From Geosiphon pyriformis uo1 (lineage: Eukaryota; Fungi; Glomeromycota): a DNA stretch of 64,000 bases. A model generated the notes under the pieces. The model was given only the letters and a program-made list of their open reading frames with translations, was not told the origin of the DNA and ran no database searches. The stretch is taken from assembly GCA_016748015.1 (NCBI GenBank), contig JAAOMT010000245.1, forward strand, positions 1 through 64,000, written 5' to 3'. Of this stretch, positions 1-64,000 are shown piece after piece. Made by a program: the position numbers and the translations under genes. Positions within the stretch are counted from its first letter, which is position 1; each line of letters opens with the position of its first letter.

Positions 1-1807
1 AAATAAAAATTTTTTGATTCTTTTAGATATTTTACACAAAACTTGTACCAATTTGGAATTGGATTTTTAGAACCCAAATATTTTTATTTTCTGAACATTT
101 TCTAAGTTATTACTGTATTTTTTTGTTAATTAGTTGCTCTACATAAACAATGTCTAAGTTTTTTAATATTTAAATAAATCCACAATATTTATTTTTTCTC
201 AGTATTTTATTATATTTAAATAACACCATTACATTAATTATTTATATATTGGTTTTTATTAAAATTTTTATATATTAACGAAAAAATATTTACAAAATTT
301 GTTTTTAATTTTACTAGTATTATCAAATGTGATTTGTAATTATTTAGTATTTATTAAAAATATCTTTTCATTTATCTTTCATAACTAGAAATTTTTTTTT
401 GTTTTCTATTTTTTAATACTATTTTTGAAAATATTAATTTTGTTTCAATTACTGTATTTCTAAAATATTAAATTTTTTGGCTCTAAGTTATTTTATGTCT
501 AAATTTTTCTGTAGATTTTTATTGTTGTTTTATGTTAGCGGATTCTTATTTAGCATTAAAATAACTTCTGGTTTGGGTTTTGTTAATTTAAAAGAATTGA
601 TAGAGTTATTATTTATATAAAATTATTAGATTTCAATTTCTTGTTTATTTAATATTATTAGTTAAAATTTGATCCAAGAAATAACAAAAAATTATTTTTA
701 GTAACTTATTATTTTGGATTTTAAGATTTTTAGTTATTAATAATCCAATTTGTATAATAGCACAAATTTAACTAAATACTATAATTAAATTATGCAATAT
801 TTTAAACTATTTAACAATAAAATTTACCCCACTAGAATTTACATTTATTTTACTAAAATTTAATAGTGTTAAAATTCAAAATAGTACCACTTAAAGTTAT
901 ATATATATAAAGATTCTTTTTTTTAAGAAATATATCTTATATTTATAACTAATAAAAACTGAAATTCTTTATTTTATTACATTATAAACTAATAAATTCA
1001 AATTTAACTCATTATCAACTTTGCAAAAATTAATTAATTTTGAATTCTATAAATCTGCCAGAAAGACGTTTAATTGAATTTATTCTTAACTATTTTACAA
1101 AATTAACTTTTTATTTTTAAACTTAAATATATTATTATTAAAAATATAAATTATTTAGCTTGAAAATAATCTGAAACTAAAGTTTTACATAAAATTATGA
1201 CTTTTTAAAATTATTTCGATATGGGCTTTCATATATTAGATGTGGCAAGGTTGATTTTCCAAATATATTTTCCTAATTAGATTAGCTTTTTGGGGAAAAG
1301 ATCCTACAATCGATATTCATGTTTTACAAATAAAAACTTATTGGCAAGATTCAAAAGTGATTTTTTTTGTCAGAAGCAAAGGTCCTTTACTCACATTGTT
1401 GATAGTTCAAACGAACCTTCAATAATAAGCTCCTTTTCATTTATAAAACTTAGCCGAGATAAATATTTGAAAAAAATGTCAATAAACATTTAACACATGC
1501 CAGACTATCTTTATTTAATCTTACGCCAAGAGAAAAATGGGAGACTTAAAAGAAAGAAGCACATTAAAGCTAGAAAAAAATGATATCAAAATTCATTTCA
1601 AATGGTTTAAGTTCAAAAAATTTAAAATTAGCCCCATTACAAGTTAAAGTGATTATGAATAATCTACTCTATTCCATAATTTTTATTTTTGTAATAAAAA
1701 ATGAAATTCTCTCTTTTGAATTGTTTTAACATAATTCTAATCAAAAAATTATAAGATTTCAATTTTAAAAAACTAATTTAAAGTTGGAATGAATAAAGGT
1801 TTTACCA

Positions 1808-3138
1808 TTATAGAAGTAACGATTCCTTTTCTTTTGGAAACATAATAGAATATAAGAAAGAATAAGTTACTGTGGCAAGTAATGGACCTAGCCAATATAC
1901 CCAATGATCTAAATTTCATTTGTAAAATGTAAATTAAAATTAAAGATTGTAGAGAAAAGGAAATATAATCAAAAAAGATTTGTAAGCTATTTTACGTACC
2001 CGAAAAGTCTTTATTTATTAAAGCGAATGCAAAACACTTTGCCGGATTCATGGTTGCCCTTAATATTTAAAGGATGCCAAATTAGCATTATCAAGATTAT
2101 TCAAAACGATTCAAGAATAAACATCCAATTACCCAGGCCATCCAGCATTCAATCCCATACTAATCCAAGCCAGTATTCCAATGATTATGGAAATAACAAA
2201 GCCGGTTATTTCCAATTTAAGTGCAATCTTCCGATTGGGATTCAGAGCGAGAGCAAATATCCCACACGCTAATCCTAAACTAAAAATCATTTCTCCAATT
2301 AATACTAAAGAAATATCGATTAATTTTTTATCAAAGTGACAGAGGCCTATCGGTAAAGATTTTGGTGATGTTTTAGCTTCATCTATCAATAGACTAATTA
2401 GAAATGCCCCAATCGTTCCACCGCACAATTGGAAGGCTACATATAGAATACCACGCGGGATTGAGCAAACTCGAAGAGAGATCGCTGTAAAGATTACAAA
2501 TGGATTCAAGAAAGCACCTAGGATAAATTAATGTTTATGAAAAGAGTAAATTTTTGAGATGCTTCGATTACTTAAGGAGAAATAAATAAATTCGAATTTT
2601 TACAAATGACTCACCAGAAATTGGACCAACGATAATAACTAAAAGGGTAATTATAGGAATTAAAGCGATTATGGTTACCGGTATTGGAAACCTATATAGT
2701 TAAGAAATATTCTTTAAGAAATCCAGCCCCAGCTGCATGTGTAGACATAATGTAAAAAGATTAAAAATTGCAATCGCATTATCAAAAGCTAAAAACTCAC
2801 GTTGTAGGTGTTATAAACTTCTCAAGAGCTCCAATGAAAAACATCAAGAAAAAAGTTCCTAATCCATCTATAAATGCTTCTCGCCATAAGCTAATCAGCT
2901 TTAATTCATCAAAATTCACCATTGATTTCATATCTAAGTAGTAGGTAAAGTTTGGTTTGTTCAATTTATCATCTTGAATAGAGCTAAAATTTGTTTCGGG
3001 CTGTTCTCTAATTATTTGGAGATATGAACACTCTGTGGATTTTGAAACACGATCACAAAGAGTGTTGCGACAATTACAAATATCTATAAAATTGTGATTA
3101 GGATGTGGTGCAATTTGGTGAGAGCCTTTTTCAGACAT
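1808..3138 (-). CDS. Aquaporin (MIP family), XIP-like; 5 exons: 3138-2801, 2691-2615, 2517-2133, 2058-2000, 1908-1808
   Basis: Four GT-AG introns splice into one frame. Motifs: loop B SGAFLNPFV, loop E GATMNPAKCF, C-terminal HWVYWLGP, plus hydrophobic TM segments. ORFs 2797-3138 and 2129-2509 are exons. Confidence 0.9.
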
Positions 3139-6100
3139 GATGTAATTACGAAAAAATTTTTGTCAAAGAATTCAGAATTCTAATAACTTAGAGAGTGGTT
3201 ATACCCTGCGTGAATGGCAAATAGTTCAGTTTGCTGGAGCGATTTATCAAAATATGGGGACCTTATCGCGGATAATTTCATTCACTATTGAGATTTACAT
3301 AACCTTATTAGCTTAGAATCTACATGTCATCGAAAAGGAATTTATCATCTTACTACTCACAAGAGGATTTACAAGGACACCATTCAAACTTCCATGAATT
3401 TTTCGAAATAAATTTCATTTTCCCTCCTATGGTCATTGTCCAGGAAAGTTTTTTTTCCCCATGGCCCCAATATTTACATTATATAATATCATTTCAAGAT
3501 CGAAATTGGGTTTGGTCTTGTTCAATACTTGCGTATAGAAAAACGTGGTATTTGATGATCAACTTTGTTGGCGTCGTCAATTCACAATATTTTATCTCAA
3601 AAAAAAAGGAAACTCTTTGTTTTTTTGGTTCTAAAATTTGTTAATCTGTTTTTGAAACTTGAAATTTTGGGAGTTTCATGTTTTTCTTTGTCTTAAAAAA
3701 ATAACATGTTTCGTAAAAACAATGCAAATGGTTAGAGGTGGTCATTATTTCGAAACTAATTCCATTAGTCCAAGATCTATGATCCAGCTTTCACCTTAAA
3801 AAGTAATTAGCACGTAGCATTATTCCTAATTAGATATTATTCACGTTCAACAAGTAAACGTCCTCAGAGTTACATTCAAATATGGGGTAAATCTAAGAAT
3901 AGAAGATTGTCAGATATTGACACAGAGTTTCTTTTAATCCGTGTAAAATGCGCAATAGTACAGATTTTTTTCTTCTTTGCATGAAGAATTCCTTGCCAAA
4001 ATCCAGAAAAAAAATAACATGATCCATTGAAAAGATGTTTGCTTCAAATAATCAAGTTGATTTTCTTCTAAATTATGGTTTGTTTGCTTGTTTAAACTTC
4101 CATGTTAAAAACGATCAAGAAATCAAAAGCTTTGGAAGGAAACAAAGGGATTTACAATAATGCAAACTGGTTCGATTCAAATTCTGAATGCAAATTGTAT
4201 ATAATAAAACCTTTAACCTTATTTTCAATTAGCATTTTTGGCCGCAATGTCGAAAAAGAAGTATCGTTATCCAAATAGTCTTTGTACTTTATAGAAAAGA
4301 AATCATTAGAAGAATCTAAAAATTCTAGTTTCTGCGTTTCGATCAATTTAGGGAATAAAAATGCGCGATCCGATTTATTGCATTTCGTCATTGTCATCCG
4401 AATATTAATATTATAATGAAATTATGTACATAAAATTTTTTTGGCAATGATGATTTTCTTACTGAAGGATAAAAAAAAGTCTGATTGATTTGATTGACCA
4501 TTTTTTCTCTTAAATCACTACTTGCAATCTTATGAGTAACTTGAAAGATATTAATTGTTACGATACATTAAAAGTTAGAAAACTCTAGTAATATAAGGTT
4601 TATTATTGAGAATAATAAAGAAACTTTCGTCCTTTGTTCCTTAATCTAGAGAAAACTTTTTTTTTTACTAAACTAGATAATTTACTAAAAGAAGTTCTAT
4701 TAAACTATTTGATAACTCTTTACTTTTTTTTAACCCAAAAACTATTAAACAGAAATTAGTAATCGTGCTTTTATATGCCGTATATTAGTGCATTAAGGAA
4801 TTTGAATTCAAAGTTTTTCTGAAAAATTGTTTATAGATCATCCGAATAGAATTTCTCAAAATGTCGTTCTACCATTTTTCACAAGAAACCGATTCCTGCA
4901 TCTGATTTCAAAATTTATTGACTTAGATCTCAACATAGAAAAAAAATTTTTTTTTGAGCTCTTAATAATCTATTTTTCTCTAATTAAGAACCTCAAAAAG
5001 TATTGTTGTAGGGACAGACATTTTCGAGGCATATTCTGTACAACAAAAATTCATGCAAAATTAAACAGATAGCTTTTTAATACCTTTTCACCTAGGATTA
5101 TCTAGAGGAAATCGAAGAATTTCAAATTATTTAAGCTTTTTTTTAAAAACATATACATATATATATATATTATTGCTTATATAAATTTCGAAAAATATAA
5201 ATTAAATTCCATATTTAATGGTTAAAAAAGTTTCATAATTAAAAAAAAAACTAATTGTATATTGGTTGTATATTTTATTTTAGTTAATAATAGTTAAATA
5301 AAAAATATAATTTATTAAAAAATTAATAATTAAACATATATTTTTATTTTTTATTATTAAATGACATAATTTTTATTTATTTATTCTTTAAAAATGGTAA
5401 CCAATTATTTGTAAAGTCTATATACAGATATTTCCATAATTAAAAATTTAATTTTTTTGTTTTCTTATATTTATTTTATAATAAATTTTAAATGTAATAT
5501 GATTAATAATTTATAACAAATAATGCATATATAATAAAAATTACTAAAATATTTAGACTAGAAGTTGAAGCGCAGAATGTAGTTGAAAAGCGATTAGAAG
5601 AGGCACTGTAGTTTGTTTATCAAGAGATTCGTAGCCTAACTGGTTTTTCAATAGTAACAACATTAAAGAGGAAATGCCCTAACATAGAAGAGGTCTATTT
5701 TGATTTCTTTAATAGAAATATGTAAACAAGTACCAAAAATTTAATAATTGAAATGAGAGATTGTAAAATTTCTTATTTTTGTAAACAGTTGCAACTCCAC
5801 ATTTAATTATAAATAAATATATTATTATTGTTTTACAATTAATTTTCCTTATTTTAAAATTTTAATTTACATTAAGAACCTCAAGTTTTAATTAATATGA
5901 TAAGCTTTTTTAGATTTTACATGTAATTATTCTAAAGAGTGCCAATGTGTCAAGAGTGAAAAAGTTAGGGTTAGACTTTTTAACCAAACAATTTTTAAAA
6001 AATATTGATAAAAATGGTCTATCTGTTTATTATTATTGAAAAAATTGTGCATAAATCCAAACCTTCATTTTATTTTTTGATTGAAAAAACTTAATTCAAA

Positions 6101-6460
6101 TAAATACAAAAATTTATATTTAATTATTAGTTCAAAAAACTTGATACAAAAATAAAAATTCAGTATTAATTAATATAACTTTTTTTTTAATATTACTGCT
6201 TATTTTAAATTTTGTAATATAAAAATTAATTATTATCTATTTAGATATAATATAATATTATATTTTAAGTATAGATTATGCATTTTTATATAATAATCAA
6301 TTATATAAACTTATATTAAGACTATACTAAGTTAAGAATTAAAACTTTTTTAACTATTTTAAAATATAAACTTAAATTTTATTTTAGTTTTAAAGGCTTT
6401 AAAACTAATTAAATTTTAAAATAGGCTTTAATTTAAACAGAATTATTTTAATTTTACAAA

Positions 6461-7886
6461 ATACTGCCTAGTTTTATACATCAAAGAAATGATTTATACT
6501 AGGTATGAATCATGTTTTTTCTATACACGACCAGCCATTTGGGCCAATCAAAACAATATTATACAGCTATATGAACCAAAATCGAATTACTTATCCCAAA
6601 AAAAAACAAACAAGTTCTGCAAAATTCAAAATATACATTAAAAGTCTTAGTTATGCCAAGCATCTTAATCACACTAGCAGAAAACTCTGAAGCCAAACCA
6701 GAGACTGATATGAGAACTAAATTATCAAGGGGAATCAAGTCATTTTTTTCCATATATGTTCAATGTTTAGCATGAACTAACCAAACATCATCCTTAAAAG
6801 CAAGACTGAGGGAGTGCACAAACTTAACAATCTCATGATTGGCAATTTTAGAATCATGGAAAATGAAAATAGTCTCACAAAACCAACCATCAAAAACACA
6901 ATCCTTAAAAAGAGCCATTGACAAAAAAGAATCAAAAATACAGATTGATAACAACTGGAGCACATCCAAAGAGAAATGAGAGAAACCCAAAAGTGACTTT
7001 CAAGAATTCACATAGAATTCCAGTATTAGATGTTAAGTAGGCTCATCAATCCTATAGGAAAACACATGATCTGATATTTCCACCTTGTTACAGTACAAGC
7101 ACAGTACACTGGAATAACATTTATCATAAAAGCACTTATGAATGGCCACAGGCAACCGACAATACAAAGCTTTTATAAAATAAGTGTGCGCATTAGCCGA
7201 GGCCTTACTGGTATAACCAGCAGCCATGTGTAAATTAAGATATCATACTAGCAAAAAATGGTGCCAATCAATCTTAGAAGTCAAATCATGAGGCAAAAAC
7301 TTTGAACCAGAACCAATCTCCCAATATACACAACAGACAGAATAATAAACATCATAAACAAAATGTCTAGAATTGCCAGAAATAATACTGTTTTTAGCCA
7401 CCAAAAAATGTTTACTTAGACGAGAAAAAAAAAACCAATCAAAAATAGACATGTCATCAGCAAATGAATCAGCATGGTCATTTCCTGGAATATCAGAATG
7501 ACTTTTCACCTTGTGCCAACTAACACTCAAATTTTTACTGTGAATAATATTAACTATATGCCAACACTCGATCCAATACTGATTACAAAAATTGGGACAT
7601 GCCAAAACCAATTCTGATTTGTAAGCATCCAAAGCAGATTGACTATTCAAAAACAAATAAACAGAACTAGATAAAGAAACATATTCTAGAACCAACACAA
7701 TAGTCTGCATTTCAGCCAAAGTAGACAACATCAAACTCAATACTTCAATGGCCAAACCTGAATTAATGTCTTCAAAAAAAACAGCAGTACCAGTCTTACA
7801 GCCAACTGTGCCTAAACTTCTTAGAGACCCATCCATATATACAGATAAACTACCAGTACCAACTTGAAACAGATGATCATATACAG
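6461..7886 (-). mobile_element. Non-LTR retrotransposon 3' fragment (LINE copy a): RNase H, Cys/His finger, ORF2 end, 3' UTR
   Basis: YMDGS...AEM...WHKVKSH...GNDHAD (RNase H); CLYCNKVEISDHVF; C-terminus SILVHIAV* matches copies b and c; interrupted at 7887 by a Gypsy LTR. Confidence 0.9.
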
Positions 7887-8870
7887 TGTTACTGGAGGTT
7901 TTTTTGGTCTCTTTTTTGTAATGTTGTTGATACTTATTTGCTGTGAATTCACGTTTTCTGGATGTGGTTGAACCTCCAGTAACTGAATTTATCTTCAAAT
8001 TATCTTCTATAATTTGAACTTGCTGGGCTTATGAATGGAATGGCCAATTCCGTGCCAGTTGCTTTATGTAGTTACATTGTAGTAAATGTTAACTCTTTCC
8101 CAAGAATTGCTCGTCTGGAAGCTTACTAAAAATATGTAGTTACTTTGCTGTGAAAGTCAACTTTTCTATAAGAATCTCGTCTGTAGGCTACTCTAATGAT
8201 TGTAATAAGAAAAGAAAGAAAAATAAAAGAAGTGTAAAAGAAATAAGATCTTATCAAAGGAAACGTTTTCTATCCAGGCCTGGAGTCACTAACAGTTTAC
8301 TGAAATTGGTAGCTAATCAATTTCGAAATGTTAGTTGGGTTTTGGGGATTTTCCAAGTACAATAATTTAGAGAATTTGGTTTTTCGAATTATTTGATATT
8401 TATTTCTTTTTGTGTGTATAAAAATGGTTTGTAAAAGATAAATCTAAAGTAAGATACATTTTCTCGAAAAGAGAAGCTCTTCTTTTATACAACTTGTCAT
8501 AACACTATTCTATGAACTCAAACTTTGCTATTTTCTACAATTTTGCTGAACTAAAGATACATTTCGGCAAACTATAAGTTATTTCGGCAAACTATTAGAT
8601 ATTTCGGTGAACTATCAATTATTTCAGCAAATTTCTACAAATTTCGGCAAACTTTTTGAATGTTACATAGTTCGGGGTATTGCATGATTGATTATTGCAA
8701 TTAGGTTACATTGGTGTTGTGTACAATTTGAGTTATTAATTAAATGATAATTTCGGACATTTTTGCTAATATAATAAGTAATCATTTAAAACGATAATAT
8801 ATGCTAATTAATGATAGGAATTATAAGATAATTTCATGCTAAATAATATCTTTAATTTCGTTTGGTAACA
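7887..8870 (-). repeat. LTR1 (3' LTR of A1), 984 bp
   Basis: TGTTAC/GTAACA termini; sense-strand TATAAAA at 8489-8483; PPT immediately adjacent. Confidence 0.95.
8541..8660. repeat. 20-bp-period tandem array in LTR U3 (core ATTTCGGCAAACT), 5-6 units; also in LTR2 and LTR3
   Basis: Units start at 8561, 8581, 8601, 8621, 8641, with a degenerate unit at ~8541. Confidence 0.85.
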
Positions 8871-9560
8871 TAACCTCCTCCTCAAGACTGAGCTCCGTCG
8901 AAGTCCAAGTACTGTCTGTTTTTTTTTCAGATAATAATCCAAAATTATTGAAGAAATTTGGTCTGAAAATTGTTAAAATTTCAGTTCTGTGAGTTTTCCA
9001 ATGTATTGAATCTTCAAAGGTTGAAAAATCGGGTTTTGTAGTATGTTTTCACAGGTATAGAATAGGTCATAAAGTCTAAGAGCGGCTCTAAGCCTGTAGT
9101 GACTGTTTGTTAATCCAGCTGTTGTCTTGAATTCATTGTGGAGTTGTTTCTGAATAGCTTCTTTTGTGAGATTTGCTGTTGTAAGTTCCAGTTTCTGTTT
9201 GTAGAGTGTTTTTCCAATGTGAAAATATCTATAGATTGGAGGATATTTAGTGTTTTCCTTATTGAGACACAGTTGAAGTTTTTGTTGAATTGTAGCATTT
9301 GATAGAATACTAATCGGAGTGAGCATTAGGTTTTCTCTTAAAGCAAGCTTTAAAAGTTTTGGCAGGTAAATTCCAGTATAACTTCTTGTGTTCTTTTTAT
9401 ATGGGTGATATTTTCGTGAGTTTGGGACTAAATTTGTAACTACTTCTGTTTGGGTATAATTAATGTGGTTTCCAGTAACAGTAATAAATAATTTGGGTAT
9501 TGTTTTTAAAGCTAACATTAGTTTTTGGGATAATTGTTGAATGTTTTGAGGAATAGTCAT
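8839..9560 (-). pseudogene. Gypsy A1 accessory ORF3 (unknown function), disrupted near its 3' end
   Basis: ORF 8973-9569 (ATG at 9560); CAA>TAA at 8973; intact homologue at 17729-18448. Confidence 0.8.
8871..8886 (-). promoter_or_regulatory. Polypurine tract of A1 (second copy 17761-17776)
   Basis: Sense CTTGAGGAGGAGGTTA abutting the LTR start TGTTAC. Confidence 0.85.
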
Positions 9561-9679
9561 TATAAGCAATTGAAAAAAAAAAAAAAATTTATTTTTGGTG
9601 TATGGGTTTTTATGTTATTTTTGTTTTTGTTTTTGTGAGATTGTTTCTAAATTATAAGAGAATGACTAGTAAAATTAAA

Positions 9680-11065
9680 TTAAGTGTTCAGGTTGGAAGG
9701 TTGTTCAATGACAACTATTGGTTCTAAGTTTTGGGGAATATCTTCGTGACTGACCAAAAGGGAATGTGTACCAATTTGTGAAATTAATGGTTCAGGATTG
9801 TTTCTGGAATGATAGTGTTTCAAACGATCTCCATGTGCAACTTTTGCTAGGATTTTGTCATCAAGTCTTAGCTTGTATGATCCATTGCCTAGGATTTTAT
9901 GGATAAAGAATGGTCCATCCCATTTATTTTCAAATTTTCCACTCCATTGTTTTTCAGCTTTAGTTCTGTGTAAGAGAACTTTGTTTCCAATTTTGAATTT
10001 ATTGGAGACTGAAGGCAATTTGTCATCATGCCATTCTTTTTGTTGAGCTTGGAAGTGTTCAATATGGGTGGCTGCTATTCGTCGTTTTCCTTCCAATGTA
10101 CTAAGCAGAGTGTAGGCTCTTCGCTGAAGCGTTTCTTGGAAATTGTTTTTATCGATCAGTTGTGTTGAGTATGTTTCCACTGTGAAACTAATTGGTAATA
10201 TTGCCATCCTTCCATAAGTTAAATCAAATGGTGTGTGTTTCGTGGTATCTTGTTTTAATGTCCTATATGCTAGTAACACTAATAGAATAAAGAGATCCCA
10301 TTCTTGCTCAAAATCGGTTGAGACTTTGGCTAATGACTCACACAATGTTCTGTTAAAACGTTTCACAAGTCCGTTTGTTTGTGGATAATAGGGCGAAGAC
10401 AGAGGTCTTTTAACATTGAATTGTTCACAAATTTCTTGTATCAGGTTGTTTACAAAGTGTGTTCCCTGATCGGATAAAAGTTCAATTGGACATCCATGTC
10501 TACAAATGATGTCTTCGTAGATAAAATTTGCTACTGATTTTGCATCTGCTCATTGAATGGCTCTGGCTTCAGGCCATTTAGTAAGATAGTCTACAGCTAC
10601 TGCAATATAATGGTTTTCTTGAGTGGTAATAGATAGTGGTCCGACTAAATCGATACCAACTCTGTCAAAAGACTGTCTAACTTTGATTGGATTTAAAGGT
10701 TCTGTAGGGTGAGTTTCTTCTCTTCTTTGACAACTATCACAAGATTCGACATATTCGTGAATGTCTTTTCTCATTCAAGGCCAAAAGTAGTATTCTAGTG
10801 TTCTTTGGGTGGTGCTATTTTTTCCGAAGTGTGCTGATGAAGGATCCGAGTGCATGTTGTATAAAATGGTCTCTTTTTCCTGTTCTTGTATTAATCTGAG
10901 TGGTTTGGTTGGGTTTTTGAAATTTCGATAATAGATAATGTTGTTGTATAGAAAATATTGTTTGGCTTGTTGTTGTAACTGATGTTTTTTGTCTGGGGAC
11001 CAATCTGTTGGGATTGTTAATGTCTCCAAATATTGTTTAAGATTGTTGTAGTTTTCGGGGTTCAT
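9680..11065 (-). pseudogene. Gypsy A1 integrase (HHCC, DDE core, GPY/F), separate ORF, with premature stops
   Basis: H-SDPSSA-HFG...CDSC; IDLVGP; SDQGTHF; HPQTNGLVE-like; WDGPF; CGA>TGA stops at 10775 and 10550. Confidence 0.9.
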
Positions 11066-11113
11066 TGTTTGTTGTTTTGATGCTGTTAATTCAATTGGGT
11101 GTTGGTTTTGTTT

Positions 11114-14100
11114 CTAATCTTGCCTTATCCTTGAGAGACAATCAACGTTGGTGTGGAGTTTTCCTGGTTTGTAGTGTACAATGTATCAATAATTAGCTAA
11201 AAATCCTGTCCATTGGGTTTGTTTTGCGTTCAGCTGGGTGTTTTTGTTTTAAAGCCATTTAAGTCCAATATTATCAGTGATAATATCAAATTCTTTGGGT
11301 CTGAGGTAAAAGTTAAAGTAATGTAGAGCCCAGATTACTGCTGCGGTTTCTAATTCTGTTGTGGGATAGTTCTTTTTGGCTGGCTTTAATGTTCTACTAG
11401 CATAAGCAATTACTCGCTTATTTCCATTGTCATCTAACTGTGATAAGATGGCACCAAAGGCAGTATAAGAAGCATCAGTTGCTAACCGGAATTGGTTGCT
11501 GAAGTCTGGGTAGGCGAAGATTGGGGCTGTTGTGAGTTTTTTCTTGAGTATCTTGAAGGCATTTTGGTGTTCTTTTGTCCATTTGTATTCAACATTTTTT
11601 GTAGTGAGCTGATTGAGAGGTTTTGCAATTTCTGAGAATCCTTTGATGAATTTTCGGTAATAGGATGCTAATCCAATAAATCCTCTTAATTCTGTGGTAT
11701 TTCGTGAAGTTTTGAAGTTTTTAACAGTACTGATTTTTCCGGGGTCTGGTTTAATTCCATCTTTGTTAACAATGTGACCAAGAAAAGCTAAACTTGTTTT
11801 TCCAAAGTAGTATTTTTCAATGTTCAGTTTCAATCCTGCTTTCCGTAATCATTGAAAAACTTCTCGCAGGTGAATTAAATGTAGCTCGAAAGATGGTGAA
11901 TAAACATCAGTGTCATCAAGATAAACTACTACTGATTTCCAAAGGAGGCTTTTGTAAACAACATCCATGAGTCTTTGGAATGTTGCTGGTGCATTGCATA
12001 ATCCAAAAAGCATTACATTGAACTCATAATTTCCTCCTTGAGTGGTGAATGCTGTTTTAAAGCGGTCTTTGGGATCCATAGCAACTTGTCAGTATCCATT
12101 CTCTAAATCTAATGTTGAAAAGTATTTGGACTTTCCAAGGGCATCCAACATGTCATCAATTCGGGGAAGAGGGTAGGCATCCCCAATAGTGACACTGTTA
12201 AGTTGTTAGTAATCAACACAAAATCGTATCTTTCCATTTTTCTTTTTAACTAGAACCACAGATGAGGCCCATGGGCTCATTGATGGTTGAATAAGCCTAT
12301 TGTTAAGCATCCATTGTACTTCTTCTTGGATAAATTGGTGACTTTCTGGAGCAATTCGGTAGGCTTGTTGTCGCCTGGGTTTGGCATCTCCTATATAGAT
12401 TTGGTGTTGAACCAAATCAGTTCTTCCTAAGTCATTGTTGTTTTTGGCAAAGATATCAGCAAATTCTGCAATTAGTTCTTTGAGCTGGGTCTGTTGTTGT
12501 AGTTCAAGTTGTCCCATGTTGATTCGAGATAGTTTTTCCATGACAACATGGTAGTTTTCAGAGCTAGAGTTTGGGTTGATTTTTGGTAGTGAATGTCCAA
12601 TAATTTCAGAGAAATCGGAGACTGTTTGGGGTAATTTTTGTTGAAATATATTACTGTGAATAACTTCAATTTCTAAATTATTTAATAAAATTATGGGGTA
12701 ATTATTGGGGTTGTAAAAAGTAACTCGGACTTTCTTTGTTCCTTCTGGAATATAAATGTTTGGGATCAAAATATTATGTTCCAAGCAGACTTGTTCATTG
12801 GACTCAAAAATTTGTTGTGTGATTGTTGGCTTTGTGCAAGTGTAAATTTCTGAATGTTCTCCAAAGGGTGAGATGATAATCGGTTGTGGAAGTCTGAGAA
12901 TCTGGTGGGATTCGTTCTGAGTGTTAAGAGCTATATTAACTGGAACTGTGAATCATCCAGTTGAACCAAAACCTTGGGTTCCTTTATCGTTTTTTCCTAA
13001 TTGTTCTCTTTGATTGACTAGTTGCAAACCTGAAATGTTGATTAAGGGTAGGTAAATAGCTTGGGCAATTTTTTCAGTATGTTCGATCTTGAATGGTTTG
13101 TCAGTCTTATTTTGAAGCATCACTGTTATGTCTCCCGTATATCCAGCATCAATTATTTCTCCTCTAACATTGATTTCTTTGCTTGCCAGAGAGGACCGAG
13201 AGGCAATTTGAACCATTGCTCCTGGTGGGATTTCGAGTGCAATTTTGAGGTTGATTTTTGTAAGAGATTTGGGTTTGAGAACAAGAGTATTCTTGCCTGG
13301 ATATCTTAGGTCATATCCAGCATCAATTTCGTGTGCTTTTTCAGGTTTTATTCCTTGTCCGTTGTTGTTGAAGTATTTAAGTTGTAAGGCAGGCTGATTT
13401 TCGATAAGGTAGATAGGTGTTGTTTTAATTTCTTCTATTTCTTCAGGTTCTCCAAATTCAATTTCATTCTCATCATTTTCGCTGGACAAGGGGGTACTAA
13501 GATCATAGCATTCAGGACACCATTGTTTATTGCAAGGCATAATGTATTCTTCACATAGCCTAATGTTCATTTGCTCTAATCGTTGAATTTGAGCTTCTTG
13601 GGTCAGGCAGATGTGACTTGCAATTTGGTGATAGACTTCTACTTCATCTTCGTAATCAAATCCAGCTAATTCCATAGTGTATTCAATGTATTCTGCTTCC
13701 TTCATCTGATGAACATCTTCTTTGGTAGCTCTATTAATTAATGCTATTGCTAAGTCGAAAATCATCTCAGCATCATGAAGGTAGTGATAGAGTTTGTTGA
13801 AAGCACTGTTGTATGCTGCATTAAAGGGTGTTCCTCTTTTTACTTTTTCTGAAATTGATAAGGCATATTGGCAGGTCTGATCACAGATGCCTCCTCTCAT
13901 TGCTACATCAATCCAATTGCATTCTTCCGGTAGCATATCTCCACAAATCAAACAAGCAGTGTTGTCCCATTTTCCACTCCTTTTTATTAAATGGCCCCAT
14001 CGCTCTCTGTGGCAAGCCTTGCAGTAATAACAAATGTGATTCTTATATTCTTCTTCAGGTGAAATGCAGGCTCCCATTGATGATAGTTTCTTGTGGCAGT

Positions 14101-16732
14101 CTTTACATTTAAGGGGAATATAGGGGCATTGTTTTCTTGGTTCGGGTTTTGAGTAAGGTATATTCCATTCAGAGGTTTCGGGTTTAGTGTGTGTGGTAAA
14201 ATGTTCTTGTTCTGTTTCATTGGCCCAATTGGACGTTGATCCAAGAGCCATAAATGTTTCGATTATTGGTTTTTCTTCTTTTGGTTCAAATTCAAAAGCT
14301 GGGGCTTTTTCAGAGTGTTTGTTGAATGTACCACAAATGACAGGTATCCGGGCGTGTTGTCCTTGGTAGGAGATTGTTAACTCTTGTGTTTCCCAATTCA
14401 GATTAGCATTGGCTTTTTGAAGCCAATTATTTCCAATGAGAGCTTGGTACTAGGGTGCATTTATTACAAGAACTTTGACTAGAATGGTAATTCCATTAAG
14501 AGTGAATGGGAAATTGTCAATTTCTCTCACTGGTGTCTTTTTCATGTCATCAGCAGTAATGATTACTGTTTGAGCTGGTCGGTCGACATTTCTTTTCAAC
14601 TGTTGCATTAACTGGTAGGTAATAATGCTTCCGGCAGATTCACTGTCTAGGATCAAGCAAATTGGCTTTCCTTCTACTTCAGCTTCTGCATATATTACAG
14701 TGATGGCTTTTTGTTCATTAGCTGCTGCATTGCTAAGCAAGAATGGTGATTCATTTGCTTCAAATTCAAAAGAAAAGATATCAGAGAGATTGGCATTTTT
14801 AGCAATTCGGACTGGTGGAATAGTGGTGTGGTTATGAGAAGAGTTTCGTTGTTGTTGTGCTGCAGCTCTATTTTCTGAGAGTACAGTATGGTGAAAATCC
14901 TGTTCTTCCAGCATTGTTAAATAACTGGGTTGAGTGTGGTAATGGTTGGGTCTTGATTGAGTGGTATTTCGAAGAACCAATTGGTTGTTCGAACTGATTC
15001 TACTGTTGTTTACTTGGTATCGGTTTTGTGGTGTGAATTGATTTTGTGTAATCAGTCTTCAAGCAGGTACTTGATAATGTTGTGTGGGTGGTTGTTGGTA
15101 TTGCTGTTGGATTGGTTGTGGGACAGGCTGATAATAGTTATTTTGGTATTGGGGTCTTGGTGGATAGTAAGTTGGTGGTAATAGTTGATAATAAGATTGC
15201 TGTGGTGGAGAGTAACATTGATTATCCCTATTTTGTTGATCTCATTGCAGCTTTCTGCAATCTCTTTTCCAGTGGCCAGAGATTCCACAGTAATGGCAAT
15301 TTTGGGGCTGGTTATTGGAAAGTGGTGCAAAGTTATTTTGATTTCATCTTTGGGGTGGTTGATATCTTTGGGATTGTTGTTGTTGGTTGGTAAAATAGTT
15401 TTCAATCTTCTTTGTGAGTTGGTCAATTTTTTTCTCAGCTGCTGAGCTGGTTTCTCAAATTGCCAAATTTACAAGTTTTGTACAATTGGCTTCTTTTATG
15501 GCCATTTCATATCTTTTCGCATGCTGTATTGCAAAGTTTAAATCTTCTGGCACATGTGGGCGAACCTTTTTAATTAGTTTATCTTTTAGACCAGCAATAA
15601 ATTGATCCAAGATTTGAGCATCGGAATAATAATTATTTGTCTCGAGTTGGCAAATCCATCTGAGAAGTTTGTTGAATTTCCCAATATAAGTCAAAACGGA
15701 TTCGGAGGGTTCTTGTTTGATATTTTGAAAACGATTGCAAAGAGTGATAGAGGTATTATTGTCGGTGAACTGTTCAAGAAAGGCTGCTTTGAAAGCATTT
15801 CAATCATTGAATGGAGCGGCAAGGTTTTCAAACCATTCTCCTGCTGTTCTTTTGAGAAAGTAGGGAATTGTTCTTAACATTCTGGCAGCGTTCCATCCAT
15901 TTGCATCTCCAGCTTTAGTAACTTGGTCAAGCCATTCTTGGGGACTGGTCTCAATATCTTTTCTATTAAATTCAGAGATTTTTGCGATGTATGTTGTCAT
16001 TTTGTTTTCTTCGTTTTCACTGTCTATTGATTTTTCTTTGGTTATTTCAGAGTTGTTTTCTTTGTTTGCTGCTGTCTCAGAGTGTTCACTTTGATTTTCA
16101 GCTAGAAAATCAAGGAGATTGGAACTAGTTTGAAGGGGTTCTTGTTGTTTGGTGGAACTTCTGAGTAATGTAAAATCTTTTGGTCTTGCAAATCGATTCA
16201 AGGGTAAATTAGATGTTTGTGCTTGTGCGAGTGAAGCTGGAAAAGGTGTGATAGTAAGTGGAAGTTTTGAACTGGTTCCTTGTTCAGGTGTTTGTAAATG
16301 TTTGGCAGTTGTTTTCGGTAGTGTTGGAGTATTTGGGATGGTTCTTGAATATTGCTTTAATTTGTTTTTGCCTTTGTTGCTTGTTTCTGTTTCCAATTCA
16401 AAATCAATGGTGTATTGAGACTGCACTGGGTATGTTTCTTCACAGTATTTGATAATATTAAAATTAAGTTTGTGAAAGTAAGTGGCAAGTGTTTCACTAT
16501 TAAGATCTTCAGTTCCCAACTGTGAATAGTGTGCTAAATTATTGTAAAGATTGCTTCTAACTTCTGAGATATTGTAATTTCTAAAAAGATAATTGTTGAT
16601 GCGGTTTTCAATGTATTGGTATACTGATTTCTTGACAACTTCAATTCCGTTTAGATTGTTGAATCTTTGCTTGCAGTGGGTGTAAATTGATTGGTAATAC
16701 TCTAGAGTTGTTGCGTCTGGTGTGGTCTCCAC
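11114..16732 (-). pseudogene. Gypsy A1 gag-protease-Cys-rich domain-dUTPase-RT-RNaseH polyprotein; single frame with multiple stops
   Basis: ORF fragments starting at 16732, 15694, 14980, 14251, 12784, 12079 and 11833 share one frame. Motifs: CHYCGISGHWKRDC knuckle, LILDS, DAGYDL/SRSS/IIDAGY/GFGSTG, YLDD, TDAS...YPTTELE. Confidence 0.92.
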
Positions 16733-16757
16733 TTTGAATTTGTTTTTGCTGTGTTAT

Positions 16758-16775
16758 TTCTGTGGGAGAACACCA
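16758..16775 (-). promoter_or_regulatory. Primer-binding site of A1 (A2 copy 25625-25642); tRNA identity not assigned
   Basis: TGGTG(T/C)TCTCCCA begins 2 nt inside the LTR end; TGG is complementary to tRNA CCA. Confidence 0.75.
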
Positions 16776-16777
16776 AA

Positions 16778-17760
16778 TGTTACTGGAGGTTTTTTTGGTC
16801 TCTTTTCTGTAATGTTGTTGATACTTATTTGCTGTGAATTTACATTTTCTGGATGTGGTTGAACCTCTAGTAACTGAATTTATCTTCAAATTATCTCCTA
16901 TAATTTGAACTTGCTGGGCTTATGAGTAGAATAGCCAATTCCATGCCAGTTGCTTTGTGTAGTTACGTTGTAGTAAACGTCAACTCTTTTCCAGGAATTG
17001 CTTGTCTGGAAGCTCACTAAAAATGTGTAGTTACTTTGCTGTAAAAGTCAACTCTTCTACAGGAATCTCGTCTGTAGGTTACCCTAATGATTATGATAAG
17101 AAAATAAAAGAAAATAAAAGAAATGTAAAAGAAATCAAATTTTGTCAAGAGAAACGTTTTCGATCCAGACCTGGAGTCACTAACAGTTTTATTAAAATTG
17201 GTAGCTAATCAATTTCAAAACGTTAGTTGGGTTTTGGGGATTTTCCAAGGGCAATAATTAAAGAATTTGGTTTTTCAATTATTTGATATTTATTTGTTTT
17301 TGTGTGTATAAGAACAGTTTTTAAGAGATAAATCTAAAGTAAGATACATTTTCTCGAAGAGAGAAGCTCTTCTTTTATACAACTTGTCGTAATACTATTC
17401 TATGAACTTGAACTTTGCTATTTTTTACAATTTCGCTGAACTAAAGATGCATTTCGGCAAACTACAAGTTATTTCTGCGAACTATTAAATATTTCGGTGA
17501 ACTATCACTTATTTTAGCAAATTTCTATAAATTTCAGCAAACTTTTGAATGTTACATAGTTCGGGGTATTGTATGATGGATCATCACAATTAGGTTATAT
17601 TTGTGTTGTGTACAATTTGGGTTATTAATTAAATGATAATTTCGGACATTCTTTGCTAATGTAATAAGTGATAATTTGAAACAATAATATGTGTTAATTA
17701 ATGATAGGAATTATAAGATAGTTTCATGCTAAATGATATCTCTAATTTTATCTGGTAACA
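16778..17760 (-). repeat. LTR2 (shared central LTR), 983 bp
   Basis: TGTTAC...GTAACA; A1 PBS on one side and A2 PPT on the other. Confidence 0.95.
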
Positions 17761-18448
17761 TAACCTCCTCCTCAAGACTGAGCTCTGTCGAAGTCCAAGT
17801 ACTGTCTGTTATTTCCAGATAATAATCCACAATTATTGAAGAAATTTGGTCTGAAAATTGTTGAAATTTTAGTTCTGTAAGCTTTTCAATGTATTGAATC
17901 TTCAAAGGTTGAAAAATTGGGTTTTGTAGTATGTTTTCACAGGTGTGGAATAGGTCATAAAGTCTAAGAGCAGCTCTAAGCCTGTAACGACTGTTTGTTA
18001 ATCCAGCTGTTGTCTTGAATTTATTGTGAAATTGTTTCTGAATAGTTTCTTTTGTGAGGTTTGCTGTTGTAAGTTCCAGTTTCTGTTCGTAGAGTGTTTT
18101 TCTGATGTGAAAATATCTATAAATTGGAGGATATTCAGTGTTTTCCTCATTAAGGCACAGTTGAAATTTTTGTTGAATTGTAGCATTTGGTGGAATACTA
18201 ATCAGAGTGAGCATTAGGTTTTCTCTTAAAGCAAGTTTTAAAAGTTCTGGCAGGTGAATTCCAGTATAACTTCTTGTGTTCTTTTTATATGGGTGATATT
18301 TTCGTGAATTTGGGGCTAAATTTGTAACTACTTCTGTTTGGGTATAATTAATGTGGTTTCCAGTAATAGTAATGGATAATTCGGGTATTGTTTTTAAAGC
18401 TAACATTAGTTTTTGGGATAATTGTTGAATGTTTTGAGGAATAGTCAT
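17729..18448 (-). CDS. Gypsy A2 accessory ORF3, 239 aa, open; runs through the PPT into LTR2
   Basis: ORF 17729-18457, first ATG at 18448; homologous to A1 ORF3 and to the family B ORF at 60682-61340. Confidence 0.75.
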   Translation of the reverse strand: MTIPQNIQQLSQKLMLALKTIPELSITITGNHINYTQTEVVTNLAPNSRKYHPYKKNTRSYTGIHLPELLKLALRENLMLTLISIPPNATIQQKFQLCLNEENTEYPPIYRYFHIRKTLYEQKLELTTANLTKETIQKQFHNKFKTTAGLTNSRYRLRAALRLYDLFHTCENILQNPIFQPLKIQYIEKLTELKFQQFSDQISSIIVDYYLEITDSTWTSTELSLEEEVMLPDKIRDII

Positions 18449-18562
18449 TATAAGCAATTGAAAGAATAAAAATTATTTTTGGTGTATAAGTTTTTATGTT
18501 ATTTTTGTTTTGTTTTTGTGGGATTGTTTCTCAATTATAAGAGAATAACTAGTGAAATTAAA

Positions 18563-19949
18563 TTAAGTGTTCAGGTTGGAAGGTTGTTCAATGACAATTA
18601 TTGGTTCTAAGTTTCAGGGAATATCTTCGGGACTGACCAAAGGGGAATGTGTACCAATTTGTGGAATTAATGATTCAGGATTGTTTCTGGAATGATAGTG
18701 TTTCAAACGATCTCCATGTGCAATTTTTGCTAGGATTTTGTCATCAAGTCTTAGCTTGTATGATCCATTGCCTAGGACTTCATGGATAAAGAATGGTCCA
18801 TCCTATTTATTTTCAAATTTTCCACTCTATTGTTTTTCAGCTTTAGTTCTGTGTAAGAGAACTTTGTTTCCAATTTTGAATTTATTGGTGACTAAAGGCA
18901 ATTTGTTATCATGCCGTTCTTTTTGTTGAGCTTGGGAGTGTTTAATATGGGTGGCTGCTATTCGTCATTTTTCTTCCAATGTGCTAAGCAGAGTGTAGGC
19001 TCTTCACTGAAGTGTTTCTTGGAAGTTGTTTTCATCAATCGGTTGTACTGGATATGTTTCCACTGTGAAACTAATTGGTAACATTGCTGTCCTTCCATAA
19101 GTTAAATCAAATGGTGTGTGTTTTGTGGTATCTTGTTTTAATGTCCTATATGCTAGTAACACTGATGAAATAAAGAGATCCCCTTCTTGCTCAAAATTGG
19201 ATAAGACTTTGGCTAATGACTCACACAATGTTCTGTTAAAATGTTCCACAAGTCCATTTGTTTGTGGATGGTAGGGCGAAGACAGAGGTCTTTTGACATT
19301 GAATTGTTCACAAATTTTTTGTATCAGGTTGTTCACAAAGTGTGTTCCTTGATCGGATAAAAGTTCAATTAGACATCCATGTCTACAAATGATGTCTTTG
19401 TAGATGAAATTTGCTACTGATTTTGCATCTGCTCGTTGAATGGCTCTGGCTTCAGGCCATTTAGTAAGATAGTCTACAGCTACTGCAATATAACGGTTTC
19501 CTTGAGTGGTAATAGATAGTGGTCCAACTAAATCGATACCAATTCTGTCGAAAGGCTGTTCAACTTTGATTGGATTTAAAGGTTCTGTAGGGCGAGTTCC
19601 TCCTCTTCTTTGACAACTATCACAAGATTCGACATATTCGTGAATGTCTTTTCTCATTCGAGGCCAAAAGTAATATTCTAATGTTTTTTGGGTGGTGCTA
19701 TCTTTTCCGAAGTGTGCTGATGAAGGATCTGAGTGCATATTGTATAAAATGGTCTCTTTTTTCTGTTCTTGTATTAATCTGAGTGGTTTGGTTGGGTTTT
19801 TTGAAATTTCGATAATAGATAATGTTGTCGTATAGAAAATATTGTTTGGCTTGTCATTGTAACTGATGTTTTTTGTCTGAGGACCAATCTGTTGGGATTG
19901 TTAATGTCTCCAAATATTGTTTGAGATTGTTGTAGTTTTCAGGGTTCAT
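18563..19949 (-). pseudogene. Gypsy A2 integrase, separate ORF, with stops and a +1 T near 19800
   Basis: ORF 19004-19738 carries HHCC and the DDE core; ATG (MNPENY) at 19949. Confidence 0.9.
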
Positions 19950-19998
19950 TGTTTGTTGTTTTGATGCTGTTAATTCAAATGGGTGTTGGTTTTGTTTT

Positions 19999-22900
19999 CT
20001 AATCTTGCCTCATTCTTGAGAGACAATCAACATTGGTGTGGAGTTTTCCTGGTTTGTGGTGTACAATGTATCGGTAATTAGCTAAAAATCCTGTCCATCG
20101 GGTTTGTTTTGTGTTTAGCTGAGTGTTTTTGTTTTGAAGCCATTTAAGTCCAATATTATCAGTGATAATATCGAATTCCTTGGGTCTGAGGTAAAGATTG
20201 AAGTGATATAAGGCCCAGATTACTGCTGCGGTTTCTAATTCTGTTGTGGGGTAGTTCTTTTCAGCTGGCTTTAATGTTCTACTAGCGTAAGCAATTACTC
20301 GCTCATTTCTATTGTCATTTAACTGTAATAGAATGGCACCAAAGGCAGTATAAGAGGTGTCAGTTGCTAACCGGAATCAGTTGCTGAAATCTGGGTAGGC
20401 GAGGATTGGTGCTGTTGTGAGTTTTTCCTTAAGTATCTCGAAGACATTTTGGTGTTTTTCTGTCCATTTGTATTCAACATTTTTAGTAATGAGCTGGTTG
20501 AGGGGTTTTGTAATTTCTGAGAATCTTTTGATGAATTTTCGGTAATAGGATGCTAATCCAATAAATCCTTTTAATTCTGTGGTATTTCGTGGAGTCTTGA
20601 AGTTTTTGACAGTACTAATTTTTCCGGGGTCTGGTTTAATTCCATCTTTGTTAACAATGTGACCAAGAAAAGCTAAACTTGTTTTTCCAAAGTAGCATTT
20701 TTCAATGTTCAGTTTCAATCCTGCTTTCTGTAATCATTGAAAAACTTCTCACAGGTGAATTAAATGTAGCTCGAAAGATGGTGAATAAACATCAGTGTCA
20801 TCAAGATAAACTACTACTGATTTCCAAAGGAGGCCTTTGTAAACAACATCCATGAGTCTTTGGAATGTTGCTGGTGCATTGCATAATCCAAAAGGCATTA
20901 CATTGAACTCGTAATTTCCTCCTTGAGTGGTGAATGCTGTTTTGGGGCGGTCTTTGGGATCCATAGCAACTTGCCAGTATCCACTCTCTAAATCTAATGT
21001 TGAAAAGTATTTGGACTTTCCAAGGGCATCCAACATGTCATCAATTTGGGGAAGAGGGTAGGCATCTCCAATGGTGACACTGTTGAGTTGTCGGTAATCA
21101 ACACAAAATCGTATCTTTCCATTTTTCTTTTTAACTAGGACCACAGGTGAGGCCCATGGGCTCATTGATGGTTGAATAAGCCCATTGTTAAGCATCCATT
21201 ATACTTCTTCTTGGATAAATTGGTGACTTTCTGGGGCAACTCGGTAGACTTGTTGTCGTCTTGGTTTGGCATCTCCTGTATAGATTTGGTGTTGAACCAA
21301 ATCAGTTCTTCCTAAGTCATTGTTGTTTTTGGCGAAAATGTCAGCAAATTCTGCAATTAACTCTTTGAGCTGGGTCTGTTGTTGTGGTTCAAGTTGTCCC
21401 ATGTTGATTCGAGATAGTTTTTCCATGACAACATAGTAGTTTTCGAAGCTGGGGTTTGGGTTGGTTTTTAGTATTGAATGTCCAATAATTTCAGAGAAAT
21501 CGGGGACTATTTGGAGTAATTCTTGTTGAAATATATTACTGTAAATAACTCCAATTTCTAACTTATTTAATAAAATTATGAGGTAATTATTGGGGTTGTA
21601 AAAAGTAACTCGAACTTTCTTTGTTCCTTCTGGAATATAAATGTTTGGGATCGAAATATTATGTTTCAAGCAAACTTGTTCATTGGACTCAAAAATTTGT
21701 TGTGTGGTTGTTGGCTTTGGGCAGGTGTAGATTTCCAGATGTTCTCCAAAAGGTGAGATAGTAATTGGTTGTGGGAGTCTGAGAATCTGGTGGGATTTGT
21801 TCTGAGTGTTAAGAGTTATATTAACTGGAACTGTGAACCATTCAGTTGAACCAAAACCTTGGGTTCCTCTATCGTTTTTTCCTATTTGTTCTCTTTGATT
21901 GACTAGTTGCAAACCCGAAATGTTGATTAAGGATAGGTAAATAGCTTGGGCAATTTTTTCAGCATGTTCAATCTTGAATGGTTTGTTAGTTTCATTTTGA
22001 AGCATTACTGTTATGTCTCCCATATATCCAGCATCAATTATTCCTCCTCTGACATTGATTCCTTTGCTTGCTAGAGAGGACCAAGAGGCGATTTGAACCA
22101 TTGCTCTTGGTGGGATTTTGAGTGCAATTTTGAGGTTGATTTTTGTGAGAGACTTGGGTTTGAGAACAAAAGTATCCTTGCCTGGATATCTTAAGTCATA
22201 TCTAGCATCAATTTCGTGTGTTTTTTCAGGTTTTATTTCTTGTCCGTTGTTGTTGAAGTATTTAAGTTGTAAGGCAGGCTGATTTTTGATAAGGTAGATG
22301 GGTGTTGTTTCAATTTCTTCCATTTCTTTAGGTTCTCCAAATTCAATTTCATTCTTATTATTTTCGCTGGGCAAGGGAATATTAAGCGCATAGTATTCAG
22401 GACACCATTGTTCATTACAAGGCATAATGCATTCTTCACATAGCCTAATGTTCATTTGTTCTAATCATTGAATTTGAGCTTCTTGGGTCAAGTAAGTATG
22501 GCTTGCAATTTGGTGGTAGACTTCTACTTCATCTTCATAATCGAATCCAGCTAATTCCATAGTGTATTCAATGTATTCTGCTTCCTTCATTTGACAAACA
22601 TCTTTTTTGGTAGCTCCATTAATTAATGCCATTGCTAAGTCAAAAATCATCTCGGCATCATGAGAGTAGTGATAAAGATTGTTGAGAGCACTGTTGTATG
22701 CTGCATTAAAGAGTGTTCCTCTTTTTATTTTTTCTAAAATTGATAAAGCATATTGGCAGGTCTAATTGCAGATGCCTCCTCTCATTGCTACATCAATCCA
22801 ATTGCATTCTTCCGGTAGCATATCTCCACAAGTCAAACAAGGGGTGTTGTCTCATTTTCCGCTCTTTTTTATTAGATGGCCCCTTTGCTCTCTGTGGCAA

Positions 22901-25602
22901 GCCTTGTAGTAATAACAAGTATAATTCTCATATTCTTCTTCAGGTGAAATGCAGGCTCCCATTGACGATAGTTTCTTGTGGCAGTCTTTACATTTAAGAG
23001 GAATATAGGGGTGTTGTTTCCTTGGTTCGGGTTTTGAGTAAGGTATATTCCATCCAGAGGTTTTGGGTTTAGTGTGTGTGGTAAAATGTTCTTGTTCTGT
23101 TTCATCGGCCCAGTTGGACATTGATCCAAGAGCCATGAATGTTTCAATTATTGGTTTCTTTTCTTCTGGTTCAAATTCAAAAGCCGGGGCTTTTTCAGAG
23201 CGTTTGTTGAATGTACCACACATGGCAGGTACCCGGACATGTTGTCCTTGGTAAAAGATTGTTAACTCTTGTGTTTCCCAATTCAGATTAGCATTGGCTT
23301 TTTGAAGCCAATTATTTCCGACAAGAGCTTGGTACTGGGATGCGTTCATTACAAGAACTTTGACTGGAATGGTAATTCCATCAAGAGTAAACGGAAAATT
23401 GTCAATTTCTTCTACTGGTGTCTTTTTCATGCCATCAGCAGTGACAATTACTGTTTGAGCTGGTTGGTCGACATTTTTTTTCAACTGTTGCATTAACTGG
23501 TAGGTGATAATACTTCCGGCAGATCCACTGTCTAGGATCAAGCAAATTGGCTTTCCTTCTACTTCAGCTTCTGTGTACATTGCAGTGATGGCTTTTTGCT
23601 CATTAGCTGCTGTATTGCTAAGCAAGAATGGTGATTCATTTGCTTCAAATTTGAAAGGAAAGATATCAGAGAGATTGGCATTTTCAGCAATTCGGGCTGG
23701 TGGAATAGTGATGTGATTATGAGAAGAGTTTTGTTGTTGTGCTGCAGCTCTACCTTCCAGGAGTACAATATGATAAAAATCCTGTTCTTCTGGCATTGTT
23801 AAATAACTGGATTGGGTGTGGTAGTGGTTGGGTCTTGGTTGAGTGAAATTTCAGGAAACCAATTGGTTGTTTGGACTGATTCTATTGTTGTTTACTTGGT
23901 ATTGGTTTTGTAGTGGGAATTGATTTTGTGTAATCAGTCTTCAAGCAGGTACTTGATAATGTTGTGTGGGTGGTTGTTAGTATTGCTGTTGGATTGGTTG
24001 TGGAGCGGACTGATAATAGTTATTTTGGTACTGGGATTTTGGTGGATAGTAAGCTGGTGGTGATGGTTGATAATAAGATTGTGGTGGAGAGTAACATTGA
24101 TTACCCCTGTTTTGTTGGTCTCGCTGTAGCTTTCTGCAATCTCTTTTCCAGTGGCCAGAGATTCCACAGTAATGGCAATTCTGGGGCTGGTTATTGGAAA
24201 GTGGTATAAAGTTATTTTGATTTCGTCTTTGGGGTGGTTGATATCTTTGGGGTTGTTGTTGTTGTTGATTGGTAAAATAGTTTTCGACCTTCTTTGTGAG
24301 TTGGTCAATTTTTTCCTCAGCTGCTGAGCTGGTTTCTCCAATTGCCAAATTTACAAGTTTTGTATGGTTGGCCTCTTCCATGGCCATTTCATATCTTTTC
24401 GCATGCTGTATGGCAGAGTTTAAATCTTCTGGCACATGTGGACAAATCTTTTTAATTAGTTTATCTTTTAGACCAGCGATAAATTGATCCAAGATTTGAG
24501 CATTGGAATAATAATCATTTGTCTCGAGTTGGCAAATCCATCTGAGAAGTTTGTTGAATTTCCCAATATAAGTCATAATGGATTCAGAGGGTTCTTGTTT
24601 GGTATTTTGAAAACAATTGCGAAGAGTGATGGAGGTATTATTGTCGGTGAACTGTTTAAGGAAGGCTGCTTTGAAAGTGTTCCAATCATTGAATAAGGCG
24701 GCCAGGTTTTCAAACCATTCTCCTGCTGTTCCTTTAAGAAAGTATGGAATTGTTCTTAACATTCTGGTGGCATTCCACCCATTTGCATCTTCGGCTTTAG
24801 TAACTTGGTCGAGCCATTCTTGAGGACTGGTCTCGATGTCTTCTCCATTAAAGTCAGGGATTTTTGCGATGTATGTTGTCATTTCGTCTTCTTCATTTTC
24901 ACTGTCTATTGATTCTTCTTCAGTTATTTCAGAGTTGTTTTCTTTGTTTGCTGCTGTCTCAGAGTGTTCACTTTGATTTTCAGCTAAAAAATCAAGAAGA
25001 TTGGAACTAGTTTGAAGGGGTTCTTGTTGTCTGGTGGAACTTTTGAGTGATATAAAATCTTCTGGTCTTGCAAATCGATTCAAGGGTAAATTAGGTGTTT
25101 GTGCTTGTGCAAATGAAGCTGGAAAAGGTGTGATAGTAAGTGGAAGTTTTGAGCTGGTTCCTTGTTCAGGTGTTTGTAAATGTTTGAATGATATTTTGGG
25201 AGTATTGGGTGTTGTGTGAACAGGTCAGTTATCTTTTTGTCTTTTGTTGCTACTGGTTTCAGGTTCAGATTCGAGTTCAAAGGCAAATTGTGTATTTGCA
25301 GGATATTTTTCTTCACAGAACCGAATGATATTATAATCGAGTTCCTTAAAATAAGTAGCGCAAGCTTCAGCACTAATGTTTTCTGATTCAGTATTGGAAT
25401 AGTGTATGTTCTTAAGAAGATCTCTTTTAACTGTTGTAATGTTGTAGTTCCCAAAGAGGTAGTCGTTAATTCAATTTTCGATGTATTGAAAAAGTGTTTT
25501 CTTGAAAGCTATGATTCCATCGCGTATTTCAAATCGTTGTTTGCAGTGTGTATAAATCGATTGATAGTACTCTAAAGTTGTAATGTCTGAGGCAGTCGCC
25601 AC
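19999..25602 (-). pseudogene. Gypsy A2 gag-protease-Cys-rich-dUTPase-RT-RNaseH polyprotein with premature stops
   Basis: ORF fragments starting at 25083, 23796, 22650, 22455, 21195 and 20718 share one frame; LILDSGS, RGTQGFGST, RFCVDYR, YLDD. Confidence 0.92.
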
Positions 25603-25644
25603 TTTAAATTTGTTGCTGTGTTATTTCCATGGGAGAGCACCAAA

Positions 25645-26625
25645 TGTTACTGGAGGTTTTTGGTCTCTTTTCTGTAATGTTGTTGATACTTATTTGCTGT
25701 GAATTCATGTTTTCTGGATGTGGTTGAACCTCTAGTAACTGAATTTATCTTCAAATTATTTCCTATAATTTGAACTTGTTGGGCTTATGAGTAGAATGGC
25801 CAATTCCGTGCCAGTTGCTTTATGTAGTTACGTTGTAGTAAATGTCAACTCTTTCCCAGGAATTGCTTGTCTGGAAGCTCACTAAAAATGTGTAGTTACT
25901 TTGCTGTGAAAGTTAACTCTTCTACAGGAATCTCATCTGTAGGTTACCCTAATGATTATAATAAGAAAATAAAAGAAAATAAAAGAAATATAAAAGAAAT
26001 CGAATTTTGTCAAGAGAAATGTTTTTGATCCAGGCCTGGAGTCACTAACAGTTTTACTGAAATTGGTAGCTAATCAATTTCAAAACGTTAGTTGGGTTTT
26101 GGGAATTTTCCAAAGGCAATAATTAAAGAATTTGGTTTTTCAATTATTTGATATTTATTTGTTTTTGTGTGTATAAGAACGGTTTTTAAGAGATAAATCT
26201 AAAGTAAAATACATTTTCTCGAAAAGAGAAGCTCTTCTTTTATACAACTTGTCGTAATACTATTCTATGAACTTGAATTTTGCTATTTTCTACAATTTCG
26301 CTGAACTAAAGGTGCATTTTGGCGAACTACAAGTTATTTCTGCGAACTATTAGATATTTCGGTGAACTATCACTTATTTCGGCAAATTTCTATAAATTTC
26401 AGCGAACTTTTGAATGTTACATAGTTCGGGGTATTGCATGATAGATCATCGCAATTAGGTTACATTTGTGTTGTGTACAATTTGGGTTATTAATTAAATG
26501 ATAATTTCGGACATTCTTTGCTAATGTAATAAGTGATAATTTGAAATGATAATATGTGTTAATTAATGATAGGAATTATAAGATAGTTTCATGCTAAATG
26601 ATATCTCTAATTTCGTCTGGTAACA
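25645..26625 (-). repeat. LTR3 (5' LTR of A2), 981 bp
   Basis: TGTTAC...GTAACA; shares diagnostic variants with LTR2. Confidence 0.95.
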
Positions 26626-26944
26626 ATGTCACAGATAGCCTAGTAAAAGACCCAGAAATAAGGGTAGAATTTTATATATTATCGGATAGCTTACTAGAAG
26701 GGCACAACTACCAGAATAAATCTGGTCTCCACACTGAGAAAGAAATTGAATGGAATTGTGATTCCGAAGACTATTACAATTACAATTGAATCTCTGTTTA
26801 TTATACAAAGAACTCAATCCCAAAATCTTTAGATATCAAAATCTTTAAATTACCAATACCAACATTAACAGAAACCAATAGCTTTTGAGCACCAAGTTAT
26901 GGATTTGTTATTTATTTCCACACCAGAAATAATCACCTGTAATA
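26626..26944 (+). mobile_element. 3' part of a family-B-like Gypsy LTR, interrupted by LTR3
   Basis: Matches the reverse complement of ~59803-60100 (CCCAGAAATAAGGGTAGAATT; AGCACCAAGTTAT...AAATAATCAC); ends TGTAATA (decayed ...AACA) directly before LINE sequence. Confidence 0.8.
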
Positions 26945-29900
26945 TCAGCTTATCTTCATCAAGTTGCTTTTTAGAAATAAGCTTTCTGTTTCAATTCTGG
27001 AACTTTATGCTGGAGCTTCTCTTGCAGTCTGACTTTTTCAAGCTGATAAAATCAATTTACTTATAGCTAATGCTGTAAATGAGTCTTCTTTTGTTATTCT
27101 TAGTAGTAATTTCAATGAAAATGGTTCTCATAAGTGTGCCAGTTATAAAAAATGCATTGGTTTGGGGTTGGTCAATTCTTTGGTTGGGAGTTTGGTGGTG
27201 TGTACATCTATTTGAACAAATTCTCAGGACATTGCAAAGACAATTGATTACATGTTTGTTTCTTCAAATTTGGTCAGTGCATTGGTGCATTGTAATATTT
27301 TGGATGTTAGTAGACATTTCAACACTGATTACTATGCAGTTTTTGTGTTAGTGAGTTTGGATGGATTACTGGATACAAAGTTGAATTTTCTTTGTAAACA
27401 AACTAATAGGAATTGTTAGAAGTTTGATATCAAGAGTGCTGATAAAGTTAAGTAGTGTGAATTTAAAGTGTCAATAGTAGCAAATGCTGCATTGTTTTCT
27501 AATGAGTTTGCTTCTTTTGTAATATTTTTTGATATGGATTCTATGTGGAATGTTGTTCATAAAGTAATGGTTTTTTTGGCTAATAAAACATTTAAGAAGA
27601 AATAATTTAAAGGCTTTAACAGTATTTTTACTAAGTGTTCTTCAAGGTTTCATAAATTAGAATTGCTGGTTTTAAAAATTGTTAAGGCTTCTCTTGAAAA
27701 GAACTCTAGTGGACTCATATCTTTGATAGACCATTGGATTTCTTTGGATCCTGATAAAGCTCTGGCTGTACAGATTTTTTTAGACTCTGGTGCGAATTTT
27801 GATTGTGTTAGATCTGCTTTTTTTGGTATACAAAAGTTTTATCGTGCTTCCAAACTTGCTGAATCTCTAAGAGTTCAAGAGTCAAATATTAGGTCTGTTA
27901 TTGATAGACATATGGAGAGTTTTGCTTCTAATAAAGGTCATACAATTAAGAGTATTCTGAAATGTTCATTTCATAAGATGGAATTAGACCATCTGGTTGT
28001 AGGTGATAAATTGATTCTGGAATCTGATTTGGTTAAGACTAAGATGGATATGATTATGGAAGGGTGGACTAAGAGACATGGAGTGGTTTCTGACATCTCT
28101 AGCAAATGGTCTTGTCAATACCAGCCTTTGGAGTATGTTTTTGATGATACATTCTCAAATGTGATGAGTTGTTTAGTGTAATTTTTGATCTGCCTAATGA
28201 CAAAGCTGCTGGTCTTTCTGGTATTTCTAACAAATTCTGAAAACACTGTGACAAATTTGTTTTGGACATGCTTTTGAGGCTTTTGAATATTTGTGTGGCT
28301 TGCAAATTGGTGCCCAGTTCTTGGAGAGAGACTTGGATCTTGATGATTCCTAAACTATATAAATGAAAAGGAGTACTCACAAATACCCATCCTATTGCCC
28401 TGATTGAGATGACCAGAAAGATTTTCTCCAAGATTCTGTCTGATAGAATTTCTCTGGCATGTAGCACCTTTAATGTTCTTCATGGTGACAATTTTTCAGT
28501 TCTGAAAGATATAACTACACAATTACCCATTTTTGCAGTTGGTTCGGTAATAGAGGATGCTTTGGAAAAAAACTGTGAACTATGGCTGGTTTTGCAAAAC
28601 ATGTGAAAAGCATACAATTCTGTTAGTTGGGAACATCTAAAAAATAGTTTGATTAGAATCAAAATGTGTGACAAGTTCATACATTTTTTTGGTAGTATTC
28701 ATTGCAATTGTGTTAACAGAGTTATGACTGATTTTGGCTTAACTGATGGTTATTATGTTCATAATGGTCTGGATCAGGGAGAAGTCTTTTTGCCACTTCT
28801 TTGGCACATATTCTATGATCCCCTTCTTTGTGAAGTCAAAAGACAAAAGAGTGTATGTGAGTACAGATTGAACTCCAATTTTATTTTAAAAAATGGTCAT
28901 CCAAAATCAAGTGCTGGGTTGTTTTCTTTCTTTGCTGCTGGGACTTTTGTTGATGATATAATTTGAATTGACAGTAGTTAGAATACTACTTAGCATATTC
29001 TCAATATTGCCAGTGAATTTTTCCAGATCAATAATATATATATTAATATTAACAAGATGGTAGCCATCCCTATTAATTGCAGAGTTGTTGATCCTTCTTT
29101 GTCTATTAGTGGCTTACCTATTGCTATTCCCAAGAAAGGAGAATCACATCATTATTTGGGTATTTTTCTGTCAACTAATGGTCTCTTAAAGCCTAGTCTG
29201 GCCAAAGTCCAATCTGATATTCAGTTTTTTTCTAACCTTGTGCTGAGAAAGACCATCTCGAATAAGCAATTTTTGTACCTGGTTTTGGCAGTTCTCCTTT
29301 TTATTGTTAGCTACAGAACTCAGTTCAGTTTTGTTCCTATTAGCATGTGTAACAAATGGGATGCTCTGATTCGAAAAGACCTAAAGTTGAAATCTGGTCT
29401 TCTTCTTGACTTTTCAAGTGATATAATCTATTACTCTTTCTTTTATGGTTTAAAAACTTTTGAGCAGATATAGTCTGAGAGTAAAATAGCTTTGCTGGTA
29501 AATTTTGCAAATTCTGATAAGATTTTAGGTTATTTGTTCCTCCATAGGTCTCATGACTTACAGGTTTCATGTTGGCATCCCATTCACCCCTTAAGCTTCT
29601 TGGCTTGTATTTGCATCAGTTCTTTCAATAATTTTTTAGCAGATATGGTTCATATTTTGTCAAAATACAATTTGTCTCTAAGTGGCTTTTTAAGTGATCC
29701 TTTTTGCCATTAAGATGGAGTTCTCATGTTAGTGGCTCTTGGTGAATCTGTGTTCTGTGCATGTCTCTTTTCTTTTCACCAATATGGCATTGCCTTTGTG
29801 GATCAGCTTTGTGATTATCATGGTGAAATTTTTGACTGGAAAACTTTTAAATGCTGGAAGAAGTTGGATCTTCATGGTCCAGTTCCCAATTGGTTCAGTC

Positions 29901-31469
29901 TTTCTGTCGCTTTCCTCAACAATGTGACTTTTCTTTCTGTTTGTTCTTCTTTTTTTGAAGGTGTTGGAGGTTCTTTGAGCATTTTTAAGTCTCATAAGTT
30001 TGATTTAGTATGTAATTGGTTGTTTTGTATTAGTGCTAATAGTCTGTCTGTCTATACAGATAGTTCACTGAAGGATTTGGGCACTATAAGCAGGAAGGCT
30101 GGTGCTGCTGTTTTTTTTGAAGACATTGGTCTGGATCTGGAAGTAAAAGTTTCTGGTTTGTTGTTCTTTACGTTGACAGAGCTGTAGACTATAGCTTTAA
30201 CATTAAAGTGTGTTTCTCTTTCTAGCTTAGTGTGCTTATATTCTGATAGTCAGACTGCTCTGGATGCATGCAAGTCGGAATTGCACCAGGTTTGTTCAGA
30301 CTTTCATAATTGGTACTGGGTGGAGCATCAGCATGTAGTGGACATTATTCATAGCAGGAATTTGAGAGTGGAGTGGCTTAAGGTAAAAAATCACTCAGGT
30401 ACCATGGAGAATGATCGTGCTGATGTTCTTACTGCTAATGCTTCTCTCTCTGATTGGTTCCTTTCTTTTCATTTAAAAGAACATTGCCTTGTTGCTGAAG
30501 ATGATTTCATTTTTGGTAATTCTAGACATTTCATTCATGATATTTTTAGATCTGTTCATTGGGTGCATTGGGAAGTTGGTTCTGGTTCTAAATTTTTAAT
30601 AAAAGATTTACTATTAGATGTTGATTGACTAAGCTTCTCTTTGGTATAGCATCTTGATTTGTACATAACTACGGGTTTCACAAGCAAACTTTTTGCCAGC
30701 TTGCATACATATTTTATAAAGACCTTACACTATCAGCTTCTTGTTGCTGTTTGAAAGCGCCTCTATTCCAGATACTACCCTAGTGTATTGTACTTATTTT
30801 GCAGTAATGTAAAAGTTTCAAATCACGTTTTTTCTTGTAAAATTGACATTTCCACCCATTATCAATTGTTAAATACCCATGCAGCTTCTTGGGAGCTGAT
30901 TTCTGGTCTTTCTTAATTTTTTTTTTGTGTGTCTCAGCTTTTGTCAACCTGTGCTTTGGATGTTTCTGTTTTTACAGCTCTTTGTAAAAGTTTTATTTTT
31001 AAGAATTGGTTCCAAGAGGCTGTGTCCATCTTTTATGATCTCAAAGTTGTGAGTCAGAAGATTATAAGTTTTGTGTGTACTCTTAGTGTCAACTTCAGAG
31101 ACAGTATATGGTTAGTTTATGCTAAACATCGTGTCTTTATGGAGAAGAATGGACTAATACCACTTGATGATTCAATTCCTATTTTGATTTCTGGGTTGTT
31201 GTTGAGGCTATTGGCTGGTGTCATTGGGTTGTTTGGCATTAATGAAGCCTTTGGTGTTCACTTTGGTTTTTATAGATCTTGTTTATTTTTTTCAGGTGTT
31301 GGTAATATTGTTTCAGTCCATATAGTTGCATAGTATTGTTCTGATCAGTCTAAATGACTGGTTACATATAGAAAGAGCATGATTCACACCTAGTTTGGAT
31401 TATTTAACTGATGTATTATATTAGATGGCATTTGAATCTCACTCATTAAGCATTAATAATAATAATAAA
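26945..31469 (+). mobile_element. LINE copy b: decayed ORF2 from mid-endonuclease through RT, RNase H and Cys finger; 3' UTR; (TAA)n tail
   Basis: LDQGEVFLPLLW, TFVDD, YTDSS...GTMENDRAD; ends SVHIVA* at 31333; tail taataataataat at ~31454-31468. Confidence 0.92.
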
Positions 31470-32930
31470 AAATTTTGAATTTGAAAAAAGCCATTTAGTT
31501 TTAACTTTAAAAATAAATATATTATTAAATCTATATTTAGTTAATATATAACTAACTTTTTTACATACAAAGCAAAAAAATAAATCTTAATAAATTTATT
31601 TTAAAAATAGAATTTCTAAAAATTAAAATAATATTTAGAGTTATTATTATATTATTTTTGGACTTAAAACAAATAATTATATATTTTATATATATCTATA
31701 ATTGAATAATAATTTATTATATATGTTTTTTTACTAAATTTTAAAAGATCTTACAAATTATATATGATTATACTTATTAAGAAAATATAAAACAAAATTC
31801 AATTTATATTAGTTCTAATAACTTAAACTGTATTTTTTTAATAAGAATTAATTAATTAAATACTTAAAAGTCTGTTTAATTTTAATTATCTAACTTAATC
31901 AATGCTTTTTATTATAGTTATATTAATTATATATTAATTGATTTAATTATATTATATTTAAAAAATACAATATATAATTTTTACAAATATTTCTATAAAA
32001 TTTTTTTTTAAAATTATAATCTGATTTGTATAATTATTTCTTAGCTTTTTAAAATTAATATTTATTATAATATTATTAGTTTTAATTAAATTTAATGTTT
32101 TTAATACAGATTTTTTTAATATAAATATAATATAAATAATTTTATTAAATATTAAAGAAATAAAAACTCTTTTAAAACTACATATTTTTAAAAACAATTT
32201 TTTAACTAATTTTAATTTATCTTAAAATAAATTTCAATTATTATTAAAATATTAATATTAAAAATAAATAACTTTTTAATTAAAATATTTATATTTTAAT
32301 TATTATTAAGTAAATATGTATTACTATTCTTATTGTTTAATTTAGCTTTTATATTAAAAACATATTAATACTGCTAAAAAGTCTAATTAAAAATACATTT
32401 CTTTTATTATCAAATTATTTAATATTTTTAACAAAAACTTTGTATTTTTAAGAGAAAATTTTTTTGTTAGTCTTTTTTTAAACATATTATTTCTTAAAAC
32501 AATTGGTAGATTTACTATAAAAAAAATTTTTTCTTTAAAAATTGTGAATAAAATAGCAAAGAATATATTATATATTATAATTAATATTAATAATACAAAA
32601 TAATAAAAAATTAACAATATCAAAAAAATTACAATATATTTTTTAAAAAAATATGCTTTAAAAAATGTTAAAAAAAATTGTTTTTTGGTTATTTTGGTAA
32701 TTTAATTATTAAAAATCTTAAAATAAAAATACTTTTAAAAAAAAACATTTTTACAATTTTTGTTTAACTATTTTTATAATTAAAAAACTTTTTAAGTTTT
32801 ATTTTTAAAAATAATAAAAAATAATAACTGTTATTAAAATTATTTTCTACATTTGAATAGGTTTAAAAATTTTAAAAAAATTTGAATAAATTTAATTATA
32901 ATATAATGATAATAATAAATAAAATAAATG
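31470..32930. other. Extremely AT-rich spacer; similar tracts at ~1-1200, 5150-6460, 39100-40064, 46841-47600, 51180-52323
   Basis: Almost no G or C; ORFs here are I/L/K/N/F low-complexity artefacts. Confidence 0.8.
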
Positions 32931-33988
32931 GAAATGAAATTCAATATTTTAATATCATAAGCTTAATTGTCTTACAGTCTTCATTGTCTCGTTTTATAGT
33001 CTATAGCCTGTAAATCGTTATTTTGTGACAAAAACGAGGATTCATGACCTGTTACCACTTTAAATATCAGTCACACTCTGATAATCAATCACTAGTAGTT
33101 TTGCTCCTTTTATTATAATATTCGATTGTGTCCCTCTAATCCAGGGATGAATTATATAACATTTTATTGTACAAGGAACAAATTTGTTCATCATTGTCGG
33201 ATTCGAAAATAGTGCTCATCGTGGTTTGCATTTCTTGCTTGAGACGCGTGTATGTTCAGTTCCTCCATACTTGTACTCTCTGAAAACACAAGAATATTAA
33301 GATTAGAATACTCCATTCTTTTAGCAATATACTTACAGAAACCAAGCGTTAGATGTTTACCATGGTTTTTCCTCTTTCTTAAGCTTTGCTTATGTATTTA
33401 CATCCAGACTTCTGTAAGAGAATACATGAACTTGAGAATACAAAATCCACTCGAAACTACAATTAAGGAATCCTAAAAGCGTTAACCTGCCCTTTTCGTC
33501 AAAAGTTAATTTATCATTTTCATAACAGATATAAATAAGAGATTTTTTGATTGACCGATTCGACGTTTTGAACACAAGATAATAATTCAATGAACCACAA
33601 GCTTTCTTCATAATAGACAAAAAGTCACAAGGAGAATACTGCTATAATTAGTACTCGCTGCCATATTTAGAGTATATTTTAACCCAACCGGGATATCTTG
33701 AAATAGAAAATATAAATTTTCATTGCAGGCTGTACATACTCTATGGTGAGACAAGGTGGCTAAGCGAACTTCTACTTGTAATAACCCATTTTCCTATTCA
33801 CACTTTTCTTAAAACCATAATATCTACCTGCGATCGTTTTACCGCCTTTGCGTTAAATGGTACCGTTCGTCAAACCATCGCTCAAAACTTAAAAAAAAAA
33901 CTTCTAACTGACCCCAGACAACGGCCCTCGCCTTGACCGAAATAGTTCAAACCAACCTCAGTATTTATAGTTTTCAGGTTTTCAAAAA

Positions 33989-36900
33989 ATGCCAGATCCC
34001 AACGAAGTTTCTTCAGATGAATCGGCAAACCCAAATAAAGAGAGTGTAGCAACCTGTAGAATCTGTGACCTCACAATTGCAGGGCAGTCTGTAAGGGTTT
34101 TAGACGAAAATTTTCACTTGGAATGTTACAAATGTCAGGTAAACCAAACTTCTTTCATTTGAAGCTTGCTCCCTTAAAATTAATGTGTGTACTTTAAACT
34201 TAACTCATTTTAACCTAACTTTTTTAGGATTGTGGGGAGGCGGCAACAGCTCAATTTGTCACAGACGGTCCAGACGGTAAAAAAAACCTTCTTTGCGAAC
34301 GTGACCATTTCCGAAGGTTGAACCTAGCAACGTGTACAAAATGTGGCCTTAGGATTGTAGGGCAGTTTGTAAGGGCGTTAGGTGGAACTTTTCACTTGGA
34401 ATGCTTCAAGTGCCAGGTAAACCAAAGTTCTTCTTTTTGAAACTTTTTTTTGCTTAAAAGTAACCCCGTAAACATTATTTTTCAACTTCAAAGTCAACTC
34501 TTTTACCTTGACGTTTCTAGGATTGTGGTGAGGTAGTAGCAGCTAAATTTTTTCAAATAGACGGCCCGGACGGTAAACAACACCCTCTTTGCGAACGTGA
34601 CTATTTTCGAAGACTTAATCTCATCTGTGCAAAGTGCGGGGAAGCTCTTCGTGGCTCTTACATCACAGCACTCGAGAAAAAGTACCACATTGAACATTTT
34701 ACCTGCTCAGTATGCCCAACCGTCTTTGGGCCTCACGATTCTTATTACGAACATGACGGGCAGGTTTATTGCCACTTTCATTACTCAACAAGATTTGCGG
34801 TCAAATGCACGGGCTGTCAGACTGCCATATTAAAGCAATTTGTGGAAATAAACCGTAATAGTATTGACGAGCATTGGCACCCAGAGTGTTACATGATTCA
34901 TAAGGTATGTTCCTAATCTAATGGGTGGAATTTCGAATTTTTCTATTCCAGATTTTATAATTTATTTCATTATTTTTTTGCATAGTTTTGGAACGTGAAA
35001 TTGGCATCACATATTGATGATACGTCAGATCAACGCCCAGGTATCAATTGATTGAAAAAACTTCTTTCTAAATTTGACTCGATATTTCATTAAAAAGAGT
35101 TCATTTGATAGAAAGTGAATCTACGATACCGGAGGAACTCAAAAAACAGCAAAAGTCCATGGAAGAAAAAGTTTACAATATATGGTCGGTTCTTTCGGTA
35201 TTTGAAGAATCATCGGCTGCATGTATATCAGACATGTTGTTGCACGTTTCAAATGGATCCTATATTGATGGTGTAAAAATGGCAGAAAAATTTATAATGC
35301 ATGTAGAAGTTCTCTTTACAGCTATTGATGAACTGGAATATCACCTAAAGCAGGCTAGTGGAGAAGGTATGTTAAATATATAAAATTTTTAAATGCCAAT
35401 GTTCAATAACTGAACGATCCTTCGATACACCTTGTTCTTGAAAGGGCTTCAACACAATAGGGAAGCCAAAATGCTTTGCAAGAAAATTGTCAACTTTTTC
35501 TCCCTATTGTCCCACACGCAGGAAACAGGCGTCAGACGAATGGGCATTACCCAAGAATTGTTATCTTTAGTAACAGGATTGGCGCACTACTTGAAGGTTT
35601 TGATTAGAATTGCGTTGACCGGAGCTTTGAAATTGGTGATTAATCATATAAATCTTTCATCAAAGCCTCTTAATTAGATAAGTCACTTGGTTTCTTATGA
35701 AATTAATCAATTGAAATTTATTATAAAAATAGGAGCGAGATTACAATAACACGACCGCAATTAGTCGATTTTTGAATAAATTAGTTGAGCTTGCCAACAA
35801 AGAAAGTCGACAGCCACGAGAAAGTAGTATGGACAATGAAGTAACATCTGATCTTTGTCATGCATGTCGAGTCACTGTTGAAGAGGAATGCTTCAAATAC
35901 GAACATTATCGCTGGCATAGTAGTTGCCTTAGGTGTTCCCGATCGGTCTGTGCACGTGAATTGCATTCATTTTACCGTGAAGCGAAATTTAATCGCTCGA
36001 CGGAAAGGGCTTTTTGTCCTGGTTGTGCTTCAGAACCGGCGTCTACTGGATTTGAATATGTTACTCAACTCGGACAATATACATACTTGCTAAGAGTTGC
36101 ATTGTCTCGACTTTATAATTTACTTCGGCGAAAAGGTTTGTTTTCAAATCTTTCTAGACGAAAGCAATTATTAATAAATTTTAAAATTTACCTTTTTTCT
36201 CTCAGATGACCTCAACTTATCTGATTATGAAGCAACTCGTGGACGTAGAGATAAAGAAGTTCCTCCTGGACTTACTCGTAAAGATACCAGGTCTAAGTCG
36301 TATTCTAGTGGTGACAAGCCTTTTGAATCTATCAACATTGGTGACATCAAACGTATGAAATCTGTACACTTGGATCGAAAGCTATCAACATCAGCAAAGT
36401 TCGCCCAAAGATCAAGGATAATAGAGCAAGAATCATTATCTGCATTAAATCCAGGGAACAATGATTCACTGCGAAATAATTTGATAAGAGCACCTTCTCA
36501 AAGACAATTAAAAATTGTCGAAGATAAAATACCTGATTCCCGTGAAGAGGATAATTTAGATTTTGAAAGGAGGCAAAAGGAGCCTATTACCTTGGCAGAC
36601 ATTTCTGTAATTGCAGCTGCTGAAATGGCTGCTGTTGAAGAGCAGGGAATCCTGGATAAAACCCCTAAAAACATGCGACGTATATCTAGAGCCAAGAGTT
36701 ATCTATCCGAACTTTCTCATCTAGAATTCTTCATAGTCAAGCATGTTGCAGTTCTTGTTATGGAACAATACTTGAAGGATCATTACACTTTGGAGGAATT
36801 ACTTGATTTAATTGGTTCAAAAAAGGCTACATTATGGAACAAATTTGTGACAACTATTAAGCCATCAGAAAAAAAACCAGTCAAAAAGAAAGGTACAAGA

Positions 36901-38247
36901 ACAACTGATCTTGATGTGATCTTCTCTTGATTTCAGGTATCATTCTAACGATTGGCAGCACAATTCTATGGAAATTTTCAATGTATGAAATTCAACCATC
37001 ATAAATAGGAACTTTTGGTGTCCCACTCGATGTTCTCGTTGAACGATATGGAGTTGATTCTGCTCTTGGGGCAGGTCCCGGTCGCATAAGAATACCCAGC
37101 TTTATCGATGATAGTATAGCTGCTATGAAAACAATGGGTATAATTGAGTTAACCTTGTCTTTTTAATTGAATCTGGATTCAATTATTCACTTAAATTAAA
37201 CACATTAAATAGACATGTCTGTTGAGGGAATATTTCGTAAAAACGGCAATATAAGACGACTAAAAGACCTTATCGAAGCTATTGACAGGAGTCCATCATC
37301 AGTGAACTTGTGTGAGGACAATCCTGTACAGGTTGCTGCTTTGATGAAGAAATTCTTGCGCGAACTTCCCGATCCATTGCTCACCTTTAAACTTCATAAA
37401 TTATTCATCACATCTCAAAGTAAGCTTTTGAAATTAAAATTTCAAAAATTTATGTCAAGTATTACTAAGCATATGTTTTATATTCAAAAATCATCATCAC
37501 ACATTATTTATCGTTTCTATTCCAGAGCTTGAAGATGAAGTCACAAGAAAGAAAATCTTACATCTTACTTGTTGTCTTTTGCCAACCGTTAATAGAGATA
37601 CTATGGAAGTATTATTTATATTCTTTAAATGGGTCGCATCATTTTCCCATGTCGATGAGGAAACAGGGAGTAAAATGGACTTGCATAATCTCGCCACTGT
37701 GATCACCCCCAATATTCTATATTCAAAATCAAAAGATCCCACAAAAGATGATTCATTTTTGGCAATTGAGGCGGTCCATAGTCTCTTAAGATATCAGGAT
37801 GAATTTTGGACAGTGAGTTCAATTTTTTCATTATGATATTTTTGATCAAACCTATTGCTTACAAAGATCCTTTTTTTTAAAAAGGTACCGGAAGATTTGG
37901 GAGCCATTTTGCACGATCAGGATTTGTTTACAAATCTTGAAGCTTTGACAACCAAAGATATTCTTAAAAGATGCGAAAATTTCGTGAATTTAAAGAAATC
38001 TCATTCATCAGCTGACATTCCTCATTCATCGGTCGACTTTCATATTGTCGATATTGCAGATCAAAAATCAGGAACTGCCGCAGAGGAAGGATACGTTTTA
38101 GCGGAACACGAGAATCCACCTATACAACAGCCAGCAATTGTGCATCATGGTAGCAATGAAAGTACCAGCGGAAATAGTATATACCCACCATCAACAAACT
38201 CCCTAGTCAATGAGACCTCTATACCAGTAGAGCAAAGAGCCTCTTGA
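33989..38247 (+). CDS. LRG1: LIM-domain Rho GTPase-activating protein (S. cerevisiae Lrg1 / S. pombe Rga1 type); 12 coding exons: 33989-34138, 34228-34416, 34521-34904, 34986-35040, 35112-35366, 35445-35635, 35733-36135, 36206-36892, 37009-37137, 37213-37419, 37526-37812, 37885-38247
   Basis: All introns GT-AG and in frame. LIM motifs (C-x2-C...FHLECF.C..C), GTFGVPL, arginine finger VEGIFRKNG, KKFLRELPDPL, KMDLHNLATVITPNIL. An upstream exon cannot be excluded (acceptor-like TTTTCAG at 33971-33977). Confidence 0.9.
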
Positions 38248-40080
38248 CAAAATTTTGGTAAAAGCTGGAAGACGGCAGATTTGAGGATCGGATGAGAATT
38301 CTTGGATCGATCACAGAGTCATTTTGTGCTGGCGCATTTTACATATATTTTTTGTATTTATATTTAGAGCATTTTACTGTATGATTATATTCCTAGTTGC
38401 TCCTTTATACCATTCACTGCTACATCATTATAGTCACCCTCGTTTTTATTTATTCTGAAGTTTGATATATCTCCACGTTGGTCATCCCGTGTTATTTTCT
38501 TGAGCACGAAAATCACAAAACACATGATGAACAAAAATATCCGAGGAATTTCCTTGGTGGGTTGAAAGGAGCATCAAAGAAAAAGGATCAGGGAATAATT
38601 GAAAAAATAATGCAGAACGGGCTTCTAGCTTTTTCACTCGTGTGATGGTGATAGTTATTTTTGGCAGACTTCATATTTTTAGCTTATTATAAATTATACG
38701 TAGATCCACACACAATAATCTATAAATATTCTAATAGATAATTAATTTCTTTTGGTTGTTAACCAAAACGATACATTATGTCTTCATTAGAAAGATTACG
38801 ATGCTCTCTAACAATGCCCATTTAAATTGCCAATGAAAATATTTGTTTAACAATGTTTATCAATAAGATAATCAGATTCAAAATTGCGAAAATAAAAATC
38901 CCACTTTTTTTTAAAGTTAATTTTGAAATGTTGATACAATTACTATTATTACTTTTACCATTTTTGCTATTAAAAATACCAAGCTTATTTTTATATTCAT
39001 GTTTTTAATCCAAAGCAATTTCAAATTAGAATAAACAAAGCTTGAAAATTGTGGCTATTTATTATAGTAAATTTTGCCAATTTGTTTTTAAATGTTTCTT
39101 TCATTTTGTAAAACTTGTATTTTTTTAATAAATTGTAATTAATATAATGCTTGATTATTACATAATTGTAATTTTAAATTATCTAAATATAATTATTTAT
39201 TATTTATATAATACTTATTTGTTATATATATAAATTCTATTGATTTATTATAACCAACTTAAATATTCAAATAAAAAAATATTATATAAATACAATAATT
39301 ATAATTTATATAATATATTTTTTATTGTTGTATTTTTATAAAAAATTTTATTATTATTTTGTAAACTTTACATATTAAAAAAATTTCAAAATTAATTACA
39401 ATTAATTAATTTTTTATGTTATAAACATTTAAAAATTATTTTTAAATTGATTAAAACTTTTAAACAAACTAATAGTTAAGTTAAAAATATATTAAATTTA
39501 AGTTTTTAAAAAAATAAAATGGTTTTCAATATTTATAATAGAAGTTATTTTAGTAGCCAAAAAAATATGATTAAATTTATTAAAAACATAATCTTTTTAA
39601 CAATAAATTTTACAAATCAACAAAATTTTGTAATTTAAATTTTAATAAGTTTAATCTAAATTTATATATTTTATTGGTAATAATATTAAAAAAATCAAAA
39701 TTGTGTAACAACAAAAAAGCAATAATATTAATATAAGATATTAAATTAATAATTTAATTTAAATATTAACAAAACTTAAAAAAAATTTTGACAAATTAAA
39801 ATAAATAGTTTTATAATTAATAGCTAAGTAATTTAAAATTTAACATCTATAATAATATTAATATTTAAAAAAACCTAAAATATAAATTTTATACAAAAAA
39901 CTTAATATATTAATAAAATTATATAAAAATTAAAATACAGTTTTAATATAAATTATTTTAATAAAAATTATTTTAATTTTAATAATTTTATTAAATATTA
40001 GAATAAAAATTATTTAATCAAAGAATTTTTGATAATTAATAATTGTTTTTTAAATATTATTAAAACTAATGTTTTTTTAT

Positions 40081-43000
40081 TTTTTTTTATTTGCTTTACA
40101 AGTGAGATCCAAACACTACCTAGTGCTATACATCAAAGAAATGATCTAAACTAAGCATAAATCATGCACTTTCTACATGTGACCAGCCACTCAGACCAAT
40201 CAGAACAATACTATACAGCTATATAAACTGAAACTGAGTTACTTATGCCTGAAAAAAACAAACAAGATTTGTGAAAGCCAAAACAAACACCAAAAACATT
40301 GGTAATACCAAGCAATTTGACCACCCCAGTTGACAACCCTAAGACCAATCCAGAAACTAAAACAAGAACCGAACCATCAAGAGAAATTAACACATTTTTT
40401 TCCATATAAGCACAATGTTTAGCACAAACTGATCAGACATTACTCCTAAAAGCAAAACTAAGAGAGTGCACAAATTTAACAATCTCCAAACCAACAACCT
40501 TGGGATTATGAAAGATAGTAACCACCTTGTGAAACCAATCTTTAAAAATGAAACCTTTGTAAAGAGCTATGGACAAAAAGGAGTTAAAAACGCACAAAGA
40601 CAACAGTTGTAGTATGTCCAAAGAAGAATGAGAGAAACCAAAAACTGCTTTCCAGGAGTCTACATGGGATTCCAACAACTGACATCGAACAAAATCATCA
40701 ATCTTGTAAGAGAACACATGATCTGATGCCTCCACATCACCATAATATAAGCATAACACACTTGGATATAATCTATTATAAAGACATTTCCGAATAACAA
40801 CTGGCAGCCAGTGGTGCAAAGCCTTCATGAAATAAGTACATGCATTAGCCAAAAGTCTGCTGGTAAAACCAGTGGCCATATGCAAGTTAGGATGTCAAAT
40901 CAAAGATAAATGGAACCAGTCAACCTTAGAAAGCAAACTGCCTGCCAAAAACTTGGAATCAGAACCAACCTCTCAGTACACACAACAAACCAAACAATAA
41001 ATATCATGGACAAAATGTCTGGAATTACCAGAAATCACACCACCATTAGCTATTATGAAGTGTTTATCCAAACAAGAAAGAAGATACCAACTAGAGAAAG
41101 AAGTGTTACTAGCAATTGTGTCAGCATGCTCATTTACTGAAACACCAAAATGGCTTTTAATCTTATGCCAGCTAACTTTCAAATTCTTACTGTAAATAAT
41201 ATTGACAATATGATGATGTTTGACCCAACACTGATTACGAAAGTCAAGACACACTAGATTCACCTCTGACTTACAGGCATTCAGAGCAGATTGACTATCC
41301 AAAAACAATTTAATAGAGCTCAGTAGGGGAACACACTCCAGAGCCAGTGCAATAGTCTGCAACCCTGCCAAAGTAAACGACATTAAACCTGACATACCAA
41401 TACCCAAACCCAAATCAATGTCCTCAAAAAAAGTGGCAGTGCTAGCTCTACAGCCAACTGTGCCCAGATTACTAAGGGACTTATCTGTATACACCAACAA
41501 ACTGTTAGCACCAACTTGTAAGAGATGATTACAGACAGAAACAAAATTACTAGATTCAAGAATGTTGAAAGAACTAACATTATTTAAAACTGAGGGATGA
41601 GTAAGAGAGAAACCTCTACCATCTAGAAATGCAATAGAAAGCTTGAACCATTTAGGAATATGGCCACAAAGGTCTAATTTTTTTTAATGCTTGAAGGTGT
41701 GCCAATCAAAGACAGAACCACGATGATCACAAAGTTGATCCACAAAGACAATACCATATCATCAGAGAGAAAAAAAAACCTGAGAAACTGTGACTTGTCC
41801 AGAACAGCAGACATAGGAACCCCACCACAAAACCAAAAGAGATTGGCCAAAAAGCCACCCAGGGACAAATTGTAATCAAGAAAAATATGAACCATGTCTG
41901 CCAGAAAGTTATTGAAAGCATTAACACGAATATACACAGGAGAACTTAATGGATGAACAGGGTACCAGCACAGAACTTGCAAGTTATGGGACTTGTAAGA
42001 GAACAAACAATCCAGGACGTCACCCAAGTTTGCAAAACTAATAAAAGAGGCCACCTTGCTCTCAGACTGAACTTGAAAGAAAGATTTCAAACCATAAAAG
42101 AAAGAGTGATGAATTGTATCACTAGAAAAATTAAAAGATAGGCCAGATTTAAACTTCAAGCTCTTATGAATCAAAGCATCCCACTTGTTGCACATACTAA
42201 TGGGAACAAAGCTGAACTGTGTTTTATAACTAACTATAGGATGAAGAACTGCTAATACTAAATATAAGAACTGTTTATTTAAAACAAAACCAGATTGTTA
42301 AAAAAATAAATGTCCGAATTTGCCTTCATCAAACTAGGCTTTGAAAAACCTTCAGTTAAGAGAAAAATACCTAAATATTGATGAGATTCACATTTTTTGG
42401 CAATGGAAATTGGCAAGCCACTAATAGAAAGAGAAGAAATGCTCACTCTGCTATTGATGGGAATGGCCACTGTTTTGTTATTATTGATAGAAATATCTTT
42501 TATCTGAAAAAATTCACTTGTAACATCAAAAATATGTTAAGTAGTCACCTGACTACTACCAACTCAAATTGTATCATCAACAAAAGTGTCAGCAGCAAAA
42601 AAAGAAGAGAGCCTAGCCCAAGACTTTGCACAACCATTTCTTGAAATAAAATAAGAACTTAACCTATAACCATACATGCTTTCCTGTCTCTTGACTTTGC
42701 ATAGTAGAGGATCATAAAATATATGCCACAGAAGAGGAGAAAAGACCTCCTCTTGGTCCAAATTATCATGTACACAATAACTATCTGTCAACCCAAAGTC
42801 TGTCATCACCCTATTAGTACAATTCTTATAAATACTACCAAAAAACCAAATGAACCTGCCACACATCTTGATTCTGACCAAACTTTTCTCAAGATGTTCC
42901 CAGCTGACTGAATCATATGCTTTCCGCATATCCTGCAAAACCAGCCAGAGCTTCCAATTTTTTTCCAATGCATTCTCAACCACAGATCCAATTGCAAAAA

Positions 43001-46000
43001 TAAGAGACTGAATTGTTGTACCCTTTAAAACCAAAAAATTGTTCCCACAAAGAACATCAAAAGTGCCACATGCCAAAGAAATCCTATTAAAGAGTATCTT
43101 GAAAAGAATTTTATAAGCCATCTTGATCAAAGCAATAGGGCAGATATTTGTAAGAACACCTTCTCACTTATATGGTTTAGGAATCATTAAGACTCAAACC
43201 TCTTTTTAAGATCTGAGCACCAATTCGCAAGAAAGACAAAAGTTCAAAAGTACTAAAAGCATATCCAGAATTGACTTGTTACAATGTTTTCAAAGCTTGT
43301 TTGTGATACCCAAGAGACCAGCAGCTTTGCCATCAGGCAGATCGAAAATCATATCAACAGCTCACTAAACTTTACTAAATACATTATACCAGAAAAAGCC
43401 TCATTAAAAACATAATCTAATGGCCAATATTGACAAAACCAAACATCAAAGACATCAGCAACCATACTATATTTTCTGGTCCATTCTTCCATAATAATGT
43501 TTATTTTAGATTTAACTGAATTGGACTCCAAAATAAGCTCATTATTAACAACCAGATGGTCCAAAACCACTTTGCAAAAAAAACACTCCAAAACATTCCT
43601 GATAGTATGACTCTTATTTATCTCGAAGCTTTCCATCCTCCTATTTATAGCAGATCTAATGTTTGCTTCCTTAGCTGCCAGAGATTTAGCAAGCTTGAAT
43701 GCACAATATGACTTTCTTATGCCAAAGAGAGCAAAATAAACACGATTAAAGTTCACACCAGAGTCAATGAGATCCTGAACAACTGAGGTTTTAATACTGT
43801 CCAAAGAGTCTCAGCACTTTATAAGGGAGACAAAACCGACATTATTTCTTTCACGAAAGGCCTTGATAATTTTTGAAACCAAAAGCTCCAACCTGTGAAA
43901 CTTTGAAGAAACTTTGGTAAACACACTGTCAAAATTCTTAAACCATTTCTTTCTAAATATCTCATTTGCTAAAAGAGTTATTATCCTGTGTAAAACATTC
44001 CACATGGCATCCAGATCTGAGAACTTGACAGCAGTAGCAAACTCATCAGAGAACATCCCAGCATTGACTGATGTGGCATTTTTAAAATTTTCTCACTTAT
44101 TGACATCAGCACTCTTGAAATCAAACTTCCAATGATTTTTATTAGCCTGCTTATGAAAAGAGTTCAACTGAATATTCAGCAAACCACCCAGACCCACCAA
44201 CACTGAAATGGCTTGATGATCAGTATCAAAGTGCTTACTAACATCCATGATGCTGCAGTCTAAAACTGCATTAACCAAATTAGAAGAAACTAATATGTAA
44301 TCAATTGTTTTTTTTACACCCCTCGAATTTTCTCACATGAAATTTTTTACAACCAAACTACCAACCAGAGAATTAACCAGTCCCAGATTGAGATATTTTT
44401 TAAAACTAGCACATTTCCACAAACCATTTTCATTGAAATCTTCACCCAGAATAATGAAAGAAGATTTATTTACAGTCTTTGCAATAGAAGAGTTGATATC
44501 ACCAGTTTGAAAGAACCAAACTACAGAAGATGCACCAGCATAGAGCCCCAAAATTGACACGGAAAATTTATTCTTGAAGAGCAGCTTAACAGACAGGAGC
44601 CAATCAGGTACTTTAGAAATTTTGCACACATGTTGTGCCAGAGAAATGTTTATGATAATTGTGACATCAGAACCCATATGACCAGAATCCAAACCAGAAG
44701 TAAAAACCTGGATGCTACTAAACTTGTTCATGATCCACGGATGGATTTTATCATTTAACTTAGTTTCAGTAACAATAGAGATCAAATTGTTTATATTCTT
44801 ATGCCAATAAATGATATTATTCTGCTTTGCAGGATTGTTCATTTCCTTAACATTACAGGTAACAACTCTCCAAACTAATTTACTCATTAAAAAGGAGGTT
44901 GTGAAATCAAACCTGCATCAAGACTATTTACTTTGGCTGAAAGGCCCAAAACAGTTTCTATTAGACACTTTATGCTGTCTTCTAGCTTTGATACTGAAAA
45001 CATATTGAATGACACCACTTCTGCAATAGTCTCACCACTAGTAAATACACCCAAACTCTCACTCATTACTACATCTGTCCCTTGATTCTGTGATAAAGAG
45101 ATCACCAATGGCTGACATCCAGGGCTAGACTGGGAAACCATTGGTCCAAATGCATCTAACCTCTTAGCCAGCTTATCAACCTTCTCCATAAGGCTGGTAA
45201 GACTGTACTCAAGAGTGGCAAACCTATCATTAACTTCCATTGTAACCAGTAGGGATGGCTTCATCTCCAAAGAGGAGCCAATTTTCACTGAAACACTATG
45301 ACCAGAGAGAGAGGAGAAAGAAGACCCACCAGCAATCTTTGCCCAAAAAAGACCACCAAAAGAAACAAAATGAGCAACCAGAGCCGAATGTTTGGCATAA
45401 ATTGCAGCCAGCCTGCTTTTATCCATGTCCAAAAGTACTCTATGTGATGGTATCCCAGAAAGAACTTTTCCACTAGCAGCACAGCCCAATGATATGTAAC
45501 CCAATTTTTTACACTTGGCACATTCAGCAAGAACCAGACAGAACCAGTACAGATTGGCACTTCTTAATACCAGTGTGGTTCTCATGATAGCATCCAGTGA
45601 CTCAACAAAATCAAAGCAGATAACAGCACACCTTGCCCAAGCATACATAATCAGATAATGATTGATGACACATGTTTTTCCATTCACAGCTCTAACAAAG
45701 TCCCAGATGTCATAAGTATTCGTTTCTATTGATAGTGTATAAAGCAGTGCTCTATGTTGATCCTTTACATCCCACATTTTCTTATCTAAAGCTGCCTTAG
45801 CAACATACACTGCATCTTTCCCAATTAAGATAGACCATTCAGCTGCAACCAAATTAGCATGATTCATTTGCTCAAATTCCACTACTGTTTTCTGCCACAG
45901 CCCTACCAATTGCATTTTAATTGACTTAATTATACCAAACTTGGATAGTGCAGCATGTACAGCCTCAGCCATTGTCCCAATTGGTATCTCTTTTATGACC

Positions 46001-46824
46001 ACAGCCTGATCTGATCACCCAGTAAATTTCTTAAAATTGGTGTTTACTATGATTTTCGCACCAGCAGCCTTTTCAGTGGCTTTTATCAAACCCAATTTGA
46101 AAGTAAATGTTGCTCAGATGATCTCAGAGAATTTTGAGGAAGTAGAGGCCCTCCTAAAATCTTTGATTCCTGAAAATAATTTTCTGATCACTGTGCATTT
46201 TTTATGAGAAGATTTATCTACTACTTTGTCTAGTCCAATATCCAAAGCAAAAAATTTACAAACAGAAACATTGACCAAGTTTTTCAAAGGAGAAGGGAGG
46301 ACCACAGGTTTGTTCAAGAGAATGTTATCATCATTATTACCCAAAAAGTTGATTTTTCTTAATGGCTTACTCAGTGCTTTTTTGGTCAAAATTTTTGAAT
46401 TCTTAGGAGTATGATCCAAGTTCTTACCAGCAAAAGTACCATCTTTATCATAATCAAAGCTGGTTTTTTCAACCAAACATTCCTCCTCCATGTTCACACT
46501 ATTAGATTCAATAGTATTACCAGTTTTAGACCTCCAAGAATGATCACTTGACATCTTAACAATGGCAAATTTTCTATTACCAATATTATCCACCAAAACA
46601 CCATCTCTTCTCTTTTTTCTAGACTTAGCAGACTTAACCCCAATATTAAAACTAGATTCTATGATAGACTTGTTCAGAACAGCAATACTAGAGCTGACGG
46701 TAGTTTCATAATTAAACAAAAATGGTTTGAATTTATCATGTTGAATGTTGAAAAAACTTCTTTCAAAAAAATTTCTTGGCTTTTTTTGGGAATTTGGAAC
46801 AAATAAAAGAAAGAAGTTTTTTTT
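40081..46824 (-). mobile_element. Full-length decayed LINE copy c (ORF1 ~46700-44887; ORF2 44887-40211: APE, RT, RNase H, Cys finger) with A-rich tail and TSD
   Basis: TSD ACTAATGT(T/G)TTTTTAT at 40065-40080 and 46825-46840 (15/16). TCNVKE..ETK..EDFNE; KAYDSV; TFVDD; YTDKS; ORF1 knuckle CAKCKKLGYISLGC. Confidence 0.93.
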
Positions 46825-48095
46825 ACTAATGTGTTTTTATAAAACAAAAAATAATAATTTAAGTTTTATTTTTTTAGTTTAATCTTTGTAATTTAATAAT
46901 TTAATAACTTAATAATATAATTAATTAAAATTATATATTAAAATATAACATGTTTTGTTTTTAAAACTAATAATAATTAATATATTAAACAACATAATTA
47001 TATATTAATACAAATTAAATTTGGCAAATATGTTATTTTTATTCTTATTTAAAACAAAATTAAATATTATAATTGGTATCAATATAATAAAACTAATAAA
47101 ACTGATAAAATCATTAAAAAAAGTAAAAATTTTATTTATCAAAAAAGAAAAAATATAAAAAAAGTGCTTTAAAAAACACCAAAAAAAACACTATTCTTTA
47201 ATATTATTATTGGCAAAAAAAAATTGCATTTTATTATATAGAAAAAATGCTTTAAAAAAATAAAATAGTTTATTATATATATATATGAAAAAAAGTTATT
47301 ATTAGAAAAATAATATAAAAATTATTTATTATAAAAAATACCATTAAAAAATTGGTTTTAATTAATTTCAAAATAATAATTTTATTTAATTATATTAATC
47401 GTTTTTTGATTACATATTTTAATACTTAAAAAAGTATTCAAAATAAAGATGTTTTTTAAATCAAAATGAAAAAAAATAAAAAAAATATTATTATGTTTGT
47501 TTAAGAGTAACTCGAAATAAAAAAAATTATACAAGAATAATAATAATAATAACAAAATTAGATTTAAAACTTCATTATTAAAACTGATTAACTATTATAG
47601 ATTGCTTACTTATATACAATTTGTGTTTTATTCATTTACTTTATTTTTGTGATTAAAGTTAGAACAATGACAAATTAAAAGATGCAAAAAGTTGAATTCT
47701 TTTAAATAAGAAATTTTCTTATATTGTATATAATACAAGGAAGATAAGGGTGTAAAAATTCTAAAGCCATTTTTAAGGCAAAGTTCCGAACAGGCTCTAA
47801 ACATTGGGAAGCCTGGGTTATCGAAATCATTCAGGTTTGTATTTCCACTTGTTAGCAAACATTGGCCTTTTCTCAAAACCAGACTAATGTTCCTATGCGC
47901 TTTGCTTTTTCATAGTTAAATCCACTTTTAAGCTCGTTGACAAGATCAGGAAATTTATGCAGGAGACTGGACAAGAGAAAAATGTCGAGAAACTGAGAAT
48001 TTGGCCCGCAATTATCGAGAACATCCAAGAAAATATATTTTCTTGGTTCTTGTTCAAGATCTAGTCTGCTCATTCTACTTTATTCTTCTCATGGA

Positions 48096-48541
48096 TCAAG
48101 AACTAGCAGATCCAGATACTGGCTGAATTTTTTTATACTTTTCACGTAATAATATTTGCTCTTCTAATTCTTTTTTGTTCCTTTCAAATTTTTTATGATT
48201 TTCTGAAGGCAAGCGTTTTGAAGACAAGGCTTGTTGACGTTCAAGCTCTTCTTCATGTGCTATGGATGCATGCATTAACTATGATATGATTCGAAATTTT
48301 GGATAAATGGTTATAGGGCAAAAGATAAAATTGTTAAATAGATTTCGAAAAATCAAGTCAGTTCTCGATTTTGAACAAACCTTCAAAAGGAAATATGGAC
48401 TCGATAGGGCAAAAGATGTTCCAAAGATCTGTGACTTTTTCTTACCTCTTTCTCTTTAATTTGCATGTAATGCACGCCCCAAACTGTAGTGGCAGTCGCC
48501 ACGATGCTCACTCCTAGGGTTGCTTTCGCTGTGCGAGACAT
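48096..48541 (-). CDS. PET117: Cytochrome c oxidase assembly protein Pet117, 92 aa; exons 48541-48446 and 48278-48096
   Basis: MSRTAKATLGVSIVATATTVWGVHYMQIKEKE|LMHASIAHEEE...LEEQILLREKYKKIQPV; GTAAG...TAG intron. Confidence 0.85.
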
Positions 48542-48732
48542 TGAACGCAAATTTATTTTGCGTAGTTTTACGGTAGAATTTTCGAATGATCTTATTGGTC
48601 TCAAGATCAAATTTTTTGATGAAATTGATTATCAGAACCTAATTAGTAAAATTCGAAAAAATTGTTCGTAAAGTAGGAGGTAGGTATAAGTATTTCAGTA
48701 AATCTTTTCTAGACTGAGTTTTGCACTTTAAA
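48542..48732. promoter_or_regulatory. Putative bidirectional promoter between PET117 and CBF5
   Basis: Only 191 bp between the divergent start codons. Confidence 0.6.
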
Positions 48733-50898
<2,166 letters not shown>

Positions 50899-52323
50899 TG
50901 TTCCTCTCGCTGTACGTTTACGAAATTTAAATTCAATTTACTTGGAAAATTTCGATCAATCCGAGTTTTTACTCTTTCCTATCTGAACCTTTTACAGTTA
51001 TAGCTTTAAAGAACCAAGATTTCTTGACGGTCTAATGAACTGATTAAATTCTTGATGATGTAGTTTGGTTTTTTTCAAATTTATCTTTTGTAACAATTGT
51101 CTATACAATTATTAACACCAAGTCTTCAAACAAAATTTTCAACTTTAAAATGTTCTTGTTAAGCGTTCTGAACATAATTAAAATAATCATTTTTTTAATA
51201 ATTCTGGATTTTTAACTATTAACTTTAATATTTTGTAATATGTATTTTATAAACCAAATTTTTTTGTTATTATTTGAATTATTTTTATCAACTTAATTAA
51301 ATATTAACATGAAAAATATTCAATTTAATTTTTTAAATATTTAATGTTTTTTTAAATATGAATTATTTATAAAATTATATTAAAAAATTAAAATTCTATT
51401 GTTCAAACAATTTGAAAGACCAAAACAGCAAAAAAAAATTTTTTAAAAAAAATAAGACTTGGTTTTTTTTGTTTGGTATTATTAGTACTAATTATAATGT
51501 TCATTTTATTTTGCCTCTAAATAATAATCTTTTCTGTTTTAAATTAATGTTTGGCTATATTGTTTAATAAAAATAATTTTAATTAATTATTACCAATTTA
51601 ATTTAATTATAATATTAAGCTAATTATTGAAACAATATAATAACTGGTTACATATAGTTGTTGCATAATTCATGTTTAATATACGAACACGAATTTACAC
51701 AGAAATAGTGATCAAAAAAAACAATATTAGACTTTTTTTGTATAAATTTTGTATCTTAAATTTTTTTAAATACTATTATTAAAATTGAATTTGTTGAATT
51801 TTGTTATTATTTTTCAGATTTTAAAATCTGCTAAGGTATTTAATTTTCATTTTATTTTTGTTATTATTATTTTTTATAATATTTTTTTAAATATTACATT
51901 AATAATATTAAAAATGTTTTTAAAATATTTGGTAAAGTTTTTAGTTAATTAATTTTAATAAAAAAATAGTATTTAACTTTTTTTTTCTTAATTAAAAAAA
52001 GATAATATTTTTAAGATCAAATTGGTTAATTTTTTAATTATGTAATTTTTTAAATTAATAATATAATTTTTAGTTTTTTAATTTAATTATTATTAAAATT
52101 TTGTTATTATTATAAAAATTTACTTTAACAATTATTAAAACTTAATATTTTTATATTTATTAAAGTTTAAACTATTTAATTTATATATATAAAATTATTT
52201 TCTTTAATTTATTAAAATTTTTTTAAAGTTTTTTGTTATAATTAAAGTTTTTTTAAGTTATTTTACTAGTTTAGTATTTTATTTTAAAGCTGTTGCTATT
52301 TTTGTATTGTATTATATTTTTTT

Positions 52324-55300
52324 AAAAAAAAAACTTCTTTCTCTTATTCATCCCAAATTCCCAAAAAGACCCAAAAAATTTTTCTGAAAGAAGTTTTTTC
52401 AATATTCAGCATAATAAATCCAAAAAACTCTTTCTTTTATTGATTCTCTGGTCATGAAGAGAGCATTGAGTTGTCATTGAAATAGCCTTCCTTTTCCCTT
52501 TCTCCTTCAACTTTCTCCAGTTATTTATTCAGACATTCTTTTTTTTATAGTTATGGAACTGGTGGGCTTTGCTGCTGGTGGTTTTGGATTCATTTCGGCT
52601 GGATTGAGGACCCAGTCTGGTGTCAAAAATAAGTGTTCAGTTGGTTCTCAATCTCGTGATGCTCCTATAAGAAGCTGAAGAAATCTGTGGCAGTTGATGG
52701 TTTGGTGGAGTTGTCTATTGGTGTCTTGAATGTTATAGATGAAAGTGGTGACAGACTTAATATTGGACAATCGTGGGCTAGCAAAGTTAACAGCAAAGTG
52801 GACAGCGTAAGTGGTATCTCAGACTTGGATAACTTAGAAAATATCATCGCTGAGAAAATTAGCTATGCAGAGTCGGATGTTTCGAGTTTGGACAATAACA
52901 TGAACAATACCATGCCAAAGAAGACACAGACCTACACCTATGTTCTGGACAGTAAGCTGCCACCTCTCTTTTTCAATGTTCCAAGTAATGGTGAAGATAC
53001 TTTGCCTCTTCAGAGTCCCAAATTTTATGGATCCAATCACCTTCCTCTAGTTAGATCACGTGCAATGGAGAAACAGAATTTTAATTCATCAAAATTGTTT
53101 GCATTAGATATTAAGCTATCTGCTATTTCTGGCAAAACTAATGGTAATAAGTTAGTCTTAATCAAAAAAATTTTTTATCATGTTGATGGTTTTGAGGGGG
53201 GGGCCTCCATTCTCTCAAGGTTCTCTGGGATCATCAGATCTACTTTCACTTCAGAAGCTAGTATGAATAAGGCAAAGAGTTTGGCTGTCAGTAAGAAGAT
53301 TTTAGTTAATAATGAATTAAGAAAAGTAAACAATCATTCAAATCAGGAAATTGTGGTCAAAGAGATTCTGGTCAATCTTCCCAAATCGGCTGTGGAATCA
53401 GTTTTTTCCAAGTTTGATAAGATTGTTTCAATCAGAATGCAGCTAATTGGTCTATGGCAAAAGGTCTTAGTGAAGTTTGAGTCAGCTGAGATAGCCAGCA
53501 TGGTTGCTTCTAAGTGGTCAGTTCTCATGGGTAAGGATTCTGTGTGAATGGCTTTGGCAACTGAAGATAAACAATTGTGGGTTTTCAGGAATCAACATTG
53601 GACTTTGTTGTATACTTTGCCAGTAGGAACAATAGCCCATGACTTTTCTGATTTGTTGAAATCATATGGTGGAAAGACATGTTTTATTGGTCACAATCCT
53701 GTCTCTTACATTTGCAATAGGTGTGCAACTGTTTGTTTTGATGATGAAGCAACCAGATTGGCTGCTATTGGTTCAGCTCCAGTCTTCAAGAGTGTGGGTT
53801 TACGTTGGGCTGGTCTCTCTTTGGCTCATTGTACCAAGTGCAAACATTTTGGTCATGTTTCAAATATGTGTTCAGTAGGTGGTTTCTCTGGTGATCGTGG
53901 AAGAAAGATGGCGTCTGTTCATGATCAGGTTCACTTGGTAAATATATATAAGAAAAGACATGCTCCAGTTGCTCGCCCTGTCTTTTTTGGTGGCAAGTCT
54001 TGGGCTCAGGTTGCTTTATTTGCTGCTCCTTCTGGTGCTGGTGTTTGACCTGTCTTTGGTTCTGGTGTTTTCATGTCTGGTGCCCCTCCTGCTGGTAGAT
54101 TACTGATGGAAGTTCCAGATGTTTCTTGTATTGTTGATCACCTGGCTGTATTGGAACAGTCTTTCGAGCTTTTGTCTGACCAAGTGTCTAAAATAGTGCA
54201 TAGACTGAATAGTGTGAATTTGGTTCCTCTGGTTTCTGTTTTTTCTGTTGTGTCTTCTGTTGTTTCTGCTTCTCCTATAGCACTCTCTGTTCAGGACTTG
54301 GCTTTGGACCCTCCATTTTCTTTTTCTCATTCTTTTTCCTCAGTTCCTGTTTTGGAGAACATTGTTTCCAATTTAAGTTTAAGCAGTTCAAAGGTTCTTA
54401 CCTCTAAAGTTGGTGGGCTTGAATCTAAGTTGATGGCTCTCGATGTTGCTATTGGTTCCATATTAGTAAAATTGAATTAGCTGGGTACAGATTCGGGGTC
54501 CCCTTAATACTCTCCTCCCCAATGACAGATCTTATTTGGAAAATAGCCATGTGCAATGTCAGGGGTATAAACAATGTGGTGAAGCAAGAAGATATTGTGC
54601 ACTGACATAACTCTATGAACAATTTGGTTTCGATTTTTACGGAAACGAAGCTCAAAGGGCATGCTCGTCTCTGGATAGCTGACAAATTCGATGGTGTTTG
54701 TGTGTTTGTCTCTGGTTTGGACTCTGGTCATCTTGGTTCTGGTGTGGCAATCATAATGAACAATTTTCTAGCCAAGCATGTGTGCAAAGTTTCTGAGATT
54801 TCCAGTCAACTTTTATCTGTCAAGTTGCTTTTTAAAAATAAACTTTCTGTGTCTGTGTTAGGGCTGTATGCTGGCACTTTTTTGGCTGTTCGTTTCTCCC
54901 AGGCCAGTGAAATCAATTCTTTTGTCACTAAGGCCATGAATGATTTTTCTTTTGTCATTCTTGGTAGTGATTTCAATGAAAATGGTTCTCATAGGTGTGC
55001 TAGTTTCAAAAAGTGTTTTGACTTGGGCTTGATTAATGCTTTGGGTGGGAGTTTGTTTTCAAAATCACTTACATGGTGCAATTCTCGTGGTGTTGCTAAA
55101 ATGATTGATTACATGTTCATCTCTTCTGGTTTGGTCAATGCAATTGTGGATCGCAGTGTGACAGATGTTGTGGAATTTTTCAATACTAATCATAAGGCTG
55201 TTTCCATTTCCATGGATTTGGGTGGCTTGTTGGACATGCAGCTTTCTGTTATGTGCAAACAGGCCAACAAAGATCATTGGAAATTTGATGTCAAAAGTGC

Positions 55301-57636
55301 TGATGTTTTGAAATGGGGCAAGTTTGGGGACATGTTAGTTGTCAATGCTTCTGTGTTTTTGAATGAATTTGCTGTGGCTAAGGATTGCTCGAATTTAGAT
55401 TCAATGTGGGATGTCATTCATAGGATTATGGTTCTTTCTACTAATAGAACATTCAAAAAAAAATGGTTTAAAGGTTATGATAGTGTTTTTACCAAAGTGT
55501 CTTCTAGGTTTTATAAGTTGGAGTTGCTGGTCTCCAAGTTAGTAAGAGCTTCTCATTTGGCATTTGGTGATGCCTTTGCATTACTGTTGGAGATGTGGAA
55601 TAAGCTCAACCTGGTTAGTGTCTTAGCAACAAAATTGGTCTTTTTTTTAGGTGCTAATTTTGATGCTGTTCAGTCTGTGCTGGCTAAAGCAAGGAAATCT
55701 TATCACTTCTTCAAGCTTCTAAAATCCAAGCATGCAGAGGAGTCCCAGATCAGACAGGCTATTACCAGGCATATGGAAAGCTTTGCATTGGACAAAAGTC
55801 ATACTATCAGGAGCATGTTAAAGTGTCTCTTTCGCAAGGTGGTGTTGGACCATCTGATAGTCAGTGATGAACTGGTCTTGGAGTCTGAGTTGGTGAAATC
55901 TAGAGTAGATGTGGTTATGGAGGGCTAAACACGGACACGTGGGGTGGTCTTTGATATGTCTGATGTTTGGATTTGTCAATATCAACCTTTGGATTACATC
56001 TTTGATGGCGCTTTTTCTGATGTTATGTGCTCAATCAGCTTTGATGAGATGTCTGCAGTTATTTCAGATTTACCTGATGAGAAGGTGGCTAGTCTCTTAG
56101 GTATTTCAAATGAATTGTGAAAGCACTGTGACAAGTCGGTTTTGGATATGCTGTGGTTCTTTTGAACTCTTGTTTGGTTTGTGAATTGGTTCCTGAACCT
56201 TAGAAGAAAGCTTGGGTTTCTATGATTCCTAAACCTTATGAATGGGAGGGTGTTCTCATGAATATCTGTTCTATTGCTTTAATTGAAACAGCCTGCAAGG
56301 TTCTGTCCAAGATCTTGTCAGATAGGATTTTTTTGGCTTGTAGCAAGTTTGACGTTTTACATGGGGACAATTTCTCAGTTTTGAAGGGTACAATAACACA
56401 GTCTCTGATCTTTGCTGTTGGTCTGTGATTGAGGATGCCTTGGAGAAGAACCGTGAACTATGGTTGGTTTTGCAGGACATGCACAAAGCCTATGATTCTG
56501 TTGGTTGGAAGCACCTTAGGAGGAGTTTGGTTAAGATCAAGATATGTGACAGTTTTATTAAGTTCTTTGGCTCTATCCACAATAGTCGCACTAACAGGGT
56601 GATGACAGATTTTGGTTTAACAGACAGATATCATGTGCATAATGGCTTGGATCAAGGAGAAGTTTTCTCGCTGCTTTTGTGGCGCATATTTTATGATTTA
56701 CTTCTTTGTAAGGTCAAGAGGCAGGAGGCTGTATGTAGCTATAGATTAAATTCTTATTTTGTTTCCAAAACTGGCCAGGTGGAATTTCAAGCTGAACTGA
56801 CATCATTTCTGGCCACCGGTGCTTTTGTGGATAATATGATTTGGGTAGGCAATAGCCAGTCGGCTACTCAACACATTCTCAATGTTGCTAATGATTTCTT
56901 CAGAATTAATGACATTTCAATAAATAATGAGAAGACTGTGGCCATCCTTATTAACTGTTGGATGGCAAATCCTACTTTTTATATTAGTGACTTGCCTATC
57001 TCTGTTGCTAAAAAGAGGAAACTTCATCGTTATCTGGGAATTTTTCTTTTTTCTAAAGGTTTGTTTAACCCTAGCTTGGTTAGGACACATTCAGATGTTC
57101 GGTTTTTTATTAATTTTGTCTTAAGAAAAGCAATTTCAGATAAACAATTTGCATATTTAGTGTCAGCAGTTCTTGTTCCTATTGTCAGTTACAGGACTCA
57201 GTTCAGTTTTGTCTCTACTAGTGTATGCAACAAATAGGATGCTCTCATTCGAAAGGGTTTGAAATCTAAGTCTGGTCTGCCTCTTAATTTTCCCAATAAT
57301 ACACTTTATTACCCTTCTTTATATGAGTTAAAAACATTCGAGCAGATTCAGGCTGAGTGTAAATCAGCTTCCATTGTTTCTTTTGCGAATTTGGTTGGTG
57401 TTTTGGGTTGGTTGTTTTCTCACAGATCCCACAATCTCCAGGTTTTCAGCTGGTGCCCGTGACATCCATTGCTATTTCCAATTCATATTAGGGTTGACTT
57501 TTCAAATAATTTTTTGGCTGGTGTGGTCTGTATTTTTTCAGATTTAGATTTGTCTTTGGGTGGCTTGGTAACCAGTGCTTTTTACCTTCAGTCTGGTACT
57601 CCTTTGTCTCTTGTGCTTGGTGATAAGATGTTTTTC
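52324..57636 (+). mobile_element. LINE copy d: 5' end, ORF1 (~52553-54525), ORF2 from 54522 through RT; 3' part lost
   Basis: First ~95 nt match the 5' end of copy c; CTKCKHFGHVSNMC; ETKL, SDFNE, IDY; KAYDSV, LDQGEVFS, AFVDN. Confidence 0.9.
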
Positions 57637-59802
57637 AAAATTAAAAATGCTAAAATTGACAAGTGGTTGTAGTTTAGAGAGTGCTTATTGGACAAATTCT
57701 TGAAAAAAGTGGCTAAATTTAATAGTACAAGAAATTGTAATAATTTAGATATTATGTAAAAGATTCTAAAGAAGATAATAGTAAGCTTTACTAATAAAAT
57801 ATTTTATAAACTTTGGTTTAGTAATTTAAAATATTCAAAAAATAGGCAATTATCAAAATTTTTCAAACTGGAATTATTAATGACCAAAATTATAAAAGAT
57901 TTAGATTTGAATTAAGATCCAAAAACTGATTGTTTTATTAATACCTGGATTAACATTAATGAAAAAATCTCTAAATTACACATTATAAATGATAATAGTA
58001 TAAATTTAAAAGAAATTCTACTTTATCTGTTAAGAATCAAGAAAAAATATCATAAATTCAAATATCATGAATTCAAGATTGTCCAAGATGATCTTATCAA
58101 AAAAGTAATTGATAAGTATATGAAAAATTTTGTTTTAATAAGAGAAAAATGATCAAAAGCATTTTGGATTGACTATTTCAAAAAGTAGTATTTAATTATT
58201 TATAATTAATAATAAGTTAATTTTAGAGCCATATAAAGTTAGGTTCATGATTAACACAATTATAGAGGGATGAATGAGAAAATGTGTAGTGTCTGGTGCT
58301 CTGTTTAATAAATAATCTAATCAATATGCTCTTCTAAATCATGTCAATAATGATGCTTTCTTAAAAATAATGTGCAATATTAAGTTTAATGAATTTTTAC
58401 AAGTTGTTAAGGATTTACTTGATAGAAAAGCCATTGATTTTTCTGATATCCCTAATGAGCTTTAAAAATATAGTAATGTGCAAGTTTTAAGTGATTTATT
58501 GGATATTTTTAATGTGTGTTTAGTGTTAGACACAGTTTTTATACAATAAAAAAGTGCTTAGATTTTTATAATATCAAAGTCTTATGAATAAAAGAGAATT
58601 TTTATAAATATTAGACCAATAGTCTTGATTAAAACAGTCTGAAAAATTCTATCTAAGATTTTTTCCAATAAGATTTCTTTAGTCTATAACAATTTTAACA
58701 TTTTGTATGATAATAATTTTTTAGTTTAAAAGACATATTTACTTAAATTCCAATTTTTGCTGTTGGTTTCATTATTAAAGATATATTAAAAAAGAACAGA
58801 AAACTGTGGCTAATTTTTTAGAACATACATAAAACATATAATTTTGTTGGGTAATGTTTTTTAAAAAACAGTTTGACCAAAATCAAAATATATCCCTGTT
58901 TTATTAAATTTTTTAAAAGTATACACAATAATTAAATTAACCAAGTGATAACAGATTTTAAGTTTATAAAAGAATATACTATTTATGATAGATTAAATTA
59001 AAGTAAGATATTCTTGTTTTTGTTGTGAAAAATCTTTTATAACTCTTTGTTTTATAAAGTTAAAAAACATAACAGTTTATATAAATACAAGTTAGATTTA
59101 AAATTTTTTACACAAATTGACAAGTGAGATTTTAGGAGTAACATAACATCTTTTCTGAAAACAGGAGCTTTCATAAATAACACAATTTGGATTAAGAATA
59201 ACATAGCTACTACTTAGTACATTCTGAACATAGCTAATAAATTTTTTTGAATAAATAATATTTTAATTAATACAAATAAAATAGTTGCTATACCAATTAA
59301 TCAAAAAATAAAAATCTTTAATTTAGTAATAAATAAATCAAACATTTTAATAGCTAAAAAAAATAAATTACATAGATACTTAGACATTTTTTTGTTTATA
59401 GACAGTCTTTTTAACCAAGTTTTATTAAGATTTATTCAAACATTAAGTTTTTCACAAACTTGGTATTAAGAAAAACTGTATCTAATAAGCAGTTTTTATA
59501 TCTGATGTCTGTTGTTTTACAGTCAATAATTAACTACAGATTGCAATTTAGTTATGTTTTAGCAAATATATGTGAAAAATAAAACAGAATATTAAGAAAA
59601 AAACTTAAATTCAAGACCAATTTACTTAAAAATTTTTCTAATAAAGTCATTGTTTATTCTGAATTATATAGTTAAAAATTATTTAAACAATTACAAACCA
59701 AAAATTTTTTGGTAAATTTGGTAGTTTTTGCCAATTTAAAAAACATTTTTGACAAATTGTTTGAACATAGAGCTATGAATTTACAGACCATCAATTAGAT
59801 GC
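57634..59802 (+). mobile_element. LINE fragment e: divergent subfamily, very AT-shifted; post-endonuclease region through RT
   Basis: Readable remnants SKFFKLELL, NIRPIVLIKT, GAFINNTIW, LVLRKTVSNKQFLYL, FEHRAMNLQ despite many stops; cut by an LTR at 59803. Confidence 0.8.
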
Positions 59803-60681
59803 TGTTATAAGTGATTATTTGAGATTTTAAATCAAATAACAAACTTATAACTTGGTGCTTAATTAATATATTAATGATGTATATAATTTAATGGTTTTAT
59901 CAGTCTGAAGGTTTTGGTTATAGTTCTTTGTATAATGGACAGAAATAGTAGTTGTTTCTTGAAATTGCAATTTTTGCCCAATTTTTTTTTCAGCTTGGCA
60001 GCCAAATTTATTCTGACAATTATGCCTTTCTGATAAGCTAATTGTTAATATATATAATTCTACCCTTATTTCTGGGTTTTTTACCAAACTATTCTTGATG
60101 TTAATAATTCAGTGCTTTAATCCTTAATCAATTAGTATACAACAATAAAATCAAAGAAAAGAAAAGAAATAAAAAAAATAAAATAAAAAAAATAAAAGAA
60201 ATAAGCCAAGGCAATTTGCAAATTAGTATCCCATCAATAGTTATAATCAAAAGCTATTGTTCTAGTGTAGTTAAGTATCAATTACTATTAACATAGAGTG
60301 TTGATAGTGGAAAGTGAATTTAAGATAGTAAATAATTATTTATTGATTAGAAAAGTTGCTTAGATTAAATCTAAACTGAGAGGTCTGTCTTTTCTACTTT
60401 TAATGCTACCATTATATATACATAATTAAAATTCCTTAATTTCTCAATTTTTTATACCAGAAATTCTGGAATTCCTAAAATCCTGCAATTCTTTTGAGAG
60501 GAATCCTGGAATTCTAGAATTCTGCAATTTTTCACTCAAGAATCTTGAAATTTCTGGAATCCTACGATTCTTTTAAGAGAAATCCTGAAATTTCTGGAAT
60601 CCTGGAATTCCACATTTACTATGTCTACCTCTGATTGGCTAATTTATATGCTAATATACTTTTTATATTCTATAAGTAACA
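59803..60681 (-). repeat. Family B 3' LTR, ~879 bp
   Basis: TGTTAT...GTAACA termini; purine-rich tract (sense AAAATAAGAGAATAA) at 60682-60696; homology to 26626-26944. Confidence 0.75.
60410..60645 (-). promoter_or_regulatory. Family B LTR U3 promoter: CCAAT box, ~40-bp repeat array with heat-shock-element matches, TATA-like box
   Basis: Sense AGCCAATCAG near 60632-60641; GAAatTTCtgGAA at 60547-60559 and 60587-60599; sense TATATAA near 60413-60419. Confidence 0.55.
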
Positions 60682-63600
60682 TTATTCTCTTATTTTAATA
60701 TTGAGCTCTATCAAAATTTCCTAAATCTCCTAACTCTACTTCTCCATTTTTGAGTATTTCTTGAATTTCTTTTTTGAGAATTACTTGTGTTATCTTGTTC
60801 AAATTGGGCATTGGTTATTTTTTCCATTTGGTTAACAGTAACAGTATTCATTTCTGTGTTGAGTAAAATTTCTGGTCAATCTTAAAATCTAGTATGTATC
60901 CAATAAATGGCTCTTGTTTGTGTGGTCAAATTGTTCTTTCCAATAAATTGTTTTAGTTGTTGCAGTATTGCTGTATCAAATAATTATTTTGTTTTATCCA
61001 TATATAAATTTTGAATATTCAAGTGTTGTCTCAAATAAAAGTAACAAAAGTTTCTTGGAAATTGTTGTATCTACTAATTCTAAATTTCTATAGTTAACTC
61101 TTAGTATTGAGTAATTTTTGGTTGTGCTTCTATTGCCAATTTCACTTTTGTGATTATTTTGTCAACAGTGTTTTCTGTTTTTCTCTGTACTTTATCCTGT
61201 GGTCTTTTTCTGGTGGTTGTGTATCTGATAGTTTTTTGATTGATTGTGATTTTCATTTCTTGTTGTTGAATTAATTGGAAGAGTTATTGTGCTAATGAGT
61301 GAATATTGTCAGTAATTTCTATTTTTTTGATGTCTTTCATTACATCTACTCTGTCTTTATATACTCTTTTTATTGTTCAATTTTATGTGTTTGTTTCAAT
61401 GATTATGATTGGTTCCAGATCTCATGAAATCTCATCTGGTTAGACTAGTATTTGCTGTACTCTCAGTTGTGGAATATTATTCATAGATAATGATACTGTA
61501 TGATAATATGGTTTTAGTCAATCACTATGTGCTGCTTTGGCCAAGATTTTGTTGTTTCATCTTAATTTATAAGCTTCATTTCCTAGAATTTCTTCTATGT
61601 AAAATGGTCTATCCCATTTGGAGTCGAATTTTCTACTTCATTGTTTTTCTGCTTTGGTACAATGTAAAAGTATTTTGTCTCTAATCTTGAATTCAACTGG
61701 TTTATCTGGTAATTAGTTATTATGTTATTCTTTTTGTTTTTCTTGTAACTTTTGAATATTATTAGCTGCTCTTTGCCTTTTGTTTTCTAGTGTTTCTATT
61801 ATGTCATATGTTCTTTTCAACAATGTTTCTTGAAAATTATCTTCTGTTATTGGTTCAGTTGGATATGTGTTGACTTCTATCTCTACTGGTAATATTGCTG
61901 TTCTACTATACACTAATTCAAATGGTGTCACTTGTATAGTATCTTGCTTCATTGTCTGATAAGCAAATAATACTAATAGTAAACAAATCCCATTTATCCT
62001 GGTTTTTTTGGCTGATCTTGGCAATTGCTTTACACAATGTTCTATTGAATCTTTCAATTAAGCCATTTGTTTATGGATGATATAATAATGATAATGGTCT
62101 TTTAATTCCAAATCTTTGACTTAATTCTGACAATGTTCTATTTACAAAGTGAGTTCCTTGATCTAATAGTAATTTTTTTGAACATTCATGTTGACAAATC
62201 AAATCTTGATGGACAAATTTGGCAATGAATTCTGCATCTGTTCTTTGAATGGCTTTTGCTTCTGGCCATTTAGTGAGATAATCCATGACTACTGCAATAT
62301 ATTTGTTGTCTCTGCTAGTGATTGTTAATGGTTTGACTAAGTCAATTCCAATGTAATCAAATAGTTGTTCTATTCTGATTGGTTTTAATGGTTCAGTCAG
62401 TCTTGTTCCTTTTCTTCTTTGACAAGTATTACAATTCTAAACATATTGAATGATATCTGAATATATTGATGGCCAATAGTATCTATTTTTGGTTCTTTTT
62501 ATGGTTGCTTCTTTATGAAAATGTTCTGCTGTTGGGTCTGAGTGCATATTGAATAGTATTGTCTCTTTTTCTGGTTCTGTAACTACTCTGATTGGTTGAT
62601 CTGAATTTCTTTTGTTTTTCTGATAAAATATATTTTGATGGTTAATAAAGTATTTTGATTGTTGTTTTATGTTGTTTCGTTTCTTTTGAGATAATTTTTT
62701 TTTAAACTGTTAAGTATTTATATAATGTTAAAATTGTTGATATTTTTGTGTGTTCATTTTTTGTTATATATTTATGTTTTCAATTTGTTTGGATTTGTTA
62801 TATTTTTGGGTTAAAATGCTCAGATTTGTTTCATTTATAACAAATTATCAGCATTTTTATTTTTTTTTCCCTTTTTATAGTGTACTGTAAAAGTATATAG
62901 TAAAAGTACTATTTTTCATCTTGCATGTCAATCATCTCCAAATTCTTGCTTCTGGATTAAAGTCAATCCTTTGTGATCAGTGTGCATCTTAAATTTTTGG
63001 CTTAAGTATTTTTTTCATTTCATAACTGCCCAATAGATTGCTAAGTGTTCTAATATTGGTGTTTTATAATTTTTTTCAGCTGGAGTCAAACCTCAGCTGG
63101 TATATGTAACTGGATGTTTTCTTCCATTTGGTTCTCTCTGAGATAGTACTGCTCCTAATATTTAACCTAACACATATGTGGTGATAATGAATGGCTTACT
63201 ATGATCTGAATATATCAACACTGGAGCTTAAATAAGCTTTTTTCTTAAAATGTCAAAAGCTTCTTGCTGAATTTCTGTCCATTTGTATTTTATATTCTTG
63301 GTTTGGAAATGGTTAAGTGGCTGAGCTATTTTAGAAAAGTCTTTAATGAAGTGATGATAATAGCCTGTGAATCCCAAGAATGATTTTAATTTGGTTAAGT
63401 TGGTTGGTACCAGAAATTTTTTTACTATCTTTATTTCTCTGAATTCATTTTGATTCTGTTTTTGCTCATTACATGTTCTAAGAATTTCAGTTCTGTTTTG
63501 CTAAAAAAACACTTAGTAGTATTTAACTTTAGTTCTGCTCATCGTAGCCTTTCAAATACTTGCTGTAGATAATAGATGTAATTATTGAACATTCTTAAGA

Positions 63601-64000
63601 ATACGTTGGTATTGTCCAAATACATGACTACTAATTTCCATAGCAGTCTAGTATATACTATTTCCATTAGCCATTGAAATGTGGCTGGTGCTTTCATTAA
63701 GCTGAATGGCATGACTTCAAATTCAAAATTTCCCTCTTTTGTGGTAAATGCCATTTTCTCTTTGTTGGCTGAATTCATGGCTACTTGCTAGTAGTCACTA
63801 TCTAAATTCAATGTTGAGAACCATTTCTTTTCTTTGAAAGCATCAAACAATTTCTGAATTCATGGAGTTGGGTAACTGTCTCCACAAATAACTCTATTGA
63901 GTTTTCTATAATCCACACAAAAGTGAATCTTTCCATTCTTTTTCTAAACTAGTACCACTGGTAATGACCATGGGCTTATTGATGGCTGAATTAGTCTGTT

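Follow-up and report, generated by a model that had tools for sequence, protein, structure and literature searches.

A Ty3/Gypsy-type lineage of Glomeromycotina with the integrase in a separate open reading frame

In a lineage of Ty3/Gypsy-type elements from Glomeromycotina, pol ends after the RNase H domain, and the integrase (IN) occupies an open reading frame (ORF) of its own, followed by a further ORF (ORF3). The lineage is represented in the window (the whole 64,000-nucleotide stretch of Geosiphon pyriformis uo1 contig JAAOMT010000245.1 analysed here) by three element copies. Among the relatives the layout is fixed, the integrase begins with a conserved methionine, and the spacers that separate the ORFs are poor in ATG codons. 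On the comparison of these relatives, the split layout is real and lineage-wide, and not a product of decay. Polyprotein cleavage sets the amount and the packaging of integrase in LTR retroelements, and a lineage without this route needs another rule for both. The balance tips slightly towards a reading in which this Ty3/Gypsy-type lineage, with its separate IN ORF and ORF3, would make its integrase by reinitiation and package it through RNA or a partner protein.

Element copies in the window

Two copies of family A, termed A1 and A2, form the two units of a tandem array (LTR-internal-LTR-internal-LTR), and a remnant of family B continues past the window edge. The three LTRs of the array are about 980 nt long, have the termini TGTTAC...GTAACA and are 91-95% alike. 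The features are:

7887..8870, minus strand: A1 3' LTR, with the polypurine tract GAGGAGGAGG just before it
8842..9560, minus strand: A1 ORF3, uncharacterised, cut short by a stop at 8975 and with an indel of 2 nt near 8926
9561..9679, minus strand: A1 IN-ORF3 spacer, 119 nt, without ATG
9680..11065, minus strand: A1 integrase ORF, 461 codons, with its own ATG (context ACA ATG A) and two mutational TGA stops
11066..11113, minus strand: A1 pol-IN spacer, 48 nt, A/C-rich, without ATG and without predicted structure
11114..16753, minus strand: A1 gag-pol in a single frame (capsid, zinc knuckle, protease, dUTPase, RT, RNase H); the start is the limit of the open frame and is approximate
16778..17760, minus strand: LTR common to A1 (5') and A2 (3'), with a primer-site-like TGG 2 nt downstream
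17729..18448, minus strand: A2 ORF3, open, 239 aa
18563..19949, minus strand: A2 integrase ORF, ATG at 19949, frameshift near 19802; end approximate
19950..19998, minus strand: A2 pol-IN spacer, 49 nt, one A more than in A1
19999..25644, minus strand: A2 internal region between the 5' LTR and the TAG at 20001-19999, including gag-pol
25645..26625, minus strand: A2 5' LTR
60795..61320, minus strand: family B ORF3 remnant, homologous to the A ORF3 (local score 96, at most 67 in 300 shuffles); ends approximate
61400..62757, minus strand: family B integrase remnant, ATG at 62757; end approximate
62758..62819, minus strand: family B pol-IN spacer, 62 nt, without ATG
62820..64000, minus strand: family B RT-RNase H remnant, final TGA at 62822-62820, continuing past the window edge

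Pfam places the capsid, zinc knuckle, protease, dUTPase, RT and RNase H domains 5' of the junction stop and the integrase (H2C2, rve and a weak SH3) 3' of it; the gag matches are Retrotrans_gag, Ty3_capsid and zf-CCHC. In A1 the TAG at 11116-11114 is followed by the 48-nt spacer and an ATG at 11065-11063, in A2 the TAG at 20001-19999 by the 49-nt spacer and an ATG at 19949-19947, and in family B the TGA at 62822-62820 by the 62-nt spacer and an ATG at 62757-62755. When re-read in the sequence, all three junctions lie exactly where the original prediction had placed them. The same prediction counted two divergent families with a split integrase: both families do carry it, but A and B are sister families (99/95 support) with 51% identity in RT-RNase H, and are therefore no independent witnesses of its origin.

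Every copy in the window is dead. The A1 integrase holds two in-frame TGA codons, the A2 integrase a 1-nt frameshift and the B remnant many breaks, and C/T and A/G changes account for 574 of the 675 substitutions between A1 and A2. The A1 gag-pol is interrupted by point-mutation stops, and its final TAG lies 4 residues past the RNase H DxLSR motif. Its frame contains 12 stops, nine of which are sense codons in A2; the other three (15061, 11851 and the junction stop) are common to both copies, which bears out an earlier caveat that shared mutational stops exist elsewhere. Because the copies are dead and share stops, a programmed stop cannot be told from decay within the window alone.

Other copies of family A were viewed through the Logan contigs of one DNA run (1063 contig records on 10950-11250); no RNA run was listed with the stretch, and two further runs, X2 and X3, contributed no contigs. 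In this run, which is possibly the window's own source, whose contigs drop rare variants and whose depth at the junction is below that of the flanks, none of the 32 substitutions listed (at least 3%) falls on the junction stop or the IN ATG. The stop at 11188, private to A1, reads otherwise in 58% of the depth, and 1-nt insertions in the pol-IN spacer occur in 3-4 contigs each. Instead of a sense codon at the stop and spacers that are always multiples of three, the copies of this run keep the stop, and among the relatives the spacer lengths ignore frame (frames 0, 1 and 2 in 4, 5 and 7 of 16 junctions).

The split layout among relatives

A search with the A1 integrase yielded 910 proteins of 253-807 aa (E up to 1e-20). 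Among the best 120 of these, 98 begin with a methionine at a constant 11 residues ahead of a conserved aromatic position, and the second residue is D, E or N in all 98; most of the other homologues among the best 120 are called from a later start. DNA context was examined at 101 loci, 100 of them with an IN match: 23 are fused, 18 were flagged as split by script, and 59, taken as uninformative except where stated, lack an RNase H in the 1.5 kb upstream. The integrase is less than 40% identical to the query in each of the 23 fused loci. By contrast, all 11 loci that combine an integrase at least 40% identical with RNase H on the contig are split (L013 counted in); the claim that the integrase is split off as its own ORF is thus upheld wherever close relatives retain both domains. 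The conserved start methionine is found in 11 of the 18 flagged loci. The remaining candidates (L029, L038, L040, L047, L067, L078 and L097) have an integrase without an in-register methionine and were dropped as broken fused copies or an unrelated neighbour.

The locus L013 is a full-length, intact LTR element, with LTRs 96% alike over 300 nt and open ORFs for gag-protease (951 aa), RT-RNase H-extension (1103 aa), IN (427 aa) and ORF3 (230 aa). In L003, L009 and L022 the ORF upstream of IN is the C-terminal extension of pol, as in L006. Protease and RT are separated by an in-frame stop in four loci (L001, L013, L017 and L088), in every case TGA CTA, which we take to be a readthrough context; L006 and family A have no break at this place. 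The three predicted cistrons (gag-pol, IN, ORF3) hold across the lineage, but some relatives have four ORF segments because of this in-frame TGA.

Across 16 junctions the pol-IN spacers range from -8 to 727 nt and fall into all three frames, and the pol stop codon is TAG in 6, TAA in 7 and TGA in 3; these counts omit L084, where the pol extension is frameshifted, and L028, which lies outside the group. A search for longer forms gave 47 matches, four of which join IN to upstream domains at 41-50% identity. All four are gene-finder models: in two of them both the end of RNase H and the beginning of IN are missing, in one RT is missing, and in P0125 the beginning of IN. The first clearly fused protein is P0126, at 38% identity. 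A viral contig set gave only 3 weak bacterial-type matches, and no match to the hairpin described below.

Hosts and trees

Homologues with a named source belong to Rhizophagus, Geosiphon, Cetraspora, Gigaspora and Paraglomus, and the named hosts are Glomeromycotina; the closest homologues are Geosiphon gene models with 81-86% identity. Intact families of Rhizophagus irregularis include those that encode GET57239 and GET66802. In a quick tree built from 83 RT-RNase H rows, one clade (SH-aLRT 99) contains 13 rows with the split together with 2 gene models, and the split L028 falls outside it. Careful trees of 50 and 49 rows recover the split clade in 579 and 606, respectively, of 1000 bootstrap replicates; in one of these trees the fused P0126 nests within it at low support. 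From these trees a single origin of the split is likely, although only moderately supported. The nearest rows in the RT trees, which contain neither named reference clades nor a Copia/BEL outgroup, are fused RT-RNase H-IN proteins. The IN tree places inverted-repeat-flanked integrases without RT (L095, L097) in a separate clade. An origin from Ginger-like transposases was also considered, and the IN tree gives it no support.

Spacers and hairpin

Most spacers are 30-190 nt long. Against single-base shuffles, the 13 pol-IN spacers of up to 200 nt contain 2 ATG codons where 14.5 are expected, and the 10 IN-ORF3 spacers contain none where 7.4 are expected; GTA is depleted like ATG in the short pol-IN spacers (3 vs 14). 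Spacers of this kind would be just as compatible with 5' UTRs of subgenomic RNAs. Around the IN start, position -3 is a purine in 14 of 16 junctions and position +4 a G in 13 of 16. Start and stop overlap at L017 (pol-IN, -8) and at L005 (IN-ORF3, -4), the overlap being a minority form (1 of 16 pol-IN junctions). At the other extreme, the spacer of L001 has 365 nt and 7 upstream ATGs, and that of L013 has 727 nt, 12 upstream ATGs and a TATA-like run. Splice acceptors are not enriched before the ATG (YAG in 11 of 24, 11.0 expected), and the calicivirus-type motif TGGGA is absent before the stop in 15 of the 16 junctions.

In one IN subgroup, a 40-nt motif directly preceding the IN ATG is common to nine loci. 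Its outer stem is short, a purine-rich bulge measures 11 nt, and the inner stem carries a bulged A and a loop of 3 nt. In the alignment 93% of cells pair, 8 of 13 pairs are changed on both sides, and none of 500 shuffles scores as high, although related sequences can beat such shuffles; slid controls reach at most 44% paired. L025, which lies outside the model, scores 47.9 bits and shows new G-C to A-U changes. The distance from the 3' end of the hairpin to the ATG varies between a few and about 40 nt. The hairpin occurs in 10 of 42 sources searched, all of the same IN subgroup, and is absent from the window, which was searched as well; Rfam gives no match for the hairpin loci or the window. 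Taken singly, the hairpin sequences are no more stably folded than shuffled ones (z -0.1 to -0.75), and the motif may instead be a protein-binding or packaging site.

Expression and packaging of the integrase

In the mechanism proposed here, pol would stop after RNase H and ribosomes on the genomic RNA would restart at the IN ATG. The output of integrase would then be tied to ribosomes that finish RT, and would lie at or below the level of RT, also in the relatives whose RT is placed behind the TGA-CTA stop. The composition of the pol-IN and IN-ORF3 spacers says, as far as sequence can, that ribosomes scan them, and the overlaps would favour restart after termination. The original prediction had listed reinitiation, an IRES and subgenomic RNAs as possible routes; the sequence leans towards reinitiation, which is given about an even chance among the mechanisms. 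The lineage would lend itself to the study of ribosomes that reinitiate several times in a row behind very long ORFs. A precedent is SART1, where termination-reinitiation proceeds by coupling at an overlapping stop-start (PMC3708506). There it falls with distance, which speaks against reinitiation over the 30-190 nt of most spacers here. Simple scanning reinitiation cannot cross the spacers of L001 and L013 because of their 7 and 12 upstream ATGs. The like depletion of GTA and the lack of TGGGA before the stop in 15 of 16 junctions also count against it.

Those long, ATG-rich spacers would be accounted for if IN and ORF3 were expressed from subgenomic mRNAs, produced by internal promoters in or before the spacers (compare the TATA-like run of L013) or by splicing from the 5' LTR; the ATG-poor last 30-190 nt would then serve as 5' UTRs. 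A branch point with YAG is found in 8 of 24 (4.8 expected, P=0.08). Subgenomic mRNAs serve for the expression of env, and foamy virus Pol is likewise described as made from a spliced mRNA (PMC3705302). Nevertheless, 5 of 16 junctions have no YAG within 80 nt of the ATG, no promoter-like word is common to junctions outside the hairpin subgroup, two extra RNAs are required, and the start/stop overlaps at both junction types are left unexplained. Subgenomic mRNAs are a less probable source of the integrase than reinitiation. Internal initiation, in which the spacer itself would recruit ribosomes, draws on the covarying hairpin and its recovery in L025, and in the window on spacers that are A-rich and predicted to be unfolded. 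It is improbable, since the hairpin is confined to one subgroup, folds no better than shuffles in single sequences and may have another role.

The original prediction had itself raised readthrough of the stop, or a shared CAG>TAG mutation. In this reading, IN would normally be fused to Pol, and the stop would be read through or be a mutation inherited by dead copies. The open, in-frame spacer of A1, the two other stops that A1 and A2 share and the four joined database proteins speak for it, but 12 of 16 spacers are out of frame, the in-frame spacer of L008 contains a second stop, and the joined proteins are gene-finder models while intact relatives are split. Both versions are excluded, to all practical purposes, because the split is kept across relatives, with out-of-frame spacers and in the intact L013. 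Among the sequences mis-joined by gene finders in genomes of mycorrhizal fungi, this lineage is the dominant kind.

Under the reinitiation mechanism, the integrase would enter particles through RNA or a partner protein and not as a part of Gag-Pol. Packaging by way of the genomic RNA is proposed by analogy with foamy virus and HBV, whose Pol is described as made separately and packaged through RNA (PMC3705302). More speculatively, the integrase could be carried into particles by binding the genomic RNA, with the subgroup hairpin and ORF3 as candidate parts.

The third ORF

A protein with a core of about 145 aa is encoded 3' of IN in 10 loci, and the ORF3 of L011 was found out of sample. A profile that includes the window row recovers 476 clusters at 50% identity. 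The ORF3 of L004 is predicted to fold into a helical bundle (pLDDT 91.6), with no match in Pfam, PDB or BFVD (best Z 4.9); the prediction for the window's own ORF3 reaches pLDDT 52. The 239-aa ORF3 of the window is a probable distant member of this family, as suggested by a profile-profile comparison (probability 67%, E 5e-5) and by a leave-one-out score of 17.8 bits, where the highest of 500 shuffles reaches 12.8; with a larger profile the score is only 5.9 bits. Its role as a helper in packaging or targeting of IN is a guess. From errantivirus env the family differs in size and predicted fold, given its core of about 145 aa and the all-helical prediction.

Comparison with known systems

The lineage shares with Ty3/Gypsy elements (Metaviridae) the LTRs, primer site, polypurine tract, capsid, zinc knuckle, protease, RT, RNase H and Gypsy-type integrase, as well as the Gypsy order. 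In Metaviridae, however, IN lies within pol (ICTV profile, PMC7879559), while here it forms a separate ORF; a third ORF without a Pfam match is present in addition, and family A has a dUTPase between protease and RT. Judged by these domains and their order, the lineage probably descends from a Ty3/Gypsy element and would work like one, and is not a canonical member. A fungal survey places the integrase within pol (PMC3248453), and two papers on transposons of mycorrhizal fungi (10.1101/2021.03.30.436303; PMC11952901) deal, in the portions available, with Gypsy or LTR abundance and do not mention this layout. No description of a split-IN layout was found in the literature, although Repbase, GyDB, subscription journals and supplements could hold one. 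In this old fungal lineage the split has become fixed, apparently as a variant of Ty3/Gypsy organisation that had not been described before.

To our knowledge, hepadnaviruses lack an integrase. Foamy virus and hepadnavirus Pol resemble the present case in that an enzyme is made apart from the capsid protein and packaged via the genomic RNA, as described in PMC3705302, a route that is only proposed here; in foamy virus, according to the same account, IN stays attached to Pol and only the precursor is packaged. SART1 and LINE-1 likewise encode a retroelement enzyme in the second ORF of one RNA, and LINE-1 ORF2 is described as translated by an unconventional mechanism (PMC6937734). Both are non-LTR elements in which the second ORF encodes RT, whereas here RT and IN are parted, mostly with a spacer. 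Calicivirus-type termination-reinitiation (TURBS) relies on a UGGGA motif upstream of the stop and a start within a few codons; the lineage differs, with the motif in 1 of 16 junctions and an overlap in 1 of 16.

Ginger1 has a stand-alone, Gypsy-like integrase ORF as well. An N-terminal Y-P-Y-Y pattern is described for Ginger1 and some Gypsy integrases (PMC2836005), and was matched by eye at integrase residues 12-46. The present lineage, in which a Gypsy integrase ORF stands alone within an LTR element, bears on whether Ginger1 arose from Gypsy or the reverse, a question raised in the same source, with the IN tree giving no link. With considerable reserve, an old lineage could have abandoned the Gag-Pol route for IN and come to use its RNA in the manner of a eukaryotic operon, with gag-protease first, RT reached by readthrough, and IN and ORF3 each by a restart; the hairpin and ORF3 would bring IN into the particle, and the free IN cistron would be a kind of intermediate linking Gypsy and Ginger1. 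As a whole this is rather unlikely. Ginger1 and the present elements differ in their ends and in their content: Ginger1 is bounded by terminal inverted repeats, none of which are found in L003, L004, L006, L013 or L084, whereas the present elements have LTRs and a gag-pol with RT.

Hairpin Upstream of the Integrase Gene

A conserved, covarying RNA hairpin lies immediately 5' of the integrase ATG in a single subgroup of the lineage, the Ty3/Gypsy-type elements of Glomeromycotina in which pol stops after RNase H and integrase is a separate ORF. The hairpin has no match in Rfam and was not found in the window.

Hairpin before the integrase ATG (L-numbers, database loci with integrase homologues)
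L002:15-72
L003:582-629
L005:180-228
L006:4459-4506
L009:486-541
L014:172-221
L019:5-51
L022:489-547
L025:16-62
L085:158-210

Gag, Protease, and RT Junctions

The lineage includes at least three gag-pol arrangements. All four loci with a stop between protease and RT carry an in-frame TGA CTA there, a sequence that points to likely programmed readthrough, placed after protease and not after gag.

Loci with the TGA CTA in frame
L001:870-875
L013:3358-3363
L017:1585-1590
L088:2879-2884

In L008 (2898-2919), the gag ORF overlaps that of protease in a different frame; the overlap lies at a TTTAAAA run, where -1 frameshifting may occur. The two family A copies of the window, A1 and A2, share a TGA between zinc knuckle and protease (15059-15061, minus strand); this stop may have arisen by CGA>TGA mutation or may be programmed to end gag.

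Additional Pol Domains

Some members of the lineage have an acidic, Cys/His-rich C-terminal extension of pol, reaching 315-587 aa past RNase H and without a match in Pfam. In family A, protease and RT are separated by a dUTPase domain, with a Cys/His-rich region ahead of it; related loci gave no dUTPase match.

Extensions and dUTPase domains
L003:2-544, pol C-terminal extension
L006:3497-4438, pol C-terminal extension
L013:4950-6705, pol C-terminal extension
L084:422-1131, pol C-terminal extension
Window 12956-13345, minus strand, dUTPase domain
Window, corresponding part of 21202-22464, minus strand, dUTPase domain

L028:1-6702 shows the RNase H/integrase split with the Met in register, and its RT falls outside the main group, the RT-RNase H clade holding most split loci. 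Its integrase is followed by a pair of long ORFs of 425 and 584 aa that overlap each other and have no Pfam match.

Other Repeats and Loci

The tandem array (window 7887-26625) contains three LTRs, and its outer ends have no matching target-site duplication. A further repeat family, with several copies 66-74% alike and on both strands, probably represents old non-LTR elements; one part gives a weak RNase H match.

Copies of the further family (both strands)
Window 6459-7886
Window 26959-31727
Window 39842-46836
Window 52326-57566

Prokaryote genome records include the fungal retrotransposon contigs L084, L085, L086, and L088, likely as contamination. The contigs of L095 and L097 are eukaryotic and filed in bacterial MAGs. 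L095:5691-12428 and L097:7363-10738, in which an integrase gene in pieces, without RT, has inverted repeats on either side (110 nt at 96% in L095, 73 nt at 88% in L097), are Ginger-like DNA transposons.
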